Sequence record: OR062527 | From: Escherichia phage vB_EcoM_11B_SA_NWU | Strand: one strand, 5' to 3' | Length of the DNA: 64,000 nucleotides | Part shown: piece after piece, positions 1-64,000 of the stretch | How positions within the stretch are numbered: position 1 is the stretch's first letter | How the letters are laid out: every line of letters begins with the position of its first letter | Position numbers and translations under genes: made by a program | The notes under the pieces: model-generated | What the model was told of the DNA's origin: nothing | Databases searched by the model: none | Seen by the model: the letters and a program-made list of their open reading frames with translations, nothing else

Positions 1-79
1 TCTAAGACCTTCATCTATACGTAACATTTCAAATATATTCATAATACCTCCTAAGTGTTTATAGAAGGTATTTATAAAA

Positions 80-535
80 TTAAAAGAGGTTGTTCATTAT
101 TCGGTAAAGTGAAGGACCCATCACATATTGCCATTGAGTACGAGGAATAAGAGCAAAAGCGTCCATTTCTGGAATCATAACTCCATCTTTATTTTCAAAA
201 TAAGACTCGCAATGGCAATTTCTGAACATCTCATGCTCTACTGGAATCGTATAATAAAATAACTGTAAGTCTTTATTACTAGAATATTTAAATACACCTA
301 GGTCTTCTAGAAGGTCTGGATTATAATTGCTAAAACCGGTCTCTTCTAAGCATTCTCTTTGTGCTGCATCTAATGCGCTTAAATCAGAATTTTCTACGCG
401 GCCCTTTGGAATATCCCAGCGATGTGCCATCATTCCAGGCTTACGAGAACCAGTAACCCGACCCATAAATAAATCTTTATCTTCTGTCATAAAGATAATA
501 CCAGCTGATAGTGTTTTCATTTTAATTTCCTGCAT
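80..535 (-). CDS. nudE: Nudix hydrolase NudE (T4 e.1-like); likely true start at ATG 520 (SD AGGAAA)
   Basis: Nudix box ...AAQRECLEETGF... (REx2EE); 151/146 aa; position at start of e-region. Confidence 0.85.
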   Translation of the reverse strand: MQEIKMKTLSAGIIFMTEDKDLFMGRVTGSRKPGMMAHRWDIPKGRVENSDLSALDAAQRECLEETGFSNYNPDLLEDLGVFKYSSNKDLQLFYYTIPVEHEMFRNCHCESYFENKDGVMIPEMDAFALIPRTQWQYVMGPSLYRIMNNLF

Positions 536-1005
536 TCAGTGATAAAGTTATTTAAATTTTGAATATATTTCTTTTCATCAAAAATCTTTTGTTGTCTGCG
601 TAGCCGCCATGGCATTTCAATGAACGTGTACCATATCCCAGATAATATTGCTGCAGTAAAAATATTAACAAGTATGGTTAAAAGAATCCAATCTCCTATT
701 CTGTCCATTGGATTTTTTATAAAAAAGTAAAATATGAATGATGTCACAGGAAGACTAATAATATACCATAGAATCATAATTTTATCTGTGAACCAATCAG
801 CGTTCGTTAACTTAGCGCGACCATTATGAATACATACGAATTTATCATCTGTTATAATAGATGGCTTAGCTGCTTGATATCCCATTCTAAACTCCCTAAT
901 CAACAAATTTTTCATATCTTCGGAACAACCATTCCAGTCAACTCTATCAACTGAAATGCCATCATCCCCATCATCTAAATCATACCAGCGAGTTTTTAAA
1001 ATCAT
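517..1005 (-). CDS. small membrane protein (e.x early region), 162 aa, 2 predicted TM helices
   Basis: ORF with hydrophobic helices; stop overlaps nudE start; C-terminus ...FITECRKLK encodes SD of next gene. Confidence 0.6.
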   Translation of the reverse strand: MILKTRWYDLDDGDDGISVDRVDWNGCSEDMKNLLIREFRMGYQAAKPSIITDDKFVCIHNGRAKLTNADWFTDKIMILWYIISLPVTSFIFYFFIKNPMDRIGDWILLTILVNIFTAAILSGIWYTFIEMPWRLRRQQKIFDEKKYIQNLNNFITECRKLK

Positions 1006-1364
1006 TTAATTTTCCTACAATCACTCACAAACTCTTCCATTGATTCTTTTTCAATATAAGACATGTAGCTATTATATTCCTTTAATTGTATTTTGTAATC
1101 TTTTTTTCTTTGCCAATTTATTTTAAAATTATCATAATGAAAATATAACATAGTACCAAAGAATGAAAATAATGAAATCGCTATAGTATAATGAAGTTCA
1201 CTCCAAACCTCTGTTATAATTACTGTGCCGTCAATGTTTAAAATAAAACAGTCAATTAACAATCCAATAAGACTACCAGCAAGAGCTGCAAATACTGATA
1301 CGGCAAGAATTAACAGTGCCTCAGGAAACGAATATTTAACTTTATTTAGTTTTGGCTTTTGCAT
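1002..1364 (-). CDS. small membrane protein, 120 aa, paralog-like of neighbours
   Basis: TM helices; ATGA start/stop overlap with downstream gene; C-terminus ...FVSDCRKIK. Confidence 0.6.
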   Translation of the reverse strand: MQKPKLNKVKYSFPEALLILAVSVFAALAGSLIGLLIDCFILNIDGTVIITEVWSELHYTIAISLFSFFGTMLYFHYDNFKINWQRKKDYKIQLKEYNSYMSYIEKESMEEFVSDCRKIK

Positions 1365-1738
1365 CGTGATTCCTTAACAAATTTCATAATTTCATCAAAT
1401 TCATACATATCTAATTTAAGCTGATGTTCCTTTTTAATCTTTTTACACTGAGCTTTCCAATCACGTACACGTTTACGATAGTGTCTTCCTTGATACCAAT
1501 ATCCTATCCAATTTATAGGTACTAATAAAAGCGGAACTACTAATGGAAGAATTAATACTAACAAAAATACTGCGTCTGATTCAATATCAGTAGTAACATC
1601 TATAACTATTCCAATAATCATTAGGACTACAAATGATATAGCTGTCACAGGACCTATTAATATATCAGTAGGAATTAGCTGGCGCTTTAATTCATACTTC
1701 ACAGGTTTACTTGGAAGGTATAGTGATGGCTTTGACAT
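1346..1738 (-). CDS. small membrane protein, about 130 aa (ORF-track start at 1759 is TTG; ATG at 1738 preferred)
   Basis: TM helices; SD AAGGAA upstream of ATG; C-terminus ...FVKESRCKSQN. Confidence 0.55.
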   Translation of the reverse strand: MSKPSLYLPSKPVKYELKRQLIPTDILIGPVTAISFVVLMIIGIVIDVTTDIESDAVFLLVLILPLVVPLLLVPINWIGYWYQGRHYRKRVRDWKAQCKKIKKEHQLKLDMYEFDEIMKFVKESRCKSQN

Positions 1739-2240
1739 ATTCTCTACATTCCTTAACAAATTTTTCTAATAATAAATCGCTTTCAAAATTGGGATTTTCC
1801 ACGAATTTATCAAAAAGATCATCAACAATAGTCAAGATATTCTTTTTACTAAGAATACGTTTATTTTCATGTTTTGTTTCAGAGTCAACTATAAGAGTAA
1901 AGAAATATTTCTTGCCCTGAAATTTTACAGTAGTATCAATATAGAATAAATTTGACTTTTGTAAATTACGTTTAAACCATGCATCACTTAAACTATAAAC
2001 GCCAAGATAATCATAATCGTCGTTTAAATAACAGACCGTCCATTCAGGAGAAACAAAATCAGTAAATTCAACGTCAAAATCGCATGTTAATAAATGAATT
2101 GATTCAATACTGTTAATAAGTATTCCAGGACGTATTAAAGACTTTTTACCTCTAGAAAATCTTCCAGAAAGACTTTCATCAGTTTCATATGAAGAACCCC
2201 CAATAATAATTACGTCCTTCTGCCATACGTTTAAGAGCAT
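1707..2240 (-). CDS. hypothetical protein 177 aa
   Basis: long ORF, single Met; no clear SD; overlapped at 5' end by a 46-aa ORF with strong SD. Confidence 0.5.
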   Translation of the reverse strand: MLLNVWQKDVIIIGGSSYETDESLSGRFSRGKKSLIRPGILINSIESIHLLTCDFDVEFTDFVSPEWTVCYLNDDYDYLGVYSLSDAWFKRNLQKSNLFYIDTTVKFQGKKYFFTLIVDSETKHENKRILSKKNILTIVDDLFDKFVENPNFESDLLLEKFVKECREYVKAITIPSK

Positions 2241-2322
2241 TTAATAATTGGTCTGGAACATCAACCTGTCTTTGGAACTCTTCAAACATTGAATTGAAAT
2301 CACTTTGCATTTTCATTTTCAT
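2182..2322 (-). CDS. small ORF 46 aa (MKMKMQSDF...) overlapping start of the 177-aa gene
   Basis: strong SD (TAGGAAT) before ATG; different frame from 1707..2240. Confidence 0.3.
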
Positions 2323-2363
2323 TCCTACTTACTCCAAGTAATAGGGGCCGAAGCCCCTTATCA

Positions 2364-2957
2364 TTATTTCAGAGAATTAATATATTCCTGAACATCGGCA
2401 GAGGTAGTTTCAACCCCAGAAATATTACCATTAAAGGTTTCAACTCGAGCAAGAGTATCTTCAATATCAACCTTAGTCAGTGCTGCAATTTCAACTACAT
2501 CATCAGCAGTACTAATTCCAAGGGCATTCGCGGCGCGAGTTTCACGAATATATTCCAATTTAACTGCAAGTTCTTGGCGAGCATCATCTAACTCAACTAC
2601 TTTCTTGGCAATTTCAATTCGCATTTCAGCATAACCATCAGCTTTAGTAGTCAACTGCTCAGCTGTTCGACGATATAGTAAACCGAGTTTAGCATGCATT
2701 GTTACATCTTGACCTTCAGAAAGAAGCTTGCGAATTTCGCGCTCTTTTGATTCGGCCTGCTTATTCTTTTCGACAATAAGTTCACGAATACGCTTTTCTT
2801 CGTTAATAGATTTAATGGAAGCAGTTTTTAGGTCTTTAATCTTATCAAGTAGTTTTGCTGCTGCAGCAGTATACTGTTCTTCAACAGATAGATTTTTAGC
2901 CATAGCAGAACCAAGTTTAGTGCGAATAAACTCAACAATTTTCTTCAGTGTGTTCAT
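2364..2957 (-). CDS. coiled-coil protein 197 aa, function unknown
   Basis: heptad-rich helical sequence; SD AAGGAAAT before ATG; early promoter and stem-loop upstream. Confidence 0.6.
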
Positions 2958-3029
2958 AGTATTTCCTTAGGTTAATTAAGATTTAAAATCTGTGAGAGTA
3001 TTAGTATTATACTCTATCCTCAAGTTATA

Positions 3030-3064
3030 GGCTCATAATATCTCAATCATGAGCCTATGTAAAC
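3030..3064 (-). promoter_or_regulatory. early promoter GTTTAC-18-TATTAT overlapped by stem-loop (PeSL-like)
   Basis: -35 GTTTAC, 18-nt spacer, -10 TATTAT; inverted repeat AGGCTCAT/ATGAGCCT. Confidence 0.55.
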
Positions 3065-3340
3065 TTATTTCATATTATTGAAATATTCTTCTGCAATTTC
3101 GTCGTTATCATGATAAACTTTAGAAGACAGTTTAACATAACCTTCAGCAGTGAACATGTTAATCACAACCTTTACAGTATACCACTGACCGTCTTCATTA
3201 CCCATTACTGCATAAGTTTCAAACATCGGATGATCAGGACCGATAACTTTAATATCATTCACTGTACGACCAAAATCTTCTGAAACACATTTCATAAAGA
3301 AGTTGAACAGTTCGCCGTAATTATCCATTTCATTCTCCAA
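3065..3340 (-). CDS. hypothetical protein 91 aa
   Basis: ORF preceded by early promoter GTTTAC-18-TACTAT and SD GGAGAA. Confidence 0.55.
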   Translation of the reverse strand: MENEMDNYGELFNFFMKCVSEDFGRTVNDIKVIGPDHPMFETYAVMGNEDGQWYTVKVVINMFTAEGYVKLSSKVYHDNDEIAEEYFNNMK

Positions 3341-3365
3341 GTTGTTTTCTGTATCAGTAGTTGAT

Positions 3366-3401
3366 AGTTGTATAGTACCACGGAAGAACAGGGATGTAAA
3401 C
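3366..3401 (-). promoter_or_regulatory. early promoter GTTTAC-18-TACTAT
   Basis: shares flanks TTCACAAA..GTTTACAT and CTATCAACTACTGA with copy at 7478. Confidence 0.55.
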
Positions 3402-3532
3402 AGTTTTGTGAAAAAATTTTTAAAAATTTTTAGGAAATTCTAGGGCAGGGAGGGGCAATTAAAAGATAGGATAATATATTATAAAGGGTAGAAACTAAAT
3501 GATGCCTAGAGAGGCCCGGAAAGGCCTAGATA

Positions 3533-3561
3533 CCAAAAAGCCCCAACCTTTTGGTCGGGGC
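3533..3561 (-). terminator. intrinsic terminator hairpin, copy A (downstream of CTS-protein gene)
   Basis: 9-bp GC stem GCCCCGACC/GGUUGGGGC, 4-nt loop, U-run. Confidence 0.7.
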
Positions 3562-3569
3562 TAAGAATG

Positions 3570-4043
3570 TTATTTGATTTGTTTAGCAGACCAAATGCGG
3601 TCTTTAATAATTTTTTGGATGTCTTCAACATACTCAAGAGAGTGAACATGTGGATTATCTTTGAAACTATAAGCACGGGCTAACTTTTGGCCTTCGGTTT
3701 TGATTACTAAAAGCTCTTTAAGGATAGCTTCATATTTAGAGATAATTCCTTTAACGATATTTTTTTCTTGTGCAGCTTTAGGATCTGCTTTAGGAGCAGG
3801 TTTACCCGAAGCCTTTGCAAAAGCAGCGCCAGTAGCAACTAAACTTTTCCAGGCCATACTAACTGCATTTCCCGTAAATCCTTCTGCTTTCATGTCGCGA
3901 GCAAATTGGAATCGTGATTCGTCAGAAGCATCTTTATAGGAATATTTACCCGCTGCAATGGCTGCTTTTGCAACAGCTTGAATTTCGGTGCTAGATGCTT
4001 CATTTAACACCGCTTCATTTAAAAATTGAGCATATGATTTCAT
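3570..4043 (-). CDS. internal-protein-like capsid-targeted protein, 157 aa (ORF-track N-terminal extension to 4208 rejected)
   Basis: N-terminus MKSYAQFLNE-AVLNE resembles T4 internal-protein CTS with LxE protease sites; Ala/Lys-rich basic body; SD AGGAAATAAG; late promoter TATAAATA upstream. Confidence 0.6.
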   Translation of the reverse strand: MKSYAQFLNEAVLNEASSTEIQAVAKAAIAAGKYSYKDASDESRFQFARDMKAEGFTGNAVSMAWKSLVATGAAFAKASGKPAPKADPKAAQEKNIVKGIISKYEAILKELLVIKTEGQKLARAYSFKDNPHVHSLEYVEDIQKIIKDRIWSAKQIK

Positions 4044-4083
4044 CTTATTTCCTGTTTTAATTCGTGGATTTAATATACTACTA

Positions 4084-4091
4084 TATTTATA
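4084..4091 (-). promoter_or_regulatory. late promoter TATAAATA for CTS-protein gene
   Basis: exact TATAAATA on minus strand 41 nt upstream of ATG. Confidence 0.55.
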
Positions 4092-4120
4092 CCAAAAAGC
4101 CCCAACCTTTCGGTCGGGGC
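4092..4120 (-). terminator. intrinsic terminator hairpin, copy B (near-identical to copy A)
   Basis: same stem, GAAA loop, U-run; 35 of 36 nt identical to copy A. Confidence 0.7.
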
Positions 4121-4164
4121 TAAGCCTTGCGGCAACCTTGTCGGGGTTCCACCTGCTAAGGCAA

Positions 4165-4330
4165 GTGTTTGTACGAAACGCCGGGATTCGAACCCGGTTA
4201 TCAAGCAATTGACGCTACTCAATATTTTTAAAAGGCCATATCTCGACCATATCCGAACGTTCCGTCAAAAACGCTACTCGGCTTACGGCAAAGATATTTC
4301 CTCGAATCGATAATTCGGTGCGCCGTTTCT
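4165..4330 (-). ncRNA. tRNA-like stable RNA(s), T4 species 1/2 RNA-like
   Basis: T-arm GGTTCGAATCC and acceptor-like 3' end but too long for one canonical tRNA; internal repeat GAGUAGCGU. Confidence 0.35.
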
Positions 4331-4432
4331 GCTGTGATATAAGGGGGCATTAACAAAACATAAAGATTTATTAATGCCAGTCCTTAAACAGGGAACATCA
4401 GTCCGACGACTTACCGGTAGCGACCCGGTTTC

Positions 4433-4783
4433 TTAATATTCTTTTAAAGCATCAATTTGTTCACGGCGTAAACGCCATAAATCAATTGCTTCATAAGCAG
4501 ATTCAACATTTCGAATTAGCCGACATTTATGTAAAGACTTATGATTTTGATATTGTGTAGATAACGGAATTTTATCTAAAAGGTCTTTACGTTCAAAGTA
4601 TTCGTAACCATCTAAGCCAAATGAACGATTTTTGAGAAATTGCCAATGACCAAATTCGTTTTCGACATAAACATAATCTGCATGCTGATAAAGCAAATTA
4701 ATTACACGTTCAGAAATAACAGTATCATTATGATTAAAATAGAATGTTAAATCATGAACTACTAAATAAACATTACCTTTCAT
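4433..4783 (-). CDS. hypothetical protein 116 aa inside tRNA region
   Basis: ORF with SD GAGGAAAA; starts right after tRNA-Arg 3' end. Confidence 0.5.
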   Translation of the reverse strand: MKGNVYLVVHDLTFYFNHNDTVISERVINLLYQHADYVYVENEFGHWQFLKNRSFGLDGYEYFERKDLLDKIPLSTQYQNHKSLHKCRLIRNVESAYEAIDLWRLRREQIDALKEY

Positions 4784-4801
4784 ATTTTCCTCACTTATAA
4801 T

Positions 4802-4877
4802 TGGTCGAGGCAGTAGGGATCGAACCTACGACCCAGGACTTAGAAGGTCCTTGCTCTTCCTTCTGAGCTATGCCCCG
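4802..4877 (-). tRNA. tRNA-Arg (anticodon UCU)
   Basis: manual fold: 7-bp acceptor, D and T arms, anticodon loop CUUCUAA, encoded CCA. Confidence 0.8.
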
Positions 4878-4880
4878 TAA

Positions 4881-5531
4881 TTAAAATTTCATTTTTCGAC
4901 CTTTAAACCATCCTTCTGGAATTGGGTCAGTTTTCTTAATACGTTTAGAAACTTTTTCATCTAATGAATGAATCCACATGGTTCCAAACTGAGAATTGTA
5001 TTTTCCAGAAGAATTAATCTTGGCTGAATCAGATATTTTCTTTTTCGTTTCTTTGTTATGTAGTTTACCTAAAAATCCAAAAGTTGGTTTTCTTATTCCA
5101 TTTTCCCATTGAATTTTCATAGATTCAGAAACTTTTTGCGATACCTTCGAATAGTCTCTTCTTAAGTTAGATTCTCTTACTCCAGATGAACAAATTGATG
5201 CAAAATTTGGACTATTACAAATATGATCCCAACCGCCTTCGCCACCAATCTTAAGATTATAAACGTTGCCTTTTAAAAATTCTTCTGTTACAATTTCAAG
5301 CTCTTTTGCGTACATTTCTTTAGCAGAAGAAAATTCATACAAAATTTCTTTTGTGAAATTATTTATTCCATACTTAGCAATTGCTCTTTTTATTCTTTTA
5401 CCAGAACCCATATAACCATCATTTATATTAGATGTTTTATGAGCTCCAACATAAACAGTTCCATTGATTAAATTAGTTATTTTATAAATCAGATAATGCA
5501 TATCTCCTCCATAGTTGAGATTATTATACAT
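4881..5531 (-). CDS. segB: GIY-YIG homing endonuclease (SegB-like)
   Basis: N-terminal HYLIYKITNLINGTVYVGAHK...DGYMGSG GIY-YIG module; embedded in tRNA cluster as in T4. Confidence 0.75.
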   Translation of the reverse strand: MYNNLNYGGDMHYLIYKITNLINGTVYVGAHKTSNINDGYMGSGKRIKRAIAKYGINNFTKEILYEFSSAKEMYAKELEIVTEEFLKGNVYNLKIGGEGGWDHICNSPNFASICSSGVRESNLRRDYSKVSQKVSESMKIQWENGIRKPTFGFLGKLHNKETKKKISDSAKINSSGKYNSQFGTMWIHSLDEKVSKRIKKTDPIPEGWFKGRKMKF

Positions 5532-5558
5532 TATTCCATTCCAATTGTAAACAAAAAA

Positions 5559-5631
5559 GGTGACCGATGGGAGTTGAACCCATGACTACGAGAATCACAA
5601 TCTCGAGTTCTACCAACTGAACTACGGCCAC
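5559..5631 (-). tRNA. tRNA-His (anticodon GUG), no encoded CCA
   Basis: manual fold: acceptor GUGGCCG/CGGUCAC, anticodon loop UUGUGAU, T-loop UUCAACU; non-canonical -1 position. Confidence 0.6.
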
Positions 5632-5745
5632 ATTAATACCTACTCCAACAATCAAGATGTCTTCACACGAAATTAAGAGAAGAGTGATCAGTTCAACCCC
5701 TATAATCGCGTCAAGTAGATATTAATGTGACAGTTGTCACAAATT

Positions 5746-5820
5746 TGGCGGACGTGATAGGATTCGAACCTATAACCAATCGCTTAACAGGCGATCGCTC
5801 TGCCATTGAGCTACACATCC
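5746..5820 (-). tRNA. tRNA-Asn (anticodon GUU)
   Basis: manual fold: acceptor GGAUGUG/CACGUCC, anticodon loop CUGUUAA, CCA encoded. Confidence 0.75.
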
Positions 5821-5824
5821 AAAT

Positions 5825-5911
5825 TGGTGGGGAGTGATGGAGTCGAACCACCCGAGTCGTAATGACAATGAATTTACAGTCCACACCGCTACCTCTACGG
5901 GATAACTCCCC
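5825..5911 (-). tRNA. tRNA-Tyr (anticodon GUA), long variable arm
   Basis: acceptor GGGGAGU/ACUCCCC, anticodon loop CUGUAAA, 87 nt type II. Confidence 0.7.
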
Positions 5912-5920
5912 AAATTAATT

Positions 5921-5995
5921 TGGTGGCCCTGGGTGGAATTGAACCACCATCTGGCGATTATGAGTCGCTTGCTTGAACCTTCCAGCTACAGGGCC
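5921..5995 (-). tRNA. tRNA-Met or Ile2 (anticodon CAU)
   Basis: acceptor GGCCCUG/CAGGGCC, anticodon loop CUCAUAA, CCA encoded. Confidence 0.7.
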
Positions 5996-5996
5996 T

Positions 5997-6072
5997 TGGT
6001 GCTGATTGACGGAATCGAACCGCCGACATCCTCATTACAAGTGAGGTGCTCTACCTACTGAGCTAAATCAGC
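5997..6072 (-). tRNA. tRNA-Thr (anticodon UGU)
   Basis: acceptor GCUGAUU/AAUCAGC, anticodon loop CUUGUAA. Confidence 0.8.
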
Positions 6073-6077
6073 AAAAC

Positions 6078-6167
6078 TGGCGGAGGCGATAGGATTCGAA
6101 CCTATGAGTCGCCGGAGCGACTGCCGGTTTTCAAGACCGGTGCATTCAACCACTCTGCCACGCCTCC
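6078..6167 (-). tRNA. tRNA-Ser (anticodon UGA), type II
   Basis: acceptor GGAGGCG/CGCCUCC, anticodon loop CUUGAAA, long variable arm. Confidence 0.8.
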
Positions 6168-6169
6168 AG

Positions 6170-6243
6170 TCTCCATACAAGGATTTGAACCTTGGACCTC
6201 CTGATCCCAAATCAGGCGCTCTACCAAACTGAGCTACACGGAG
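6170..6243 (-). tRNA. tRNA-Pro (anticodon UGG), no encoded CCA
   Basis: acceptor CUCCGUG/UAUGGAG, anticodon loop UUUGGGA; abuts tRNA-Ser. Confidence 0.75.
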
Positions 6244-6253
6244 TAAATTAAAT

Positions 6254-6327
<74 letters not shown>

Positions 6328-6332
6328 AAATT

Positions 6333-6419
6333 TGGTGCGAGAAGTGGGACTCGAACCCACAAGGAAATCATTCCGCAGCATTTTAAGTGCTGTGCCTTTA
6401 CCAATTTGACCATTCTCGC
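6333..6419 (-). tRNA. tRNA-Leu (anticodon UAA), type II
   Basis: acceptor GCGAGAA/UUCUCGC, anticodon loop CUUAAAA. Confidence 0.8.
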
Positions 6420-6420
6420 G

Positions 6421-6493
6421 CTGGGAATAAAGGATTCGAACCTTTGCATCCTGGAATCAAAATCCAGTGCCTTACCAACTTGGCTAATTCCCA
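6421..6493 (-). tRNA. tRNA-Gln (anticodon UUG), no encoded CCA
   Basis: acceptor UGGGAAU/AUUCCCA, anticodon loop UUUUGAU. Confidence 0.75.
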
Positions 6494-6590
6494 ATTATTA
6501 ACAAAGGCTCTTTAGCAAGAACCCTTGATGATAGAGGGTATTAATCAGTGCGGTATGAGTTAATAATAACAAATAATTCTTAAAGCATAT

Positions 6591-6878
6591 TTACCATTTA
6601 TGATAATACATATTTACGATGCATTCAAGGCCCAAAGGATTCCTGAAAATATCATATTCAAGAGGACCTTTTTCTGTTTCAATAAAGAAATCAAAATTTA
6701 CTGTATTAAATTTACGGTCTTCCTTCACTAATTTAACTTGAGAAGATGAACGGTCAACATAAACCTTTTCAACTTCAAAACATGTTAAAACGCCATAATC
6801 ATCAATCAAGGCTTTAGCCGCGTCTTGATCATATTTATATCCATTTTCAATGGACGATACTTTAGCATAAAGAATCAT
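6591..6878 (-). CDS. hypothetical protein 95 aa (hypervariable locus between tRNAs and 57B)
   Basis: ORF in operon with two upstream small ORFs; no recognisable motif. Confidence 0.5.
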   Translation of the reverse strand: MILYAKVSSIENGYKYDQDAAKALIDDYGVLTCFEVEKVYVDRSSSQVKLVKEDRKFNTVNFDFFIETEKGPLEYDIFRNPLGLECIVNMYYHKW

Positions 6879-6881
6879 TAT

Positions 6882-7271
6882 TTACCCTTCATCAACAATA
6901 GTATGAGTGTGGGCATTTACAATTTGCCACCAATCAAAGCGATTAGAACCATACATCGGTTTGTTTTCATTTTCTTTGATAATATCACGAAGTTCATCTT
7001 CAGTAGCGGCTTTCGCGATTAAATCAGCATATCCACCACGAGGATAATAATTATCACCTGCAAAAAGTAAAAAGTTTGGTTTAATGTTATTGAACTCTTC
7101 AAGAGTAATAACTGTTCCACCAGGTTGAACAATCTCTACATATTTATATCCTAATTTTTGAGCAGCATCTACTGCTTCAAGCAGGGTATCATGAGCCCAT
7201 CCAATTTGGCAATCTGGCTTTTCAGATGGATTAGCCTGATAATCCGCGTACACTTTATACATTCTATTCAC
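6882..7271 (-). CDS. hypothetical protein 129 aa
   Basis: ORF, start overlaps stop of upstream 61-aa ORF. Confidence 0.5.
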   Translation of the reverse strand: MNRMYKVYADYQANPSEKPDCQIGWAHDTLLEAVDAAQKLGYKYVEIVQPGGTVITLEEFNNIKPNFLLFAGDNYYPRGGYADLIAKAATEDELRDIIKENENKPMYGSNRFDWWQIVNAHTHTIVDEG

Positions 7272-7449
7272 CTTTAGAAATTTTATCCATAACGATAGCG
7301 ATTAAACCAATTAAAAATGCTACTACAAGTGAAAAAACATTTTCTGCTGTAGTTAATAATCCGCATATAAATCCAACAAACATTGAAAAACTAAAAGCGG
7401 AAGCAGAAATTGCAATAGCAACATTTCGAATTAATTCACAGCGTTTCAT
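7264..7449 (-). CDS. small hydrophobic membrane protein 61 aa
   Basis: two hydrophobic helices; SD GAGGAGAA; early promoter GTTTAC-18-TACTAT upstream. Confidence 0.5.
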   Translation of the reverse strand: MKRCELIRNVAIAISASAFSFSMFVGFICGLLTTAENVFSLVVAFLIGLIAIVMDKISKGE

Positions 7450-7477
7450 TTTATTCTCCTCAGTAGTTGATAGGGTA

Positions 7478-7507
7478 ATAGTATCACAACTAAAACCCTA
7501 TGTAAAC
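7478..7507 (-). promoter_or_regulatory. early promoter GTTTAC-18-TACTAT with stem-loop TAGGGT/ACCCTA
   Basis: sigma70-like hexamers; conserved flanks. Confidence 0.55.
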
Positions 7508-7519
7508 AACTTTGTGAAA

Positions 7520-8216
<697 letters not shown>

Positions 8217-8217
<1 letters not shown>

Positions 8218-8930
8218 TATAGTACCTTTAGTGTATTTTTAATTTTAGAAAAAAGTTCTTCAAGAGAACCATCGTTTGTAATTACTAAATCACCATCACG
8301 AATTGGCAATCCAGCTTCTGTAATATGTGTATCATTGGATTTTTGACCAGGACGAACTACATGAATTACTGTAGCACCCATCGCCCTAGCCGCATCCATT
8401 TCATGATCTTGACGAGTATCAGGAACGATATAATAATCATAACCTGAGTTAAATTTATCAAGATAATCTAAAGCAAATAATTTTACCCAATACATGCGGT
8501 CGAAGTTATTAACAATCAAATCCGTACCTAGGGCTTGCATCAGACGACGGACTGACCATTGATCTTCAATATTATTTATAACGTCAATAATCTTGTTAAA
8601 TGCTACGGAATTAACTGCGTCATCAAAAACAAACACACCTTTAATTGGGCTTTTACTATTAAGATAGCAAAATGCTTGTTCCATAATCGTGATTACTTCT
8701 AATTTAGTCAGATTTAAATTAGTCTCACGATCATAGTCAATTCCTTCAAACTCTTTACGAGTTAAGCAAGGATAGTCAGTGTTTGCTGCAAATACGCCCC
8801 ATGCATAAGCCAATGCATCCTTAATAGGACCAGCAAGTTGGTATTTAACTGCAGAATAATTGCTCATGATAAAATCAGCAGTAGTATCTTTTCCACTACG
8901 CTTTACACCGCTTAAAAAGATTAGTTTCAT
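8217..8930 (-). CDS. 1: deoxynucleoside monophosphate kinase (gp1); ORF-track start 8969 trimmed to ATG with SD GAGGAGAA
   Basis: P-loop GVKRSGKDT; N-terminus MKLIFLSG... as T4 gp1. Confidence 0.85.
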
Positions 8931-8979
8931 GTGTTTCTCCTCAAATTTAATTAAGATTATAACACACAAAACTGAAGCA

Positions 8980-9510
8980 TTAAACTTCTGCTATAATTTT
9001 TCCATCTTTTTCTACTTGAAAATAGGTGTAAGGAATCGTTGCAGTACATACTAAGGCCGGGTCTGAATCTTCTGTGTAGCTAAATTCTACTTCAGATAGG
9101 TCAGAAACCCAAGGCTTATAAAAATTTATTGACATCACGATTTCAGTTTTACTATTATCTAAAATGTAAAGCGTAATGTACTCAGGACCTGTTTTTTGGG
9201 CAGTATTTTCACCTGTAAGATAGTTACTAGTTCCTAGCATCCATTCATACATTCCTATCCACGACTTAAGTTCTTCATCAACTATAAATCTCACGATGAG
9301 TGGATCGTACTCAAATGTAACTCCTGGACGTTGTGCTCGGCCCAGTCCAAATGGCCCAGTCACGGTATCAGTAACAGGTATTCTAATTCCTGGAATAGGA
9401 ACTGACTGGGCATTTAAAGTAAAAGCAGATGTAGTATTACTATGTGGTATTGATACTACAAAGTTAGTTGTATTTGCTTGGTTAAAAATTTGTTGCAGAG
9501 CTTGCGACAT
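8980..9510 (-). CDS. 3: tail completion/sheath stabilizer gp3 (176 aa; start trimmed from 9591)
   Basis: SD GAGGAA before ATG for MSQALQQ; length and synteny. Confidence 0.75.
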   Translation of the reverse strand: MSQALQQIFNQANTTNFVVSIPHSNTTSAFTLNAQSVPIPGIRIPVTDTVTGPFGLGRAQRPGVTFEYDPLIVRFIVDEELKSWIGMYEWMLGTSNYLTGENTAQKTGPEYITLYILDNSKTEIVMSINFYKPWVSDLSEVEFSYTEDSDPALVCTATIPYTYFQVEKDGKIIAEV

Positions 9511-9616
9511 ATATTCCTCATAATGCTTTATAACTGTTGGTGGTATAATGGGTCTAAGTCCCTTCCATTCAATTCCATTTAGAACAAACAACAGAAAAGA
9601 ATGGAAGATAATAGAA

Positions 9617-10441
9617 TTAGATATTTGACCAGACTTTGTTTGCAGAGAAACGTTTTCCTTTTGAAACGAACTGCTGAAGTGGCATCAACACAACGTTCGC
9701 CCAATCTTTCGGGGCGATTTCAACAAGGCTACCCATAATATTACCGGGTATATATGCCTTAATCATTTGGTCTGCACCCCTAAATCCTTTCACTTGACTC
9801 CAATCAATTTTTAATTTCGTTTTATTAGTAATAGTAGGTGTATTTGCATATTGCTTTAAAAGCTCTTCTAGAAATTGCTGACGAGCTTTAGGTGGAATAT
9901 AGTGCAAGTTTAATCCGTACATTAAATTATGCTTACCTAAACCAAGGTAAATTATCAAAGGAAATTTATCCCAGTAAGGAAGAGTTTCCTTGTGTTTAGC
10001 ATCATAAGCAAAAGCATATATTCGTCCCGGCTGCGGGCGAACAACTTTATGTCCTTTTACTTGCTTAATAGTTTCAGCAAACCATTTTCTGGTTTTATTA
10101 TTAATTGCTGCACCTTCATTACGAATTTTATCGCGCAATGTTTGTCTGAATGAATTTATCATAAGCAGTTGTCTTTCTTGCTTATTGAGCTTATTCATTG
10201 GTTTTGATTCAAGCTTTTGAATCTTTTCAGCTGTTTTAATTCCTGAAGCATATTTTGACATTGCCGAAGTAAACGTAGAGTATTTGATTCCTCTTTCTTC
10301 AGCAAATTGTTTTCCTGTCATTCCTTTTGCTTTGGCCTTTTTATATTCAAGACCTATTTGAATCCATTTCTTTTCGTTTAATGATTGCTTAACCTTTGGA
10401 ACTTGGGGAGTGCTTTCATTAATTATTTGAAAAATAGCCAT
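9617..10441 (-). CDS. 2: DNA end protector gp2
   Basis: 274 aa, synteny between gp3 and gp4. Confidence 0.75.
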
Positions 10442-10893
10442 TATGCCCCCTTAAAGCCAAGAGCTCGTAATCCATCTTCTGTTAGAATTCTAAATTTTAT
10501 TCCACGCTTTTCAGCTAAAGATTGTGCTGCTTTCCATTTGTCAGTGTTCACAGACCAGGTATAAATTTCATTCATAAATCTTTTCTTCGCTGCGGTTGTT
10601 AGATGTGCTGGTTTAACTGGTGGTTGTGTTTCTTTTTTAGGTTTTATTTCAATAAAAAATTCTTGTCCAGAAGAATCTTTCATCCAAATATCCATGAAGT
10701 ATCTACGTTTTTTCCCTTCTGCATTACAAAAATAAGGAATTACTGCTGTTTCACTACCCCATGCAATAATTTCTGGATTTTTATCTAACCATTCAAAAAA
10801 GAATTTTTCCCAATTTGATCTATACGTAATTTTTTTAGGGTCACCTCTATATTTTGATATATTTTTAGGAACCCATTTTCCAGAATATGCCAT
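10441..10893 (-). CDS. 4: head completion protein gp4
   Basis: 150 aa; late promoter TATAAATA on minus strand upstream. Confidence 0.7.
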
Positions 10894-10904
10894 TGGATTC
10901 TCCT

Positions 10905-10912
10905 TATAAATA
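10905..10912 (+). promoter_or_regulatory. late promoter TATAAATA (gp53)
   Basis: exact T4 late consensus 29 nt upstream of ATG. Confidence 0.6.
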
Positions 10913-10919
10913 GATAATA

Positions 10920-10927
10920 TATTTATA
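10920..10927 (-). promoter_or_regulatory. late promoter TATAAATA (gp4), divergent from gp53 promoter
   Basis: exact consensus on minus strand 27 nt upstream of ATG. Confidence 0.55.
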
Positions 10928-10940
10928 AACAGGAGGGCCC

Positions 10941-11531
10941 ATGCTCTTTACATTTTTTGATCCGATTGAATATGCGGCCAAAACGGTGAATAAAAACGCG
11001 CCGACTATTCCTATGACAGATATTTTTAGAAACTATAAAGACTATTTTAAACGCGCTCTTGCGGGATACCGCTTACGTACTTATTATATTAAAGGTTCAC
11101 CACGCCCGGAAGAATTAGCAAATACTATATATGGAAATCCGCAGTTGTATTGGGTTTTATTGATGTGTAATGATAATTATGACCCGTACTATGGATGGAT
11201 TACTTCGCAAGAAGCTGCTTATCAAGCATCTATACAAAAATACAAAAACGTAGGTGGAGACCAAATAGTATATCATATGAATGAGAACGGTGAAAAATTT
11301 TATAATTTAATATCATACGATGATAATCCATATGTTTGGTATGACAAAGGCGATAAAGCTAGAAAATATCCTCAATATGAAGGAGCGCTTGCTGCGGTCG
11401 ATACGTATGAAGCTGCTGTTCTTGAAAATGAAAAACTTCGTCAAATAAAAATAATAGCAAAATCAGACATCAATTCATTTATGAACGACCTTATACGTAT
11501 AATGGAGAAATCTTATGGAAATGATAAGTAA
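10941..11531 (+). CDS. 53: baseplate wedge protein gp53
   Basis: 196 aa; SD AGGAGGG; late promoter; precedes gp5. Confidence 0.75.
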   Translation: MLFTFFDPIEYAAKTVNKNAPTIPMTDIFRNYKDYFKRALAGYRLRTYYIKGSPRPEELANTIYGNPQLYWVLLMCNDNYDPYYGWITSQEAAYQASIQKYKNVGGDQIVYHMNENGEKFYNLISYDDNPYVWYDKGDKARKYPQYEGALAAVDTYEAAVLENEKLRQIKIIAKSDINSFMNDLIRIMEKSYGNDK

Positions 11532-13242
11532 TAACCTTAATTGGTTTGTTGGTGTTGTTGAAGATAGAATGGACCCATTAAAATTAGGTCGTGTTCGTGT
11601 TCGTGTGGTTGGTCTGCATCCACCCCAAAGAGCGCAAGGCGATGTAATGGGTATTCCAACCGATAAATTACCATGGATGTCAGTTATTCAACCTATAACT
11701 TCTGCAGCAATGTCTGGAATTGGAGGTTCTGTTACAGGGCCAGTAGAAGGAACTAGAGTTTATGGTCATTTTTTAGACAAATGGAAAACTAACGGAATTG
11801 TCCTTGGCACGTATGGTGGGATAGTTCACGAAAAACCTAATAGACTTGAAGGATTTTCTGACCCAACTGGGCAGTATCCTAGACGTTTAGGAAATGATAC
11901 TAACGTATTAAACCAAGGCGGAGAAGTAGGATATGATTCGTCTTCTAATATTATCCAAGATAGCAATCTAGACACTGCGATAAATCCTGATGATAGACCG
12001 CTATCAGAGATTCCAACCGATGATAATCCAAATATGTCAATGGCTGAAATGCTTCGCCGTGATGAAGGATTAAGACTAAAAGTTTATTGGGATACCGAAG
12101 GATATCCGACAATTGGTATTGGTCATCTTATCATGAAGCAGCCAGTTCGTGATATGACCCAAATTAATAAAGTTTTATCAAAACAAGTTGGTCGTGAAAT
12201 TACAGGAAATCCAGGTTCTATTACAATGGAAGAGGCGACGACTTTATTTGAGCGTGATTTGGCTGATATGCAACGTGACATTAAATCACATTCTAAAGTA
12301 GGACCAGTCTGGCAAGCTGTCAACCGTTCTCGCCAAATGGCATTAGAAAATATGGCATTTCAGATGGGTGTTGGCGGTGTAGCTAAATTTAACACAATGT
12401 TAACTGCTATGTTAGCAGGAGATTGGGAAAAAGCATATAAAGCCGGTCGTGATTCATTGTGGTATCAACAAACAAAAGGCCGTGCATCCCGTGTTACCAT
12501 GATTATTCTTACGGGGAATTTGGAATCATATGGTGTTGAAGTGAAAACTCCAGCTAGGTCTTTGTCGGCAATGGCTGCTACTGTGGCGAAGTCTTCTGAT
12601 CCAGCTGACCCTCCTATTCCAAATGACTCAAGAATTTTATTCAAAGAACCAGTTTCTTCATATAAAGGCGAATATCCTTATGTGCATACAATGGAAACTG
12701 AAAGTGGACATATTCAGGAATTTGATGATACCCCTGGGCAAGAACGATATAGATTAGTTCATCCAACTGGAACTTATGAAGAAGTATCACCGTCAGGGAG
12801 AAGAACAAGAAAAACAGTTGATAATTTATATGATATAACAAACGCCGACGGTAATTTTTTGGTTGCTGGAGATAAAAAGACCAATGTTGGCGGATCTGAA
12901 ATTTATTACAACATGGATAATCGTCTTCACCAAATAGATGGAAGCAATACGATATTTGTTCGAGGCGATGAAACTAAGACGGTTGAAGGTAATGGAACTA
13001 TCCTAGTCAAAGGTAATGTTACTATTGTAGTTGAAGGTAATGCTGACATTACAGTTAAAGGAGATGCTACCACTTTAGTTGAAGGTAATCAAACTAATAC
13101 AGTAAATGGAAATCTTTCTTGGAAAGTTGCTGGGACAGTTGATTGGGACGTTGGTGGTGATTGGACAGAAAAAATGGCATCTATGAGTTCTATTTCATCT
13201 GGTCAATACACAATTGATGGATCGAGGATTGACATTGGCTAA
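11515..13242 (+). CDS. 5: baseplate hub/cell-puncturing protein gp5 with lysozyme domain
   Basis: lysozyme motif EMLRRDEGLRLKVYWDTEGYPTIGIGHL; C-terminal VxGxxxxx beta-helix repeats. Confidence 0.95.
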   Translation: MEMISNNLNWFVGVVEDRMDPLKLGRVRVRVVGLHPPQRAQGDVMGIPTDKLPWMSVIQPITSAAMSGIGGSVTGPVEGTRVYGHFLDKWKTNGIVLGTYGGIVHEKPNRLEGFSDPTGQYPRRLGNDTNVLNQGGEVGYDSSSNIIQDSNLDTAINPDDRPLSEIPTDDNPNMSMAEMLRRDEGLRLKVYWDTEGYPTIGIGHLIMKQPVRDMTQINKVLSKQVGREITGNPGSITMEEATTLFERDLADMQRDIKSHSKVGPVWQAVNRSRQMALENMAFQMGVGGVAKFNTMLTAMLAGDWEKAYKAGRDSLWYQQTKGRASRVTMIILTGNLESYGVEVKTPARSLSAMAATVAKSSDPADPPIPNDSRILFKEPVSSYKGEYPYVHTMETESGHIQEFDDTPGQERYRLVHPTGTYEEVSPSGRRTRKTVDNLYDITNADGNFLVAGDKKTNVGGSEIYYNMDNRLHQIDGSNTIFVRGDETKTVEGNGTILVKGNVTIVVEGNADITVKGDATTLVEGNQTNTVNGNLSWKVAGTVDWDVGGDWTEKMASMSSISSGQYTIDGSRIDIG

Positions 13243-13252
13243 TATACTTCCA

Positions 13253-13771
13253 ATGAGCGCTGATTTAGGAGAATCCATGGAAGGTTCTTCTATCGACGTC
13301 ACCTTTACCGCTCAATTAGAAACAGGTGAAACGTTAGTATCTATAAATATAACTAGTTACGAAGAAACTCCTGGGGTTTTAGTAGAAGAAAATCGCTTAT
13401 ACGGAACATATGAATCTGTGTTTGGATTTGGAAATGACGCGTTGAAATATCGTTTAGGTGATGAATTTAAAACTGCTGCTTCATGGGAAGAACTTCCTAC
13501 TGATTCTGACACTCAGTTGTATTTGTGGAAAGCTCCTCAGAATCTCCAGAAGAAATTCACTTACGAAGTAACATTAATATATGACTACCAAGAACAAAGT
13601 GAATCTGGAGGTTCTGGCAGTAATTCTAGGTCATCTTCTGATACTACTGAACCAACAGATCCTCCTGCTCCAGTAAGAAAAACTCTCGTTAAAAATTATA
13701 CTAAAACTATAGTTGGAAATTGGAGTCGTTGGGCTAATAAATTAAGAAGCTATGTGTATGAGAGGTCATAG
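13253..13771 (+). CDS. 5.1: gp5.1-like hypothetical protein (start uncertain, 13214-13253)
   Basis: ORF between gp5 and gp5.4. Confidence 0.5.
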
Positions 13772-14065
13772 ATGTCAGGATTAAGTTATGATAAATGCGT
13801 TACTGCTGGTCATGAAGCATGGCCTCCAACAGTTGTGAATGCTACACAAAGTAAAGTATTCACTGGAGGAATTGCTGTTCTCGTAGCAGGTGATCCAATT
13901 ACAGAACATACAGAAATTAAAAAGCCATATGAAACACATGGCGGAGTGACACAACCTAGAACTTCTAAGGTATATGTCACAGGAAAGAAAGCTGTTCAAA
14001 TGGCTGATCCAATATCATGCGGTGATACTGTGGCTCAGGCATCATCTAAAGTATTCATTAAATAG
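13772..14065 (+). CDS. 5.4: PAAR-repeat spike tip protein gp5.4
   Basis: 97 aa, position after gp5. Confidence 0.7.
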
Positions 14066-14073
14066 GATTTAAA

Positions 14074-16056
14074 ATGGCAAATACCCCTGTAAATTATCAA
14101 TTAACAAGAACAGCAAATGCTATTCCCGAGATATTCGTCGGGGGTACGTTTGCTGAAATAAAACAAAACCTCATTGAATGGCTTAATGGCCAAAATGAAT
14201 TTTTGGATTATGATTTTGAAGGCTCAAGATTAAACGTTCTGTGCGACCTTTTAGCTTATAATACATTGTACATTCAGCAGTTTGGTAATGCTGCTGTGTA
14301 TGAAAGCTTTATGCGTACTGCTAACTTACGAAGTTCAGTTGTTCAGGCTGCACAAGATAATGGATATTTACCTACTTCAAAATCCGCTGCACAGACCGAA
14401 ATTATGTTAACATGCACCGACGCATTGAATAGGAATTACATTACTATTCCTCGCGGAACTCGCTTTTTAGCATATGCAAAAGATACTTCTGTTAATCCAT
14501 ATAACTTCGTTTCTACCGAAGACGTTATTGCTATTCGTGATAAAAATAACCAATATTTTCCACGTTTAAAATTAGCCCAAGGACGTATAGTAAGAACTGA
14601 AATCATTTATGATAAATTAACACCTATTATCATTTATGACAAAAACATAGATAGAAACCAAGTTAAACTATACGTTGATGGAGCAGAATGGATTAACTGG
14701 ACAAGAAAGTCAATGGTTCATGCTGGTTCTACATCAACAATTTACTACATGCGTGAAACTATTGATGGAAACACTGAATTCTATTTTGGCGAAGGTGAAA
14801 TTTCTGTTAATGCGGCAGAAGGAGCTCTAACTGCTAACTATATTGGAGGTCTTAAGCCTACCCAGAACTCTACTATTGTTATTGAGTACATCAGTACTAA
14901 CGGTGCAGATGCGAATGGTGCAGTCGGATTTTCATACGCAGATACATTAACAAATATAACTGTCATCAATATTAACGAAAATCCAAATGATGACCCAGAT
15001 TTTGTTGGGGCAGATGGCGGTGGCGATCCAGAAGATATTGAGCGTATTCGCGAATTGGGTACTATTAAACGCGAAACCCAGCAACGCTGCGTAACTGCGA
15101 CCGACTATGATACATTCGTTTCAGAGAGATTTGGTTCTATTATTCAAGCTGTGCAGACTTTCACTGATTCTACTAAACCTGGGTATGCATTTATTGCTGC
15201 TAAACCTAAATCAGGACTATATTTAACTACTGTGCAACGTGAAGATATTAAAAATTATCTCAAAGACTATAATTTAGCGCCTATTACACCGTCAATTATT
15301 TCTCCTAATTATCTTTTTATTAAGACTAATTTAAAAGTCACATATGCTTTAAATAAACTACAAGAATCCGAACAGTGGCTTGAAGGTCAAATAATTGATA
15401 AAATTGATCGCTATTATACCGAAGATGTAGAAATTTTTAACTCATCTTTTGCCAAGTCTAAGATGTTAACTTACGTAGATGATGCAGATCATTCTATCAT
15501 TGGTTCATCAGCGACTATTCAAATTGTTCGTGAAGTACAAAACTTCTATAAAACGCCTGAAGCAGGTATTAAATACAATAATCAAATAAAAGATCGTTCT
15601 ATGGAATCTAATACGTTTTCATTTAATTCTGGACGAAAGGTTGTAAATCCTGATACCGGTTTAGAAGAAGATGTATTATATGACGTTCGTATAGTATCAA
15701 CAGACCGAGATTCTAAAGGAATTGGTAAAGTTATTATTGGTCCATTTGCTTCTGGCGATGTTACAGAAAATGAAAACATTCAGCCGTATACAGGCAACGA
15801 TTTTAACAAATTAGCAAATTCTGATGGACGCGACAAATACTATGTTATCGGTGAAATAAATTATCCAGCTGACATGATTTATTGGAATATCGCTAAAATT
15901 AATTTAACATCTGAAAAATTTGAAGTTCAGACTATTGAATTATATTCTGACCCAACCGATGATGTTATCTTTACTCGCGATGGTTCACTGATTGTATTTG
16001 AAAATGACTTACGTCCACAATACTTAACTATCGATTTGGAGCCTATATCACAATGA
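14074..16056 (+). CDS. 6: baseplate wedge protein gp6
   Basis: 660 aa, synteny. Confidence 0.8.
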   Translation: MANTPVNYQLTRTANAIPEIFVGGTFAEIKQNLIEWLNGQNEFLDYDFEGSRLNVLCDLLAYNTLYIQQFGNAAVYESFMRTANLRSSVVQAAQDNGYLPTSKSAAQTEIMLTCTDALNRNYITIPRGTRFLAYAKDTSVNPYNFVSTEDVIAIRDKNNQYFPRLKLAQGRIVRTEIIYDKLTPIIIYDKNIDRNQVKLYVDGAEWINWTRKSMVHAGSTSTIYYMRETIDGNTEFYFGEGEISVNAAEGALTANYIGGLKPTQNSTIVIEYISTNGADANGAVGFSYADTLTNITVININENPNDDPDFVGADGGGDPEDIERIRELGTIKRETQQRCVTATDYDTFVSERFGSIIQAVQTFTDSTKPGYAFIAAKPKSGLYLTTVQREDIKNYLKDYNLAPITPSIISPNYLFIKTNLKVTYALNKLQESEQWLEGQIIDKIDRYYTEDVEIFNSSFAKSKMLTYVDDADHSIIGSSATIQIVREVQNFYKTPEAGIKYNNQIKDRSMESNTFSFNSGRKVVNPDTGLEEDVLYDVRIVSTDRDSKGIGKVIIGPFASGDVTENENIQPYTGNDFNKLANSDGRDKYYVIGEINYPADMIYWNIAKINLTSEKFEVQTIELYSDPTDDVIFTRDGSLIVFENDLRPQYLTIDLEPISQ

Positions 16057-19000
16057 CAGTAAAAGCACCTTCAGTCACTAGTCTCAGAATTTCCAAGTTA
16101 TCCGCTAATCAGGTGCAAGTACGCTGGGATGACGTTGGTGCTAATTTCTACTATTTTGTAGAAATCGCTGAGACAAAATCAAACTCGGGAAAAAATCTCC
16201 CGAGTAATCAATATCGTTGGATTAATTTAGGATATACAGCAAATAATAGTTTCTTTTTTGATGATGCTGATCCATTGACATCATATGTTATTAGAGTAGC
16301 TACAGCTGCGCAAGATTTTGAGCAGTCTGATTGGATTTATACCGAAGAGTTTGAAACTTTTGCTACAAATGCTTATACATTTCAAAACATGATTGAAATG
16401 CAATTAGCCAATAAATTCATTCAGGAAAAATTTACTCTTAATAATTCTGATTATGTTAATTTCAATAATGACACAATAATGGCTGCGTTGATGAATGAAT
16501 CATTTCAGTTCAGCCCATCGTATGCTGATGTCTCATCAATCAGTAATTTTATTATTGGTGAAAACGAGTATCATGAAATACAAGGTTCTATCCAGCAAGT
16601 ATGTAAGGATATTAACCGAGTTTATTTGATGGAATCAGAAGGGATTCTATATCTTTTTGAGCGTTATCAACCCGTAGTTAAAGTATCAAATGATAAAGGA
16701 CAAACTTGGAAAGCTGTAAAGCTCTTCAATGACCGCGTAGGATATCCTTTATCTAAGACTGTATATTACCAATCTGCAAACACAACATACGTTCTAGGAT
16801 ACGATAAGATTTTCTATGGCCGTAAATCGACTGACGTTAGATGGTCAGCAGATGATGTCAGATTCAGTTCACAGGATATAACATTTGCTAAATTAGGAGA
16901 CCAACTTCATTTGGGATTCGATGTTGAAATCTTCGCTACTTATGCGACTTTACCAGCGAATGTATATCGTATAGCTGAAGCCATTACTTGTACGGATGAT
17001 TATATCTATGTTGTTGCCAGAGATAAAGTTAGATATATAAAAACGAGTAATGCACCTATAGATTCTGACCCGTTATCACCAACATACTCGGAAAGACTTT
17101 TTGAACCTGATACAATGACTATAACTGGAAATCCTAAAGCTGTATGCTATAAAATGGATTCTATTGGTGATAAAGTTTTTGCTCTTATTATTGGTGAAGT
17201 TGAAACATTAAATGCCAATCCGAGAACTTCAAAAATAATTGATTCCGCTGATAAAGGAATATATGTTTTGAATCAAGACACGAAAACATGGAAAAGAGTT
17301 TTCGGTAATACCGAAGAAGAAAGAAGACGTATTCAACCTGGATACGCAAACATGTCAACTGATGGTAAATTAGTTTCTCTGTCTTCGAGTAATTTTAAAT
17401 TTTTAAGTGATAACGTTGTTAATGACCATGAAACTGCTGTAAAATACCAGTTAATCGGTGCTGTCAAATATGAATTTCCTCGCGAATGGTTAGCTGATAA
17501 ACATTATCATATGATGGCGTTTATAGCGGATGAAAAATCTGATTGGGAGACTTTTACTCCTCAACCGATGAAATACTACGCAGAACCGTTCTTTAACTGG
17601 TCTAAAAAATCTAACACTCGTTGTTGGATAAACAACTCTGATAAAGCTGTTGTAGTTTATGCAGATTTGAAATACACCAAAGTTATTGAAAATATTCCAG
17701 AAACATCACCAGATAGATTAGTGCATGAATACTGGGATGATGGCGATTGCACTATAGTAATGCCAAATGTTAAATTCACCGGATTTAAAAAATACGCATC
17801 AGGAATGCTTTTTTATAAATCTTCTGGTGAAATAATTTCTTATTATGATTTTAACTATCGTGTGAGAGATACAGTAGAAATTATTTGGAAGCCGACTGAA
17901 GTATTTTTAAAAGCATTTTTACAAAACCAAGAGCGTGAAACTCCTTGGTCACCAGAAGAAGAACGTGGATTAGCTGACCCTGATTTAAGACCATTAATTG
18001 GCACAATGATGCCTGATTCTTATTTGTTACAAGATTCTAATTTTGAGGCATTTTGTGAAGCATATATTCAATATCTTTCTGACGGATATGGAACTCAGTA
18101 TAACAATTTACGAAATTTAATTCGTAACCAATATCCACGAGAAGAGCATGCGTGGGAATATTTATGGTCAGAAATATATAAAAGAAACATTTATTTAAAT
18201 GCTGACAAACGCGATGCTGTTGCAAGATTTTTTGAATCACGTAGCTATGATTTTTATTCTACTAAAGGAATTGAAGCATCATATAAATTTCTTTTTAAAG
18301 TTCTTTATAATGAAGAAGTTGAAATTGAAATTGAATCGGGAGCAGGTACTGAATATGATGTAATCATTCAATCTGATTCTCTTACAGAAGATTTAGTAGG
18401 ACAAACTATCTATACTGCAACTGGAAGATGTAATGTTACTTATATAGAAAGAAGCTATTCTAATGGTAAATTGCAATGGACCGTGACTATACATAATCTT
18501 TTGGGGCGGTTAATAGCAGGACAAGAAGTTAAAGCAGAAAGACTTCCGGGCTTTGAAGGCGAAATTATTCGTGGGGTTAAAGGAAAAGATTTGCTTCAAA
18601 ATAATATAGACTATATTAATAGAAGTAGATCATATTATGTAATGAAAATTAAATCCAATTTACCTTCTTCCCGCTGGAAATCTGACGTTATTCGTTTTGT
18701 TCACCCAGTAGGATTTGGATTTATAGCAATCACGCTTTTAACTATGTTTATTAATGTCGGTTTAACTCTTAAACACACAGAGACAATAATTAATAAATAT
18801 AAAAACTACAAATGGGATTCTGGATTACCTACTGAATACGCAGACCGTGTAGCTAAATTGACTCCTACCGGTGAAATTGAACATGATTCAGTAACGGGTG
18901 AAGCAATTTATGAACCTGGTCCAATGTCCGGTATAGAATATCCTCTTCCTGGTGACTATAATACCGAAAATAATAATTCAGTATTTCAAGGTCAATTGCC

Positions 19001-19151
19001 GTCTGAACGACGTAAATTAATGAGTCCTTTATTTGATGCATCTGGAACAACATTTGCACAATTTAGAGATTTAGTTAATAAACGTCTAAAAGATAATATA
19101 GGAAATCCAAGAGACCCTGAAAATCCAACACAGGTTAAAATAGATGAATGA
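16053..19151 (+). CDS. 7: baseplate wedge protein gp7
   Basis: 1032 aa, synteny. Confidence 0.8.
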   Translation: MTVKAPSVTSLRISKLSANQVQVRWDDVGANFYYFVEIAETKSNSGKNLPSNQYRWINLGYTANNSFFFDDADPLTSYVIRVATAAQDFEQSDWIYTEEFETFATNAYTFQNMIEMQLANKFIQEKFTLNNSDYVNFNNDTIMAALMNESFQFSPSYADVSSISNFIIGENEYHEIQGSIQQVCKDINRVYLMESEGILYLFERYQPVVKVSNDKGQTWKAVKLFNDRVGYPLSKTVYYQSANTTYVLGYDKIFYGRKSTDVRWSADDVRFSSQDITFAKLGDQLHLGFDVEIFATYATLPANVYRIAEAITCTDDYIYVVARDKVRYIKTSNAPIDSDPLSPTYSERLFEPDTMTITGNPKAVCYKMDSIGDKVFALIIGEVETLNANPRTSKIIDSADKGIYVLNQDTKTWKRVFGNTEEERRRIQPGYANMSTDGKLVSLSSSNFKFLSDNVVNDHETAVKYQLIGAVKYEFPREWLADKHYHMMAFIADEKSDWETFTPQPMKYYAEPFFNWSKKSNTRCWINNSDKAVVVYADLKYTKVIENIPETSPDRLVHEYWDDGDCTIVMPNVKFTGFKKYASGMLFYKSSGEIISYYDFNYRVRDTVEIIWKPTEVFLKAFLQNQERETPWSPEEERGLADPDLRPLIGTMMPDSYLLQDSNFEAFCEAYIQYLSDGYGTQYNNLRNLIRNQYPREEHAWEYLWSEIYKRNIYLNADKRDAVARFFESRSYDFYSTKGIEASYKFLFKVLYNEEVEIEIESGAGTEYDVIIQSDSLTEDLVGQTIYTATGRCNVTYIERSYSNGKLQWTVTIHNLLGRLIAGQEVKAERLPGFEGEIIRGVKGKDLLQNNIDYINRSRSYYVMKIKSNLPSSRWKSDVIRFVHPVGFGFIAITLLTMFINVGLTLKHTETIINKYKNYKWDSGLPTEYADRVAKLTPTGEIEHDSVTGEAIYEPGPMSGIEYPLPGDYNTENNNSVFQGQLPSERRKLMSPLFDASGTTFAQFRDLVNKRLKDNIGNPRDPENPTQVKIDE

Positions 19152-20148
19152 TTCAAGTGTTATCTATCGTGCGATAGTTACTTCAAAATTTAGAACAGAA
19201 AAAATGTTGAATTTTTATAATTCAATTGGAAGTGGTCAGGATAAAAACACTATCTTTATCACATTTGGAAGATCAGAACCGTGGTCATCAAACGAAAATG
19301 AGGTGGGATTTGCCCCACCTTATCCAACCGATTCTGTATTAGGTGTAACTGATATGTGGACGCATATGATGGGAACAGTAAAGGTTCTTCCATCTATGCT
19401 TGATGCAGTTATTCCTCGTCGAGATTGGGGAGATACTAGATATCCGGATCCATACACATTTAGAATTAACGATATTGTAGTGTGTAACTCAGCTCCTTAC
19501 AACGCTACTGAATCAGGCGCAGGCTGGTTAGTATATCGTTGTTTAGATGTTCCTGATACCGGAATGTGTTCAATAGCATCTTTAACTAATAAGGATGAAT
19601 GTCTTAAATTAGGTGGAAAATGGACTCCTTCTGCTAGGTCAATGACTCCTCCTGAAGGCCGAGGAGATGCTGAAGGAACAATTGAACCTGGCGATGGATA
19701 TGTATGGGAATATCTTTTTGAGATTCCGCCTGATGTATCTATAAATAGATGTACGAATGAGTATATTGTAGTTCCTTGGCCTGAGGAATTAAAAGAAGAC
19801 CCGACTAGATGGGGGTATGAAGATAATCTCACTTGGCAGCAAGATGATTTTGGATTAATTTACCGTGTTAAGGCAAATACTATCCGTTTTAAAGCATATT
19901 TAGATTCAGTTTATTTTCCTGAAGCTGCATTGCCGGGAAATAAAGGATTTAGACAAATATCAATAATTACGAATCCTCTTGAAGCTAAAGCTCATCCAAA
20001 TGACCCAAATGTTAAAGCTGAAAAGGATTATTATGATCCGGAAGATTTAATGAGGCATTCGGGCGAAATGATTTATATGGAAAATAGGCCACCTATTATT
20101 ATGGCAATGGATCAGACAGAAGAAATCAATATTCTGTTTACATTTTAA
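19144..20148 (+). CDS. 8: baseplate wedge protein gp8
   Basis: 334 aa, synteny; terminator hairpin downstream. Confidence 0.8.
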   Translation: MNDSSVIYRAIVTSKFRTEKMLNFYNSIGSGQDKNTIFITFGRSEPWSSNENEVGFAPPYPTDSVLGVTDMWTHMMGTVKVLPSMLDAVIPRRDWGDTRYPDPYTFRINDIVVCNSAPYNATESGAGWLVYRCLDVPDTGMCSIASLTNKDECLKLGGKWTPSARSMTPPEGRGDAEGTIEPGDGYVWEYLFEIPPDVSINRCTNEYIVVPWPEELKEDPTRWGYEDNLTWQQDDFGLIYRVKANTIRFKAYLDSVYFPEAALPGNKGFRQISIITNPLEAKAHPNDPNVKAEKDYYDPEDLMRHSGEMIYMENRPPIIMAMDQTEEINILFTF

Positions 20149-20153
20149 ATTAA

Positions 20154-20178
20154 GGGAGCCCATGGGCTCCCTTTTTCT
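20154..20178 (+). terminator. terminator hairpin after gp8
   Basis: GGGAGCCCATGGGCTCCC palindrome followed by TTTTT. Confidence 0.65.
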
Positions 20179-20179
20179 T

Positions 20180-20187
20180 TATAAATA
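20180..20187 (+). promoter_or_regulatory. late promoter TATAAATA (gp9)
   Basis: exact consensus upstream of gp9 ATG. Confidence 0.6.
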
Positions 20188-20211
20188 CTATAAACTCATA
20201 AGGAAACCGCT

Positions 20212-21078
20212 ATGTTCATTCAAGAACCAAAGAAATTGATTGATACCGGCGAAATTGGTAACGCTTCTACTGGTGATATCTTATTCGACGGTGGTAATAA
20301 AATTAATAGTGATTTTAACGCAATTTATAACGCGTTTGGCGATCAACGTAAAATGGCAGTAGCAAATGGCACTGGAGCAGATGGTCAAATTATCCATGCT
20401 ACTGGATATTATCAAAAACACTCTATTGCAGAATATGCAACTCCAGTAAAAGTTGGCACTAGGCATGATATTGATACCTCTACTGTAGGTGTTAAAGTTA
20501 TCATTGAAAGAGGCGAACTTGGCGACTGCGTTGAATTTATTAACTCAAATGGATCAATATCAGTTACTAATCCTTTAACGATTCAAGCTATTGATTCAAT
20601 TAAAGGCGTTTCAGGTAATTTAGTAGTAACTAGTCCATATAGTAAAGTTACCTTACGTTGTATTTCATCTGATAATTCTACGTCGGTTTGGAATTATTCT
20701 ATTGAAAGTATGTTTGGTCAAAAGGAATCACCTGCTGAAGGTACATGGAATATTTCTACATCTGGATCAGTTGACATTCCACTATTTCATCGCACTGAAT
20801 ACAATATGGCTAAATTGCTAGTTACGTGCCAATCAGTAGATGGAAGAAAAATTAAAACAGCAGAAATAAATATTCTTGTGGATACTGTTAATTCAGAAGT
20901 TATTTCTTCTGAGTATGCTGTCATGCGAGTTGGAAATGAAACGGAAGAAGACGAAATCGCTAATATTGCATTTAGTATTAAAGAAAATTACGTAACGGCG
21001 ACTATAAGTTCTTCAACTGTCGGTATGAGAGCAGCAGTTAAAGTTATCGCTACGCAGAAAATCGGGGTGGCTCAATAA
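20212..21078 (+). CDS. 9: baseplate protein gp9 (long tail fiber socket)
   Basis: 288 aa; late promoter TATAAATA at 20180. Confidence 0.8.
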   Translation: MFIQEPKKLIDTGEIGNASTGDILFDGGNKINSDFNAIYNAFGDQRKMAVANGTGADGQIIHATGYYQKHSIAEYATPVKVGTRHDIDTSTVGVKVIIERGELGDCVEFINSNGSISVTNPLTIQAIDSIKGVSGNLVVTSPYSKVTLRCISSDNSTSVWNYSIESMFGQKESPAEGTWNISTSGSVDIPLFHRTEYNMAKLLVTCQSVDGRKIKTAEINILVDTVNSEVISSEYAVMRVGNETEEDEIANIAFSIKENYVTATISSSTVGMRAAVKVIATQKIGVAQ

Positions 21079-22883
21079 TGAAACAAAATATTAATATCGG
21101 TAATGTTGTAGATGATGGTACCGGTGACTACCTGCGTAAAGGTGGTATAAAAATAAATGAAAACTTTGATGAGCTTTATTATGAACTCGGTGATGGTAAT
21201 GTTCCATATTCAGCCGGTGCCTGGAAAACTTATAATGCTTCATCTGGGCAAACATTAAAAGCTGAATGGGGAAAATCATACGCTATTAATACTTCGTCTG
21301 GAAGAGTAACACTGCAACTTCCTAAAGGAACTGTTAATGATTATAATAAAGTAATTAGAGCTAGGGATGTATTTGCAACATGGAATGTTAATCCAGTTAC
21401 TTTAGTAGCCGCTTCTGGTGATACTATCAAAGGATCATCGTCATCGGTTGAAATTAACGTTCAATTTAGTGATTTAGAGCTAGTTTATTGCGCTCCGGGT
21501 CGTTGGGAATATGTCAAAAATAAACAAATTGACAAAATTATTAGTTCAGACATTAGCAATGTAGCTCGTAAAGAATTTTTAGTCGAAGTTCAAGGACAAA
21601 CAGACTTTTTAGATATTTTCCGTGGAACTAGTTATAATGTTAATAACATCAGAGTAAAACACCGCGGTAACGAATTGTATTACGGCGATGTTTTTAGCGA
21701 AAACAGTGACTTTGGCTCTCCAGGGGAAAATGAAGGAGAATTGGTTCCTCTTGATGGATTTAATATTAGATTAAGACAGCCTTGTAATATTGGTGACACT
21801 GTTCAAATTGAAACATTTATGGATGGTGTATCGCAGTGGAGAAGTTCATACACAAGACGTCAAATAAAAGTATTAGATTCAAAATTAACATCAAAAACTT
21901 CTTTGGAAGGAAGTATTTACGTTACTGATTTATCGACAATGAAATCAATTCCATTCTCCGCATTTGGATTAATTCCAGGAGAACCTATTAATCCTAATTC
22001 TCTTGAAGTTCGTTTTAATGGAATTTTACAACAACAAGCTGGAACAGCCGGATATCCTCTGTTTTTATGTGAAGGCGCTAATTCAGATACACAAGAAGGA
22101 TGTATATCTCTTGGTGGTGAATGGAAAGAATCAAACACAGATTATTCTATAGAATATGAAGATGGAAAACCGATCAGTCTTTTATTTGATAGAAAATTTG
22201 AATCAGGTGATATAATCGTTATAACATGGTTCAATAATGATTTAGGAACTCTTTTGGAAAAAGATGACATCATTGAATTAACTGATGAACGCTATGTTAG
22301 CAAAGGATCATCTACTGAAGTTACTGGTGACGTAGCCTTAACTGATTTTGATAAAATCGGTTGGCCAAATGTTGAAAAAGTTGATTCTTATACTAGAACA
22401 TATAATTCAATATCATCTATTTTCGATAGCATTTATCCCATTGGTTCAATTTATGAAAATGCTATAAACCCAAATAATCCGGTGACTTATATGGGATTTG
22501 GTTCATGGAAATTATTTGGTAAAGGACAAGTTTTAGTAGGATGGAATGATGATGTTACGGATCCAAACTTTGCATTAAATAACAATGATTTAGATTCTAG
22601 CGGAAATCCTTCGCATACTGCCGGTGGAACAGTTGGAACAACATCAGTGACACTTGAGAACGCAAATCTTCCTGCGACTAAAACTGATGAAAAAGTTTTA
22701 ATTGAAGATGAAAACGGATCAGTTATTATTGGAGGTTGCCAATATGACCCAGATGAAACTGGTCCTATATATACAAAATATCGTGAAGACTACGCAACAA
22801 CAAACTCTTCACATACTCCTCCTGCTAATATTAGTAATATTCAACCGTCTATTACTGTATACCGTTGGATAAGGATTGCATAA
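21078..22883 (+). CDS. 10: baseplate protein gp10
   Basis: 601 aa, synteny. Confidence 0.8.
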
Positions 22884-23542
22884 TGAGTTTACTTAATAAT
22901 AAAGCGGGAGTTATTTCCCGCTTAGCAGATTTTCTTGGTTTTAGAACTAAGAAAAATGATATTTCGGTTATGAATAATCAGCCGGTAGGTGCTGTAACAA
23001 TTTCACAAATAGCAAAAGGTTTTTATGACCCAAATGTAGAATCTGCTATCAATGATGTTAGAAATATGGCAGAGCAACAGGTTGGAGCTGTATTAGTTAA
23101 TATAAGTGGCGTATCTCCTACCGGCGTGCAGCAAACAGACTATTGGTCATTTGAAGGAACTGTTACTGATACTTCAGCCAAACCAGGTGACCCAGTTATT
23201 GTTAATATGTTTGGCATTCCTGTTAAAGCTACTAATGGAATGACTTCAATCGAATTTACCAGTGCCGTTAGAACAGCTCTGCAGGAAATGGTTGCAAAAT
23301 TTATCGCAATTGATTCATTTGAAGACCATCCTACCATAGGAAATAAAATACAAGTTAAGTATTTAGATAACCAAGAACATATCTTAGAACAATACTCTGA
23401 TAAAGGAATTACTTTCAAACAGGAAATAATTTCTCCTTCTAAACCTGGGTATGGAACTTGGCAATTATTAGGTGCGCAAACTGTTACGCTAGATAGTCAC
23501 ACCCAACCTACAGTATTTTATTATTTTGAGAGAATAGCATGA
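22883..23542 (+). CDS. 11: baseplate protein gp11 (short tail fiber attachment); TAATG overlap with gp10
   Basis: 219 aa from [10 protein letters not shown]... Confidence 0.8.
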
Positions 23543-25089
23543 GTAACAATACATATCAGCACGTATCAAATGAATCAAAATACGTTAAATTCGATCCTGC
23601 AGGATCGAATTTTCCTGACACTGTCACGACAGTGCAGTCAGCATTATCAAAAATAAGTAATATCGGCGTAAATGGTATTCCTGATGCAACTATGGAAGTT
23701 AAAGGAATAGCAATGATTGCATCGGAGCAAGAGGTTTTAGATGGAACTAATAATTCTAAAATCGTTACACCAGCTACATTAGCAACAAGATTATTGTATC
23801 CAAATGCTACTGAAACTAAATATGGATTAACGCGCTATTCAACAAATGAAGAAACTTTAGAAGGCTCAGATAATAATTCATCAATAACGCCGCAAAAACT
23901 GAAATACCATACTGACGATGTATTCCAAAATAGGTATTCATCTGAATCATCAAATGGAGTTATTAAAATATCATCTACTCCTGCGGCTTTGGCTGGTATA
24001 GATGATACTACGGCGATGACTCCGTTGAAAACCCAAAAACTCGCAATAAAATTAATTTCGCAAATAGCTCCTTCAGAAGACACAGCATCAGAATCTGTTA
24101 GAGGTGTAGTTCAGTTATCAACTGTCGCTCAAACTCGTCAAGGAACTCTCCGCGAAGGATATGCAATTTCTCCGTATACCTTTATGAATTCTGTTGCAAC
24201 ACAAGAATATAAGGGTGTTATACGTTTAGGAACACAATCAGAAATTAACAGTAATTTGGGAGATGTTGCAGTAACAGGTGAAACATTAAATGGTCGAGGA
24301 GCTACCGGTTCTATGCGTGGGGTAGTAAAATTAACGACGCAAGCCGGTATTGCCCCTGAAGGTGATAGCTCTGGAGCATTAGCATGGAACGCAGATGTAA
24401 TTAATACTCGCGGTGGACAAACTATTAATGGTTCTTTAAATTTAGATCATTTAACAGCAAATGGAATTTGGTCGCGCGGCGGAATGTGGAAAAATGGCGA
24501 TCAACCTGTTGCCACTGAAAGATATGCGTCCGAAAGGGTTCCAGTTGGAACTATTATGATGTTTGCTGGAGATTCAGCTCCTCCTGGTTGGATTATGTGT
24601 CATGGTGGAACCGTGTCAGGAGATCAATATCCTGATTATAGAAACACAGTTGGAACGAGATTTGGTGGCGATTGGAATAATCCTGGCATTCCTGATATGC
24701 GAGGTCTTTTCGTCAGAGGAGCTGGTACTGGTGGTCATATTTTAAATCAACGAGGGCAAGATGGTTACGGGAAGGATAGACTTGGTGTAGGATGTGACGG
24801 AATGCATGTTGGCGGTGTTCAAGCACAACAGATGTCATACCATAAACATGCTGGTGGTTGGGGAGAATACCAAAGACATGAAGCTCCATTTGGCGCGTCC
24901 GTTTATCAAGGATATCTTGGAACTAAAAAATATGCCGACTGGGATAATGCTTCATACTTCACTAATGATGGATTTGAATTAGGTGGACCGAGAGATGCCC
25001 TTGGTACACTTAATCGTGAAGGATTAATTGGTTATGAAACTAGACCATGGAATATATCATTAAACTATATTATTAAAATTCATTACTAA
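23539..25089 (+). CDS. 12: short tail fiber gp12
   Basis: 516 aa, repeat-rich fiber sequence, synteny. Confidence 0.85.
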
Positions 25090-25098
25090 GGATTACAA

Positions 25099-26556
25099 AT
25101 GATTGAATTAAAAGATTTACCTTTTGTTGATAGCGTTCCTGACGAAGGTCAGGAGCGTATTTCATGGATTAAAAATGGTGAAGAAATACTAGGAGCTAGT
25201 ACTAAGTATGGAAACGATGGATCAATGAATAGACCAACTGTGTCCGTATTTAAAAATGTTGAGGTTCTTGATGAAAATATAGGAATTCTTAAAACTGCCG
25301 TTGAAACATCACAGGAAGATATTAAAACAATTCAAGGCATTTTGGATGTATCTGGAGATATCGAAGCACTATCACAGATTAGCGTTAATAAAAATGACAT
25401 ATCAAATTTAAAGACGCTTACGAATGAACACACTGATATATTAAATGGTACAAATGCCACTGTTGACCGCATTCTTTCTGATATAGGTCCATTTAATGAA
25501 CATGCAAATTCAGTTTATAGAACAGTTCGAAATGATTTGTTATGGATTAAAAGAGAATTAGGGCAATATGCTGGACAAGATATTAATGGTCTTCCTGTTG
25601 TAGGAAATAGCAGCACGGGTATGAAGCACCGTATCATTAATAATACAGATGCTATAACTTCCCAAGGAATACGTCTAAGTGATTTGGAAGAAAAATTTAT
25701 TGAATCTGATGTAGGTTCACTGACAATTGAAGTTGGAAATCTTAGACAAGAACTTGGGCAAAGACCATCTTCATTTAGTGAAAGTATATATTCACGTGTG
25801 CATAATTTAGATCAATCGCAGATTAATCTTAGTTCCGAAATTAAATCTATCAAAACTTCTATTGGATATCCAGGAAATACTTCAATAATCACAGATGTCA
25901 ATGTCAATAGTCAAGAAATTTCAGCTTTAAATGATGAACTAAATAAAAGTGGCGGCGTTAAACAGCGATTAACTGTTATTGAAACATCGATTGGTTCAGA
26001 TGATATTCCTTCTAGTATTAAAGGTCAAATTAAAGATAATACCACTTCTATTGAATCTTTAAATGGAATTGTAGGTGAAAACACCTCGTCCGGTTTAAGA
26101 GCTAACGTTTCATGGCTAAATCAGATAGTTGGAACTGATTCTAGCGGAGGTCAACCTTCTCCTCCGGGGTCTCTTTTAAATAGAGTTTCAACTGTTGAAA
26201 CCTCTGTTAATAGACTTAACAATGATGTTCAAAACTTACAGGTTGAAATTGGTAATAACAATTCCGGAATTAAAGGGCAAGTTGTAACACTAAATAAATT
26301 AGTAAATGGAACAAATCCGAATGGTTCAACTGTCGAAGAACGCGGATTGACTAATTCAATAAAAGCTAATGAGACTAACATTTCTTCAATTAATCAAGAG
26401 ATTCGTAGTATTAAAGGTAATGTGTCCTCATTACAGAGGGATGTCCAGACTTTACAAGAAGCTGGTTATATTCCTGAAGCTCCAAAAGATGGTCAAGCTT
26501 ACGTTCGTAAAGACGGCGAATGGGTATTGCTTTCTACCTTTTTATCACCAGCATAA
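25099..26556 (+). CDS. wac: fibritin (whisker) Wac
   Basis: coiled-coil heptads; C-terminal foldon [27 protein letters not shown]. Confidence 0.9.
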
Positions 26557-26587
26557 CATGGGGCCGCAAGGCCCTAAAGGATTTTAA

Positions 26588-28289
<1,702 letters not shown>

Positions 28290-28330
28290 TAAATATTATA
28301 AACTAATTAAAGCCCAGATTAGGAGAAATC

Positions 28331-31468
<3,138 letters not shown>

Positions 31469-31499
31469 ATATATTAAAGCATATTAAAGAGGATTAAAA

Positions 31500-33479
31500 A
31501 TGACTTTATTATCTCCGGGCATTGAGCTCAAAGAAACTACGGTTCAAAGCACCGTGGTTAATAACTCTACTGGTACAGCAGCTTTGGCCGGTAAATTCCA
31601 GTGGGGTCCTGCTTTTAAGATTAAACAGGTTACAAATGAAGTAGATTTAGTTAATACTTTTGGTCAACCAACCGCTGAAACTGCTGACTATTTTATGTCT
31701 GCGATGAATTTCTTGCAGTACGGAAATGACTTACGAGTAGTTCGTGCTGTTGATAGAGATACCGCTAAAAACTCATCTCCGATTGCTGGTAATATTGAAT
31801 ACACAATTTCTACCCCAGGTAGTAACTATGCAGTTGGAGATAAAATCACGGTCAAATATGTTTCAGATGATATTGAAACTGAAGGTAAAATTACTGAAGT
31901 AGACGCAGATGGAAAAATTAAGAAAATTAATATTCCTACTGCAAAAATTATCGCTAAAGCAAAAGAAGTCGGTGAATATCCAACATTAGGTTCTAACTGG
32001 ACTGCAGAAATTTCTTCATCTTCTTCCGGTTTAGCTGCAGTAATAACTCTTGGAAAAATTATTACTGATTCCGGTATTTTATTAGCTGAAATCGAGAGCG
32101 CTGAAACTGCTATGACAGCAGTTGATTTTCAGGCAAATCTTGAAAAATATGGAATTCCAGGAGTAGTAGCTCTCTATCCAGGCGAATTAGGCGATAAAAT
32201 TGAAATTGAAATCGTATCTAAAGCTGACTATGCGAAAGGCGCTTCTGCATTACTCCCAATTTATCCAGGTGGTGGTACTCGTGCATCTACTGCTAAAGCG
32301 GTGTTTGGATACGGACCACAAACTGATTCACAGTACGCTATTATAGTTCGTCGTAATGATGCTATTGTTCAAAGCGTTGTTCTTTCAACTAAGCGTGGCG
32401 AAAAAGATATTTACGATAGTAACATCTATATCGATGACTTTTTCGCAAAAGGCGGCTCAGAATATATTTTTGCAACTGCACAAAACTGGCCAGAAGGCTT
32501 CTCTGGAATTTTAACTCTGTCTGGTGGATTATCATCAAATGCTGAAGTAACAGCAGGAGATTTGATGGAAGCTTGGGACTTCTTTGCTGACCGTGAATCT
32601 GTTGACGTTCAACTGTTTATTGCGGGTTCTTGTGCTGGTGAATCTTTAGAAACAGCATCTACTGTCCAAAAACACGTCGTTTCAATTGGTGATGCTCGCC
32701 AGGATTGCTTAGTATTGTGCTCACCACCGCGTGAAACTGTAGTTGGAATTCCTGTAACCCGTGCTGTTGATAACTTAGTCAATTGGAGAACTGCAGCAGG
32801 TTCATACACTGATAATAACTTTAATATCAGTTCAACCTACGCAGCAATCGATGGCAACTACAAATATCAGTATGACAAATATAATGATGTGAATCGTTGG
32901 GTTCCATTAGCAGCTGATATTGCTGGTTTATGCGCGAGAACCGATAACGTTTCTCAGACTTGGATGTCTCCAGCTGGTTATAATCGTGGCCAGATTCTTA
33001 ACGTTATTAAACTTGCTATTGAAACTCGCCAGGCTCAGCGCGACCGTTTATACCAAGAAGCTATCAACCCGGTAACTGGTACAGGTGGTGATGGTTACGT
33101 ATTGTATGGTGATAAAACAGCTACTTCTGTTCCTTCTCCATTTGATCGTATTAACGTTCGTCGTCTGTTTAATATGTTGAAAACGAATATCGGACGTAGT
33201 TCAAAATATCGTTTGTTCGAATTAAACAATGCGTTTACTCGTTCTTCATTCCGTACAGAAACTGCTCAGTACTTGCAAGGAATTAAAGCTCTTGGCGGAA
33301 TTTATGAATATCGTGTAGTTTGCGATACAACAAATAACACTCCGTCAGTAATTGATAGAAATGAGTTTGTTGCAACATTCTACATCCAACCGGCGCGCAG
33401 TATAAATTATATCCAGCTTAACTTCGTTGCGACTGCTACTGGTGCAGATTTCGATGAGTTAACTGGTCTTGCTGGTTAA
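31500..33479 (+). CDS. 18: tail sheath protein gp18
   Basis: 659 aa, synteny. Confidence 0.9.
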   Translation: MTLLSPGIELKETTVQSTVVNNSTGTAALAGKFQWGPAFKIKQVTNEVDLVNTFGQPTAETADYFMSAMNFLQYGNDLRVVRAVDRDTAKNSSPIAGNIEYTISTPGSNYAVGDKITVKYVSDDIETEGKITEVDADGKIKKINIPTAKIIAKAKEVGEYPTLGSNWTAEISSSSSGLAAVITLGKIITDSGILLAEIESAETAMTAVDFQANLEKYGIPGVVALYPGELGDKIEIEIVSKADYAKGASALLPIYPGGGTRASTAKAVFGYGPQTDSQYAIIVRRNDAIVQSVVLSTKRGEKDIYDSNIYIDDFFAKGGSEYIFATAQNWPEGFSGILTLSGGLSSNAEVTAGDLMEAWDFFADRESVDVQLFIAGSCAGESLETASTVQKHVVSIGDARQDCLVLCSPPRETVVGIPVTRAVDNLVNWRTAAGSYTDNNFNISSTYAAIDGNYKYQYDKYNDVNRWVPLAADIAGLCARTDNVSQTWMSPAGYNRGQILNVIKLAIETRQAQRDRLYQEAINPVTGTGGDGYVLYGDKTATSVPSPFDRINVRRLFNMLKTNIGRSSKYRLFELNNAFTRSSFRTETAQYLQGIKALGGIYEYRVVCDTTNNTPSVIDRNEFVATFYIQPARSINYIQLNFVATATGADFDELTGLAG

Positions 33480-33573
33480 TACGGTGCATTCTAAAGGCCT
33501 GTTTCGACAGGCCATATAAATACACTATATCCTTAATTCTTTAATTCTATATGCCCTAGGTTAAACATAGGGA

Positions 33574-33581
33574 TATAAATA
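33574..33581 (+). promoter_or_regulatory. late promoter TATAAATA (gp19); second copy at 33515-33522
   Basis: exact consensus 22 nt upstream of ATG. Confidence 0.6.
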
Positions 33582-33595
33582 CTACAGAGGCTAAT

Positions 33596-34087
33596 ATGTT
33601 TGTAGATGATGTAACACGAGCGTTTGAATCTGGTGATTTTGCTCGACCTAACTTATTCCAAGTAGAGATTTCTTATCTTGGCCAAAATTTTACGTTCCAA
33701 TGTAAAGCTACTGCTTTACCAGCTGGTATTGTAGAAAAAATTCCAGTCGGATTTATGAACCGTAAAATTAATGTGGCAGGTGATCGTACATTCGATGACT
33801 GGACTGTTACAGTAATGAACGATGAGGCACATGATGCTCGTCAGAAGTTTGTTGATTGGCAAAGCATTGCTGCTGGGCAAGGAAACGAAATTACTGGTGG
33901 AAAACCCGCAGAGTATAAAAAGAGCGCTATTGTTCGCCAATATGCTCGTGACGCTAAAACAGTAACAAAAGAAATTGAAATTAAAGGTCTATGGCCTACT
34001 AACGTGGGTGAACTTCAATTAGATTGGGATTCAAACAACGAAATCCAAACATTTGAAGTAACTCTTGCTCTCGATTATTGGGAATAA
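33596..34087 (+). CDS. 19: tail tube protein gp19
   Basis: 163 aa; late promoter TATAAATA at 33574. Confidence 0.9.
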   Translation: MFVDDVTRAFESGDFARPNLFQVEISYLGQNFTFQCKATALPAGIVEKIPVGFMNRKINVAGDRTFDDWTVTVMNDEAHDARQKFVDWQSIAAGQGNEITGGKPAEYKKSAIVRQYARDAKTVTKEIEIKGLWPTNVGELQLDWDSNNEIQTFEVTLALDYWE

Positions 34088-34092
34088 AATGA

Positions 34093-35744
<1,652 letters not shown>

Positions 35745-35745
<1 letters not shown>

Positions 35746-35987
35746 TGGAAGGTTTAATTGAAGCTATTAAATCAAACGACCTCGTAGCCGCTCGTAAATT
35801 ATTTGCTGAAGCCATGGCTGCAAGAACGACTGATTTAATTAAAGAAGAAAAAATCACTATCGCTCGTAATTTCTTAATCGAAGGTGAAGAACCTGATGAC
35901 GAGGATGAAGATGACGACGAAGATAGCGATGATGATAAAGACGACAAAAAAGACAAAGACTCTGACGAAGACGAGGATGATGAATAA
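35745..35987 (+). CDS. 67: prohead core protein gp67
   Basis: 80 aa with acidic C-terminal tail. Confidence 0.7.
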
Positions 35988-36412
35988 TGATTCTAATCCC
36001 TGAAACTCATGAATTAGTTCTCGAGAATGTCGAAGCACTTATTCCTGAAGCACAGGGTCGCTTTGACGAGTTGTCTTCTGCTTTAAATAAAGACGATATA
36101 AATACAATTATCGAGAATATGCTTGATGATGAAACCGATTTAGCGATTGCATTAGCTTCTATTAATGAAAATATGCCGTTAAATGAATTCATCGTTAAAC
36201 ATGTTTCTGCCCGTGGTGAAATTACTCGCACTAAAGATCGCAAAACCCGCGAACGTAATGCATTTCAAACTACCGGGTTGTCTAAAGCAAAACGTAGACA
36301 AATTGCTCGTAAAGCTACCAAAACGAAGATTGCCAATCCAGCAGGTCAATCTCGTGCTCAGCGTAAGCGTAAAAAAGCTCTCAAACGCCGTAAAGCATTA
36401 GGATTAAGCTAA
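35987..36412 (+). CDS. 68: prohead core protein gp68
   Basis: 141 aa basic C-terminus, synteny. Confidence 0.7.
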
Positions 36413-37050
36413 TGAATGAACCCCAATTGCTAATTGAAACTTGGGGTCAACCTGGCGAAATTATTGATGGTGTACCAATGCTTGAATCTCACGATGGGAA
36501 AGACTTAGGTTTAAAACCTGGTTTATACATCGAAGGAATATTCATGCAAGCAGAAGTCGTCAATAGAAATAAACGTCTTTATCCAAAACGTATATTAGAA
36601 AAAGCGGTAAAAGACTATATTAATGAGCAAGTTTTAACTAAACAAGCTCTCGGAGAATTAAATCATCCTCCACGCGCTAATGTTGACCCGATGCAAGCCG
36701 CTATCATTATAGAAGATATGTGGTGGAAAGGAAATGACGTATACGGACGAGCTCGTGTTATTGAAGGTGACCATGGTCCTGGAGATAAATTAGCAGCTAA
36801 TATTCGTGCCGGATGGATTCCAGGAGTTTCTTCTCGTGGATTAGGTTCATTGACTGACACAAATAAAGGTTATCGTATCGTAAACGAAGGATTCAAATTA
36901 ACTGTAGGTGTTGATGCAGTATGGGGTCCAAGTGCTCCAGATGCATGGGTAACTCCTAAGGAAATTACTGAATCACAGACGGCGGAAGCCGATACAAGTG
37001 CCGATGACGCCTATATGGCTCTCGCAGAGGCCATGAAAAAAGCGTTATAA
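36412..37050 (+). CDS. 21: prohead protease gp21
   Basis: 212 aa, synteny between 68 and 22. Confidence 0.85.
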   Translation: MNEPQLLIETWGQPGEIIDGVPMLESHDGKDLGLKPGLYIEGIFMQAEVVNRNKRLYPKRILEKAVKDYINEQVLTKQALGELNHPPRANVDPMQAAIIIEDMWWKGNDVYGRARVIEGDHGPGDKLAANIRAGWIPGVSSRGLGSLTDTNKGYRIVNEGFKLTVGVDAVWGPSAPDAWVTPKEITESQTAEADTSADDAYMALAEAMKKAL

Positions 37051-37080
37051 ATATTATTATCTAAACAACAGGACTACAAA

Positions 37081-37890
37081 ATGCTTAAAGAACAACTGAT
37101 TGCTGAAGCGCAGAAAATTGATGCTTCCGTTGCTCTTGATAGTATTTTCGAATCAGTTAATATTTCTCCGGAAGCAAAAGAAACTTTCGGCACTGTATTC
37201 GAAGCTACCGTCAAGCAGCACGCCGTTAAATTAGCTGAATCTCATATCGCTAAAATTGCTGAAAAAGCAGAAGAAGAAGTAGAAAAAAATAAAGAAGAAG
37301 CAGAAGAAAAAGCTGAGAAGAAAATCGCTGAGCAAGCTTCTAAATTCCTTGACCATCTTGCGAAAGAATGGCTCACTGAAAATAAATTGGCAGTAGATAA
37401 AGGCATTAAAGCCGAACTGTTTGAATCCATGCTTGGCGGATTGAAAGAGCTCTTCGTTGAACACAACGTTGTTGTTCCAGAAGAATCAGTTGATGTTGTA
37501 GCTGAAATGGAAGAAGAACTGCAAGAACATAAAGAAGAATCAGCTCGTCTGTTCGAAGAACTCAATAAGCGTGACGCATATATCAATTATGTGCAGCGTG
37601 AAGTGGCATTGAGCGAAAGTACTAAAGATCTGACTGAGTCTCAAAAAGAAAAAGTCTCTGCTCTGGTCGAAGGTATTGATTATTCAGATGCATTCTCAAG
37701 CAAATTGAGTGCCATCGTAGAAATGGTGAAGAAATCTAATAAAGATGAAAGCACTATTACTGAGAGTATAAATACTCCTGATACTGAAGCAGCCGGACTG
37801 AATTTCGTCACTGAAGCTGTAGAAGATAAATCTGCACAAGGTGCAGAAGATATTGTAAGTGTATATGCGAAAGTCGCATCTCGTTTCTAA
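37081..37890 (+). CDS. 22: prohead scaffold core protein gp22
   Basis: 269 aa acidic helical scaffold-like. Confidence 0.8.
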   Translation: MLKEQLIAEAQKIDASVALDSIFESVNISPEAKETFGTVFEATVKQHAVKLAESHIAKIAEKAEEEVEKNKEEAEEKAEKKIAEQASKFLDHLAKEWLTENKLAVDKGIKAELFESMLGGLKELFVEHNVVVPEESVDVVAEMEEELQEHKEESARLFEELNKRDAYINYVQREVALSESTKDLTESQKEKVSALVEGIDYSDAFSSKLSAIVEMVKKSNKDESTITESINTPDTEAAGLNFVTEAVEDKSAQGAEDIVSVYAKVASRF

Positions 37891-37908
37891 TTTTAAAGGT
37901 TAACACAA

Positions 37909-39474
37909 ATGACTATCAAAACTAAAGCTGAACTTTTGAACAAATGGAAGCCATTACTGGAAGGTGAAGGTTTACCGGAAATTGCTAATAGCAAACAAGC
38001 GATTATCGCTAAAATCTTTGAAAACCAGGAAAAAGATTTCCAAACAGCTCCAGAATATAAAGACGAAAAAATTGCTCAGGCATTTGGTTCTTTCTTAACA
38101 GAAGCTGAAATCGGTGGTGACCACGGTTACAATGCTACCAACATCGCTGCAGGTCAGACTTCTGGTGCAGTAACTCAGATTGGCCCAGCTGTTATGGGTA
38201 TGGTACGTCGTGCTATTCCTAACCTGATTGCTTTCGATATTTGTGGTGTTCAGCCGATGAACAGCCCGACTGGTCAGGTATTCGCACTGCGCGCAGTATA
38301 TGGTAAAGACCCAATCGCTTCCGGTGCTAAAGAAGCATTCCACCCAATGTATGGTCCAGATGCAATGTTCTCTGGTCAGGGTGCTGCTAAGAAATTCCCA
38401 GCTCTGGCTGCTAGCACAGAAACTACAGTAGGTGACATTTATACCCACTTCTTCCAGGAAACTGGTACCGTGTATCTGCAAGCTTCTGCTCAGGTAACAA
38501 TTAGTTCAAGTGCTAATGATGCAGCTAAATTAGATGCTGAAATTAAGAAACAAATGGAAGCTGGTGTACTGGTAGAAATCGCTGAAGGTATGGCTACTTC
38601 TATCGCTGAACTTCAGGAAGGTTTCAACGGTTCTACCGATAACCCATGGAATGAAATGGGCTTCCGTATCGATAAACAAGTTATCGAAGCTAAATCTCGT
38701 CAGCTGAAAGCTGCTTACTCTATCGAATTAGCACAAGACCTCCGCGCTGTTCACGGTATGGATGCTGATGCTGAACTGTCTGGTATTCTGGCTACCGAAA
38801 TCATGCTGGAAATCAACCGTGAAGTTGTTGATTGGATTAACTACTCAGCTCAGGTTGGTAAATCTGGTATGACCCTGACTCCGGGTTCTAAAGCTGGTGT
38901 ATTTGACTTCCAGGATCCGATTGATATTCGTGGTGCTCGCTGGGCAGGTGAATCCTTTAAAGCTCTGTTGTTCCAGATTGACAAAGAAGCAGTTGAAATT
39001 GCTCGTCAAACCGGTCGTGGTGAAGGTAACTTCATTATCGCTTCCCGTAACGTAGTTAACGTTCTGGCTTCAGTTGATACTGGCATTTCTTATGCTGCAC
39101 AGGGTCTGGCTACTGGATTTAACACTGATACTACCAAGTCAGTATTTGCTGGTGTTCTGGGTGGTAAATACCGTGTATATATCGACCAGTATGCTAAACA
39201 GGATTATTTCACTGTAGGTTATAAAGGTCCGAACGAAATGGATGCTGGTATTTACTATGCTCCATATGTAGCTTTGACTCCGCTGCGTGGTTCTGATCCG
39301 AAGAACTTCCAACCAGTAATGGGATTCAAAACTCGTTACGGTATCGGTATCAACCCATTTGCAGAATCCGCTGCTCAGGCTCCGGCTTCTCGCATCCAGA
39401 GCGGTATGCCTTCTATTCTGAATAGCCTTGGTAAAAACGCTTACTTTAGACGTGTATATGTTAAAGGTATCTAA
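37909..39474 (+). CDS. 23: major capsid protein gp23
   Basis: 521 aa; biased high-expression codon usage; synteny. Confidence 0.95.
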   Translation: MTIKTKAELLNKWKPLLEGEGLPEIANSKQAIIAKIFENQEKDFQTAPEYKDEKIAQAFGSFLTEAEIGGDHGYNATNIAAGQTSGAVTQIGPAVMGMVRRAIPNLIAFDICGVQPMNSPTGQVFALRAVYGKDPIASGAKEAFHPMYGPDAMFSGQGAAKKFPALAASTETTVGDIYTHFFQETGTVYLQASAQVTISSSANDAAKLDAEIKKQMEAGVLVEIAEGMATSIAELQEGFNGSTDNPWNEMGFRIDKQVIEAKSRQLKAAYSIELAQDLRAVHGMDADAELSGILATEIMLEINREVVDWINYSAQVGKSGMTLTPGSKAGVFDFQDPIDIRGARWAGESFKALLFQIDKEAVEIARQTGRGEGNFIIASRNVVNVLASVDTGISYAAQGLATGFNTDTTKSVFAGVLGGKYRVYIDQYAKQDYFTVGYKGPNEMDAGIYYAPYVALTPLRGSDPKNFQPVMGFKTRYGIGINPFAESAAQAPASRIQSGMPSILNSLGKNAYFRRVYVKGI

Positions 39475-39489
39475 TCTTTGACGATTTAA

Positions 39490-39520
39490 GGGACCTTCGG
39501 GTCCCTTTAGTTGTTTTTAT
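39490..39520 (+). terminator. UUCG-tetraloop hairpin/terminator after gp23
   Basis: GGGACC-UUCG-GGUCCC followed by T-rich run. Confidence 0.6.
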
Positions 39521-39522
39521 GG

Positions 39523-39530
39523 TATAAATA
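39523..39530 (+). promoter_or_regulatory. late promoter TATAAATA (gp24)
   Basis: exact consensus. Confidence 0.6.
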
Positions 39531-39557
39531 AATCATATAAACCAAAAGGAAAGCGCA

Positions 39558-40841
39558 ATGGCTAAAATCAACGAACTTCTGCGCGAATCAACCACAACGA
39601 ATAGCAACTCAATCGGTCGCCCAAATCTCGTTGCTTTGACTCGCGCTACCACTAAATTAATATATTCTGACATTGTAGCAACGCAAAGAACTAATCAACC
39701 TGTTGCTGCTTTTTATGGTATCAAATACCTTAACCCAGACAACGAATTTACATTTAAAACTGGTGCTACTTACGCTGGCGAAGCTGGATATGTAGACCGA
39801 GAAAAAATCACAGAATTAACAGAAGAGTCTAAATTAACTCTCAATAAAGGCGATTTATTCAAATATAATAATATCGTTTATAAAGTATTAGAAGATACAC
39901 CATTTGCTGATATTGAAGAAAGCGATTTAGAATTAGCTCTTCAGATTGCAATTGTTCTTTTAAAGGTTCGTCTATTTTCTGACGCAGCGTCAACAAGCAA
40001 ATTTGAAAGCTCTGATAGTGAAATTGCGGATGCTAGATTCCAGATTAATAAATGGCAAACCGCAGTTAAATCTCGCAAACTTAAAACTGGTATCACAGTT
40101 GAATTAGCACAAGATTTAGAAGCAAACGGATTCGATGCTCCTAATTTCTTAGAAGATTTGCTTGCAACCGAAATGGCAGATGAAATCAATAAAGATATTC
40201 TGCAGTCTTTGATTACAGTATCAAAACGTTATAAAGTTACAGGAATTACTGATACTGGATTCATTGATTTGAGTTATGCATCTGCACCTGAAGCTGGTCG
40301 TTCATTATACCGAATGGTATGTGAAATGGTTTCGCATATCCAAAAAGAATCAACTTATACAGCAACGTTCTGTGTTGCTTCTGCTCGTGCCGCTGCGATT
40401 CTTGCTGCATCAGGTTGGTTAAAACATAAACCAGAAGATGACAAGTATCTTTCACAAAATGCCTACGGGTTCTTAGCTAATGGTTTACCGCTTTATTGCG
40501 ATACTAACAGCCCATTAGATTATGTAATCGTTGGCGTAGTAGAAAATATCGGTGAAAAAGAAATTGTTGGATCAATTTTCTATGCTCCGTATACAGAAGG
40601 TCTCGACTTAGATGACCCTGAACATGTAGGTGCATTTAAAGTTGTTGTTGATCCAGAAAGCTTGCAACCGTCTATCGGTTTATTAGTTAGATATGCTTTA
40701 TCTGCAAATCCTTACACCGTAGCAAAAGATGAAAAAGAAGCAAGAGTAATTGATGGTGGAGACATGGATAAAATGGCGGGTCGTTCAGATTTGTCCGTTT
40801 TATTAGGTGTTAAGCTACCAAAAATTATCATTGATGAATAA
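39558..40841 (+). CDS. 24: capsid vertex protein gp24
   Basis: 427 aa; late promoter at 39523. Confidence 0.9.
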   Translation: MAKINELLRESTTTNSNSIGRPNLVALTRATTKLIYSDIVATQRTNQPVAAFYGIKYLNPDNEFTFKTGATYAGEAGYVDREKITELTEESKLTLNKGDLFKYNNIVYKVLEDTPFADIEESDLELALQIAIVLLKVRLFSDAASTSKFESSDSEIADARFQINKWQTAVKSRKLKTGITVELAQDLEANGFDAPNFLEDLLATEMADEINKDILQSLITVSKRYKVTGITDTGFIDLSYASAPEAGRSLYRMVCEMVSHIQKESTYTATFCVASARAAAILAASGWLKHKPEDDKYLSQNAYGFLANGLPLYCDTNSPLDYVIVGVVENIGEKEIVGSIFYAPYTEGLDLDDPEHVGAFKVVVDPESLQPSIGLLVRYALSANPYTVAKDEKEARVIDGGDMDKMAGRSDLSVLLGVKLPKIIIDE

Positions 40842-40846
40842 ATCAA

Positions 40847-40869
40847 AGGGACCGAAAGGTCCCTTTTTA
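40847..40869 (+). terminator. terminator hairpin after gp24 (GAAA tetraloop + T5)
   Basis: AGGGACC-GAAA-GGUCCCU followed by TTTTT. Confidence 0.7.
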
Positions 40870-40870
40870 T

Positions 40871-41875
40871 TTAGCTCACCAACTCAATCCAAGCCGGACG
40901 AAGTACATCTTGTACCATTTTAACTAATTCCTTTTTAACCAAAGAAGGATTATCCGCTTGAGTTAGAGTAATACCTTCACGAGAAGTTTCTTCCAAAATA
41001 TCTTGAACAGTTAGTCCCATCACCTTTCCAAAATCTTTAGGACCAATTTCGCCAATTTTAGAAATAACATTATTTACTCGGTTCAGTGTAACATAACAAG
41101 CTAAAATTCCCATCAGCTTATTATCAGCTTCTGATAGTTCAACTTTAGCTTTAATAGGCTTATCAGACTTTTTCTTTTCACTAAATTTGGAATTCTTACA
41201 TTTAATTGCTACACGATTTCCATTATGAAGCCAAGAAGGATAACAAGGTTTCAATACATATCCTTCAGCGGTAAACACTTCACCTTTTGCTTCGGCATTC
41301 CAAACGCATTTATTTGCATCAACTAATCCAGCATGGTCTACTGTAAAATTATAATCTTGGACGACAGAATCTAAATCATTTGGCAATTTAATAAGCTCTT
41401 CAAATTTACCGCGACCTAAAAGTGGAGCCATTTTAAATTTGAATGTATTACAGAATGATTCCATCATATAATCATCGACATAAGTCACATCACCACTTTC
41501 TGTAGTGACAATAATGTCAAATACATAAAAATCTTTATCACCATAATCAACATTCTTCTGAATGCCAGGTCCAGCGAATTCGCCAAAGACTTGATAAGAT
41601 ACAACCGCTGAAGTTTCCATAATATCTTGTACTGCTTTAATGGAATCAGCGTAATTCTTTAGAATAATTTCATACCCAAAGAAATCTTCAGCAGGAAGAA
41701 TAGGACCAGTACGTTTAGCGCAAGTTACTTTATCACGCTCAATAATCAATGAGAAATTTGTGCCGTGAATCTTTTCACGAGCTACCCATTCGCCGCCAGT
41801 CAATCCTAAGCTATAAAGTTTTTCAATAAATTTAGAGTTGTAATGATTTTCAAGACTGCTATACTTTTTAAACAT
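40871..41875 (-). CDS. rnlB: RNA ligase 2 (RnlB)
   Basis: 334 aa; nucleotidyltransferase motif I ...[10 protein letters not shown]. Confidence 0.85.
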
Positions 41876-41884
41876 AATTAATCC

Positions 41885-42163
41885 TCAAAATGTAATTTCT
41901 AACCAATCACCATCACGCTGATCACTATTAACTTTAAAGCTGAATCCTTCTTTTCTCAACCAATCACCAATTTCTTCAGTAATCAATTTATCGCGAGCAG
42001 TACAATAATAACTAAAATATGTTTTACCTTGTTCAGCTGCTTTATTAGCAAGTTCCGAAAAATCTTTAATAAAACACTCTAGTTTAAACTGTTTGCTTTT
42101 TAATGCTTTTTCGCGTAATTGATTAGCAAAAGATTCATTTTCATAAAGATCATACTGTTCCAT
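41885..42163 (-). CDS. hypothetical protein (24.2-like)
   Basis: 92 aa ORF. Confidence 0.5.
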   Translation of the reverse strand: MEQYDLYENESFANQLREKALKSKQFKLECFIKDFSELANKAAEQGKTYFSYYCTARDKLITEEIGDWLRKEGFSFKVNSDQRDGDWLEITF

Positions 42164-42365
42164 TTTTCACCTTTTTATTAATATGTCTTTTTCTATAGAC
42201 AACTTTTTCTCGAGTTTCAAATTTATTCTTAGCAGTCATAGCTCGAGCCCATAATACAGCCACTTCTTTCGCCTGTAAGTTTAATTCACGAGCAATTTCA
42301 ATGAATGACTTTCCAGACTCATGAAGAGTAAACACCACAACCTCAGTTCTCATAATCAATCTCAT
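42150..42365 (-). CDS. small helix-turn-helix protein (24.3-like)
   Basis: 71 aa; HTH-like segment FTLHESGKSFIEIARELNLQAKEVAVLWARA. Confidence 0.5.
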   Translation of the reverse strand: MRLIMRTEVVVFTLHESGKSFIEIARELNLQAKEVAVLWARAMTAKNKFETREKVVYRKRHINKKVKNGTV

Positions 42366-42454
42366 GTTATCGAGTTGGTGCCATTATATACATCGTTTTC
42401 TGACTATGTTTTGTGTGCTTTCAAAATGAAGAAAGGGGCCGAAGCCCCTTACGA

Positions 42455-43873
42455 TTATGGATAGGTATAGATGATACCAGTTTCTAAAGCAGTTTTATGA
42501 ATGATGTATCCATTACGTGATTCTTGAACATCAACTTCTGGATAGTCTTTCATCATCTTCTGAAGAGTGTAACGATGCAAGTAGTACTTACTATCTGGAT
42601 CGTCAGTTTTCCAATCTTTACCTTCTTCAGTCATTTTTTGGATTTCATCCATAACCCACCAACCGCACCAGATGTAAGCTGAAGTACGGTGTGGAAGAGG
42701 ATGAACATAAGGCAATTCACCTTCTGGTTCCGGAGCAACTTTATCAGTCACTTGAACTTGACCTGTTGTTTTAACTGTTTTGCTATCATAATCAGTTGCT
42801 GCAACGACAGCAGTAACTTCAATAGTTTGACTTCCAACAGATGAGGTATCGACAGTATATACGTTAGTTGACCCTTCTACAGGAGAAGAATCTTTCTTCC
42901 ACGAGTAAGTAATTTGTGCTTCTTCTGGAGCATCCGTAACATTAGCCGTAAATGTAGCCGAAGCATCTTGCTGAACGTTAATAGAAGGAGGAGTCAATGT
43001 AACCTGTGGATTCATTGTCTTCTTATTAACCGTTAATGATACTTCATTCGAAGTAACTTCCTTTTCATTGTAATTTTCAGCAGTTACTTGGGCTACGCAT
43101 TTAATTCTTTTTACTCCACTTGTAGTTGGAGTATAGCTAAATGTAGAGTTAGTTTCTCCACCAACTTGTGAATCATCTACATACCACTGATACGTAGCAG
43201 ATGCTCCATCAGGTTGAGAAGCTAAGGCAGCAGTAAATTGAACTGGGGTTCCAATTACTCCAGCTGAAGGACTATCGGGAGTTACTGCCAAAGTAGTTGT
43301 CTGTGTCTTTTTATTAACAGTCAGTGACACTTCATTAGAAGTAACTTCTTTTGCATCATAATCTGTCGCGGTTACTTGAGCTACACACTTAATTGTTTTA
43401 ACTCCACTTGTGTCAGGAGTGTAATTGAATGTAGCGCTAGTCGCTTCGCTCACAGGAGAACTGTCAACGTACCATTGATACGTAGCAGATGCGCCTGATG
43501 GCTGCGAAGCCAAAGCAGCGGTAAATTTAACAGCTGTTCCAATCACTCCAGCCGCAGGACTAGCAGGAGTTACGGCTAAGGTAGTCGTCTGTGTCTTATT
43601 TTTAACTGTGATAGTTGTTGTCGCTTCAGCCGTTTCCGGGCCTCCTTCAGAAAGTGTATTTGTTGCAACTACTTTAATAGTCTTTTGACCAGCAGGACCT
43701 TTTAATACATAATCAAAAGTTGCTTCAGACCCATCTTGTGGAGCATTATCTACACTCCAAGCATAAGTAATAGTTCCACCTCCAGTTTCACCACTGGGTG
43801 CAGCAGTAAACTGCTTGGTTTCATCAATAACTCCTGACGGTGTTTTAGGAGTTATATCAACTGTAAAAGCCAT
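42455..43873 (-). CDS. hoc: highly immunogenic outer capsid protein Hoc, 472 aa with extra Ig-like domain
   Basis: tandem Ig-like repeats and C-terminal capsid-binding domain; SD AAGGA. Confidence 0.85.
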   Translation of the reverse strand: MAFTVDITPKTPSGVIDETKQFTAAPSGETGGGTITYAWSVDNAPQDGSEATFDYVLKGPAGQKTIKVVATNTLSEGGPETAEATTTITVKNKTQTTTLAVTPASPAAGVIGTAVKFTAALASQPSGASATYQWYVDSSPVSEATSATFNYTPDTSGVKTIKCVAQVTATDYDAKEVTSNEVSLTVNKKTQTTTLAVTPDSPSAGVIGTPVQFTAALASQPDGASATYQWYVDDSQVGGETNSTFSYTPTTSGVKRIKCVAQVTAENYNEKEVTSNEVSLTVNKKTMNPQVTLTPPSINVQQDASATFTANVTDAPEEAQITYSWKKDSSPVEGSTNVYTVDTSSVGSQTIEVTAVVAATDYDSKTVKTTGQVQVTDKVAPEPEGELPYVHPLPHRTSAYIWCGWWVMDEIQKMTEEGKDWKTDDPDSKYYLHRYTLQKMMKDYPEVDVQESRNGYIIHKTALETGIIYTYP

Positions 43874-43882
43874 AAGTTATCC

Positions 43883-44563
43883 TTATTTTAATGTTACGAA
43901 AGAAGAATTGCGTGTTTCACGAATTAGAACTGATCCGTCGCGATTAATGTAATAAATTAAGCTAAACAGAGTTTGGTGTGCTGACGCGTGTTCAAAACTA
44001 GTTGGATGAGATTTCCAATCAGGAGTTTCAGCGATCCATTGATAAATCCACCAAGGAACCGTACAGAATCCTGGATTTTTCCCCAATAATTGAAGATTCG
44101 GGCTAAAGTTTTCCGGAAGAGTAAATACAGACGGCTTTTCAGATTCAATAATCTCAGCTACAGCTTGTTCAAACTTTTCTTCAACAAAAGGAGTGTCTTC
44201 AATCAAAACATCAGTATTTTCAGGAATTTTATCCGTTTCTACCACTTCAATTTTAATATCAGATTTAACTGGAGAATCAATCAGAAGTGCTGCTTCTGGA
44301 TTAACTTCTTCATCGTCATATTTTAATCCCTCTGCAGCATCAGCAGCATCAATTAAGTCTTTAATAGATAACCCATCAGTCTCTGGCATAGGTTCACTAG
44401 CGAGCTTCTGGAGGGCTTCTTCAATATCAACAACAATATTATCAAAAGATTTATTCTTTTTGACCTTTATACCAAACTGTTCAGCATATTCAGCTAATTT
44501 AGCTTTAGCTTCTTTATTATCATCAAGAGCCTTCAGCTCTGCAATATAATCTTTATCTATCAT
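43883..44563 (-). CDS. inh: Inh-like protein (prohead protease inhibitor)
   Basis: 226 aa, position next to hoc. Confidence 0.6.
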   Translation of the reverse strand: MIDKDYIAELKALDDNKEAKAKLAEYAEQFGIKVKKNKSFDNIVVDIEEALQKLASEPMPETDGLSIKDLIDAADAAEGLKYDDEEVNPEAALLIDSPVKSDIKIEVVETDKIPENTDVLIEDTPFVEEKFEQAVAEIIESEKPSVFTLPENFSPNLQLLGKNPGFCTVPWWIYQWIAETPDWKSHPTSFEHASAHQTLFSLIYYINRDGSVLIRETRNSSFVTLK

Positions 44564-44576
44564 AATATTTCCTCAG

Positions 44577-44584
44577 TATAAATA
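44577..44584 (+). promoter_or_regulatory. late promoter TATAAATA (uvsW)
   Basis: exact consensus 30 nt upstream of ATG. Confidence 0.55.
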
Positions 44585-44613
44585 TAGATATATTTATTAC
44601 ATGGTATTTAGAC

Positions 44614-46125
44614 ATGACTGACATTAAAGTACATTTTTATGATTTTAGTCACGTGAGAATTGATTGTGAAGAAAGTACATTTCATGAACTCCGTGATTTC
44701 TTTAGCTTTGAAGCTGATGGGTATCGTTTTAATCCGAAATACAAATATGGCCACTGGGATGGACGAATCCGTCTTTTAGATTATAATCGCCTTCTTCCAT
44801 TCGGCTTAGTCGGGCAAATTAAAAAGTTCTGTGATAACTTTGGCTATAAAGCCTGGATTGACCCACAAATTAACGAAAAAGAAGAATTATCAAGAAAAGA
44901 TTTTGATGAATGGCTTTCTAAATTAGAAATCTATTCAGGAAATAAAAGAATTGAACCACACTGGTATCAAAAAGATGCAGTGTTCGAAGGATTAGTTAAT
45001 CGTCGTAGAATTCTTAATCTTCCAACTTCGGCTGGTAAATCTTTAATTCAAGCTTTGCTTGCACGTTATTATTTGGAAAATTATGAAGGTAAAATTCTTA
45101 TCATTGTTCCAACAACTGCTCTGACAACTCAGATGGCTGATGACTTTGTTGACTATCGTTTATTCAGTCATGCAATGATAAAGAAAATTGGTGGCGGAGC
45201 ATCAAAAGATGATAAATATAAAAATGATGCACCAGTCGTTGTTGGTACATGGCAAACTGTAGTAAAACAACCAAAAGAATGGTTCTCACAGTTTGGAATG
45301 ATGATGAATGATGAATGCCATCTTGCTACAGGAAAAAGTATTTCATCTATCATATCAGGTTTAAATAACTGTATGTTCAAATTTGGTCTATCTGGTTCAT
45401 TACGTGACGGCAAAGCCAATATCATGCAGTATGTTGGAATGTTTGGCGAAATATTTAAGCCAGTAACGACTTCTAAGTTAATGGAAGATGGACAAGTAAC
45501 TGAGCTAAAAATTAATAGTATTTTTCTTCGTTATCCTGATGAGTTCACTACTAAATTAAAGGGAAAAACTTACCAAGAAGAAATAAAAATTATTACGGGG
45601 CTTAGTAAAAGAAATAAATGGATCGCTAAATTAGCTATTAAGCTTGCGCAAAAAGATGAAAACGCTTTTGTCATGTTTAAACATGTATCGCACGGTAAAG
45701 CTATTTTCGATTTAATTAAAAATGAATACGATAAAGTTTATTACGTATCAGGGGAAGTTGATACCGAAACACGCAATATAATGAAAACCTTAGCTGAAAA
45801 TGGTAAAGGAATAATTATAGTAGCTAGTTATGGTGTATTTTCTACTGGTATTTCAGTTAAAAATCTGCATCACGTTGTTTTAGCGCACGGTGTTAAATCA
45901 AAAATCATTGTATTACAAACAATCGGTCGTGTATTACGTAAGCATGGTTCTAAGACAATAGCAACAGTCTGGGACCTCATAGATGATTGCGGTGTTAAGC
46001 CAAAATCTGCTAATACGAAAAAGAAATATGTTCATTTGAACTATCTTTTAAAACACGGCATTGATCGTATTCAGCGCTACGCGGATGAAAAATTTAATTA
46101 CGTAATGAAAACAGTTAATTTATAA
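44614..46125 (+). CDS. uvsW: UvsW helicase
   Basis: Walker A PTSAGKS, DEcH motif NDECH; late promoter at 44577. Confidence 0.9.
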   Translation: MTDIKVHFYDFSHVRIDCEESTFHELRDFFSFEADGYRFNPKYKYGHWDGRIRLLDYNRLLPFGLVGQIKKFCDNFGYKAWIDPQINEKEELSRKDFDEWLSKLEIYSGNKRIEPHWYQKDAVFEGLVNRRRILNLPTSAGKSLIQALLARYYLENYEGKILIIVPTTALTTQMADDFVDYRLFSHAMIKKIGGGASKDDKYKNDAPVVVGTWQTVVKQPKEWFSQFGMMMNDECHLATGKSISSIISGLNNCMFKFGLSGSLRDGKANIMQYVGMFGEIFKPVTTSKLMEDGQVTELKINSIFLRYPDEFTTKLKGKTYQEEIKIITGLSKRNKWIAKLAIKLAQKDENAFVMFKHVSHGKAIFDLIKNEYDKVYYVSGEVDTETRNIMKTLAENGKGIIIVASYGVFSTGISVKNLHHVVLAHGVKSKIIVLQTIGRVLRKHGSKTIATVWDLIDDCGVKPKSANTKKKYVHLNYLLKHGIDRIQRYADEKFNYVMKTVNL

Positions 46126-46138
46126 GGGCTTCGGCCCT

Positions 46139-46381
46139 TTGGAGAAAAAGATGTTACTAGAATTTAAACAATTTCTTTATGAAGCTTCTATTGATGAATT
46201 TATGGGTAAAATTGCCTCTTGTCAAACATTAGAAGGTTTAGAAGAACTTGAAGCTTATTATAAGAAAAGAGTTAAAGAAACTGAATTAAAAGATACTGAT
46301 GACATCTCAGTCAGAGATGCTTTGGCAGGAAAAAGAGCTGAATTAGAAGATTCAGACGATGAAGTAGAAGAAAGCTTTTAA
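46139..46381 (+). CDS. uvsW.1: UvsW.1 small acidic protein
   Basis: 80 aa; SD GGAG; directly after uvsW. Confidence 0.55.
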   Translation: MEKKMLLEFKQFLYEASIDEFMGKIASCQTLEGLEELEAYYKKRVKETELKDTDDISVRDALAGKRAELEDSDDEVEESF

Positions 46382-46436
46382 ATTAAAAAAGGCCCAACCA
46401 AAAAGGAAGGGCCAAAACTATAGACTAAAGGTCACA

Positions 46437-46604
46437 CTATAGCAAAAGTTGTGTTTCATTTAATTGTTCTTCCGAACTTTCTGAAACTGGTAGTTCTTTA
46501 ATGTAATTATAACAAGGCCCAGGATGTACAGGACCTTTGTCTGTTTCAACAACCAATGCAGAATCGATTGGAGTTTTACAGACAACACAAATCTTATCTG
46601 ACAT
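46437..46604 (-). CDS. small Cys-containing protein (uvsY.-2-like), 55 aa; ORF-track start 46667 trimmed
   Basis: SD AAGGAG before ATG for MSDKICVVC; late promoter TATAAATA at 46630-46637. Confidence 0.45.
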   Translation of the reverse strand: MSDKICVVCKTPIDSALVVETDKGPVHPGPCYNYIKELPVSESSEEQLNETQLLL

Positions 46605-46727
46605 GATTGTCTCCTTTTGAATATAGTAATATTTATAAACCCATTTTAATCCGCATTTCTTGTACACGGATTAAGCAAGCTTCCATCTCTGCTAATAGTC
46701 GAAATACTTCTTTATAATCTGTCATAT

Positions 46728-46955
46728 TTACCCCATATCTCTCATATGCATATCAATGCCCATATCTTTAGAATAAAAATATTCATCAAGATATCCGGCA
46801 AATTTTCCTTTAATATAAAGGACATCTTCACCACATGGGTGGTCGGCCAGGATACGAATATCCTGACGCTTAAGATTATGCTTTTTCATTAAGAATTGAA
46901 TTTCCGTTTCAAATTCTTCTTCATAATTAAAAGCATCATCAATGCTATATCTCAT
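46728..46955 (-). CDS. hypothetical protein (uvsY.-1-like)
   Basis: 75 aa ORF upstream of uvsY. Confidence 0.5.
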   Translation of the reverse strand: MRYSIDDAFNYEEEFETEIQFLMKKHNLKRQDIRILADHPCGEDVLYIKGKFAGYLDEYFYSKDMGIDMHMRDMG

Positions 46956-47368
46956 TATTTTCCAGCCTCAAATGCTCGCATGTCTTGAATATGCTTAATA
47001 GCAAATCCACGTGATTTAATAGCATCAAGAGCTCCGCTACAGAAATCTAATAAAATCCCCCAATACTGTAACGAGGTATCAACCTTTAAAACATCCTTAT
47101 CAGCTGATAGAACTGTTTTCATTTCTGATTTCTCGTAACGATCCATACTAAATTCATCACCATCTCCTCGTCCCGAGTAGTAATCTAATTTAGCTTTAAG
47201 AGCAACTTTTTTCTGTGCTTCAATTCTAAGCATTTCCTTTTTAATACTTGAATGCTTATTAAGCCATTTACTATATAACATCACATTGTTAGCTGCTTCA
47301 TACTGTAATTTAGTCGAATCTATAAACACATCTTTCTTCAATTCTTCTTGAAGATCTTCTAATCTCAT
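46955..47368 (-). CDS. uvsY: recombination mediator UvsY
   Basis: 137 aa, synteny. Confidence 0.8.
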   Translation of the reverse strand: MRLEDLQEELKKDVFIDSTKLQYEAANNVMLYSKWLNKHSSIKKEMLRIEAQKKVALKAKLDYYSGRGDGDEFSMDRYEKSEMKTVLSADKDVLKVDTSLQYWGILLDFCSGALDAIKSRGFAIKHIQDMRAFEAGK

Positions 47369-47434
47369 ATTGTTCTCTATTCAATTGTTATTGGATGGAC
47401 TTAGATTCATTATACCACGTTTATACGTGAAGCA

Positions 47435-47833
47435 TTATACTCTATTACTGGAAGCTAGTTGTAGTTTTATCTGCTCAATATCATCAGGGTTATCAATGAC
47501 CGAAAAGCGTATTTCTACTATCAGAGTATAATCATCATAAACTGGTATAACATTAACTGCTAATTTATCAATACGCGGCTCATAGTTTCTTACTGCGCTT
47601 TCGATATTACGCTCAACCGTGTCAGCAGTAAGAGGAGTCATATTCTCAAAAAGTTGGTCAGATAAATCACATCCAAATTCAGGGTCAAACGGTCTTGAAC
47701 CTTTTCTTGTTGTAATAATTCCTAAAAGACTATTTTTAATTGACCTTAATCCAAGTGATCTTGAAACGTCTTTGTTCCAATCCATTTTCATCTCTGGGTC
47801 AATATCAGAATAAAGCTTATTAATATTTGCCAT
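47435..47833 (-). CDS. 25: baseplate wedge protein gp25
   Basis: 132 aa, synteny. Confidence 0.85.
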   Translation of the reverse strand: MANINKLYSDIDPEMKMDWNKDVSRSLGLRSIKNSLLGIITTRKGSRPFDPEFGCDLSDQLFENMTPLTADTVERNIESAVRNYEPRIDKLAVNVIPVYDDYTLIVEIRFSVIDNPDDIEQIKLQLASSNRV

Positions 47834-48459
47834 TACAATAGCTCAAAGAATTCTTTGAGTCCTCTTATTACATGAGCGTGAGTTTTTCCACACTCTGGAC
47901 ATTTAATTGGAACAGCCAAATACACAGTAGGCTTTAAAAGCATATCTTTTATAGCTACAATATCTGACTCTGTGATGATAGAATATAAATCTTCCAATTC
48001 TTTTTCATTTAAGTCTTCAACTGGAATGCTTTCCCCGTTAGCATGAATCGTTTCTATACATGATACTATCATATGGGCTATATTTTTATCATCAAAAATT
48101 TTAGGGTAATGGAATTTAATTTTAATGTCACCCAGTGTATACCAGAGGTCTTCTGGTGCATCTATTTGTGTATGTAATAGATTTATATGGGTTGGTATTT
48201 CAGTTCCACAGGTGCACTTCCAGGAGTTTTCGTGATTAACTTCTCCAAGAGAATGCGCCCATAAATGAATCAGTAATAGTTCTGATTCTTGGCGGTTTAA
48301 ATCTTTTGCATTTGTACAGTCTTTGATTAGCTTTTTAACAATTACTTCTACGGAACCATTATTTTTGGCAGTAATAAGTTCTAGATATTCTTTAAGAGTA
48401 AATGCGCGACAGTTGATTATTTTAGAACCAACTCTCACATCAAATTTGTATTCATACAT
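47833..48459 (-). CDS. 26: baseplate hub protein gp26
   Basis: 208 aa; minus-strand late promoter at 48481. Confidence 0.8.
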
Positions 48460-48480
48460 ATTTAGCTCCTTTATTTATCA

Positions 48481-48492
48481 TATTTATAAATA
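48481..48492. promoter_or_regulatory. overlapping divergent late promoters (gp26 minus, gp51 plus)
   Basis: TATTTATAAATA contains TATAAATA on both strands. Confidence 0.55.
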
Positions 48493-48509
48493 GAATAAAA
48501 GGAGCATCT

Positions 48510-49262
48510 ATGGCAAACATTATTCGTTGTAAATTACCAGATGGTGTTCATCGTTTTAAACCATTTACGGTAGAAGATTATCGAGATTTTTTGTTAGTTC
48601 GAAACGATATAGAACATCGGTCACCACAAGAACAAAAAGAAGTAATTGCTGATTTAATTGCTGATTATTTTGGAGACTATCCAAAGACTTGGCAACCATT
48701 TATATTTTTGCAGGTATTTGTAGGTTCAATAGGTAAAACTAAAGTACCAGTCACATTTGTATGTCCAAAATGTAAAAAAGAAAAGACAGTTCCATTTGAA
48801 ATATATCAAAAAGAATTAAAGGAACCTATTTTTGATGTAGCTAATGTTAAAATTAAATTAAATTTTCCTTCTGAGTTTTATGAAAATAAAGCAAAGATGA
48901 TTACTGAAAATATTCATTCTGTTCAAGTAGATGAAATGTGGTATGATTGGAAGGAAATTAGTGAATCAAGTCAAATAGAACTTGTTGACGCCATCGAGAT
49001 AGAAACATTAGAAAAAATTCTCGATGCAATGAATCCTATTAATTTAACATTGCACATGTCGTGTTGTGATAAGTACATTAAAAAATACACTGATATAGTA
49101 GATGTGTTTAAGCTATTAGTTAATCCAGATGAGATATTTACTTTTTATCAAATTAATCACACGCTTGTAAAAAGTAATTATAGCTTAAATTCAATAATGA
49201 AAATGATTCCTGCCGAGCGCGGATTCGTATTAAAACTGATTGAGAAGGATAAACATCAATGA
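48510..49262 (+). CDS. 51: baseplate hub assembly protein gp51
   Basis: 250 aa; late promoter at 48485. Confidence 0.8.
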
Positions 49263-50431
49263 GTATGTTACAACGTCCTGGATATCCAAATCTCAGCGTT
49301 AAATTATTTGAGAGTTATGACGCTTGGAGTAATAATAGATTTGTTGAATTAGCTGCTACTATTACCACATTAACTATGCGTGACTCTCTTTATGGTCGAA
49401 ATGAAGGAATGCTACAATTTTATGATTCTAAAAACATTCATACAAAAATGGATGGAAATGAAATAATTCAGATTTCTGTAGCTAATGCAAACGATATTAA
49501 TAATGTTAAAACACGAATTTATGGATGCAAGCATTTTTCCGTGTCAGTAGATTCAAAAGGCGATAACATCATTGCTATTGAATTGGGAACTATTCATTCT
49601 ATAGAAAATCTTAAATTTGGTAGACCATTTTTCCCTGATGCCGGTGAATCTATAAAGGAAATGCTTGGCGTAATTTATCAAGATCGTACATTATTAACTC
49701 CAGCGATAAATGCTATTAATGCTTATGTTCCTGATATTCCATGGACTAGCACATTTGAAAACTATTTGTCATATGTAAGAGAAGTTGCTCTAGCGGTAGG
49801 AAGCGATAAGTTCGTATTTGTATGGCAAGACATCATGGGAGTTAACATGATGGACTATGATATGATGATAAATCAAGAACCGTATCCAATGATTGTAGGT
49901 GAGCCAACTTTAATAGGTCAATTCGTCCAAGAATTGAAATATCCATTAGCATATGATTTTGTTTGGTTGACTAAATCAAACCCGCATAAACGTGATCCAA
50001 TGAAAAATGCTACTATCTATGCTCATTCATTTTTAGATTCTTCATTACCAATGATTACTACAGGAAAGGGTGAAAACTCTATTGTAGTGTCAAGGTCAGG
50101 TGCTTATTCTGAAATGACTTATAGAAATGGATATGAAGAAGCTATTCGTCTTCAGACTATGGCGCAGTATGATGGTTACGCTAAATGTTCTACTGTCGGT
50201 AATTTTAACTTGACTCCTGGCGTTAAAATTATTTTTAATGATAGTAAAAACCAATTTAAAACAGAATTTTACGTTGATGAAGTTATTCACGAATTATCAA
50301 ATAATAATTCCGTAACTCATCTTTATATGTTCACTAATGCAACGAAACTGGAAACAATCGACCCAGTTAAGGTTAAAAATGAATTTAAAACTGATACTAC
50401 CACTGAAGAAAGTAGTTCTTCCGATAAGTAA
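49259..50431 (+). CDS. 27: baseplate hub protein gp27
   Basis: 390 aa, synteny. Confidence 0.85.
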
Positions 50432-50912
50432 TAAAGAAGTTTCTATTCCTAAGATGGGTCTTAAACATTATAACATTTTAAAAGATGTTAAAGGTCCTGA
50501 TGAAAATTTAAAGCTTCTTATTGATTCTATTTGTCCAAATTTATCACCGCCAGAAGTTGATTTCGTTTCTATTCATTTGCTAGAATTTAATGGAAAGATT
50601 AAATCTCGTAAAGAAATAGATGGTTATACTTATGACATTAATGATGTTTATGTATGCCAAAGATTGGAATTTCAATACCAAGGAAATACATTTTATTTTA
50701 GACCTCCTGGAAAATTTGAACAATTTTTAACTGTAAGCGATATGTTATCCAAATGCTTGCTTAAGGTCAATGATGAAGTTAAAGAAATTAATTTTCTTGA
50801 GATGCCAGCATTTGTTTTAAAATGGGCAAATGATATTTCTACAACTTTAGCAATTCCTGGCCCTAATGGTCCAATAACCGGAATTGGCAATATTATTGGA
50901 TTATTTGAATGA
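50379..50912 (+). CDS. 28: baseplate hub distal protein gp28 (177 aa; start trimmed from 50337)
   Basis: SD TAAGGT before ATG for MNLKLILPL. Confidence 0.7.
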
Positions 50913-52681
50913 AAAAGCCACAAGAAATGCAAACGATGCGTAGAAAAATTATTTCAGATAATAAACCAACACAGGAAGCGGCTAAATCCGCTTCTAACAC
51001 TTTATCTGGACTTAATGACATATCTACGAAATTGGATGATGCTCAAGCTGCCTCTGAATTAATAGCTCAAACTGTCGAAGAAAAATCGAATGAAATAGTT
51101 GGAGCAATTGATAACGTTGAAAGCGCAGTAAGTGATACTACTGCCGGTTCTGAGTTAATTGCTGAAACTGTTGAAATTGGCAACAATATTAATAAAGAAA
51201 TCGGTGAATCGCTCGGAAGCAAATTAGATAAATTAACAAGTTTACTGGAACAAAAAATTCAGACAGCTGGAATTCAGCAAACTGGAACGAGTTTAGCAGT
51301 AGTCGAAAATGCTATTCCTGTTAAAGTCGTCGAGGATGATACAGCTGAATCTGTGGGTCCTTTATTACCGGCTCCTGAAGCAGTTAATAATGATCCTGAT
51401 GCTGATTTTTTCCCTACTCCTCAGCCAATTGAACCAAAACAAGAGTCTCCAGAAGAGAAGCAAAAAAGAGACGCATTTAACTTAAAAATATCTAATGCAT
51501 TAGATAAATTAACAAAGACAGTTGATTTCGGATTTAAGAAATCTATTTCAATTACTGATAAAATATCTAGCATGCTATTTAAGTATACCGTCAGTGCTGC
51601 TATTGAAGCTGCTAAAATGGTTGCATTGATAATGGCTGTTGTTATTGGAATAGACCTGCTGATGGTTCATTTTAAATACTGGTCAGATAAATTTTCAAAA
51701 GCCTGGGATTTATTTGGTACTAATTTTACTAAATTCTCTAACGAAACTGGAACATGGGGTCCTTTATTACAGAGCATCTTTGATTCTATTGATAAAATTA
51801 AACAACTTTGGGAAGCTGGAGATTGGGGCGGATTAACAGCAGCTATTGTTGAAGGGCTTGGAAGTGTTCTTTATAATTTAGGAGAGCTTATTCAATTAGG
51901 TATGGCTAAATTATCTGCTGCAATTCTTCGAGTCATTCCTGGCATGAAGGATACTGCTGATGAAGTAGAAGGAAGAGCATTAGAAAATTTCCAAAATTCT
52001 ACTGGAGCGTCTCTTAATAAAGAAGACCAAGAAAAAGTAGCAAATTATCAAGATAAACGAATGAATGACGATCTTGGCCCAATAGCAAAAGGATTAGACA
52101 AAATTGCGAACTGGAAAACTCGTGCATCTAACTGGATTCGTGGTGTAGATAATAAAGAAGCATTGACTACTGACGAAGAACGTGCAGCAGAAGAAGAAAA
52201 ATTAAAGCAACTTTCACCGGAAGAAAGAAAAAATGCTTTAATGAAAGCTAATGAAGCTCGTGCTGCGATGATTCGTTTTGAAAAATACGCTGATTCAGCT
52301 GATATGAGCAAAGACTCGACAGTTAAATCAATTGAAGCTGCTCATGAAGACCTTAAAAAACGAATGAATGATCCGGATTTAAATAACTCACCAGCGGTTA
52401 AAAAAGAACTTGCTTCTAGATTTGCTAAAATTAATGCCACTTATCAAGAGCTCAAGAAAAATCAACCTGAAGCAAAACCTGAAACTTCTGCTAAATCACC
52501 AGAAGCAAAACAGGTCCAGGTGATTGAAAAGAACAAAGCACAACAAGCTCCTGTTCAACAAGCATCTCCTTCAATCAATAATACTAATAATGTTATTAAG
52601 AAAAATACTGTCGTTCATAACATGACACCTGTCACAAGCACAACTGCTCCTGGTGTATTTGGCGCGACGGGAGTTAATTAA
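50909..52681 (+). CDS. 29: tail tube length tape-measure/hub protein gp29
   Basis: 590 aa, synteny. Confidence 0.85.
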   Translation: MKKPQEMQTMRRKIISDNKPTQEAAKSASNTLSGLNDISTKLDDAQAASELIAQTVEEKSNEIVGAIDNVESAVSDTTAGSELIAETVEIGNNINKEIGESLGSKLDKLTSLLEQKIQTAGIQQTGTSLAVVENAIPVKVVEDDTAESVGPLLPAPEAVNNDPDADFFPTPQPIEPKQESPEEKQKRDAFNLKISNALDKLTKTVDFGFKKSISITDKISSMLFKYTVSAAIEAAKMVALIMAVVIGIDLLMVHFKYWSDKFSKAWDLFGTNFTKFSNETGTWGPLLQSIFDSIDKIKQLWEAGDWGGLTAAIVEGLGSVLYNLGELIQLGMAKLSAAILRVIPGMKDTADEVEGRALENFQNSTGASLNKEDQEKVANYQDKRMNDDLGPIAKGLDKIANWKTRASNWIRGVDNKEALTTDEERAAEEEKLKQLSPEERKNALMKANEARAAMIRFEKYADSADMSKDSTVKSIEAAHEDLKKRMNDPDLNNSPAVKKELASRFAKINATYQELKKNQPEAKPETSAKSPEAKQVQVIEKNKAQQAPVQQASPSINNTNNVIKKNTVVHNMTPVTSTTAPGVFGATGVN

Positions 52682-52689
52682 GGAATAAT

Positions 52690-53784
52690 ATGGCAATTGT
52701 TAAAGAAATAACTGCTGATTTAATTAAAAAGTCCGGTGAAACAATTTCAGCCGGACAGAGTACTAAATCAGAAGTAGGAACTAAAACATACACAGCCCAG
52801 TTTCCAACTGGGCGTGCTAGTGGTAATGACACTACAGGGGACTTCCAGGTAACAGATCTATATAAGAATGGATTATTATTTACTGCATACAATATGTCAT
52901 CTAGGGATTCTGGAAGTCTTAGAACGATGAGATCTAACTACTCTTCTTCATCTTCGAGTATTTTACGTACAGCCAGAAACACTATCAGTAATACAGTATC
53001 AAAACTATCAAATGGACTAATATCAGATAATAATTCAGGAACAATAAGTAAAGTTCCTGTTGCAAATATTCTTTTACCTAGATCTAAATCTGACGTCGAT
53101 ACGTCATCACATAGATTTAATGATGTTCAAGATAGTCTTATTACAAAAGGCGGAGGTACTGCTACTGGTGTGCTAAGCAATATGGCTTCAACCGCAGTAT
53201 TTGGAGCGTTGGAAAGTATAACACAAGGTATAATGGCTGATAATAATGAACAGATCTATACAACAGCCAGAAGCATGTACGGCGGTGCTGAAAATAGAAC
53301 TAAAGTGTTCACTTGGGATTTAACTCCGCGCTCAACAGAAGATTTAATGGCTATTATTAATATCTATCAGTATTTTAACTATTTTTCTTATGGTGAAACT
53401 GGTAAATCTCAATATGCTGCTGAAATAAAAGGATATTTAGATGAGTGGTATCGTTCTACATTTATTGAACCATTAACGCCAGAAGACGCGATTAAAAACA
53501 AGACGTTATTTGAAAAAATGACATCGAGTTTAACGAACGTTCTTGTAGTTTCAAACCCGACAATTTGGATGGTGAAAAACTTTGGTGCAACTTCTAAATT
53601 TGATGGAAAGACTGAAGTATTCGGTCCATGCCAAATACAGAGTATTAGATTTGATAAAACACCAAATGGTAACTTTAATGGATTAGCTATTGCTCCTAAC
53701 CTTCCAAGTTCTTTTACACTCGAGATTACTATGAGAGAGATTATTACGTTAAACCGTGCTTCTTTATATACGGGGACTTTCTAA
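52690..53784 (+). CDS. 48: baseplate-tail tube junction protein gp48
   Basis: 364 aa, synteny. Confidence 0.8.
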   Translation: MAIVKEITADLIKKSGETISAGQSTKSEVGTKTYTAQFPTGRASGNDTTGDFQVTDLYKNGLLFTAYNMSSRDSGSLRTMRSNYSSSSSSILRTARNTISNTVSKLSNGLISDNNSGTISKVPVANILLPRSKSDVDTSSHRFNDVQDSLITKGGGTATGVLSNMASTAVFGALESITQGIMADNNEQIYTTARSMYGGAENRTKVFTWDLTPRSTEDLMAIINIYQYFNYFSYGETGKSQYAAEIKGYLDEWYRSTFIEPLTPEDAIKNKTLFEKMTSSLTNVLVVSNPTIWMVKNFGATSKFDGKTEVFGPCQIQSIRFDKTPNGNFNGLAIAPNLPSSFTLEITMREIITLNRASLYTGTF

Positions 53785-54749
53785 TGTATTCTTTAGAGGA
53801 ATTTAATAATCAAGCAATAAACGCAGACTTCCAACGTAATAATATGTTCAGCTGTGTTTTTGCTACAACTCCATCAACTAAAAGCTCATCGTTAATAAGC
53901 TCAATTAGTAACTTTGCTTATAATAACTTGGGTCTAAATTCAGATTGGTTGGGATTAACTCAAGGTGATATTAATCAGGGAATTACCACGCTAATTACCG
54001 CTGGCACACAAAAACTAATAAGAAAATCGGGAGTCAGTAAATATCTTATTGGAGCTATGAGTCAGCGTACTGTTCAGAGTTTATTAGGCTCATTTACAGT
54101 TGGTACATATTTAATTGACTTCTTTAACATGGCATATAACTCATCTGGATTGATGATATACTCTGTAAAAATGCCAGAGAATAGATTATCCTATGAAACT
54201 GACTGGAACTATAATTCTCCTAATATTCGTATAACTGGAAGAGAATTAGACCCTTTGGTTATTTCATTCAGAATGGATTCAGAAGCTTGTAACTATCGTG
54301 CAATGCAAGACTGGGTTAACGCTGTTCAAGACCCAGTAACTGGATTGCGTGCTTTGCCGCAAGATGTCGAGGCAGATATTCAGGTTAATCTTCATTCTCG
54401 CAATGGATTACCACATACTGCGGTGATGTTCACTGGATGCATTCCAATATCAGTGAGCGCTCCTGAGTTATCATATGATGGAGATAACCAAATAACTACA
54501 TTTGACGTTACTTTTGCGTATAGAGTGATGCAGGCTGGAGCAGTTGATAGACAAGCTGCCCTTGAATGGCTTGAATCTGCTACTATAAATGGTATTCAAA
54601 GCGTTCTCGGAAATAGTGGAGGTGTTACTGGACTATCTAATTCGCTTTCACGACTTAGTAGATTAGGGGGAACTGCAGGAAGCATTTCAAATATTAATAC
54701 TATGACAGGAATTGTCAATTCGCAAAGTAAAATATTAGGAGCAATATAA
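53784..54749 (+). CDS. 54: baseplate-tail tube initiator gp54
   Basis: 321 aa, synteny; hairpin terminator downstream. Confidence 0.8.
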   Translation: MYSLEEFNNQAINADFQRNNMFSCVFATTPSTKSSSLISSISNFAYNNLGLNSDWLGLTQGDINQGITTLITAGTQKLIRKSGVSKYLIGAMSQRTVQSLLGSFTVGTYLIDFFNMAYNSSGLMIYSVKMPENRLSYETDWNYNSPNIRITGRELDPLVISFRMDSEACNYRAMQDWVNAVQDPVTGLRALPQDVEADIQVNLHSRNGLPHTAVMFTGCIPISVSAPELSYDGDNQITTFDVTFAYRVMQAGAVDRQAALEWLESATINGIQSVLGNSGGVTGLSNSLSRLSRLGGTAGSISNINTMTGIVNSQSKILGAI

Positions 54750-54751
54750 CA

Positions 54752-54779
54752 ATGGGGACCGAAAGGTCCCCATATTTTT
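54752..54779. terminator. bidirectional hairpin terminator between gp54 and 96-aa ORF
   Basis: AUGGGGACC-GAAA-GGUCCCCAU followed by T-run. Confidence 0.6.
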
Positions 54780-55068
54780 ATTTACGGAATGAAATAAAAG
54801 CAGCAACTGAAGCAACAGAGGTTTCTTCAATATAAACCTCAATTTTTACCGGAGCTTCTGACTCAAATTTACCTGTTACTACACCTTGGAAAATACTTTC
54901 AGTCTGTTCTGGCTTTGAAAAATTTTCAGAAGGAAAAATTCCAAACTTTTTATCGGTTCCGAAAATTTTAATAAATTCATCATAAACTGCTTCATTGAAA
55001 GCGTTATCAGCGGGAATAACGCCTTCAACGACGAGTTCTTGACCTAAAAAGCGCAAAGAAGATTTCAT
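54778..55068 (-). CDS. hypothetical protein 96 aa downstream of alt genes
   Basis: SD GAGGAA; early promoter GTTTAC-18-TATAGT upstream. Confidence 0.5.
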   Translation of the reverse strand: MKSSLRFLGQELVVEGVIPADNAFNEAVYDEFIKIFGTDKKFGIFPSENFSKPEQTESIFQGVVTGKFESEAPVKIEVYIEETSVASVAAFISFRK

Positions 55069-55099
55069 TTTGTGTTCCTCATGTTATGTCAGTAAAACT

Positions 55100-55129
55100 A
55101 CTATAACACAATACGAGGGACTTGTAAAC
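55100..55129 (-). promoter_or_regulatory. early promoter GTTTAC-18-TATAGT
   Basis: sigma70-like hexamers upstream of 96-aa ORF. Confidence 0.5.
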
Positions 55130-57186
55130 TACATTTTGAACTTTTTAGACATTCTGTTGATGTTAACCAAAGAAGCTAAGATTTGAGAAACTTCGCTTTC
55201 CTCTTCTTTTGATTCTTCTACAAGGAATTGATTAAATCCAGCCATTGGACGAACTTCACCAGTTTCCATTAGATGGTCACCATCATATACCGATTCCTCT
55301 AATTGTTCAGAAGGAGGAACAATCGTGCCTTCAATTAGATACTTATTATAAGCGGTTTCTTTCATCATGTACGTACTTACTTTATTAATCTTCAGTAAAA
55401 TTCCACGCGGCAAAATAACTTCAGCTTCGGATGGAAATCCTGATAAATGACCCGGAACGATAACTTTAACTCGTTCAGCTCCTTTAATTACCATACCTAC
55501 ATTAGTTTCAGCGTCTTCATTCGCATATGTAGAATGACTACCCATATGCATTAAATCTTCAGCATCAACTGAACCTTCTCCTTCACCAGAAAATACTGTT
55601 CCAGCGTCATCTAAAGCCATATAATTTTTACCATATTCACCGAAGATATTTGGCTTGAGTGAAGTAGATACAAAGTTCTTGAAATAGAACATTTTATTTT
55701 CTATATTATGACGTAAAGTTTTAAAAGTAACTTCTTGGCCACGGTAAAGTGTAGTTCCCGGAGGAAGAACTGAACCTTTAGCAAATGCAGAATCCAACGT
55801 CTCAATGTGCTTAATAGCACGTTCCATATATTCTTCACGTGTAGAATCAGGTTTACCTAAAAGGAACGAGTTCATTTCAACATATGAATCTGCGCAATAA
55901 TCTTCAATTACATCAGACTCAGCCTGAGTTAATCCTTTTGGAGTTACTTCAGTGCTTGCATATTCATATGCCTGAGCAGCAGATTCATCAATTAATTTAT
56001 AAATTCCATTCATTACAAATTGAATAATAGCTGTCTTTTCATCTGGTGTAGCTTTAGAACCTTTAACTAAATCATTGACAATTTTCTTAATAACATCAAA
56101 GCTATTAGAAATATTAATGTCAGCAAGATCGCTTAAAATTTTATCAGTTTTATAATCAAAGAATTCTTTATTCTTTAAATATTCTTGAGAACCTTGATAT
56201 GTTATATCGCTCTGCAGCTTGATAGATGGATCGCGTAAACGTGCATGGGCCAATGCAATATGATTTCGGAAGCTTTCGAGTTCATAATCACTAGATTTAA
56301 AACGAGAAGCACTTCTCATACCACCGATAGCTCCTTTGCTAAAGTTTGAACCAACCTGAATAACGCCAGAGTTCATTGGTCCTTCTGCTTTATATACCGG
56401 AACTTTAGATTCAAACTCTTGATATTTCTTAGCAGCGAAGCTATCACCCTGAAGTGAAGCATCAACAGTAGAATATTGAGCTTGTGCTGCTAATCGACGA
56501 CTAATTTTAGTTTTCTGAATAACAGCTTGATCCGTGCGCTTATCATTTTCTAAAGCAATAGAAGCAGCAACAGCAACAGCTTTAGGAACAGCATTACCTG
56601 TTTTAACGTCTACATAAACATCACCAACCTTTGATTCAACTTTTGTGAATAACTCGGTTGAAATAGGAGGTACACCTGGAATGTCTTCTAAATTGGCATT
56701 TTTACGGTAAACCATAATATATGCGTACTTTTTATCATAATCCCAGATTTCCTTTAAAAGAACATATCGACCTGCTCCTTTAGTACGTACTAAACGGTCA
56801 GCAATAACTTGCATTTGACGAGCTGCGCCATTTGTTTTACTTTTTAGTACGCGGAATAGGCATGCATCAATTTTATACTGCTTCATTGTTTGAAGAGCAG
56901 TATCAAAAACAGCATTAATGACGCCAATTGGATTTCCACCCAAGTTTTTAAGCTTAACTAATGATAGTTTCTCATTAACACCTATCATTACGATATGCAT
57001 CATTTTGTCGCCTGGCTTAACGTTTTTATTCGTATCACCGCCAGAGGTGTATGTACAAAATCTAAATCCAGGAAGCACGCTTTCTTCACCTGCTTGAATA
57101 GCAAAAATTTGAGGTATTTTATGCTTAGGATTTAAGTTAACAACCGGCGCCGAAGCGCCGTCAAATAATTCTGTAATAAGTTCCAT
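55129..57186 (-). CDS. Alt-like ADP-ribosyltransferase paralog (685 aa)
   Basis: N-terminus MELITELFD shared with alt; motifs YRGQ, FYFKNFVSTSL, SEAEVILPRG; translationally coupled to upstream alt. Confidence 0.8.
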   Translation of the reverse strand: MELITELFDGASAPVVNLNPKHKIPQIFAIQAGEESVLPGFRFCTYTSGGDTNKNVKPGDKMMHIVMIGVNEKLSLVKLKNLGGNPIGVINAVFDTALQTMKQYKIDACLFRVLKSKTNGAARQMQVIADRLVRTKGAGRYVLLKEIWDYDKKYAYIMVYRKNANLEDIPGVPPISTELFTKVESKVGDVYVDVKTGNAVPKAVAVAASIALENDKRTDQAVIQKTKISRRLAAQAQYSTVDASLQGDSFAAKKYQEFESKVPVYKAEGPMNSGVIQVGSNFSKGAIGGMRSASRFKSSDYELESFRNHIALAHARLRDPSIKLQSDITYQGSQEYLKNKEFFDYKTDKILSDLADINISNSFDVIKKIVNDLVKGSKATPDEKTAIIQFVMNGIYKLIDESAAQAYEYASTEVTPKGLTQAESDVIEDYCADSYVEMNSFLLGKPDSTREEYMERAIKHIETLDSAFAKGSVLPPGTTLYRGQEVTFKTLRHNIENKMFYFKNFVSTSLKPNIFGEYGKNYMALDDAGTVFSGEGEGSVDAEDLMHMGSHSTYANEDAETNVGMVIKGAERVKVIVPGHLSGFPSEAEVILPRGILLKINKVSTYMMKETAYNKYLIEGTIVPPSEQLEESVYDGDHLMETGEVRPMAGFNQFLVEESKEEESEVSQILASLVNINRMSKKFKM

Positions 57187-57189
57187 GAT

Positions 57190-59283
57190 TTATCCTTGAA
57201 CGAACTTGTAAGGCATGTTTGTAATATCTATGCAAGACGCAATAATTCCAAGAGATGATTCTACTTTCTGTTTAATATTTGATGAAACAAATGATGCAAA
57301 GTCAACTCTGTCTTCTATTTCAATATCACCTGTCATTGCAACCAATTCACCAGTTTCCATTAAATGGTCTCCGTCATAGATTACCGATTCGGTGAGCTCT
57401 TCTGTGGTCATAACTTCAGCTTGAATGAGTTTTGTATTATTAGATGTTGTTCCGTCATTATTAGAAGCATCAGTTATTTTATTAACCTTGACCATCAATC
57501 CGCGTGGTAGAATAACTTCAGCTTCTGTTGCTATTCCGAGACTTCCTGGATATACAACATTAACTTTATGAGCTCCATCAATTGCCCATCCTATTTGAAC
57601 TTTAACATATTCAGGATTTTCTTTATACGCTCTTATTTCGTTTGGATTAATAGTTATTCCTTCTTCATTTTTATCAACTGTTAATTCATTGCGAGCTTCT
57701 GGTTCTAAAAGACCAATACCAGCATGTGTGATTCCAAAACGTCCAAAAATGATAGGAGTTAAAGAAGTAGATACAAAATTTCTGAAGTAGAACACTTTAT
57801 TTTTAACTAACGCTTCATATATAGGAGCAGTCATACTTTGAGCACGATAAACTGTAATGCCTTCTGGTATACGGTCACCATTTTCAAAAGCTGAATCTAA
57901 GTTATTTATAGCAGATTCAATTTCTTTTTCACTCATTACATCGTATCGTTCTGGATTGTAACGACCTAAAAGAAGATTATTGATGTCAGTATATCCTGAA
58001 CCGCAATATTCTCTAATGCCACGCTTTTGTGATGGAGTATATTTAGAACCATCGCGTGCAATAGTAATATCAATCATTGGACCAGCACCAATTCCAGAAA
58101 AACTGTAAATCATTCGTTTGAGGAATTTAGTTTTTGTTGCGTTCCAGGAATTTTTAGTTATTTCTTCCCAGACTTCATCTGATTGTCCTTTACGATTTTT
58201 ATTATGATTAGCAAGCCATTTATCTTTATAATCTTCAAAGAATTGATTTACAGCTGCTGCGTATTTCTCTAAACATTTTATTGAAGTAGTTGGTTCATTT
58301 TTAATTGCATTAAAAATTACTTCTTTAATTTTTTCTGAAACTTCACCGACTTGACTCATTGGAAAGAATTTATAATCATAGTGAAGTTCATCTGCCGTTC
58401 CTTCGGCAATAATTTTTGCTGCCTTTGTTTTAGAAGCTAATGAATTAATTCCAATTTTCATTTCTTCTGCTTCGGGAATTAAAGGTGCAGTAGCTGGTTT
58501 ATTAAAATTGGCTGCTGTAGATTCATACTTCTGGAATAATTCACTTTCAAATCTAGAAGATTCCAATGACTGACTTTGTGCAATTGCTCTACGGGAAATT
58601 TTAACTTTAACGATTACAGCTTGGTCAGAACGTTTATCATTTTCTTGTGCAATAGATGCTGCAATTGCCTCATTTTTAGTTACTTGAGCACCAGTATCTT
58701 TATTGATATAAACATCACCGACCTTCGATTCAACTTTAGTAAAGAGCTCTGTACTAATTTCCGGAACTCCTGGAATGTCTTCTAGTGATACATTTTTGCG
58801 ATGTATAAGAATATATGCATACTTTTTATCGTAATCCCAGAGTTCCTTAAGAAGGACGTATCTGCCACCTGAACGACTGCGGATGAGTCTATCAGCAATA
58901 AGTTGAATTTGTCGAGCTTGACCGGCGGTTTTAGACTTAAGAATACGAAGCATACAGGCATCAATTTTATATTGACGCATTGTTTGCATTGCAACAGTAA
59001 AAACAGAATTGATATAATTAATCGGGCTTGGACCAAGACCTTTTAATTTAGCAATTGAACCTTTAGCAGTTAATGTAAAAGGAACAATATGCATCATTTT
59101 GTCGCCCATCTTTAAATCACGATTAGTATCACCTCCAGATGTATAGGTACATAAACGAAAGCCTGGTTGTTCAATTGCATCATCAACATGAACTGAAAAA
59201 ATTTGTGGTATTTTCTTCTTTGGATTTAAGTTTGTAATCGGAAGAGTAGTATCTTCGTCAAATAATTCTGTAATAAGTTCCAT
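57190..59283 (-). CDS. alt: ADP-ribosyltransferase Alt (697 aa)
   Basis: motifs YRAQ, FYFRNFVSTSL, ATEAEVILPRG; late promoter TATAAATA 24 nt upstream. Confidence 0.85.
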   Translation of the reverse strand: MELITELFDEDTTLPITNLNPKKKIPQIFSVHVDDAIEQPGFRLCTYTSGGDTNRDLKMGDKMMHIVPFTLTAKGSIAKLKGLGPSPINYINSVFTVAMQTMRQYKIDACMLRILKSKTAGQARQIQLIADRLIRSRSGGRYVLLKELWDYDKKYAYILIHRKNVSLEDIPGVPEISTELFTKVESKVGDVYINKDTGAQVTKNEAIAASIAQENDKRSDQAVIVKVKISRRAIAQSQSLESSRFESELFQKYESTAANFNKPATAPLIPEAEEMKIGINSLASKTKAAKIIAEGTADELHYDYKFFPMSQVGEVSEKIKEVIFNAIKNEPTTSIKCLEKYAAAVNQFFEDYKDKWLANHNKNRKGQSDEVWEEITKNSWNATKTKFLKRMIYSFSGIGAGPMIDITIARDGSKYTPSQKRGIREYCGSGYTDINNLLLGRYNPERYDVMSEKEIESAINNLDSAFENGDRIPEGITVYRAQSMTAPIYEALVKNKVFYFRNFVSTSLTPIIFGRFGITHAGIGLLEPEARNELTVDKNEEGITINPNEIRAYKENPEYVKVQIGWAIDGAHKVNVVYPGSLGIATEAEVILPRGLMVKVNKITDASNNDGTTSNNTKLIQAEVMTTEELTESVIYDGDHLMETGELVAMTGDIEIEDRVDFASFVSSNIKQKVESSLGIIASCIDITNMPYKFVQG

Positions 59284-59306
59284 GTTATCCTCTCTAGTGT
59301 TTATTC

Positions 59307-59314
59307 TATTTATA
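59307..59314 (-). promoter_or_regulatory. late promoter TATAAATA (alt)
   Basis: exact consensus 24 nt upstream of alt ATG; preceded by UUCG hairpin 59320-59337. Confidence 0.6.
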
Positions 59315-59339
59315 AAATTAAAGGCCCGAAGGCCTTTAA

Positions 59340-59525
59340 TTAATAGAGAGCTAAAAGAGTACGATATACTTCAAACTTTGGACCTTTTTCATATGGATCA
59401 AATCTTTCCGTGAATTCATCATATGCTAGTTTATCTGGGAATTCAAGAATAACCTGCGATACCGCAGTGGAAACATCTCCACCTTCTTTTTGAGCCACGA
59501 CAATTGTTTCTAAGTAAGCTTTCAT
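59340..59525 (-). CDS. hypothetical protein 61 aa
   Basis: ORF overlapping ligase stop by 4 nt. Confidence 0.45.
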   Translation of the reverse strand: MKAYLETIVVAQKEGGDVSTAVSQVILEFPDKLAYDEFTERFDPYEKGPKFEVYRTLLALY

Positions 59526-60985
59526 AAACCAGTTACCTCATGAAAATCGCCAAATACATCTTCGAACGTATTAGCTTTAGTTTTATCTTCACGTAAACGA
59601 ATTGCAATTGGAAGAAATAGCTTAACGTAATCAGTACGTCCATCTAATTTTACCCAGCCGTTGCATTCGCACTCTAGAATTTTTCCAATATAATAATTTT
59701 GGTTTTCCATAATGCGAGTACGGTCAAGTTCATGCGATTTTACGCCGGCTTTATCTTTTAAGCCTGAACCAGCATTTACTTTAATTTTTCCACACTCTGA
59801 TTCAAGAATGAAACCACCTGCTTTAGTAGGGTCTTTACGGTGAGGATAAATTCCTACAATTTTTAAATCAACATCAATTACTTCTTTAAATTTATAAAGA
59901 TTTTTTGAACGAGCATTTTCCCATAATCCATCGATATTTTTGAGAATAATACCTTCAAGACCTTGGTCAATATACTTTTTGTAAATTACCTTAGCTTCAT
60001 CTAGGTTATTTACTACTTGGTTTTCAATTAAAATTACTTTATCATAGCCTGATGTCATTTGTTCTAGTTTAGAAAAACGTACATCATATTTTAAACGAAA
60101 CGCCGGAAGACCGTATATTTCTACCAACGGAACATAATCCCAGACCTGAAACTTCATGCATTGAGCTTCTTTTTCTGAAATAGTTCCCTTTAAAGATTTA
60201 TTAGCGATTCCATTAGAAGTAGTACGTGATTCAGCTACTTCGGCGAATTCTTTAGCTTTACTAATTTCAGGATAAGCATCAAAAAGAAAATCTAGGCCTT
60301 CTGGCTCCTTTTCAACTTGCTCATGGTATACCAATTCGCCATCAATTAACACACCTTCTGGATGAATCTGGCGAGCTTCTGCAGTCATTTTGATTAACTC
60401 TTCTTTGAGAAGATCTAATCCTAGATATTCATTACCAGCTCGTGATAAAAGACGAACATCATCTAATTCATCACCTCTGACTTCAGCAAAGCACCGAGCT
60501 CCATCAGCTTTTAATTGGGCAAAGGCTGGAAATTTGATATTCTTATTAATGCCTTTTTCATCATAAGAACTTGCCAGCATTTGAGGTTGTTCAGGAATTA
60601 AACCTGGCCAAACTTTATTTGCAATAGATACAGAAGCACCACATTCAAGGTCTCGCATCATTACTCGACGTAATACTTCAACATCATCTTTTTTACCATC
60701 GGTGATATATCCGATTAATTCCTCAATTGCCGCATTTCCAGTCAATTTCCGAGTAGCTAACGTGAATTCAATGAAGTCAAGCATATCGGTAAGAGTCAAC
60801 ATTCCAAAACTCTGGGTAGTAATACCCGGTTTAGGCCATTTCTTGATATAATACTGTAACCCACGAGAATAAGTCAGACGATATACTCGTTTAAGCAATT
60901 CATTATCTTTATTCTTTTCAAGAATTGCTTGCTTCTGCTTAGTTGAACCAATAGATGCTATTTCGTTCAGAATTTTAAGAATCAT
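59522..60985 (-). CDS. 30: ATP-dependent DNA ligase gp30
   Basis: 487 aa; adenylation motif KADGAR; N-terminus MILKILNEIASIGSTKQKQ as T4 ligase. Confidence 0.95.
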   Translation of the reverse strand: MILKILNEIASIGSTKQKQAILEKNKDNELLKRVYRLTYSRGLQYYIKKWPKPGITTQSFGMLTLTDMLDFIEFTLATRKLTGNAAIEELIGYITDGKKDDVEVLRRVMMRDLECGASVSIANKVWPGLIPEQPQMLASSYDEKGINKNIKFPAFAQLKADGARCFAEVRGDELDDVRLLSRAGNEYLGLDLLKEELIKMTAEARQIHPEGVLIDGELVYHEQVEKEPEGLDFLFDAYPEISKAKEFAEVAESRTTSNGIANKSLKGTISEKEAQCMKFQVWDYVPLVEIYGLPAFRLKYDVRFSKLEQMTSGYDKVILIENQVVNNLDEAKVIYKKYIDQGLEGIILKNIDGLWENARSKNLYKFKEVIDVDLKIVGIYPHRKDPTKAGGFILESECGKIKVNAGSGLKDKAGVKSHELDRTRIMENQNYYIGKILECECNGWVKLDGRTDYVKLFLPIAIRLREDKTKANTFEDVFGDFHEVTGL

Positions 60986-61251
60986 TGTTCATCCTTTAGA
61001 GTTTGGTTTACAGCTCTATTATAAATCAATTCATCATTAAGCTCAGTCAAAGACCTGTGGTACGTGGTTCTAACTTTATTTCCTTGCATCCAGTGCTTGA
61101 CGTAAATGAAACCTTGCTCTACACATTTTTTAAAAATTCGTTCGTCTTTTTGAGCTCGGAATTCTGGATTGCATCTAAAAAATTGATTTACGTGACCGTA
61201 ATCACGTGTAGTATTACCTTCATTTTCATAAATAGTGTGAACAACAAACAT
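60982..61251 (-). CDS. hypothetical protein (30.1-like)
   Basis: 89 aa ORF. Confidence 0.5.
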   Translation of the reverse strand: MFVVHTIYENEGNTTRDYGHVNQFFRCNPEFRAQKDERIFKKCVEQGFIYVKHWMQGNKVRTTYHRSLTELNDELIYNRAVNQTLKDEQ

Positions 61252-62087
61252 CAGAATGCTCCTTGGAAAATATTATCACCACTAGTAGGTCTATTATACA
61301 AATACTCTATGCCACCGGGTTTAATATAGTTCCATGTCTGAAACGGATGCGTCTGATATGGATGATATAGATTATAAGGATTAAATCCAGGAGTTCTCCA
61401 GGTAGTGTTCCAAGGAAAAGAATCATTTTTAATCATCTTTTCAATTACATCTTTTATAGCTTTTTCACTATCAAAACTTTCTTTATTTTCATTCGATGGA
61501 AAAAGCTTATTCTCTACATCATTCCATGTATAAACTCGCTGTGCAGTTTTTGGAATACTGTCACGCTCCCCTCGAGCCATCCAATAAACAGGAACATTTA
61601 ATATTTCACTCGCATGATCGCAGTGGTGAGCGAGATCGTCAATATAACAAATTACGTTATATTTCTCTTTTGCCTTTTTGAACAACTCTTCTTTTGAAGA
61701 ATCATGACCACACATCAATACTTCTGAGAAGGCACCAGGAAAAAGAGCATTCAAATTAAATTGACGATTCAGCAGAGCGTCAATAGAATCACCCAGTGCT
61801 GTAACAGCTACAAAATTATAATCTTCTTTTAATTTGTTAATTACACACAGGGCATCTTTATATGGAGACAAGTAACGAATAAAATCTGAACGATTGTATT
61901 TTTCAATTAACTTGACACCAAGTTCTTCATCACAATTAAAAAGTTTACCAGGTGAAATAAATTTTTCGTCCTGAATCATTTTTAAAATATGTTCTAATGG
62001 AAGATTATATTTTTGGGCAAAATAAGGAAGGCCTGATTGCCAGCTTAAACATACTCCATCAATATCAGTTAAAATAGTAGGCTTCAT
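61251..62087 (-). CDS. HAD-like phosphatase candidate (30.2-like)
   Basis: N-terminal motif ILTDIDGV (DxDG[TV]) typical of HAD hydrolases. Confidence 0.55.
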   Translation of the reverse strand: MKPTILTDIDGVCLSWQSGLPYFAQKYNLPLEHILKMIQDEKFISPGKLFNCDEELGVKLIEKYNRSDFIRYLSPYKDALCVINKLKEDYNFVAVTALGDSIDALLNRQFNLNALFPGAFSEVLMCGHDSSKEELFKKAKEKYNVICYIDDLAHHCDHASEILNVPVYWMARGERDSIPKTAQRVYTWNDVENKLFPSNENKESFDSEKAIKDVIEKMIKNDSFPWNTTWRTPGFNPYNLYHPYQTHPFQTWNYIKPGGIEYLYNRPTSGDNIFQGAF

Positions 62088-62548
62088 AGAGAGTCTCTTA
62101 ATAGGTTTAACACATCAATAAATTCAGCTTCGGTTAGTATTGTATCATCTTTTGTTAGACCACTAGCCATGCTGTGCTTCAAAACTTTTCCTTTCGAGGC
62201 TTGTAATGCATCACGAAACCCCTTGTTTTGAATCGCTGCTTCAAAATATGCATTTGTATACAATTCTTTCCACGCTGGGGAGTATCTTGAAAATGGAACT
62301 CCGAGCCAGAAGAGGGTCCCACGGTCCGCAGCTCTTGCATAAGACCTTCCAGCTTGTTGGGCGGCAAGCCCGGATAACCCAAATATACGTCTTTGCTGCT
62401 CAACATTTTTCACCTTGCATCCTTGGAGGAATCCTTCAAGACCTCCGAATTGAATACCATCCATGACGAAAGGCCATTGGGCGAAATTACTTAATGCGCA
62501 TGATGGCCATCTAAAATTGCTTCTAATCTCTAACTCAGACATTTTCAA
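62084..62548 (-). CDS. hypothetical protein (30.3-like)
   Basis: 154 aa ORF. Confidence 0.5.
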   Translation of the reverse strand: MKMSELEIRSNFRWPSCALSNFAQWPFVMDGIQFGGLEGFLQGCKVKNVEQQRRIFGLSGLAAQQAGRSYARAADRGTLFWLGVPFSRYSPAWKELYTNAYFEAAIQNKGFRDALQASKGKVLKHSMASGLTKDDTILTEAEFIDVLNLLRDSL

Positions 62549-62741
62549 TACTTATAATTTCAACATCAGCCCAATGACCATAGCAAGGAAGACGAAATTC
62601 AACTGGCCAGTTAGGGTCCTTTTCTAATATAATAGACTTAACTTGTGGTTCTTCATGTTCATCAGTATATGGATTTTTATCTGTTACTTTATATGTGACC
62701 TTAATGTATTGAATTCCAAAAATCTTATTAATTATATTCAT
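62535..62741 (-). CDS. hypothetical protein 68 aa
   Basis: ORF in overlapping string. Confidence 0.45.
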   Translation of the reverse strand: MNIINKIFGIQYIKVTYKVTDKNPYTDEHEEPQVKSIILEKDPNWPVEFRLPCYGHWADVEIISIENV

Positions 62742-62935
62742 ACTAATTCCTTTAATCCGTAAATAGGAGACAATTCATCACCCATACGAAGGTCTTCATT
62801 TCCATCTACCCAGGAAACAATATAAGCCTCTTTTATTTGAACACCACTCCATTTAAATGGAGGTAGAACCTTAGAAATTAATCCAGGTATACCAACTCCC
62901 TTTAATTCAACAGTTTGACCTAAAAAGAATTTCAT
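62738..62935 (-). CDS. hypothetical protein 65 aa
   Basis: ORF in overlapping string. Confidence 0.45.
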   Translation of the reverse strand: MKFFLGQTVELKGVGIPGLISKVLPPFKWSGVQIKEAYIVSWVDGNEDLRMGDELSPIYGLKELV

Positions 62936-63222
62936 TAGAACCTCATCTGAAAACCATGCGATTTAACATTACCGCCGCCAATATCAGAAATATTAATTTC
63001 ACGCGCAATCGAAGGATCGATGTCAATTTCACGATTAAGTTTAGCGATAGCTAAAGTATCACGCCCATTTACAGTACGGAACTCTAAAGGACAAACCACA
63101 TCAACGTAATTTTTAATCGATTCACTAGTAGGCTGCAAATGAGCAGGAAGGTCTTTAGGCGCCTTTGAGAAAACCACTTCACAAAAATTTTTGCGGGTGT
63201 CAAAATAAGTAGTCATAAACAT
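62935..63222 (-). CDS. hypothetical protein 95 aa
   Basis: ORF in overlapping string. Confidence 0.45.
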   Translation of the reverse strand: MFMTTYFDTRKNFCEVVFSKAPKDLPAHLQPTSESIKNYVDVVCPLEFRTVNGRDTLAIAKLNREIDIDPSIAREINISDIGGGNVKSHGFQMRF

Positions 63223-63263
63223 AATATTTTCCTCAGTAAGGGGCCAAAGCCCCTCATTTTATT

Positions 63264-63629
63264 TTAAATATCAAATTCATTAAGAACTACATCAAAGATT
63301 GCTTCAAGATGCTCAGGTTTAGCTCTGTTACTCAGAATATGACGAATCCAAGTTTTAACCAAAAGCTTGCGATTAGCACCATTCCAGCAAGGATGAGTCC
63401 CTAAATCGCGTTGACGAAAATCATCATCCAGAGCGATTTTAAAGTTGGAACCTTCCATTGTGATTGAAACCGTGATGCCATTTTCAAATCGCATATAAAC
63501 GTAGTTAGGAGTCATATACTGTTCAATTTCGCATACTGATCCATTTTGATGTTTCCAAAGGCAAATAGTATCAATAGAACCTGCAATACCATTAGAAACA
63601 TATTTACGTTCAAAGTTGATGTAGTTCAT
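63264..63629 (-). CDS. hypothetical protein 121 aa
   Basis: SD GGAGAA; early promoter with stem-loop upstream. Confidence 0.5.
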   Translation of the reverse strand: MNYINFERKYVSNGIAGSIDTICLWKHQNGSVCEIEQYMTPNYVYMRFENGITVSITMEGSNFKIALDDDFRQRDLGTHPCWNGANRKLLVKTWIRHILSNRAKPEHLEAIFDVVLNEFDI

Positions 63630-63655
63630 TTTTATTCTCCGAGATGTTTAATTGC

Positions 63656-63695
63656 GGTACAGGTATATAATATCATATCCTGTACCAAAGTAAAC
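63656..63695 (-). promoter_or_regulatory. early promoter GTTTAC-17-TATTAT enclosed by stem-loop GGTACAGG/CCTGTACC
   Basis: hexamers plus 8-bp inverted repeat around -10. Confidence 0.55.
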
Positions 63696-63697
63696 AA

Positions 63698-63964
63698 TTA
63701 TTTTACTACTTTCCAGTGTTGCATGTCAAGTTTACCGACTTTTTTCATCTTCTCAATTAAGCGTTCGGCACGTTGGCGAGCTGTAACATAATGCCATTCG
63801 CCTAATTCATTTTGTTCAATTTTTCCAACGATTACTGTATTCAATTCATAAATCCAACCAGTAAAGAAATTATGAACTTGAATTGTAAAGGTGAAATCTG
63901 TTCCCATACCTTCTGTTGTTTCTACTTCAATAATATCACCTTCAACTGCCATTAAGAACCACAT
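63698..63964 (-). CDS. hypothetical protein 88 aa
   Basis: ORF. Confidence 0.45.
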   Translation of the reverse strand: MWFLMAVEGDIIEVETTEGMGTDFTFTIQVHNFFTGWIYELNTVIVGKIEQNELGEWHYVTARQRAERLIEKMKKVGKLDMQHWKVVK

Positions 63965-64000
63965 AGTTTCGTTATATTCACCATTGAAGCATTTAGCTTT

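Follow-up and report, generated by a model that had tools for sequence, protein, structure and literature searches.

Early promoters of bacteriophage T4 with a GTTTAC-type -35 element are transcribed by the host RNA polymerase as soon as infection begins. In the descriptions attributed to Wilkens and Rueger and to Miller et al. 2003, they reportedly combine this -35 element with a spacer of 17±1 nt and a TAnnAT -10 element that often follows TG, with A/T-rich sequence upstream. Promoter-early stem-loop (PeSL) elements have a layout of stop codon, AT-rich stretch, -35 element, stem-loop over the -10 element, Shine-Dalgarno (SD) sequence and ATG (Arbiol et al. 2010, PMC2839356), and the consensus for T4/PST is TTTACW-N17-TAYWAT (Comeau et al. 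2014, PMC4122927). Terminator activity and mini-circles have been demonstrated only for the RB49/phi1 elements, which have G/C-rich stems (PMC2839356, PMC4122927), and the PeSL authors consider promoter repeats only one of several routes to variation (PMC4122927). The same authors regard the IP locus as the T-even analogue of PeSLs (PMC2839356, PMC4122927); at that locus, according to the accounts of Repoila et al. 1994 given in these two papers, there are repeated early-promoter elements with weak, AT-rich stems. Homologies shorter than 50 bp suffice for recombination in T4 (as cited in PMC2839356).

The DNA analyzed here, called the window below, is a 64,000-nt stretch of Escherichia phage vB_EcoM_11B_SA_NWU (OR062527). 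The motif repeated in it is the published T4/PST PeSL consensus (PMC4122927), the arrangement around the motif is PeSL-like (PMC2839356), and, as with PeSLs, the copies are repeated in hyperplastic regions and are found at indels between close relatives (PMC2839356, PMC4122927). The likeness to PeSLs put forward in an initial annotation of this DNA was therefore borne out in both consensus and layout. The RB49/phi1 PeSLs have G(n)/C(n) stems; those in the window differ in being AT-richer, varied in sequence and without a T-run, and, again unlike PeSLs, two of the six window promoters (3372 and 5523) have no stem. There is no difference between the window promoters and the classical T4 early promoters, to which the hairpin is an addition outside the promoter definition. 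The four sites with hairpins are PeSL-type elements, and all six are T4 early promoters. We put at roughly 85% the probability of the complete reading, that the six sites are T4-type early promoters, four of them in PeSL hairpins, with the hairpins and recombination acting in the roles proposed for them; promoter activity and hairpin function are what we infer from sequence.

The window is a Tequatrovirus (T4-like) segment that spans nudE to gene 30.8, and T4 is collinear with all of it from ~67 kb to 130 kb. Hundreds of Tequatrovirus genomes match bases 1-8000 at 95-96% identity, with wV7 the best match. The left end encodes, on the minus strand, 57A, 57B, trna.4, trna.3, trna.2, eleven tRNAs, a segB-like gene, two small ORFs, e.8 and e.6, and continues to nudE. 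Between 10 and 54 kb there are chiefly virion genes, and from 54 to 64 kb the minus strand encodes alt.-3, two Alt ADP-ribosyltransferases, DNA ligase and 30.1-30.8. An Rfam search of the window returned ten tRNAs only, with no family at any of the promoters.

A search of the window for GTTTAC-N16-19-TANNAT gave five matches, all on the minus strand (3035-3064, 3372-3401, 5523-5552, 7478-7507 and 63667-63695), while dinucleotide shuffles led to an expectation of 0.84 and none of 100 shuffles reached five, an enrichment of about six-fold. A relaxed scan found seven sites with an exact GTTTAC. Six of these were located between genes, on the minus strand and in the orientation of the early genes, and one was within gene 2. 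The five motif matches and the site at 55100, with -10 element TATAGT, make up the six T4-type early promoters:

3035..3064, minus strand: early promoter P3035, GTTTAC, 18-nt spacer, TATTAT; begins directly after the e.8 stop codon
3354..3413, minus strand: 60-nt promoter cassette with P3372 (GTTTAC 3401-3396, TACTAT 3377-3372); precedes e.8; no significant hairpin
5523..5552, minus strand: early promoter P5523, GTTTAC-N18-TATAAT; 6 nt past tRNA-His and before the segB-like GIY-YIG gene; no hairpin
7460..7519, minus strand: 60-nt promoter cassette with P7478 (GTTTAC 7507-7502, TACTAT 7483-7478); precedes trna.4
55100..55129, minus strand: early promoter P55100, GTTTAC-N18-TATAGT; overlaps the TAG stop codon of Alt2
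63667..63695, minus strand: early promoter P63667, GTTTAC-N17-TATTAT; between 30.8 and 30.7

When compared with the T4-type form (-35 GTTTAC/TTTACW, spacer 17±1, -10 TAYWAT), five of these sites agreed exactly and 55100 departed once. The promoters were confined to the e-tRNA-ipI block and the alt-30.x block, with none in the virion block at 10-54 kb, and the sites were conserved in T4, wV7 and IMG/VR relatives. Since the T4 GenBank and RefSeq records have no annotated promoter features, the orthologous promoters were read from the sequence. A generic sigma-70 scan (TTGACA/TATAAT) was uninformative, with 44 and 43 matches compared to 37.9 and 36.7 in shuffles; it performed no better than shuffles, which indicates that the signal is specific to the T4-type -35 element. 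There was also a near-match promoter on the minus strand at 8956-8985 (GTTTAA-N18-TATAAT), in the gap that precedes gene 1 (dNMP kinase). GGAG occurred in the ribosome-binding sites that follow P3372 (3334-3338), P7478 (7456-7462) and P63667 (63635-63639). The T4 endoribonuclease RegB cleaves early mRNAs at this motif, whose presence in these ribosome-binding sites fits early, short-lived messages.

The regions around the promoters were folded as RNA and compared with dinucleotide shuffles by z-score. At four of the six promoters a hairpin bracketed the -10 element (dG about -17 to -20.5 kcal/mol, z -2.6 to -6.1), and at two there was none:

3027..3058, minus strand: hairpin at 3035, ATAGGCTCATGAT/ATTATGAGCCTAT, 13 pairs and a 6-nt loop, 3' arm overlapping the -10 element and predicted +1; dG -20.5 kcal/mol, z -6.1
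7470-7501, minus strand: hairpin at 7478, ATAGGGT/ACCCTAT, within the 7460..7519 cassette; dG -16.9 kcal/mol, z -2.6
55074..55121, minus strand: hairpin at 55100, 3' arm holding the alt.-3 Shine-Dalgarno GAGG (55077-55080), 5' arm upstream of the predicted start; dG -16.8 kcal/mol, z -3.0
63645..63696, minus strand: hairpin at 63667, core GGTACAGG/CCTGTACC (63679-63686 and 63656-63663) bracketing the -10 element; dG -20.1 kcal/mol, z -5.6
Site 3372: no significant hairpin; dG -7.2 kcal/mol, z -0.8
Site 5523: no significant hairpin; dG -6.4 kcal/mol, z +0.2

In all four hairpins the 5' arm was in the spacer and the 3' arm ran from the end of the -10 element across the expected start site. The sequences of the arms were wholly different among sites (AGGCTCAT, TAGGGT, GGTACAGG, GATGAGGTA, GATGGAGA). 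None of the four hairpins was followed by a T-run, the tails being TAACTTGA, CAACTACT, ACACAAAA and GCAATTAA, and none was picked up in terminator scans of the window; on these two grounds intrinsic (rho-independent) terminators were rejected as an explanation.

The initial annotation had listed five minus-strand promoters with a GTTTAC -35 element and TA(C/T)(T/A)AT as the -10 element. All five are present, and the description of the -10 element fits four of them, TATAGT at 55100 being the misfit; the list lacked the copy at 5523-5552. The three inverted repeats named in it exist and fold far better than shuffled sequences (those at 3035, 63667 and 7478), and the hairpin at 55100 was not among them. 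The flanks it described as shared by the copies at 3366 and 7478 proved to be the ends of the two 60-nt cassettes, which start with TTTCACAAARYTGTTTACA and finish with CTATCAACTACTGA (2 matches compared to 0 expected).

Relatives with and without additional genes could be compared at both sites where the window has an empty slot. The first is downstream of P3035, where two more features were identified:

3065..3328, minus strand: e.8 homologue, 87 aa, with P3372 upstream and P3035 downstream; conserved in relatives
2993..3016, minus strand: remnant 'half' promoter, TATAAT inside a GAGTAT/ATACTC repeat, without a -35 element

P3035 in the window now precedes e.6 (197 aa, ATG at 2957), where a small ORF had initially been supposed. 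Both e.8 and e.6 were retained together in 490 of 521 related records, and between them relatives carry from 0 to ~560 extra bases, T4 e.7 included. At least six size classes of the e.8-e.6 span were found in the 56 records sampled: 625-631, 812, 971-987, 1052-1068, 1138-1153 and 1194 nt. The smallest is the empty class, which is the state of the window and accounted for 8 of the 56 sampled records; T4, with e.7, falls in the 971-987 nt class, and the insert of wV7, a 172-aa ORF, is of the order of the 1138-1153 nt class. The half promoter is at the joint where relatives have an e.7-type gene. This deletion joint falls outside any promoter repeat and leaves the half promoter behind.

The hairpin at 3035 was well conserved as a structure. 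In an alignment of 10 homologues, 96% of cells were paired, compared to 29-47% when partners were slid by 1-3 columns, and two pairs had changed in a compensatory manner, with G-C replacing A-U in four sequences and C-G replacing U-A in one. At one locus (L060) an unrelated stem, GAGGAC..TATAAT..GTCCTC, occupied the same position. Because the 3' arm overlaps the -10 element and the predicted +1, the 3035 hairpin would be present only in RNA that reads through from e.8. In the T4 reference records (L003, AF158101, ~3925-3935) an ambiguous N falls within the 5' arm of the hairpin at the e.8|e.7 promoter (TAGGCTNATG).

The cassettes at 3372 and 7478 belong to a larger set. Their 19-nt head was found in 49 IMG/VR stretches, several per genome, and 58 distinct cassettes were found before many different genes; an extended promoter core was present in 4-6 copies per genome in IMG/VR contigs. 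In some IMG/VR phages the same promoter and hairpin were joined to other downstream genes (loci L017 and L023, and the chimera L025). Among 24 dereplicated cassettes of the TTTCACAAA family, pairing of the spacer arm was better with the native downstream arm than with exchanged arms (p = 0.0002), and most stems were weak, with only ~5 of the 24 having stems of at least 7 bp. With these proportions, and with two of the six window promoters lacking a hairpin, the promoter unit often includes the stem-loop but does not require it.

The second empty slot is at 7478, between 57B and trna.4, where the joint is marked by a repeat:

7499..7520, minus strand: 22-nt repeat ATTTCACAAAGTTGTTTACATA, single copy in the window; found on both sides of ipI in T4

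In T4 and wV7 this locus has two promoters and one gene, and in the window it has one promoter and no gene, as determined in an anchor-based census of IP-locus layouts covering T4, wV7 and the window. The window matches the 57B side of T4 up to the 22-nt repeat and the T4 ipI|trna.4 promoter after it, with ipI absent. Since there is one copy of the repeat and no ipI, 7499..7520 is taken as a recombination joint. By its sequence, the window at 7478 is precisely the recombinant of the two ipI-flanking 22-nt promoter repeats of T4. The 57B-trna.4 span in public phage records was 641 nt (empty), ~940-1000, ~1270-1310 or at least 1600 nt, and the empty allele was found in 2 of 43 sampled records that covered both flanks. 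Relatives have from 0 to 3 or more genes here, IP genes each being preceded by the repeat, and 57B and trna.4 were both retained in 428 of 594 records. The site corresponds to the T-even IP locus (57B | ip genes | trna.4) of Repoila et al. 1994, as far as the later papers describe it; compared with that locus, for which relatives have 1 to 3 or more IP genes, the window represents an empty allele with one promoter.

The promoter at 5523 and the segB-like GIY-YIG gene behind it form a 676-nt insertion relative to wV7. Across 9.2 kb of alignment between the window and wV7, all three indels were at GTTTAC promoters. The segB-like gene (4881-5552) is a homing-endonuclease gene with its own GTTTAC promoter, located between tRNA-Arg and tRNA-His; it is missing in wV7, and its middle part is only 69% identical to T4 segB.

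The two sites in the right-hand block were more constant. At 55100 the gene behind the promoter is the following:

54778-55068, minus strand: alt.-3 homologue (DUF5498), behind P55100

This gene was present in all 498 of 498 matching records. In ~20% of relatives, T4 included, there is a break upstream of 55100, inside Alt2, with promoter, hairpin and alt.-3 constant. A cassette swap at window position 55148 was considered and rejected, because T4 alt.-2 shares its last ~20 nt with Alt2, placing the difference within the upstream gene. The T4 orthologue of the hairpin is more stable (-23.0 kcal/mol), and, by reading of the pairing only, the substitutions in the 5' arm at locus L081 (CCCTCG to TCCTTA) would still pair. 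Upstream, at 55129-59283, there are two full-length tandem Alt-type ADP-ribosyltransferase genes (685 and 697 aa, 70-80% repeat identity); T4 has only the remnants alt.-1 and alt.-2 in place of the second. At 63667 the outer stem pairs the -35 element with TAAACA, and the stem core was retained in 14 homologous loci despite divergence of both flanks. Most relatives are contiguous across this site, and in some, homology stops at window 63695-63712, at or just above the -35 element. Gene 30.7 was present in all but one of 60 rows sampled from 626 matching records.

Taken by site, the boundary of an indel or replacement between close relatives coincided with the promoter at 3035, 5523 and 7478, partly at 63667, and not at 55100. 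The cross-genome comparison thus upheld the expectation, stated at the outset, that gene content changes at the promoter boundaries. The accompanying view, that the ORFs behind the promoters are themselves mobile single-gene modules, did not survive it: e.8, e.6, trna.4, alt.-3 and 30.7 are conserved in relatives. From these alignments, the variable part is the slot at the promoter, where IP-type and e.7-type genes appear as insertions in relatives and are absent here. Each gene event may have been a loss or a gain.

Other differences in gene content arose elsewhere. Relative to T4, the whole 64-kb window has about ten, of which 2-3 are at early promoters; the remainder include three seg homing endonucleases, one difference flanked by a duplicated terminator, and others that are tRNA, hoc or alt changes. 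The promoter repeats are one among several routes to gene-content variation. The T4 homing-endonuclease genes segC (with 5.3), segD and segE are missing from the window at ~13770, 39486-39545 and 44601-44619. An intrinsic terminator, AGCCCCGACC(A/G)AAAGGTTGGGGCTTTTT, is present in two direct copies at 3530-3565 and 4089-4124, and between them is a 157-aa ORF (3570-4043) that had no Pfam match; in T4 the terminator is single-copy and the ORF is absent. This ORF has the appearance of a single-gene module with terminator repeats, not promoter repeats, as its boundaries. The adjoining interval, 4089-4433, is 94% identical to the T4 interval holding the small stable RNAs rnaC and rnaD, for which no Rfam family exists. 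A tandem 288-nt duplication in the hoc gene region (43016-43591, 76% identity) adds a domain-sized repeat compared to T4, and the uvsY.-1/uvsY.-2 region has a 101-nt insertion compared to T4, at 46638-46738, with a 30-aa ORF (MTDYKEVFRLLAEMEACLIRVQEMRIKMGL) in it and no GTTTAC promoter close by.

Published expression data are in keeping with early transcription of these genes. The T4 orthologues e.8, e.7, trna.2, trna.3, trna.4, alt.-3, 30.7, segB and ipI are all labelled 'early' in one of two columns that give classes (PMC9697503, supplementary file 4), and this column was read as referring to RNA because the sixth file uses combined labels such as early-RNA_late-Protein for ipI (PMC9697503). 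A limited literature search found expression classes only and no genome-wide map of T4 start sites.

Several other explanations of the promoters and hairpins were weighed. The notion that AT-rich DNA yields the motif copies by chance, to which the uninformative generic sigma-70 scan might lend some color, has practically no probability: it is refuted by the enrichment of the GTTTAC pattern (five matches, a number reached in none of the 100 shuffles), by the location of every match between genes and in the coding orientation of the early genes, and by conservation in T4, wV7 and IMG/VR relatives. It is rather unlikely, though less remote, that promoters and hairpins are independent of each other, ordinary early promoters and 3'-end structures of upstream genes that overlap in gaps of 60-110 nt, with indels being tolerated in these gaps and not driven by repeats. 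Such independence would account for the two promoters of six without hairpins, the weak stems in most cassettes of the wider family, the e.8|e.6 joint outside any repeat and the many other indels in the window that have other causes, and indels may cluster at promoters merely since intergenic gaps tolerate insertions. However, the ipI joint falls exactly inside the 22-nt repeat, identical promoter-hairpin units are found before unrelated genes in other genomes, and unrelated stems bracket the -10 element in the same manner, which argues for a composite unit.

The inverted repeats might instead act as DNA, either as operators at which a dimeric regulator shuts off the early promoters or as cruciform or hairpin sites for a structure-specific nuclease or recombinase. 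The arms do straddle the -10 element, a position from which initiation would be controlled by a bound protein or by cruciform extrusion, and a recombination protein that binds stem-loops was raised as a possibility by Arbiol et al. (PMC2839356). This explanation is nevertheless very improbable: the arms differ completely among sites, so that a single sequence-specific protein cannot read them all, and the compensatory and G-U-compatible changes fit pairing in RNA better, G-T pairs being weak in DNA. An operator or protein-binding palindrome was rejected, as there is no common half-site and the arms are unrelated among sites and covary within a site.

Under the favored interpretation, that of T4-type early promoters combined in part with PeSL-type hairpins, each promoter occupies a short gap that runs from the stop codon of one early gene to the ribosome-binding site of the next, and unmodified host sigma-70 RNA polymerase would read it in the first minute of infection. 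The start is predicted within the 3' arm or beyond it, so that transcripts from the promoter itself would lack the 5' arm and have no hairpin; the hairpin would form only in RNA reading through from the upstream gene. Its most likely role there would be as a 3'-end barrier or attenuator that blocks, ends or stabilizes the transcript and insulates the units from each other. At 55100 the hairpin would hide the ribosome-binding site of alt.-3, leaving alt.-3 untranslated on read-through RNA from Alt.

Transcript-specific hairpins that hide a ribosome-binding site control the T4 genes e, soc, 49 and I-TevI, where early read-through RNA is silent and RNA from the late promoter is translated. The site at 55100 resembles these in having the alt.-3 SD in the 3' arm and the 5' arm only in the longer read-through RNA, and is reversed in polarity, as here it is the locally started early RNA that would be translatable. 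The broader proposal, that the hairpins are not terminators and are a general switch, the start being inside the hairpin so that only read-through RNA folds and is marked, is doubtful. Were it true, read-through RNA would be ended, stabilized or translationally silenced, as the hidden SD at 55100 suggests, and each inserted gene would be transcriptionally and translationally autonomous.

The promoter cores are nearly identical along the genome over 20-60 nt, such that the homology-driven recombination of T4 can cross between copies. Crossovers between cores would delete, insert or swap the intervening gene, with every gene keeping a promoter and expression remaining undisturbed. A dedicated recombination pathway that actively uses the promoter repeats is a further but unlikely possibility.

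What is known of T4 early promoters and PeSLs, already described in 1994, 2010 and 2014, is not altered by these data. For annotation, they add six early promoters and identify two 'empty' cassette sites. IPI counters a host restriction system, and the empty ipI allele may therefore narrow the host range of this phage. As a natural case, the empty ipI locus illustrates the published model cleanly: it is exactly what a crossover between two promoter repeats should produce.

Follow-up and report, generated by a model that had tools for sequence, protein, structure and literature searches.

The stretch of DNA analysed here, 64,000 nucleotides in length and hereafter the window, belongs to a Tequatrovirus (T4-like) genome and carries a small minus-strand gene that is likely a new, as yet unnamed member of the T-even internal-protein (Ip) class, situated at a third Ip locus. 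The explanation that best accounts for the data as a whole, and which we consider probable, is that the product is packaged in the phage head and injected, that the gene is gained and lost through terminator repeats on either side of it, and that its job, by analogy with other internal proteins, lies in anti-defence. The proposed internal-protein identity of the gene is new, while the flanking repeat is already recorded in a GenBank note for phage RB32.

The gene encodes a 157-aa protein that begins MKSYAQFLNEAVLNEASS (Table 1) and is 100% identical to proteins of phages IME339 and AR1. Purifying selection (dN/dS 0.04–0.19) marks it as the product of a real gene. The Ala/Lys-rich, basic body remarked upon at first reading is borne out by its composition (Ala 17.2%, Lys 13.4%, pI 9.46), and the predicted mature form of 142–147 aa is likewise small, basic and Lys-rich (pI 9.5–9.6, 20 Lys). 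A Pfam scan of the 157-aa protein returned no family over threshold, and a PDB sequence profile search with it returned no match. In the AlphaFold2 model (pLDDT 76), which is helical throughout, a PAPKADPKAAQ linker connects two domains; Foldseek searches of this model against PDB and BFVD recovered nothing other than orthologs of the protein itself and helical matches of a generic kind, so that function is not readable from the fold.

The protein belongs to PHROG 2280, a narrow family labelled "unknown function" that sits at the rnaC–e.8 locus in Tequatrovirus, Mosigvirus, Jiaodavirus and Muldoonvirus. Using tblastn, the family was found in 511 phage records, which include therapeutic and biocontrol isolates infecting O157, Shigella, Salmonella and Yersinia. 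Searched exhaustively with an HMM, 1.84 billion representatives yielded 13 clusters only; the genomic contexts checked among these were T4-type phage loci, and no cellular homologue was identified in the same search. In phage ime09, an adjacent 187-aa CTS (capsid targeting sequence) gene is a possible paralog; its product and the 157-aa protein are both full-length PHROG 2280 matches, but hhalign gives a probability of only 28%. All databases label the gene hypothetical and no annotation names an internal protein; the annotators of RB32, who labelled Ip4, Ip5, Ip7 and Ip9, also left it "hypothetical". No mention of the ORF names or of the peptide was found in the literature, and internal proteins are not mentioned in Petrov 2010.

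Table 1. Location of the putative internal-protein gene, its flanking elements and the proteins expected to act on its product (window positions).
Feature	Position	Strand	Basis and details
CDS, 157-aa putative internal protein	3570–4043, including stop codon	–	PHROG 2280, ORF analysis
Capsid-targeting propeptide MKSYAQFLNE/AVLNE/ (/ marks predicted cuts), codons 1–15, two L-x-E motifs	3999–4043	–	Sequence comparison
Shine-Dalgarno AGGAAA	4048–4053	–	4 nt 5' of ATG (4043–4041)
Predicted T4-type late promoter TATAAATA	4084–4091	–	Motif match, conserved in relatives
Upstream terminator hairpin AGCCCCGACC-GAAA-GGTTGGGGCT	4098–4121; T-run 4094–4097	–	-21.6 kcal/mol, z -3.8
Downstream terminator hairpin AGCCCCGACC-AAAA-GGTTGGGGCT	3539–3562; T-run 3535–3538	–	-19.7 kcal/mol, z -4.3
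Direct repeat copy 1, 36 nt, TTAGCCCCGACCGAAAGGTTGGGGCTTTTTGGTAT	4089–4124	–	Repeat comparison
Direct repeat copy 2	3530–3565	–	35/36 identical to copy 1, sole mismatch in loop
rnaC (species 1 RNA), final gene of upstream unit	4172–4310, approximate	–	RB68 annotation transfer
Sigma-70-like early promoter of e.8, TTTACA-N17-TACTAT	3372–3400	–	Sequence, identical in T4
gp21 prohead protease, expected to remove propeptide in trans	36412–37050	+	Peptidase_S77, E 1.5e-111
gp22 scaffolding core protein, target structure of CTS-bearing proteins	37081–37890	+	T4_CASP, E 3e-90

The case for an internal protein begins at the N-terminus. T4 IPII and IPIII both start MKTYQEFIAE, and the other named Ips (Ip4, Ip5, Ip6-type, Ip7 and Ip9) start MKT[YF][QK]EF. 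In the CTS of IPIII, targeting depends on residues 4 and 7 and processing on residues 8 and 10, according to the passage of PMC9026906 that cites Mullaney & Black 1996, and all four of these positions are kept here, Y4 and F7 for targeting and L8 and E10 for processing. The two N-terminal L-x-E sites described in the earlier note are present as L8-N9-E10 and L13-N14-E15, both of which precede Ala, and E15 is invariant in the alignment examined; one internal site, L108-K109-E110, occurs as well. By appearance, codons 7–11 and 12–16 (FLNEA/VLNEA, 4025–3996) are a 15-nt tandem duplication, a doubling that is absent from the Mosigvirus and SP21535 orthologs.

The earlier note held that absence from virions would refute its reading, and such absence is not what published data report. 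LC-MS/MS of purified virions of Yersinia phage fD1 lists the ortholog g140, which is 98% identical to the window protein, as "PPAP" (particle-associated), and the Ip4-type and IpI-type proteins of fD1 are scored likewise; however, as 113–137 of its 277 phage proteins (~40–49%) are particle-associated, including DenV, NudE and dNMP kinase, this listing is of low specificity.

Such an unspecific proteome, together with the hypothetical label of the gene in all databases, is compatible with an unpackaged protein of the cytoplasm, expressed late and otherwise ordinary, whose resemblance to a CTS is coincidental or vestigial. We consider this highly improbable, given that the four functionally defined CTS positions are all kept and that a six-frame scan of the window for M[KLE][TSEK][YF]x[EQ]F at the head of ORFs of at least 40 aa found the motif in one ORF only, the gene itself. 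In every genome examined, the motif otherwise heads only annotated Ips and the second CTS gene of this locus. The propeptide also outlasts the rest of the protein, since it is kept in relatives whose mature parts are strongly diverged or replaced; low-identity family members retain it as MLKFNEFLAE, MINFSDFLNE, MKSFSSFLNE and MISFNEFVDGNLITE, and throughout the family position 4 is aromatic and position 7 is Phe. As judged from these comparisons, the N-terminus qualifies as a genuine propeptide of the CTS type, as the earlier note had proposed from its likeness to the T4 internal proteins.

Beyond the propeptide, the likeness ends. T-even Ips have only the CTS in common (PMC3012670), and BLASTP against T4 IPII and IPIII found no similarity outside it. 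PHROG 2280 is distinct from the PHROGs of the named Ips tested, which are labelled "internal virion/head protein". The IpIV/Ip4 protein of phage PST was considered as a relative; it is also 157 aa long, by coincidence, and is unrelated by inspection. On the evidence of these alignments and of inspection in the case of Ip4, the mature part is unrelated to IPI, IPII, IPIII and Ip4. Whether the gene is the IPI equivalent or an additional internal protein, a choice initially left to a homology search, is thus settled in favour of an additional protein, as it lies at a different locus, rnaC–e.8, and its mature part is without similarity.

The gene is arranged as a monocistronic cassette comprising a terminator, a predicted late promoter, the coding sequence and a second terminator. 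The promoter begins 2 nt past the T-run of the upstream terminator, and overlaps the direct repeat by three bases, TAT, with which the repeat ends and the promoter starts. Copies of TATAAATA number 24 in the window versus 9.6 +/- 3.1 in shuffles, which indicates that the motif is enriched as a class, and the exact motif is found in 12/12 Tequatrovirus-type copies examined (11 loci and the window). Its counterpart is AATAAATA in Mosigvirus, and TATAAATA in Jiaodavirus and Muldoonvirus. Both hairpins consist of a stem of 10 bp and a loop of 4 nt, followed by a T-run, and in HMD-9 the downstream hairpin keeps its stem through a compensatory CCCT/AGGG change. With a GC-rich stem-loop, a U-tract and a stem kept in relatives, both hairpins fit intrinsic (Rho-independent) terminators. 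The upstream hairpin, which likewise lies 3' of rnaC in T4, T2, T6 and PST, is the predicted terminator closing the tRNA/rnaD/rnaC transcription unit. Coordinates for rnaC in the window were carried over from the RB68 annotation (4873–5011, offset 701); an Rfam scan of positions 3000–7000 reported tRNAs only, with no match for rnaC, rnaD or the cassette. Downstream of the cassette, the next transcription unit starts at the early promoter of e.8. The order of hairpin, TATAAATA, gene and hairpin holds in all Tequatrovirus loci examined, and the same architecture is found in Mosigvirus, Jiaodavirus, Cronobacter Muldoonvirus and one metagenomic relative. Both the late promoter and Shine-Dalgarno sequence ascribed to the gene from the outset and the picture of an insulated cassette whose promoter adjoins the upstream terminator are upheld at the sequence level by these data.

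The two terminators lie within direct repeats whose starts are 559 nt apart. Duplicated terminators with one mismatch in the loop had been recognised before and are indeed present, but the repeated unit is 36 nt rather than 35 nt long and has the boundaries given in Table 1. No further copy of it was found in the 64 kb or in 100 shuffles. Phages T2, T4, T6 and PST possess one terminator and lack exactly the intervening 559 bp; in these empty alleles the flanks on the rnaC and e.8 sides meet exactly at a single repeat unit, and not one base has been gained or lost. Among 60 of the 719 matching records, taken as a spread sample, alleles with zero, one and two genes were all present at the rnaC–e.8 locus, of which the single-cassette allele was the commonest. 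A terminator scan of IMG/VR returned 5 loci only, all of the same locus type.

The likeness of the two terminators could alternatively reflect functional constraint or gene conversion, with no role in gain or loss, in which case the state of T2, T4 and T6 would be ancestral or the result of an unrelated illegitimate deletion. In keeping with this, the Jiaodavirus and Muldoonvirus orthologs lie between two different hairpins, which shows that the architecture can exist without duplication, and both Mosigvirus copies carry a TT variant (CCCCTTCC) where both Tequatrovirus copies have GA, indicative of concerted evolution within a genome. Constraint on a hairpin does not readily explain, however, why the repeats are identical outside the stem as well, in flanking bases that form no structure (TTAG... 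and ...GGTAT), why the exact one-unit junction recurs in four independent phages, or why ime09 and OE5505 have their second gene joined within the GGGCTTTTT segment too. There is also a precedent in PeSL (promoter-early stem-loop) repeats, which recombine into mini-circles (PMC2839356). We therefore regard an explanation without gain or loss as quite unlikely, and favour one in which the repeats take part in both.

As for the direction of the event, the direct repeats had been attributed to recombinational insertion or swapping. They do bound a precise presence/absence polymorphism, but insertion is less likely than loss from T2, T4 and T6, as the family occupies the locus in several related T4-like genera. 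The gene is always at one locus and in single copy per genome, and there is accordingly no evidence of the cassette moving to new sites.

We propose that transcription of the tRNA/rnaD/rnaC unit would stop at the upstream hairpin, and that TATAAATA, as a gp55-type late promoter, would drive a monocistronic late mRNA ending at the second hairpin. The decapeptide MKSYAQFLNE would direct the product into the prohead, to its gp22 scaffolding core, where gp21 would cut after Glu10 and/or Glu15. Cleavage would leave a Lys-rich, all-helical, two-domain protein of 142–147 residues and pI ~9.5 in the head with the DNA, together with which it would be injected. The 36-nt terminator repeats would act as substrates for homologous recombination, such that excision gives the one-terminator empty allele of T2, T4, T6 and PST, and the reverse reaction, or exchange via the flanks, gives alleles occupied by one gene or by two.

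With regard to function, IPI* is reportedly an injected inhibitor of GmrSD-family type IV restriction. Ip1, Ip2 and Ip3 inhibit GmrSD enzymes, a different one in each case (PMC12373910), and by analogy with these proteins the most likely job of the mature product would be to neutralise a nuclease-type host defence on entry. Pfam, PDB profile and Foldseek searches, and BLASTP against IPII and IPIII, gave no similarity to any Ip or anti-defence protein that has been characterised; only by analogy is a function in anti-defence plausible.

A packaged protein might instead have a physical role, in neutralising DNA charge or in aiding packaging or ejection, and be interchangeable with other Ips so that the total load is kept. 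Its pI of 9.5 and 13% Lys would suit this role, and internal-protein lysines contact DNA phosphates by solid-state NMR (PMC3012670). In the sample examined, the gene-bearing phages IME339, fD1, RB32 and ime09 are without IpIII, and T4 and PST have IpIII and are without the gene; T2 and T6, however, lack both, and thus there is no strict compensation. The C-terminal half barely varies between genera (dN 0.04), which is not what a protein shaped purely by an arms race would show, but at non-synonymous sites the N-terminal domain (dN 0.20–0.27) evolves ~5-fold faster than its C-terminal counterpart. As all three T4 Ips of known function are also specific GmrSD inhibitors, we find a physical role unlikely. 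A more specific version of the anti-defence proposal, offered here tentatively as a possibility on which we would not rely, is that PHROG 2280 constitutes a new injected anti-defence class whose fast-evolving N-terminal domain recognises the target, with rnaC–e.8 as a third terminator-delimited exchange site that holds zero, one or two CTS genes and with late-promoter/stem-loop elements as the recombination joints, the equivalent of PeSL (promoter-early stem-loop) elements for late genes. Since T2, T4 and T6 lack the gene, literature based on these phages could not have revealed the proposed target system.

To our knowledge, internal proteins are the only phage effectors already there at the moment of DNA entry. 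The family described here, with its 511 phage records, is absent from T2, T4 and T6, which serve as model phages, and its identification as an Ip would correct several hundred "hypothetical protein" annotations. The cassette would also provide a second well-delimited case of gene gain and loss mediated by regulatory motifs in T4-type genomes.

Among known systems, the closest comparison is with the T-even internal proteins, of which Ip4 to Ip13 are said to form a polymorphic series. Like IPII and IPIII, the window protein has a 10-residue propeptide of the form MK[ST][YF]x[EQ]F[LI]xE ending in an L/I-x-E gp21 site, and like the T4 Ips it is small, basic, Lys-rich, non-essential and polymorphic in presence between close relatives. 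Direct repeats at its flanks are a feature shared with Ip7 and Ip9, around which RB32 notes a 43-bp repeat. Unlike the named Ips, its gene lies at rnaC–e.8 rather than at denV–e or trna.4–57B and is absent from T2, T4 and T6, and the PHROG 2280 protein has a doubled cleavage motif. Regulation differs as well, as the classical ip genes (ipI, ipII, ipIII, Ip5 and Ip6-type) have sigma-70-like promoters upstream, not the terminator and TATAAATA found here. With IPI*, Ip2 and Ip3 it would share a predicted path from CTS through packaging to co-injection with glucosyl-hmC DNA, as well as a host-range-associated accessory status, but neither homology nor fold: IPI* forms a compact beta-sheet with flanking helices (PMC3012670), whereas the window protein is modelled as all-helical with two domains.

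The second comparison is with PeSL cassettes, which mediate modular shuffling in T4-type genomes (PMC2839356, PMC4122927). In contrast to these, the stem-loop here is fused to the late promoter TATAAATA rather than to a sigma-70-like early promoter, only the stem-loop and 3 nt of the promoter are repeated, and the nearest early-type promoter (3400–3372) lies ~130 nt beyond the second hairpin. In common with PeSL cassettes, a small ORF is situated between two copies of a composite terminator/promoter motif, of which a close relative has a single copy without the ORF, a layout that is compatible with excision and integration by way of a mini-circle.

Comparison of the window with phage records returned 772 matches, almost all of them from coliphages or phages related to these; the records inspected in detail were all T4-like phages, mostly Tequatrovirus, and the closest (ESh16, IME339, AR1 and RB51/RB68) share ~97% identity with it. 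The gene order is that of T4: nudE, e.2 to e.6 and e.8 are followed by the 157-aa gene, then by rnaC, rnaD, the tRNA cluster and a segB-like gene, by trna.2 to trna.4, 57B, 57A and genes 1, 3, 2 and 4, and by baseplate and head genes, gp20 to gp24 among them. The genes for the prohead protease gp21 and the scaffolding core protein gp22 both lie within the window.

We were able to confirm the minus-strand gene described in the earlier note, with its Shine-Dalgarno sequence, its late promoter and its basic product (17% Ala, 13% Lys, pI 9.46). The duplicated terminator with one loop mismatch is also present, although the repeat spans 36 nt rather than 35. The two copies start 559 nt apart, and no third copy was found in the 64 kb, nor in 100 shuffles. 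Both copies form hairpins with 10-bp stems and 4-nt loops (-21.6 and -19.7 kcal/mol), and a T-run comes after each. The late promoter begins 2 nt past the upstream T-run, and its first three bases are the last three of the repeat.

Features of the cassette and its surroundings in the window, and at extracted loci of relatives (L numbers)
Feature	Location	Strand	Remarks
157-aa gene	3570-4043	-	N-terminus MKSYAQFLNEAVLNEASS
Shine-Dalgarno AGGAAA		-	4 nt 5' of the ATG of the 157-aa gene
Late promoter TATAAATA	4084-4091	-	
Direct repeat	3530-3565; 4089-4124		36 nt; 35/36 identical, sole mismatch in hairpin loop
e.6	2364-2957		
Empty e.7 slot	2958-3064		107 nt
Inverted repeat, 13 nt	3027-3058		inside empty e.7 slot
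e.8	3065-3340		
rnaC and rnaD	4172-4435		T4 species 1 and species 2 RNAs; positions transferred from RB68 and T4 annotations
116-aa ORF	4433-4783		PHROG 3355, 'RB69ORF150c'; between rnaD and tRNA-Arg; absent from T4
segB-like gene	4881-5531		216 aa, GIY-YIG type; between tRNA-Arg and tRNA-His
trna.4	7264-7449		
Empty ipI locus	7449-7520		~70 nt
57B	7520-7975		
Second CTS gene ('RB69ORF149c'), ime09	L005 562-1125		directly 3' of 157-aa gene
Second CTS gene, OE5505	L018		directly 3' of 157-aa gene
Second CTS gene, HMD-9	L017 1300-1863		directly 3' of 157-aa gene
KpV477 ortholog	L009 2497-3030		
vB_Cdu_VP8 CTS gene pair	L024 3786-4510		

The 10 N-terminal residues of IPIII are sufficient for packaging (Mullaney and Black 1996, as cited in the review PMC9026906), and the mutational analysis summarized there assigns targeting mainly to residues 4 and 7 and processing to residues 8 and 10. 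At these positions the window protein carries Tyr4, Phe7, Leu8 and Glu10. Named internal proteins (Ips) begin similarly: MKTYQEFIAE in T4 IPII and IPIII, MKTYQEFITE in Ip4, MKT[YF]KEFAT[EK] in Ip5, MKTFKEFIAE in the PST IpVI type, MKTFKEFINE in Ip7 and MKTYQEFISE in Ip9. In a six-frame scan of the window, the motif headed no other ORF of at least 40 aa, and in the T-even genomes scanned it headed only annotated Ips, the second such gene of ime09 at this locus and the 157-aa gene. By all sequence criteria available, the N-terminus is a predicted capsid targeting sequence (CTS), as the earlier note had claimed. Because distant family members (MLKFNEFLAE, MINFSDFLNE, MKSFSSFLNE, MISFNEFVDGNLITE) keep an aromatic residue at position 4, Phe7, Leu/Val8 and the Glu cleavage site, the propeptide is under its own constraint. 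In the window phage, the FLNEA/VLNEA stretch looks as if the cleavage motif had been duplicated in tandem (15 nt); the Mosigvirus and SP21535 orthologs lack it. The classical ipI locus, which holds ipI in T4, Ip7, Ip9 and Ip5 in RB32 and IpVI and IpV in PST, is empty here, and the 157-aa gene is therefore the sole CTS-bearing gene in the window.

Outside the propeptide, BLASTP found no similarity to IPII or IPIII, and Ip4 is unrelated by inspection, the equal length of 157 aa being coincidental. Sequence profile searches of Pfam and the PDB returned nothing for the 157-aa protein, and fold searches with its AlphaFold2 model (pLDDT 76, all-helical, with a PAPKADPKAAQ linker between two domains) were uninformative. 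PHROGs assigns it to phrog_2280, 'unknown function', and all named Ips tested to groups that carry an internal virion or head protein label. Clustering at 90% identity divides this very narrow family into 14 groups, and 1.84 billion proteins yielded 13 representatives; every database name in the family is 'hypothetical'. With Ip4 compared by inspection only, the mature protein is a distinct family.

Comparison with orthologs gave dN/dS values of 0.04-0.19, with dN of 0.20-0.27 in the N-terminal domain (residues 16-78) versus 0.04 in the C-terminal helical hairpin. Klebsiella and Yersinia relatives retain the N-terminal domain but have a different C-terminal half. The Jiaodavirus ortholog of Klebsiella phage KpV477 is interrupted by an in-frame TAA following codon 78, where its annotation is split, reflecting either a pseudogene or a sequencing error; the KP01 ortholog (entry P0011, 177 aa) is intact. 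A metagenomic entry (P0014, 94 aa) is a chimeric ORF joining a trna.3-like N-terminal part in frame to the C-terminal 32 residues of the 157-aa protein (...IKEN/PHAHSLEY...), which implies that a deletion took out trna.2, the entire tRNA cluster, rnaC/rnaD and the bulk of the 157-aa gene.

In T4, a single hairpin copy after rnaC runs directly into the sequence (GGTAT/CTAAGCCTTTCC...) that lies beyond the second copy in the window. T2, T6 and PST share this arrangement, and all four are missing precisely the gene and one repeat unit, or 559 bp. Of 719 records matching the T4 'empty' junction, we viewed 60 spread across the set; among them were empty sites, many that are longer by 559 bp, and some with an additional insertion. 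In ime09 and OE5505, this insertion is a second gene of 187 aa in the rnaC-e.8 interval with a CTS start (MKTYAEFLTE/AAK), joined within the terminator part GGGCTTTTT and ending in its own hairpin. Its product matches PHROG 2280 from end to end; compared directly by profile, it was not confirmed as a homologue of the 157-aa protein. The layout of the proposed insulated late cassette was borne out, and the upstream hairpin, exact promoter and downstream hairpin copy each occur in 12 of 12 Tequatrovirus-type copies (11 loci and the window), with a compensatory stem change in one downstream hairpin. In the Mosigvirus ortholog, the two flanking hairpins are near-identical and share a TT variant absent from both Tequatrovirus copies, a sign of concerted evolution or repeated exchange.

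The layout of terminator, late promoter, CTS gene, terminator and early promoter, with unrelated hairpins, recurs at the equivalent position behind the tRNA genes in Jiaodavirus, a Cronobacter Muldoonvirus and a metagenomic relative; the family has therefore long resided at the locus. In the Cronobacter phage vB_Cdu_VP8 (Muldoonvirus), two CTS genes that overlap (ATGA), one of 72 aa (MKSFTEFLTE) that precedes the family member and one of 169 aa (MKSFSSFLNE), share a single late unit of terminator and TATAAATA after the tRNA genes, so tandem internal-protein candidates occur at the locus in a distant T4-like genus too. The earlier note had read the repeats as traces of recombinational insertion or swapping. 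The exact 559-bp indel agrees with recombination at the repeats, but the simplest account is that T2/T4/T6/PST lost the segment between them by deletion, rather than that the window state arose by insertion; the reverse reaction, from 'empty' to occupied, is possible.

The e.7 slot, empty here, holds a 336-nt e.7 in T4, a 519-nt gene in RB68 and RB32, a 399-nt gene in IME339 and ime09, and a 177-nt ORF in fD1, PST and T2, and is a further indel hot spot adjoining the cassette. The segB-like gene differs from T4 segB in its place in the tRNA cluster. An Rfam search of the rnaC/rnaD interval gave no match even at E up to 1, and these RNAs seem to be without any Rfam family. Gene 57B matches Pfam Acb1, an anti-CBASS phosphodiesterase (E 2.6e-60), placing a known counter-defence gene a few kb from the cassette.

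The ortholog in Yersinia phage fD1, g140 (98% identical), is listed as particle-associated by LC-MS/MS of purified virions, in a dataset that gives this status to 113-137 of the 277 phage proteins in all, and to hundreds from the host. The Ip4-type g129 and IpI-type g146 are included and the e.8 homologue g139, the neighbour of g140, is not; the listing hints weakly at virion association. Ip1, Ip2 and Ip3 are inhibitors of GmrSD-family type IV restriction enzymes, a different one in each case (PMC12373910). By this analogy, anti-defence would be the best guess for the function of the 157-aa protein if it is packaged, with an even or somewhat lower chance of being correct. The faster-evolving N-terminal domain is compatible with target recognition; sequence and fold analysis gave no pointer to a target, and the chief alternative is a general DNA-associated role.

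Collectively, it is essentially right to place the 157-aa protein in the T-even internal-protein class as a probable, unnamed new member, settling the earlier question of IPI equivalent or additional Ip in favour of the latter, at a third Ip locus. Its cassette is a repeat-bounded late unit that T2, T4 and T6 precisely lack, and the value of the finding lies chiefly in testability. The system is not new in kind, and a database record had already noted the flanking repeat: the RB32 GenBank entry describes the ortholog ORF133c as 'flanked by 34 bp imperfect direct repeat', yet calls its product hypothetical while labelling Ip4, Ip5, Ip7 and Ip9. Promoter-early stem-loops (PeSLs) are a published precedent for repeat-mediated gain and loss (PMC2839356, PMC4122927), but the stem-loop here is joined to a late promoter and so falls outside the PeSL definition. 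No TATAAATA was found within ~90 nt upstream of the T4 ipI, ipII and ipIII, Ip5, PST IpVI-type, Ip7 or Ip9 genes, and the upstream regions read (ipI, ipII, ipIII, Ip5 and PST IpVI type) carry sigma-70-like TTTACA...TACTAT promoters. The 157-aa gene differs from these classical ip genes in its conserved late promoter and terminator insulation, and the Ip4-type copy of IME339 has a late promoter too.

Follow-up and report, generated by a model that had tools for sequence, protein, structure and literature searches.

The polymorphic ip1 locus of T-even phages is well known (Repoila et al., 1994, as cited in PMC2839356 and PMC12373910), and conserved flanks have been reported for the ipI locus (10.1101/2025.11.20.689424). 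The injected proteins IPI, IPII, and IPIII inhibit restriction of the GmrSD type by blocking specific enzymes (PMC12373910). PeSL-like elements, which associate an early promoter with a stem-loop, have been described at IP loci, and the module is recognized as a shuffling element in T4-like phages (PMC2839356; PMC4122927). The early promoter consensus published for PST and T4 reads TTTACW-N17-TAYWAT (PMC4122927). Both the polymorphism of the ip locus and the promoter/stem-loop modules that accompany it have been on record since 1994.

The present analysis concerns three small ORFs of Escherichia phage vB_EcoM_11B_SA_NWU (OR062527), located between gene 57B and the tRNA cluster in a window of 64,000 nucleotides, i.e., the whole stretch of DNA that was analyzed (Table 1). 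A preliminary description, made from the sequence alone, had presented these ORFs as a probable hypervariable accessory locus occupying the place of T4 ipI. With a probability of roughly 0.9, they are instead the orthologues of T4 tRNA.4, tRNA.3, and tRNA.2, a conserved operon of the Tevenvirinae that lies between the polymorphic ip slot and the tRNA cluster and likely consists of early host-directed accessory genes. The locus is ordinary and already known, and the detail added here is modest.

Table 1. Coordinates of the features of the 57B–tRNA interval in the window.
Feature	Position	Strand	Remarks
57B = Acb1 (anti-CBASS phosphodiesterase)	7520-7975	minus	Pfam PF23474, E 2.6e-60; outside the three-gene set
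Early-promoter + stem-loop module (PeSL-like element of the ip locus)	7450-7519	minus	Also the empty ip slot, 57B to tRNA.4
tRNA.4 orthologue	7264-7449	minus	61 aa; predicted inner-membrane hairpin protein, two hydrophobic segments
tRNA.3 orthologue	6882-7262 (126 aa, ATG 7262) or to 7271 (129 aa, GTG 7271)	minus	Two domains
tRNA.3 N-half	~7053-7262	minus	Polymorphic
tRNA.3 C-half	6882-7076	minus	Conserved copy of a widespread ~60-aa phage domain
tRNA.2 orthologue	6591-6878	minus	95 aa; soluble protein
Spacer, tRNA.2 to tRNA-Gln	6494-6590	minus	97 nt; hairpin 6502-6527 (centroid fold)
tRNA-Gln	6420-6493		Downstream of the spacer

Identity of the Three Genes

The three minus-strand ORFs lie at the coordinates first reported and are tightly packed, with only 1 nt and 3 nt between consecutive genes, and their products begin with MKRCELIRNV, MYKVYADYQA, and MILYAKVSSI. 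No motif had been recognized in any of them; each nevertheless matches a PHROG over its full length, namely PHROG 1692 for tRNA.4 (E 6e-35), PHROG 1411 for tRNA.3 (E 3e-56), and PHROG 2023 for tRNA.2 (E 6e-47). Homologues bearing the names tRNA.4, tRNA.3, and tRNA.2 occur in identical order in the annotations of RB55 and vB_SsoM_113, and amino acid identity to RB55, a phage of species T4, amounts to 100% for tRNA.4, 61% for tRNA.3, and 93% for tRNA.2. On these sequence grounds, the ORFs are orthologues of tRNA.4, tRNA.3, and tRNA.2 of T4, early genes that are conserved, already catalogued, and functionally uncharacterized. All three have been named T4 ORFs ever since the tRNA region was sequenced, and they deserve these labels in annotation rather than treatment as novel genes. 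In the literature searched, no text mentions more than one of these three genes by name.

The real product of tRNA.3 is probably the shorter of the two forms given in Table 1, because nearly all aligned homologues begin with MYKVYADY and an ATG stands at the corresponding position, 7262, one base past the upstream TAG.

The expectation that the 61-aa protein spans the membrane twice agrees with the hydropathy profile of tRNA.4, in which two hydrophobic segments (approximately residues 10–33 and 37–54) predict a two-helix protein of the inner membrane. Compared with characterized families of holins and small membrane proteins, tRNA.4 matched only the holin family phrog_785 (E 0.039) and Pfam DUFs below threshold, with no hit in NCBIfam. 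Scans of the three proteins against Pfam, NCBIfam, and PHROGs identified PHROGs of unknown function only; matches to DUF5092, DUF7554, TusC, and phrog_785 fell far under the cut-offs and were rejected. Remote homology searches and structure prediction, which had been proposed as a check, thus yielded the PHROG matches and a confident model of tRNA.3 (see below), and found no characterized relative. The AF2 model of tRNA.2 (pLDDT 53) was too poor for a fold search.

The Promoter Module and the Empty ip Slot

The slot in which ip genes classically vary lies, by sequence comparison, between 57B and tRNA.4, so that the truly variable site adjoins the three genes. Its upstream border, 57B/Acb1, is conserved and shares 100% amino acid identity with RB55. 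In relatives, the slot contains one to three genes (ipI, ip5, ip6, ip9, or ipV), each preceded by its own early-promoter/stem-loop module, and the idea that T-even phages swap genes in this neighborhood is borne out by this varying content: the window and slur02 are without a cassette, T4 and vB_Eco_CP have one, and SholemSchwarzbard has two. The claim that the three genes stand where T4 carries ipI does not hold, since T4-type RB55 possesses both, in the order 57B, ipI, tRNA.4, tRNA.3, tRNA.2, tRNA-Gln. Compared with T4, the window is devoid of exactly one module plus ipI (~360 bp), and the sequences on both sides are 97–100% identical.

In the window, the slot is reduced to a 70-bp gap after 57B, in which a promoter scan found a T4-type early promoter. 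Its −35 box GTTTAC (7502–7507) and its −10 box TACTAT (7478–7483), the latter preceded by TG, are separated by 18 nt; reading TTTACA as the −35 hexamer instead shortens the spacer to 17 nt, and the resulting TTTACA-N17-TACTAT fits the PST/T4 consensus. An inverted repeat, TAGGGT (7495–7500) and ACCCTA (7471–7476), surrounds the −10 box, and the DNA fold of the promoter region reaches −8.1 kcal/mol (z = −2.06). A Shine-Dalgarno sequence, GAGGAG, follows, with its GGAG at 7456–7459. Aligned with each other, nine intergenic modules of five phages show this ~60-bp module in front of every cassette, in near-identical form ahead of ipI, of ip5-type genes, and of tRNA.4; depending on the phage, one, two, or three copies of it occupy the locus, and the two arms of the stem change in a compensating manner from cassette to cassette (TAGGGT/ACCCTA vs. 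TGATGAGGT/ACCTCATCA). As had been noticed at the outset, the promoter with its conserved flanks and stem-loop recurs elsewhere in the window, at 3372–3413 and 3035–3064; the spaced module pattern matched 6 times where 0.85 matches were expected.

The capsid-targeting sequence that defines IPs, an N-terminal MKT[FY][KQ]EF...E that the prohead protease cleaves, is carried as MKT[FY][KQ]EF by the ip genes of relatives; it was rightly said to be missing from the three proteins (0 of 3), and no ORF of the 64-kb window begins with it either. Because the ip1 slot holds no ip gene and no ORF of the 64 kb carries this sequence, and because IPs block specific GmrSD-type restriction enzymes, the host range of the phage among strains with such systems is predicted to be narrower.

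A single module without an ip gene was found in 2 of the 60 records sampled. The single module of the window is related to the modules that flank the cassette in cassette-bearing relatives, and an empty slot would be the expected product of homologous recombination between two such modules, unless no cassette ever entered the site. The structure of the junction suggests a role of the module in the recombination and excision of cassettes, and the sequence could fit an ancestral state or a deletion, whether natural or made in the laboratory, equally well. The missing ip gene might also be an artefact, either a collapse of the repeated module during assembly or a deletion upon laboratory propagation, given that the 60-bp direct repeats flanking the cassette in relatives can collapse in assembly or recombine on passage, and that the empty state is rare. 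Against this explanation, which is improbable, the same single-module junction recurs in the independent isolates slur02, slur04, slur11, slur13, A6-6, PTE-Eco15, and vB_EcoM_FT, and the junction of the window is clean, matching that of slur02 almost base for base.

Two-domain Architecture and Polymorphism of tRNA.3

Within the conserved operon, tRNA.3 is the one gene that is partly polymorphic. Nucleotide identity to T4 drops to 33–55% in its N-half, is 80–85% in its C-half, and rises to 92–98% in the sequence flanking the N-half divergence. Searches by tblastn (E ≤ 0.01) detected the C-half in 783 records and the N-half in 353; at this threshold, roughly half of the C-half records yielded no N-half.

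The C-half bears the motif FLLFaGxxYYPxGGxxDL...DWWQIVNxxT and belongs to a family of ~60-aa domains for which an exhaustive HMM search recovered 620 clusters (at least 620 at 50% identity). Most members of this family are stand-alone proteins of 60–100 aa, and stand-alone homologues of the C-domain are encoded by unrelated phages of Staphylococcus, Cellulophaga, Stenotrophomonas, and Brevundimonas. A 2031-aa repeat protein (P0080) also recovered by the exhaustive search is a spurious match of low-complexity type. In a Pfam scan of 100 family members, the informative fusions came down to one protein with an N-terminal XRE-type HTH, too isolated to interpret. Alignment of the N-half with the C-domain family by hhalign gave a moderate score (E 3.4e-5, 72% probability) and the order of secondary structure elements matches between the two halves, for which reasons tRNA.3, a soluble protein, seems to have arisen by tandem duplication of one ~60-aa phage-specific α/β domain.

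For tRNA.3, AF2 gave a confident model (pLDDT 88.7). Foldseek searches with it returned nothing below E 0.18 in the PDB and, in BFVD, matches only to uncharacterized phage proteins; sequence and profile searches of the PDB with alignments A1, A2, and A4 returned nothing, even at E ≤ 10. No solved structure or local Pfam model fits the tRNA.3 domain, and the protein database attaches PF26894 to homologues of tRNA.3 and PF27001 to those of tRNA.2.

A tentative and rather doubtful reading would place tRNA.3 in a large uncharacterized phage family defined by [YF]LLFaGxxYYPxGGxxDL...DWWQIVDxxT, whose domain T-even phages would have duplicated, the N-copy acting as a specificity module exchanged between near-identical genomes. 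Such an exchange would fit the binding of a variable host factor, e.g., a defense system, or an escape from its recognition. If so, Acb1, the ip genes, and the three genes would together form a contiguous early counter-defense island at the head of the tRNA operon. As a lead toward a host-interaction role of this very widespread phage domain, the mosaicism of tRNA.3 at the domain level is cheap to test.

Transcription and Adjacency to the tRNA Genes

The early promoter, the only one of the operon, would drive a translationally coupled set of three genes. A terminator scan found no terminator-like site in 6300–8300, and the only Rfam family in 4000–8000 is tRNA, the rest being sub-threshold noise; a stable hairpin precedes tRNA-Gln. 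As the operon is followed by no terminator, its transcript would probably run on past tRNA.2 through tRNA-Gln and the rest of the tRNA cluster. In T4, trna.2 and trna.3 are classed as early RNA and early protein, trna.4 as early RNA, and the tRNAs as early too (PMC9697503 supplement); two of the three T4 proteins, Trna.2 and Trna.3, have been detected in a proteome study.

A functional tie between the three genes and the phage tRNAs, through tRNA maturation or through protection of translation or of tRNAs against host anticodon nucleases, could be read from this shared early expression and the absence of a terminator, and from the location of the tRNA genes some 90–600 nt past tRNA.2 in all five genera examined. 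Several observations leave such a tie with little probability. The three proteins display no signature of RNA binding, nuclease, ligase, or transferase and have no structural relative, the C-domain of tRNA.3 stands alone in many unrelated phages, and in Aeromonas phage 25, where tRNA genes lie near 57B, the annotation of that region names no ORF as homologous to tRNA.2, tRNA.3, or tRNA.4. A shared early transcription unit explains the adjacency more simply.

Conservation of the Operon

Homologues of tRNA.4, tRNA.3, and tRNA.2 are present in 790, 763, and 803 phage records, respectively. In 428 of these 790 records, the tRNA.4 protein shows 99% identity or more, and in 505 of the 803, tRNA.2 shows 90% or more. 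The order 57B, ip genes, tRNA.4, tRNA.3, tRNA.2, tRNA genes is kept in the five genera of Tevenvirinae that were compared (Tequatrovirus, Mosigvirus, Gelderlandvirus, Marfavirus, and Kanagawavirus), as are the three reading frames, which evolve under purifying selection (dN/dS 0.14–0.33 with many synonymous changes across genera; 0.14 for tRNA.4 vs. Mosigvirus). In RB49 and Aeromonas phage 25, the small ORFs found downstream of 57B are unrelated ones, with dmd among those of RB49.

Such conservation does not suit a hypervariable locus, and on the sequence comparison the variation is confined to the ip slot and the N-half of tRNA.3. The comparative alignment called for by the preliminary description found the three genes themselves conserved, and the variability next to them, in the ip slot, and in the 5′ half of tRNA.3. 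That description had staked its proposal on the ORFs not combining a conserved order across all relatives with known housekeeping functions: their order is conserved, and no known housekeeping function attaches to them. It is very unlikely that the three genes are themselves a hypervariable cassette that replaced ipI and was swapped in for anti-defense or host takeover. The recognized shuffling role of the promoter module, the genuine polymorphism of the tRNA.3 N-half, and the plasticity seen downstream of 57B at the scale of the T4 superfamily (RB49, Aeromonas phage 25) all speak for such a cassette. Yet T4 has both ipI and the three genes, the syntenic set is retained in some 760–800 records and in five genera, with tRNA.4 near-invariant in 428 records, and the variable genes of relatives sit upstream of tRNA.4 and do not replace it. 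That the ORFs are a mere leader of the tRNA precursor transcript, as dispensable stretches without assigned function between a promoter and a tRNA cluster might be, is hardly credible in view of their purifying selection, their frames preserved in five genera, the early-protein class of T4 Trna.2 and Trna.3, and the confident model of tRNA.3.

Function of the Operon

For the reading of the interval as a conserved operon of T4 orthologues, accessory host interaction is the most likely function. The three proteins would act early on host components, in conditional host takeover or counter-defense rather than in core replication or assembly. In the HIDEN-SEQ essentiality table, derived from transposon saturation, T4 trna.2, trna.3, and trna.4 are all listed as “Non-essential” on K-12, and early, non-essential orthologues in T4 fit accessory genes. 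One HIDEN-SEQ contrast reports no significant effect for any of the three and therefore lends no positive evidence to a role in counter-defense. Early expression, protein detection, and non-essentiality would be carried over to the present phage by analogy with T4. The proposal of an accessory early operon consequently stands as regards the early-type promoter and the early, non-essential T4 orthologues, and falls as regards the hypervariable nature of the element.

Comparison with Known Systems

The closest counterpart of the locus is the T4 set tRNA.4, tRNA.3, and tRNA.2 (UniProt P13322, P13323, and P13324 according to the PMC9697503 supplement), with which it shares position, order, strand, and promoter module. 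The tRNA.4 protein is identical to that of T4, tRNA.2 is 93% identical, and the C-half of tRNA.3 87.5% identical, whereas the N-half of tRNA.3 is a different allele and the protein measures 126 aa here vs. 136 aa in T4. The polymorphic ip1 locus of T-even phages occupies the same chromosomal site, and each ip gene of the relatives has its own promoter module; the three genes are neighbors of this locus, not members, and the slot itself holds the promoter module only. Small phage anti-defense proteins (Acr proteins, Dmd) can be listed as a fold-level analogy for tRNA.3. Finally, the PeSL and PeSL-like cassettes (Arbiol et al., 2010, PMC2839356; Comeau et al., 2014, PMC4122927) likewise combine an early promoter with a stem-loop and are repeated beside exchangeable small genes. 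The module described here is an AT-rich T-even variant with its stem around the −10 box, whereas PeSLs of the RB49 type possess a GC-rich, terminator-like stem.

Identity of the three ORFs

The three ORFs lying between the tRNA cluster and 57B are almost certainly tRNA.4, tRNA.3 and tRNA.2 (the trio), set next to an empty ip slot, i.e., the interval that houses internal-protein (ip) genes in relatives. The interval 6400-8100 matched 707 phage records by megablast, nearly all of them Tequatrovirus, at no more than 98.3% identity. RB55, which belongs to the species Tequatrovirus T4, is annotated with 57A, 57B, ipI, tRNA.4 (putative membrane protein), tRNA.3, tRNA.2 and tRNA-Gln in that order, and the same three names are given in Shigella phage vB_SsoM_113. 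All three proteins matched their PHROGs over the full length, each PHROG being labelled as of unknown function. The preliminary description was accurate as to the ORFs and the early promoter with its stem-loop, which are seen in the sequence; its proposal that the trio stands in for ipI of T4 was mistaken, as in T4 these three genes follow ipI.

Features of the locus and of related loci. Record counts are tblastn matches; 57B is included for scale, and segment values are nucleotide identity to T4 along the operon.
Feature	Coordinates	Strand	Details
tRNA-Gln	6420-6493		First tRNA gene of the cluster; downstream border of the trio
tRNA.2	6591-6878	-	95 aa; 93% aa identity to RB55; PHROG 2023 (E 6e-47); 803 phage records, 505 at at least 90%
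tRNA.3	6882-7271	-	129 aa from GTG start; 61% aa identity to RB55; PHROG 1411 (E 3e-56); 763 phage records
tRNA.4	7264-7449	-	61 aa; 100% aa identity to RB55; PHROG 1692 (E 6e-35); 790 phage records, 428 at at least 99%
ip slot	7450-7519		Between 57B and tRNA.4
-10 element	7478-7483	-	TACTAT, preceded by TG
-35 element	7502-7507	-	GTTTAC
57B	7520-7975	-	151-aa ORF; upstream neighbour of the trio; 1485 phage records, 498 at at least 99%
tRNA.2 segment	6573-6872		92-98%
tRNA.3 C-half	6873-7052		80-85%
tRNA.3 N-half	7053-7263		33-55%
tRNA.4 segment	7263-7502		97-98%
Extra paralogue, Klebsiella phage PWKp18	2449-2634 (locus L006)		61-63 aa, MYxLFMWSRYYPxGG...
Extra paralogue, Edwardsiella phage PEi26	3188-3379 (locus L009)		61-63 aa, MYxLFMWSRYYPxGG...

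Because the homologues of the middle protein almost all begin with MYKVYADY (alignment A1, of tRNA.3 homologues), its real start is probably the ATG at 7262, giving a product of 126 aa. A single base then separates this ATG from the tRNA.4 stop, three bases lie between the tRNA.3 stop and the tRNA.2 ATG, and tRNA.4 has the Shine-Dalgarno sequence GAGGAG. A similar point concerns gene 1 (dNMP kinase; 8217-8969, minus strand), of which the mechanical ORF runs from a TTG (250 aa); in relatives the gene is annotated at 241 aa (726 nt), and translation probably begins at an internal ATG (MKLIFLSG...). The 57B protein is 100% identical to that of T4/RB55 and matches Pfam PF23474 (E 2.6e-60); since 57B is now known as Acb1, an anti-CBASS enzyme (PMC9117128; HIDEN-SEQ preprint, 10.1101/2025.11.20.689424), we assign it as this anti-CBASS cyclic-nucleotide phosphodiesterase, which places a known counter-defence gene directly upstream of the ip slot.

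An empty ip slot with a single promoter module

The promoter scan and motif coordinates place a T4-type early promoter in the 70-bp gap 3′ of 57B. It reads TTTACA-N17-TACTAT, the published PST/T4 PeSL promoter consensus being TTTACW-N17-TAYWAT (Comeau et al., 2014, PMC4122927), and an inverted repeat (TAGGGT/ACCCTA) encloses the -10 box (DNA fold -8.1 kcal/mol, z = -2.1). Alignment of intergenic regions from five phages defined a module of ~60 bp, composed of TTTCACAAAGTTGTTTACAT, a stem arm, GTGATACTAT, the second stem arm and TCAA, which precedes every gene in the slot; the arms vary by cassette yet stay complementary (e.g., TAGGGT/ACCCTA vs. TGATGAGGT/ACCTCATCA). The window and slur02 have one module copy and no ip gene, T4/RB55 and vB_Eco_CP two copies and one ip gene, and SholemSchwarzbard three copies and two ip genes. 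The spaced module pattern occurs six times in the window, where chance would give 0.85, and further copies lie at 3372-3413 and, as a weaker match, 3035-3064 (minus strand; TTTCACAAAaCTGTTTACA...GTGgTACTAT).

Global alignment with T4 leaves 57B and tRNA.4 97-100% identical throughout, with a clean gap of ~360 bp that corresponds to one module plus ipI, and the sole module of the window has almost the same sequence as the one preceding tRNA.4 in T4. Such a single-module junction is as expected from recombination between repeated modules, and could equally represent an unfilled site. Of the 575 records matching the junction, 60 were sampled at even spacing, and the junction was uninterrupted in slur02 and vB_EcoM_FT alone; slur phages, A6-6 and PTE-Eco15, among the best megablast matches, share this state, so that the empty slot is rare but recurrent. 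No ORF start in any frame of the whole window carries the capsid-targeting sequence (CTS) motif MK[TS][FY][KQ]EF, and all five other Tevenvirinae loci examined have one or two CTS-bearing genes beside 57B. The lack of a CTS-bearing ORF may affect sensitivity to GmrSD-type restriction.

Downstream of the promoter, the terminator scan returned no terminator-like site in 6300-8300, and no Rfam family besides tRNA matched in the trio region. The sole structure ahead of tRNA-Gln is a stable hairpin without a T-run (6502-6527, minus strand; CAAGGGTTCTT-GCTA-AAGAGCCTTTG), which lies 8 nt upstream of that gene. The segment that contains it shares 98% identity with T4. Judged by fold energy alone the hairpin falls short of significance (z -1.26 over the whole spacer), and it might serve in processing or attenuation of the tRNA precursor.

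Conservation of the trio

The locus was examined in four further genera (Mosigvirus LF82-8, Gelderlandvirus STP4-a, Marfavirus PWKp18 and Kanagawavirus PEi26), all of which have, in order, 57A, 57B, two CTS-bearing ip genes (MKTY.EF...), tRNA.4, tRNA.3 and tRNA.2, with tRNA genes ~90-600 nt past tRNA.2 and sometimes one extra small ORF between tRNA.4 and tRNA.3. Pairwise dN/dS of the trio is 0.14-0.33 (Nei-Gojobori, against T4, Mosigvirus and Kanagawavirus), and the three ORFs are genuine genes kept under purifying selection. In RB49 and Aeromonas phage 25, which lie outside Tevenvirinae, 57B is followed by unrelated small ORFs, so the region is plastic over the whole T4 superfamily but fixed within Tevenvirinae. 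The proposed hypervariable accessory locus holds as regards early accessory genes and a modular promoter, but the trio itself is not hypervariable.

tRNA.3 combines a polymorphic N-half with a widespread C-domain

Identity to T4 changes abruptly along the operon, the fall setting in exactly at the tRNA.3 start. In alignment A1, pairwise identity averages 47% over the N-half and 74% over the C-half. Separate tblastn searches found the C-half in 783 records (538 at at least 80% identity) and the N-half in 353 (270 at at least 80%), so about half of the phages with a near-identical C-half, including T4, RB6 and RB33, have an N-half too divergent to detect. This difference reflects modular allelic replacement rather than gradual drift.

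The confident AlphaFold2 model of tRNA.3 (pLDDT 88.7) consists of two alike beta-loop-beta-alpha-beta-beta halves. Moderate support for a tandem duplication comes from the N-half profile, which aligns in register with the C-domain family profile (hhalign, E 3.4e-5, probability 72%). An exhaustive HMM search gathered 620 C-domain clusters at 50% identity, mostly stand-alone proteins of 60-100 aa with the motif [YF]LLFaGxxYYPxGGxxDL...DWWQIVDxxT. Among cultured phages the domain occurs, for example, as 70-aa versions in those of Salmonella, and further carriers are Staphylococcus, Klebsiella, Erwinia, Cellulophaga, Stenotrophomonas and Brevundimonas phages. The family matched no Pfam model (local copy) and no PDB sequence. 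The extra stand-alone paralogue that Marfavirus and Kanagawavirus carry between tRNA.4 and tRNA.3 hints that the domain was duplicated repeatedly at this locus. The sole informative domain fusion among 100 family members is P0120, a protein from the same search, in which an N-terminal XRE-type helix-turn-helix (Pfam HTH_31, E 1e-9) is joined to a tRNA.3-like C-domain.

Expression and proposed role

Viable T4 deletions extending from e towards 57 take out the whole trio segment. Broida and Abelson reportedly sequenced the region in 1985 and found overlapping early, middle and late transcripts. In T4, trna.2 and trna.3 belong to the early-RNA and early-protein classes, trna.4, like the tRNA genes beside it, to the early RNA class, and tRNA.4 is annotated as a predicted membrane protein, as in the RB55 record (PMC9697503 supplement). 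The hydropathy profile of tRNA.4 shows two hydrophobic segments flanked by basic residues; the predicted structure of tRNA.2 (pLDDT 53) is too low in confidence for use. Entries of the HIDEN-SEQ supplement (10.1101/2025.11.20.689424) score all three genes as non-essential, with insertions recovered at 23/25 (trna.2), 39/40 (trna.3) and 16/17 (trna.4) TA sites and no significant change in one contrast.

The trio most likely forms a conserved, translationally coupled early operon heading the tRNA transcription unit, with the module promoter driving it during the first minutes of infection. Its predicted products are three small proteins, one in the membrane and two soluble; they are dispensable in laboratory hosts, and one of them carries a swappable domain. 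Their most probable role would be a conditional interaction with host components, in takeover or counter-defence (probability about 0.5); the neighbouring Acb1 and internal proteins have roles of just this kind. A function linked to the tRNAs, whose transcription unit the operon would head, is improbable.

Comparison with known systems

The tRNA cluster (4802-6493, minus strand) comprises 11 genes (Gln, Leu, Gly, Pro, Ser, Thr, Met, Tyr, Asn, His and Arg). Between tRNA-Arg (4802-4877) and tRNA-His (5559-5631), which in the nearest relatives, vB_Eco_CP and slur02, are just a few bases apart, lies a GIY-YIG (SegE-like) homing-endonuclease ORF of 216 aa (4881-5531, minus strand). This ORF resembles a mobile insertion, at a site differing from that of T4 segB. 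The cluster is larger than that of T4/RB55, with its eight tRNA genes, and resembles the T2-type cluster (PMC2330249).

The trio locus and its polymorphism are already known; what is new is modest, namely that the ip slot is empty in this phage, that the tRNA.3 N-half shows sharp modular polymorphism and that the C-domain family is broad. The ipI locus has highly conserved flanks and differing content (HIDEN-SEQ preprint, 10.1101/2025.11.20.689424), and PeSL-like early-promoter/stem-loop elements were described at two highly variable IP loci (Repoila et al., 1994, as cited by Arbiol et al., 2010, PMC2839356); these accounts cover exactly the kind of module structure found at the ip slot.

Follow-up and report, generated by a model that had tools for sequence, protein, structure and literature searches.

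Gene 24.3 and its neighbourhood

The window, that is, the whole stretch of 64,000 nucleotides that was analysed here, comes from Escherichia phage vB_EcoM_11B_SA_NWU (sequence record OR062527). It contains a short open reading frame on the minus strand, which is an orthologue of gene 24.3 of phage T4 and a member of the DUF2774/PHROG 1566 family. A preliminary description of this DNA had reported a reading frame of 71 amino acids adjoining hoc, and this was borne out: the strand opposite to the one shown encodes 71 amino acids at this position (MRLIMRTEVVVFTLHESGKSFIEIARELNLQAKEVAVLWARAMTAKNKFETREKVVYRKRHINKKVKNGTV), hoc lies immediately upstream, and the segment quoted at the time corresponds to residues 7-42 of the product. 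The features around the gene are as follows:

40871..41875: rnlB (RNA ligase 2), located after 24.2
41885..42163, minus strand: orthologue of gene 24.2, an open reading frame of 92 amino acids whose first 14 nt are shared with the end of 24.3
42150..42365, minus strand: orthologue of T4 gene 24.3, 71 amino acids when counted from the first ATG
42150..42353, minus strand: probable true coding sequence of 24.3, 67 amino acids from Met5 (MRTEVVV...), judged from the starts of homologues and the ATG used in T4 and other annotations
42360..42363, minus strand: Shine-Dalgarno-like GAGA, 6 nt 5' of the Met5 ATG, read directly from the sequence
42383..42388, minus strand: perfect TATAAT (-10-like hexamer), 17 nt 5' of the first ATG, conserved in T4 and SQ17
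42423..42450, minus strand: GC-rich hairpin resembling an intrinsic terminator (AAGGGGCTTCGGCCCCTT) with a T-rich tail, located after hoc, the hairpin and T-tract lying at 42450-42433
42455..43873, minus strand: hoc

The arrangement corresponds to the T4 layout 24 / rnlB-24.2-24.3 / hoc-inh / uvsW, in which gene 24 is encoded on the other strand. The flanking genes show two further differences from T4. Hoc has 472 amino acids in the window, compared to 376 in T4, and carries an extra copy of the Ig-like repeat, which can be seen as repeated 'NKKTQTTTLAVTP...SNEVSLTV' blocks. Furthermore, the window lacks the homing endonuclease gene segE, which T4 carries between inh and uvsW; here, the end of inh at 44563 is followed by the start of uvsW at 44614.

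Family membership and distribution

The product of 24.3 matches Pfam family DUF2774 (PF11242) over profile positions 1-63 of 63 with 107.5 bits (cut-off 29.2, E=3.9e-31) and PHROG 1566 (phrog_1566; function 'unknown') with an E-value of 8.3e-33; the DUF2774 profile is matched by all 25 aligned representatives of the family. Homologues were identified by tblastn in 1079 phage records, nearly always as a single copy per genome, and in 404 of these records the match is at least 99% identical to the query. The identical protein is encoded by around 400 Tequatrovirus records, and a 701-bp piece around the reading frame shows 95-99% identity or more to about 500 Tequatrovirus genomes. All homologue-bearing records that were inspected belong to T4-like phages (Straboviridae). 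The T4 24.3 locus itself has the same neighbours in the same order and shares 94% mean column identity with the window over an alignment of 371 columns, in which a 33-bp gap is counted. These matches to Pfam, PHROG and phage genomes, together with the detection of RNA and protein in T4, far exceed what a reading frame of chance origin would produce. Gene 24.3 is therefore an ordinary gene, catalogued yet uncharacterised, and no new kind of element.

An exhaustive phmmer search of 1.84 billion representatives returned only 31 clusters, around two dozen of which are small phage proteins with the same architecture. The candidates P0007, P0016, P0020 and P0028 were rejected as family members; they are transposase-type HTH arrays, which match the HTH part alone and have nothing beyond the generic HTH in common with the phage family. 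These four proteins consist of 4-8 tandem copies of a transposase-type HTH unit of around 45 amino acids (HTH_Tnp_1), and the N-terminus of P0007 resembles a signal peptide. A search of all six-frame reading frames of the window with a family HMM did not reveal a paralogue of 24.3, and a literature search returned no paper containing 'DUF2774' or 'gp24.3'.

Some homologues carry functional labels in public records, which were not adopted. The Roth77 homologue (L002:2977-3204; here and below, L numbers denote the compared loci with their own coordinates) is labelled 'anti-TA protein alt3'; however, it has no likeness to T4 Alt.-3, and BLASTP of gp24.3 against Alt.-3 gave no alignment at E<=100. 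The homologues of KPP95 and KpV477 are labelled '(putative) DNA primase-helicase subunit', but the KpV477 protein (L007:2477-2704) is a DUF2774 HTH protein of 75 amino acids.

Start codon and the T4 reference sequence

The true product of 24.3 most likely comprises 67 amino acids and starts at 42353, because the homologues begin at the position of Met5 in the alignment of 25 representatives, Mosigvirus SQ17 has ACG in place of the first ATG of the window, and in the window, as in the Jiaodavirus and Gelderlandvirus loci, a Shine-Dalgarno-like motif, GAG(G/A)T(T/G)ATT, abuts the second ATG. The gene is also annotated from the ATG equivalent to Met5 in T4 and other records. SQ17 has GGGATTGATT at the position of the Shine-Dalgarno motif; with the start context, this sequence reads GGGATTGATTATG.

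The comparison with T4 revealed an irregularity in the reference genome, which concerns the following segment:

42215..42247, minus strand: 33-bp segment with the codons for AMTAKNKFETR, bounded by CTCGAG at 42242-42247 and 42209-42214

The T4 reference NC_000866 (L001, at about 3978) lacks exactly these 33 bp between the two XhoI sites, and 24.3 is consequently annotated there with 56 amino acids, 11 internal residues being missing. When an 81-nt query spanning the reference junction was used, it aligned as two pieces spanning 114 nt in every re-sequenced T4 record among the matches listed; the segment is present in HM137666, KJ477684-6, MT984581, OZ209023/57 and OL964735/45. In addition, the HIDEN-SEQ annotation of T4 gives 24.3 a length of 204 nt. 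The gap is most simply explained by the loss of an XhoI mini-fragment during clone-based sequencing or by a lineage-specific deletion between the 6-bp repeats. Since the reference lacks the segment, UniProt and RefSeq hold the 56-amino acid protein, which is probably an artefact. This finding is of practical value.

Transcriptional unit, timing and dispensability

Gene 24.3 is the first gene of the pre-replicative operon 24.3-24.2-rnlB, which lies between the late genes hoc and 24. The terminator-like hairpin after hoc, which is found with the same layout in L002, L004, L006 and L009, insulates the unit from the late gene hoc, and the 14-nt overlap with 24.2 suggests translational coupling of the two genes. 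Neither a convincing -35 element nor a MotA box was found around 24.3 in the window and in T4, and the region upstream of the gene in the window does not contain a T4 late promoter (TATAAATA); late promoters in the vicinity are solely those of genes 24 and uvsW, which are located on the other strand. From the early class of the T4 RNA, we infer that the TATAAT hexamer is part of a putative promoter of 24.3. In three other genera, a MotA-box-like TGCT(T/A)T... is followed by a -10 element around 10-12 bp further on, directly after the hoc terminator (TTTGCTATTCA at L002:2900-2960, TTTGCTTTTC at L004:3430-3490 and TTTGCTTTA at L006:3235-3290). By their sequence, these elements look like middle promoters of the 24.3 unit. 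At the corresponding position, a degenerate sequence, TTTCTTCA, is present in the window and in T4, both of which have a separate TATAAT further downstream.

A time-course study of T4 infection classifies the transcripts of 24.3, 24.2 and rnlB as 'early' and the proteins as 'middle' (Wolfram-Schauerte et al., Table S2; PMC9697503), and the class assigned to the protein means that gp24.3 was detected in that study. The preliminary description had placed the gene in a late-gene neighbourhood, which is misleading: 24.3 follows the hoc terminator, heads its own unit and belongs to the early RNA class in T4. The temporal class of 24.3 is thus corrected to early rather than late. In a CRISPRi-ART screen, knock-down of 24.3 had a score of -0.52 and was rated 'Not Fit', which denotes no fitness effect (PMC11879866), and HIDEN-SEQ recovered transposon insertions in all 14 TA sites of 24.3 and classified it as 'Non-essential'. 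According to these two genome-wide screens, 24.3 is dispensable for growth of T4 on laboratory E. coli.

The locus in other T4-like genera

The loci of Roth77, UoN_LG358_1, MHG19, KpV477, CC31 and SQ17 were compared for the position of the gene. In Jiaodavirus, Gelderlandvirus, Karamvirus, Mosigvirus and others, 24.3 keeps its place, with hoc/inh on one side and gene 24 on the other and with 24.2/rnlB downstream of it, and the order 24.3-(X)-24.2-rnlB recurs across genera. Protein X has 108-118 amino acids and belongs to PHROG 7636 (phrog_7636) and its relatives; it has no Pfam match and is absent from T4 and the window. The gene that follows 24.3 usually overlaps its stop codon. Gene X was located at the following positions:

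L002:3204-3530
L004:3740-4096
L005:3729-4979
L006:3706-4032
L008:6752-7333

In CC31, the annotated 24.3 is an in-frame fusion of 193 amino acids, which consists of the DUF2774 domain and an X-like C-terminal part. Yersinia phage MHG19 has kept 24.3, X and 24.2, and rnlB is absent at its locus. The 24.3 gene of Morganella phage MP1 forms part of a long early cluster, at a distance of three genes from the ligase, and MP1 has gene X in several tandem copies or repeats. In several genera, the operon continues after rnlB with a gene for a SLOG/DprA-like protein (L002:4919-5467, L005:6616-7026, L008:4831-5376), which T4 and the window lack. The neighbouring gp24.2 belongs to PHROG 2416 and is assigned to PF26862 in a precomputed database annotation; a C-terminal ...EGF...QR-G....I-F motif is conserved across genera. 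An AF2 model of gp24.2, calculated from a shallow alignment, has a pLDDT of 67 and predicts at low confidence a succession of helix-helix-strand-helix-strand-strand. The conserved context suggests a functional link of 24.3 to the small proteins encoded downstream.

Predicted fold and its relatives

Two features can be assigned within the protein:

42213..42347, minus strand: predicted three-helix HTH resembling sigma region 4 and LuxR, residues 7-51 (H1 7-16, H2 21-28, H3 32-51)
42186..42212, minus strand: tail motif REKVVYRKR, residues 52-60, defined by alignment, column entropies and lower pLDDT

An AF2 model based on the alignment of 25 sequences has a mean pLDDT of 85.6, which rises to around 95 over residues 11-50. 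The tail that follows the three helices is predicted without regular secondary structure and at a lower pLDDT of around 62-77. As a fold, the sigma-region-4/LuxR-type HTH postulated earlier is thus supported by the model, and structure prediction, which had been proposed as a check, did yield an HTH. In the profile search proposed alongside it, GerE and Sigma70_r4_2 were matched below their thresholds. GerE (PF00196) is the best Pfam match apart from DUF families (18.2 bits versus 23.5, E=0.002), and its profile matches 6 of the 25 family members at E<1. Sigma70_r4_2 (PF08281) reaches 13.1 bits versus a cut-off of 25.7 (E=0.076), Sigma70_r4 (PF04545) matches a single member of the 25 (E=0.023), and TIGR02937 scores 12.7 versus 42.9. 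Other sequence matches below threshold are to HTH_38, HTH_7 and TIGRFAMs of ECF sigma factors. Since the scores of GerE and Sigma70_r4_2 stay under their cut-offs, the likeness is a resemblance of predicted fold, which does not demonstrate membership in the sigma or LuxR families.

A search of solved structures by sequence returned only generic HTH matches below threshold (a designed HTH repeat, IS21 IstA, an RpoE chain and VirB). LuxR/FixJ-type effector domains are interspersed among the fold matches (EsrB, StyR, EvgA, DesR, RcsB, NarL and GerE); for GerE, NarL and RcsB, the good fit extends over 41-46 residues only. Foldseek against the PDB listed these families as well, none of them with an E-value that is significant for such a short domain, and in the viral structure library the significant matches are other DUF2774 proteins alone; BFVD also contains longer homologues of 24.3. 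The LuxR/FixJ group includes the standalone regulator GerE (1fse), which has 74 amino acids. LuxR/GerE proteins form a four-helix bundle with a separate C-terminal dimerisation helix; the gp24.3 model shows three helices, the last of which is a single long helix of 20 residues. The DNA-contacting lysines of NarL-type proteins presumably align with alanine in gp24.3.

The gp24.3 model also has the fold of sigma-70 region 4, an HTH with a long recognition helix, as found for instance in sigma-28 FliA (1rp3), sigma-E (2h27) and SigW (6jhe), and the pattern G-x-S-[FY]-x-E-I-A ... R-A is one that we take to be similar to that of sigma-E. However, sigma factors are multi-domain proteins with a region 2, whereas gp24.3 has 67-71 amino acids and contains neither region 2 or 3 nor another domain. 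The residues with which sigma factors recognise the -35 element are not retained in gp24.3, the variable and non-basic exposed positions of helix 3 argue against a conserved -35-type readout, and the invariant basic tail of gp24.3 is missing from sigma factors. An anti-sigma-type regulator had also been considered; the sequence and fold searches gave no match to a known anti-sigma factor, AsiA-like or other. Like gp24.3, AsiA, MotA and the 'sigma-similar' proteins Srd/Srh, which act on the host RNA polymerase, are small, early, non-structural T4 proteins.

A basic tail as the most conserved element

Among the 25 representatives, the lowest column entropies are found at V56, Y57, R58, K59 and R60, which form the most conserved run of the family: the first four residues occur in 24 of the 25 sequences, and R60 occurs in 23. 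Across the family, this C-terminal motif after the helical domain has the form (R/K)EKVVYRKR, and it does not occur a second time in the window. Residues F21, I24, A25 and A45 of the hydrophobic core are also nearly invariant. The exposed positions 37, 41, 43 and 44 of helix 3, on the other hand, are among the most variable columns and rarely basic, and we assume that the base-reading residues of sigma-E/NarL-type HTHs align here with Ala, Val and Leu. The net charge ranges from -1 to +3 for the HTH core and from +3 to +5 for the 13-residue tail. The variable and mostly non-basic surface of the recognition helix makes a conserved regulator with sequence-specific binding less plausible. As the tail is the best conserved element and the exposed helix-3 positions are the most variable ones, it is the peptide (R/K)EKVVYRKR that seems to determine function in this family, with a small HTH as the scaffold that would present it.

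Possible functions of gp24.3

The reading that we favour, with a probability of roughly 45%, is that gp24.3 is a small accessory nucleic acid-binding protein of the pre-replicative period, an activity that we infer from the features described above. In this reading, the HTH would sit on DNA, and most of the affinity would come from backbone or minor-groove contacts of the invariant Tyr-Arg-Lys-Arg arm. Early in infection, the protein might influence transcription or nucleoid/DNA transactions, rather than regulate late genes, and the variable surface of helix 3 could mean either that the target sequences differ between lineages or that binding is largely non-specific. Some features count against binding of nucleic acids: the HTH core carries hardly any charge, an uncommon feature among DNA-binding HTHs, the exposed positions of helix 3 vary, and Ala, Val and Leu presumably stand where sigma-E/NarL-type HTHs contact bases. 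T4 DNA contains glucosyl-hydroxymethylcytosine in the major groove, which complicates major-groove reading by the HTH of gp24.3. Furthermore, a protein-docking motif would account equally well for a short peptide that is invariant and lies within a disordered tail.

Such docking is central to an alternative that we regard as unlikely, namely that gp24.3 does not read DNA and is a free-standing mimic or decoy of sigma region 4, which would occupy a sigma-4 site with VVYRKR as a docking peptide. Candidate targets would be the flap tip of the RNA polymerase beta subunit or a sigma-4 binder, for example Rsd of the host or AsiA of the phage. T4 targets region 4 of sigma-70 via AsiA and MotA and replaces region 4 with gp33, and gp24.3 would then be grouped with the early T4 proteins that remodel this region. 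The weak profile matches that exist are to ECF sigma models and an RpoE chain, a variable, non-basic recognition-helix surface on a near-neutral core would suit a protein that does not read DNA, and 24.3 is expressed early, as are asiA and motA. However, every sigma-4 profile score lies under its cut-off (13.1 bits versus 25.7 for Sigma70_r4_2), LuxR-type DNA binders are nearly equal by fold, and the sigma-4 fold is the generic HTH of many DNA binders. Sigma factors have no equivalent of the tail, which is the best-conserved part of gp24.3, and 24.3 is dispensable, although interference with RNA polymerase might be expected to give a phenotype. The more specific version, in which an early-made mimic docks by the invariant VVYRKR on a universally conserved host target, is more doubtful still.

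The gene order points in another direction: gp24.3 could be an accessory of an RNA-repair or counter-defence module together with gp24.2 and RnlB, and in other genera also with protein X and the SLOG/DprA-like protein; we consider this slightly less probable than mimicry of sigma region 4 in its general form. The arginine-rich tail would bind RNA, or gp24.3 would recruit the ligase to its substrate. The order 24.3-(X)-24.2-rnlB is conserved across genera, and a stop/start overlap joins 24.3 to the next gene. The CC31 fusion of DUF2774 with an X-type protein and the longer homologues in BFVD are consistent with such a module, but the fusion could equally represent a frameshift or a sequencing error. 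The basic Tyr/Arg/Lys tail may resemble the arginine-rich arms of RNA-binding proteins; the HTH fold, however, is typical of binding to double-stranded DNA. The association with the ligase is not strict, as MHG19 has no rnlB at the locus despite the presence of 24.3, X and 24.2, and 24.3 of Morganella phage MP1 sits three genes from the ligase in its early cluster. In addition, T4 Rnl2 works alone in vitro.

Lastly, the idea that gp24.3 is a functionless, decaying remnant of the HTH of a mobile element (a homing endonuclease or transposase) could draw on weak transposase/resolvase matches (IS21 IstA, E=0.034; phrog_3356 'transposase', E=6e-4; HTH_7), on the location in a T4 hot spot for seg homing endonucleases and on the non-essential nature of 24.3, but it is contradicted and already largely refuted by the conservation pattern. 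Five or more genera of Straboviridae carry the gene at the same locus, their reading frames are intact, and the motif is nearly invariant among them; 24.3 also possesses a ribosome-binding site and a promoter region of its own, and its protein is detected in infected cells.

Significance

As a discovery, gene 24.3 matters little: it is catalogued, identical in hundreds of phages and dispensable in two T4 screens. The gene and its family were known before; new are the fold assignment and the emphasis on the tail. DUF2774 now has a confidently predicted fold, a sigma-4/LuxR-like HTH followed by a nearly invariant basic tail, and the functional hot spot of the family appears to be this tail rather than the recognition helix. 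If gp24.3 were a mimic of sigma region 4, which we consider unlikely, it would be an unrecognised player in the rewiring of sigma-70 region 4 by AsiA, MotA and gp33, and would bear on how T4 takes over the host RNA polymerase.

Follow-up and report, generated by a model that had tools for sequence, protein, structure and literature searches.

The closest described system is uvsY.-2 of bacteriophage T4 (NP_049797.1 / UniProt Q00778; PF10886, DUF2685; phrog_1043), one of the few conserved T4 genes without an assigned function that have a measurable, complementable fitness effect (PMC11879866). In a T4 CRISPRi-ART screen, knock-down of uvsY.-2 resulted in smaller plaques and a lower EOP, was scored 'Semi-Fit' and was rescued in trans; in the same screen uvsY, uvsY.-1 and uvsW were scored 'Not Fit', the knock-downs of uvsY and uvsW being neutral (PMC11879866). 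The protein has been detected in T4-infected cells by mass spectrometry/proteomics, and the T4 omics supplement places the uvsY.-2 RNA in the 'middle' class and the protein in the 'late' class, and the RNA of both uvsY and uvsY.-1 in the 'early' class (PMC9697503). A review of T4 replication contains nothing on uvsY.-2, and no mention of 'DUF2685' was found in the literature searched.

The window, which is the whole stretch of 64,000 nucleotides of Escherichia phage vB_EcoM_11B_SA_NWU (OR062527) that was analysed, contains on its minus strand an open reading frame with an ATG at 46604-46602, 55 sense codons (MSDKICVVCKTPIDSALVVETDKGPVHPGPCYNYIKELPVSESSEEQLNETQLLL) and a TAG stop at 46439-46437, the product of which is 100% identical to T4 uvsY.-2 by tblastn. 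This protein matches Pfam DUF2685 over profile positions 1-55 of 55 (119 bits against a cut-off of 25, E=9.3e-35) and phrog_1043 (E=4e-31), DUF2685 is also matched by all 58 aligned relatives, and the coordinates of the gene are those annotated in T4, e112 and KMB40. Every annotated homologue uses the 55-aa start and the N-termini of the 58 family members align at it, in agreement with the MSDK start chosen in the initial annotation. The window belongs to Tequatrovirus: over the surrounding 1.3 kb it has 99% identity to phages of this genus, KMB40 and KIT03 among them, and 743 phage records are matched. By its sequence, the open reading frame is the orthologue of T4 uvsY.-2, a genuine 55-aa gene that was already catalogued, and neither the T4 gene nor the Pfam family had been recognised in the initial annotation. 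Comparison of the two loci indicates that protein, length, start, Shine-Dalgarno sequence, upstream octamer TATAAATA, terminator and position between uvsY.-1 and the convergent uvsW are shared; the difference is a segment of ~97 nt with a 30-aa open reading frame, which lies between uvsY.-1 and uvsY.-2 in the window and is absent from T4. This small frame is intact in 75 phage records including RB69, in most of which it is unannotated, and matches phrog_12503 (E=4e-10). The locus contributes little that is new, since the databases already contain the gene with its start and family and the promoter sequence is the standard T4 late consensus, and there is nothing unusual in the layout of a known gene that is a conserved T4 orphan. 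There is direct support, here or in the cited papers, for the identity of the gene, its start codon, the positions of the motifs, the conservation of the family, the synteny, the expression of the protein and the fitness effect.

Within the window the minus-strand order is 26, 25, uvsY, uvsY.-1, the 30-aa open reading frame and uvsY.-2, with the plus-strand uvsW and uvsW.1 converging upon it, and uvsY.-2 is the last cistron before a hairpin/T-run terminator. Given that the gene is T4 uvsY.-2 and that the genes follow in this order, it lies downstream of uvsY and in the same direction, and not upstream as had been stated. The same position, 3' of uvsY and convergent with uvsW.1/uvsW, is found in T4 and in ten further genera, the order of uvsY, a variable interval, uvsY.-2 and convergent uvsW.1/uvsW being kept in at least 11 genera (Tequatro-, Mosig-, Dhaka-, Mosuguk-, Jiaoda-, Marfa-, Karam-, Krisch-, Tulane-, Schizotequatro- and Bragavirus). 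In most of these uvsY.-2 follows uvsY directly, uvsY.-1 being an addition of Tequatro- and Mosigvirus. In Acj9 the gene is directly 3' of gene 25, with no annotated uvsY between them. The upstream neighbours in Schizotequatrovirus are a tail connector protein, a ssDNA-binding protein (likely UvsY) and a GatB-domain protein, and the locus shown there contains no annotated baseplate gene 25 or 26. In Bragavirus, a genus of Proteus phages, the DUF2685 module is the second, C-terminal half of a fused protein of 126 aa, the ATG of which overlaps the stop codon of uvsY; uvsY.-1 was considered as the source of its N-terminal 72 aa, and no similarity was found.

Table 1. Positions of the features discussed, numbered along the window unless otherwise indicated
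Feature	Position	Strand	Details
uvsY.-2 coding sequence	46437..46604	-	55 aa + TAG; T4 identity, annotation, Pfam/phrog matches
Residues 1-38, predicted C2HC treble-clef zinc finger (C6, C9, H27, C31)	46491..46604	-	conservation, AF2 model, structural neighbours
Residues 39-55, acidic tail predicted to be disordered	46440..46490	-	conservation, pLDDT 58-70
Shine-Dalgarno sequence AAGGAG	46611..46616	-	6 nt before the ATG
TATAAATA, putative T4 late (gp55-type) promoter -10 element	46630..46637	-	exact octamer, spacing, conservation
Predicted late transcription start	46623..46624	-	from the late-promoter rule; in T4 (NC_000866) ~114,680-114,681, minus strand
Intrinsic terminator	46385..46413	-	hairpin 46413-46391 (GGCCC..CC/GG..GGGCC), then T6 run 46390-46385
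30-aa open reading frame MTDYKEVFRLLAEMEACLIRVQEMRIKMGL	46633-46725	-	between uvsY.-1 and uvsY.-2, on the ~97-nt segment absent from T4
Fused DUF2685 protein, Proteus phage PM2	1501-1881 of the locus extract		finger behind an unrelated 72-aa N-terminal domain

The initial annotation proposed a late promoter for this gene on account of the octamer upstream of it on the minus strand. The octamer is present at a distance of 25 nt from the uvsY.-2 ATG, rather than the 26 nt given, and this spacing is normal for a consensus T4 late octamer, the classical late sites of the window, which include those ahead of uvsW, 26, 51 and the large structural genes, lying 21-29 nt from the ATG. T4 late promoters consist of such a -10 element, with no -35 element, a short distance 5' of the gene, and the exact octamer at this position agrees with that. 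There are 24 such octamers in the window against 9.6 +/- 3.1 in shuffled sequence, with none of 100 shuffles reaching 24, and 16 of the 24 are followed on the same strand, within 60 nt, by an ATG open reading frame of at least 40 aa. T4, e112 and Mosigvirus all have the exact octamer, notwithstanding the ~97-nt indel and divergent flanks. In T4 it occurs at the same distance from the uvsY.-2 ATG and between different flanks, where it overlaps the stop codon of uvsY.-1 and not, as here, the TAA stop of the upstream 30-aa open reading frame, because T4 does not have the ~97-nt segment. The place of the octamer is taken by AATAAATA in Dhaka-, Jiaoda-, Marfa- and Karamvirus and by GCTAAATAC in Krischvirus, and no recognisable octamer was found 5' of uvsY.-2 in Schizotequatro-, Acajnona-, Tulane- and Mosugukvirus. 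T4 late transcripts begin about 6-7 nt past the last A of the late octamer, and the start in Table 1 is predicted on this rule. On the evidence of sequence and, indirectly, of the T4 RNA classes (PMC9697503), it is likely that uvsY.-2 has a functional late promoter superimposed on read-through from promoters further upstream: uvsY.-2 would close the minus-strand 26-25-uvsY transcription unit as its last cistron, reachable by such read-through, and the octamer of its own would be recognised by gp55-RNA polymerase.

It is possible that the octamer is incidental, a product of stop codons and AT-richness, and that uvsY.-2 is expressed only by read-through from the middle promoter of uvsY (oriF) and the late promoters of 25 and 26. 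The genome is AT-rich and the octamer does overlap a stop codon both here and in T4 (a TAG in the latter); furthermore, four genera have only AATAAATA, to which the uvsY stop codon contributes a part, and another four have nothing at its place. Read-through is also consistent with the finding of no terminator between uvsY and uvsY.-2, using a simple scanner which missed the looped hairpin 3' of uvsY.-2, and with the overlapping transcription units for 25, 26 and uvsY that are reported in a title cited by PMC2988022. However, an incidental origin is unlikely: the 8-mer is the same in T4, e112, Mosigvirus and the window, where the flanks and even the upstream gene differ, it lies at the same distance from the ATG as proven-type late promoters elsewhere in the window, and in T4 the RNA class of uvsY.-2 is unlike that of uvsY and uvsY.-1 (PMC9697503).

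A scan with the sigma-70 consensus returned 5 sites against 8.2 in shuffles, that is, fewer than in the shuffles. A MotA-box-like TGCTTAA was noticed by eye inside the 30-aa open reading frame and was rejected, as no proper -10 is suitably spaced from it and e112 does not conserve it. Elsewhere in the window, between the divergent genes 26 and 51, a pair of TATAAATA octamers on opposite strands overlap back-to-back at 48481-48492, each 17-21 nt from its respective ATG.

The Shine-Dalgarno sequence described in the initial annotation is present (Table 1), GGAGACAATCATG being conserved across Tevenvirinae genera. At the other end of the gene, a hairpin starts 23 nt past the uvsY.-2 stop codon and has the form of a Rho-independent terminator, being GC-rich and directly followed by a U-run. 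The RNA folds at -16.1 kcal/mol (z=-3.4), with none of 200 shuffles folding as well, the annotation of phage e112 lists this element as a terminator, and a hairpin with T-run is kept 3' of uvsY.-2 in most of the genera examined. The simple terminator scanner did not detect this hairpin because of its internal loop. It is proposed that translation of uvsY.-2 would proceed from a strong ribosome-binding site and that its transcripts would end at this terminator, which faces the convergent uvsW/uvsW.1.

A profile search of 1.84 billion representatives identified 65 clusters, nearly all of proteins 50-66 residues in length; three long proteins among the results are repeat artefacts and not relatives. 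In the 58-member alignment C6, C9, C31 and E42 are invariant and K10, G24, H27 and G29 are at least 90% conserved, so that the metal-site pattern C6-x2-C9-x17-H27-x3-C31 provides a complete C2HC ligand set. The AF2 model made with the family alignment has a pLDDT of 80 overall and of 83-90 for residues 1-40, agrees with an earlier model from a shallower alignment, and consists of a beta-hairpin knuckle, strands 19-21 and 24-26 and a helix from 30 to 37, with the second ligand pair, H27/C31, where strand 24-26 ends and the helix starts. The cysteines had been interpreted as a degenerate zinc ribbon, and the cysteine pattern is indeed real. Nevertheless, the site appeared degenerate because the nearly invariant His27 had been missed, and all four ligands are conserved across the family; nor is the predicted fold that of a ribbon, which needs two beta-hairpin knuckles where only one CxxC is present. 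One CxxC knuckle with two further conserved ligands at the N-terminus of a helix is the arrangement of a C2HC treble clef, and therefore a treble-clef finger, rather than a zinc ribbon, is modelled for residues 1-38. In this model Cys6/Cys9 on the knuckle and His27/Cys31 at the start of the helix most likely hold one Zn(II) together, and the product would be one small treble-clef zinc finger with a flexible acidic tail after it.

The structural neighbours of the AF2 model are all treble-clef zinc fingers, with weak scores, headed by a LIM half-domain and eL24/Rlp24. The ligand spacing of LIM follows the pattern C-x2-C-x16-23-H-x2-3-C, and it is in this spacing class that uvsY.-2 resembles the first LIM finger and the N-terminal domain of eL24/Rlp24. 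A BFVD fold search yielded nothing beyond uncharacterised members of the family and generic zinc fingers, and the matches from a PDB sequence search with the single protein, a spurious repeat match to lysostaphin and weak matches to Mlc, were discarded. The family profile matches the C-terminal zinc finger of Vps39/Vam6 (PDB 6ZE9; zf-Vps39_C, PF10367) with E=0.002, the likeness residing in the first knuckle (CxVCKxxI...G.V), and 7 of the 58 members give sub-threshold matches to the Pfam family; the match falls below the Pfam gathering score, however, and covers positions 3-28 only. No functional inference is drawn from it because Vps39 is a protein of a eukaryotic tethering complex. Separately, the translation of the gp26 baseplate-hub protein (47833-48459, minus strand) has two Cys pairs, one in ..WKCTCGTE.. 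and one in another stretch of 10 residues, which look, from the translation only, like a zinc-ribbon ligand set.

Beyond the finger, where the model confidence is lower (Table 1), two motifs are conserved among the 58 diverse members: (L/V)xES, which contains the invariant E42, and LxE(T/V)(Q/E)LL(L/M)-COOH. Residues 39-55, like the last 16 residues by themselves, include four acidic and no basic ones, and the tip in the window protein is hydrophobic (...LNETQLLL-COOH). Conservation of sequence where no structure is predicted is the signature of a docking peptide, and suggests that the disordered acidic tail may serve as a docking adaptor. Comparable tails are common in T4 proteins of replication, recombination and late transcription: gp32 ends ...DLDDLLNDL, gp33 ...TLDFLL, gp43 ...SLDFLFG, gp55 ...SLDFLYEAND and UvsW.1 ...DEVEESF. 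The UvsW.1 of the window (46340-46381, plus strand) has an acidic tail with a terminal Phe, ...AELEDSDDEVEESF, resembling SSB-type C-terminal tips.

The best explanation overall is probably that the locus encodes the uvsY.-2 orthologue under a late promoter of its own, and that the product is a zinc-stabilised adaptor or regulator docking by its tail; of this, we infer that the late promoter is active, that zinc is bound, that the tail docks and which protein is the partner. The tail would plug into a partner in T4 DNA metabolism and the finger would provide a second contact. Recombination and recombination-dependent replication (UvsY, UvsW/UvsW.1 and the gp32-tail binders) would be the most likely partner module, a role suggested by gene order and hence by association, in a cluster that also holds the baseplate genes 25, 26 and 51 beside the recombination genes. 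The scores of uvsY.-2 ('Semi-Fit') and of uvsY and uvsW ('Not Fit') are unlike what would be predicted for a pure accessory of uvsY and uvsW. A more specific version, and a doubtful one, is that uvsY.-2 could be a regulatory adaptor of T4 replication, recombination or late transcription whose C-terminal peptide docks on a hub, either the gp45 clamp or a gp32-tail binder (UvsY, UvsW or gp59), with the C2HC finger on DNA or a second protein. Were this so, the adaptor would adjust the late changeover from origin-dependent to recombination-dependent replication, and both the retention of the gene beside uvsY/uvsW in at least 11 of the genera examined and the cost of its knock-down, where there is none for uvsY or uvsW, could be explained. 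Experimental handles on these proposals are the C2HC site (C6, C9, H27, C31), the invariant Glu42, the docking-like C-terminal peptide and the near-universal synteny with uvsY/uvsW.

The presence of baseplate genes in the cluster raises the possibility that uvsY.-2 assists late in the morphogenesis of the baseplate hub and wedge (25, 26 and 51), being transcribed together with those genes, and that its adjacency to uvsY is a historical accident. Most of the genera examined have the order 26-25-(uvsY)-uvsY.-2, in Acj9 the gene comes right after gene 25, the T4 protein is classed as 'late' (PMC9697503), and knock-down has a measurable effect where that of uvsY and of uvsW is neutral in the same screen (PMC11879866). 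This role is nevertheless very unlikely, as there is nothing to connect small zinc fingers with acidic tails to the assembly of baseplates, in Bragavirus translation of the gene is coupled to that of uvsY, and in Schizotequatrovirus the gene occurs at a locus that is without an annotated 25 or 26.

Alternatively, uvsY.-2 may be a client of the gp45 sliding clamp, its ...ETQLLL end tethering the finger to late-transcription or replication complexes. The tail resembles those of gp33, gp43 and gp55 in being a flexible segment that ends polar/acidic, hydrophobic, Leu, hydrophobic-COOH; the last four positions share the pattern acidic/amide, hydrophobic, Leu, hydrophobic, COOH with tails of that type. 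A loose C-terminal pattern, applied to ~127 kb of T4 and T4-like open reading frames, retrieved only gp43, gp33, uvsY.-2 and an unannotated 334-aa open reading frame (19144..20148) that is possibly a structural protein, although this pattern was designed after both tails had been seen and about 1.5 chance matches are expected by estimate. Apparent late expression would also fit a clamp client. Such a role is very unlikely because the tail does not have the LDFL core and the tails do not covary. The clamp motif is (S/T)-L-D-F-L-(F/Y/L), with the Leu-Asp-Phe core as its defining part, and uvsY.-2 ends E-T-Q-L-L-L; it is without the aromatic residue and the Leu at -5, which T4 gp43 and gp55 and 5 of 7 gp33 tails conserve, and nearly all DUF2685 members have other residues in place of both this Leu and the Phe at -3. 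In a comparison of gp33 tails from T4 and six other genera, five of the seven orthologues, each of a different genus, keep (T/S)LDFL(L/F/Y/M), and those of Krischvirus (TLDI) and RB16 (TLDDFM) deviate; the uvsY.-2 of Krischvirus ends QTMLLM beside a gp33 that ends TLDI, so that across genera the two tails do not change together.

It is decidedly improbable, and would be argued by analogy, that uvsY.-2 is a zinc-finger inhibitor of a host protein or defence system in the manner of YacG, the E. coli gyrase inhibitor with a finger and an inserting tail, or of the B. subtilis anti-sigma factor CsfB/Gin: the likeness is in the way of working only, and both differ from uvsY.-2 in having no sequence similarity to it, in being C4 rather than C2HC and in being cellular rather than phage proteins. 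Finally, that the true product is the longer GTG-start version of 76 aa (46667..46437), or that there is no gene at all, is extremely improbable and finds support in the mechanical list of open reading frames only, since the upstream extension is not conserved among relatives and in T4, e112, Mosigvirus, Dhakavirus and Jiaodavirus is cut off by an in-frame stop lying 3-16 codons 5' of the start (it had already been dismissed as read-through in the initial annotation), and the 58-member alignment with protein-level conservation down to ~35-40% identity across the family, the detection of the T4 protein by mass spectrometry and the complementable phenotype of a knock-down at the annotated RBS refute it further.

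In the window, uvsW (503 aa) and uvsW.1 are separate open reading frames on the plus strand; at their junction (46090-46160) lie a GGGC-TTCG-GCCC hairpin, a GGAG and an ATG at 46151, and the listed TTG start of uvsW.1 at 46139 is probably too far upstream. The T4 RefSeq record, which differs here by a small indel, gives one fused UvsW of 587 aa and carries a note about discrepancies in the sequence. There is no segE homing-endonuclease gene at 44563-44614 between inh (43883..44563, minus strand) and uvsW, where T4 carries segE. Putative endonucleases are found at two other points: between uvsY and uvsY.-2 in the Dhakavirus IME281, and in Proteus phage PM2, where one interrupts uvsW and uvsW.1.
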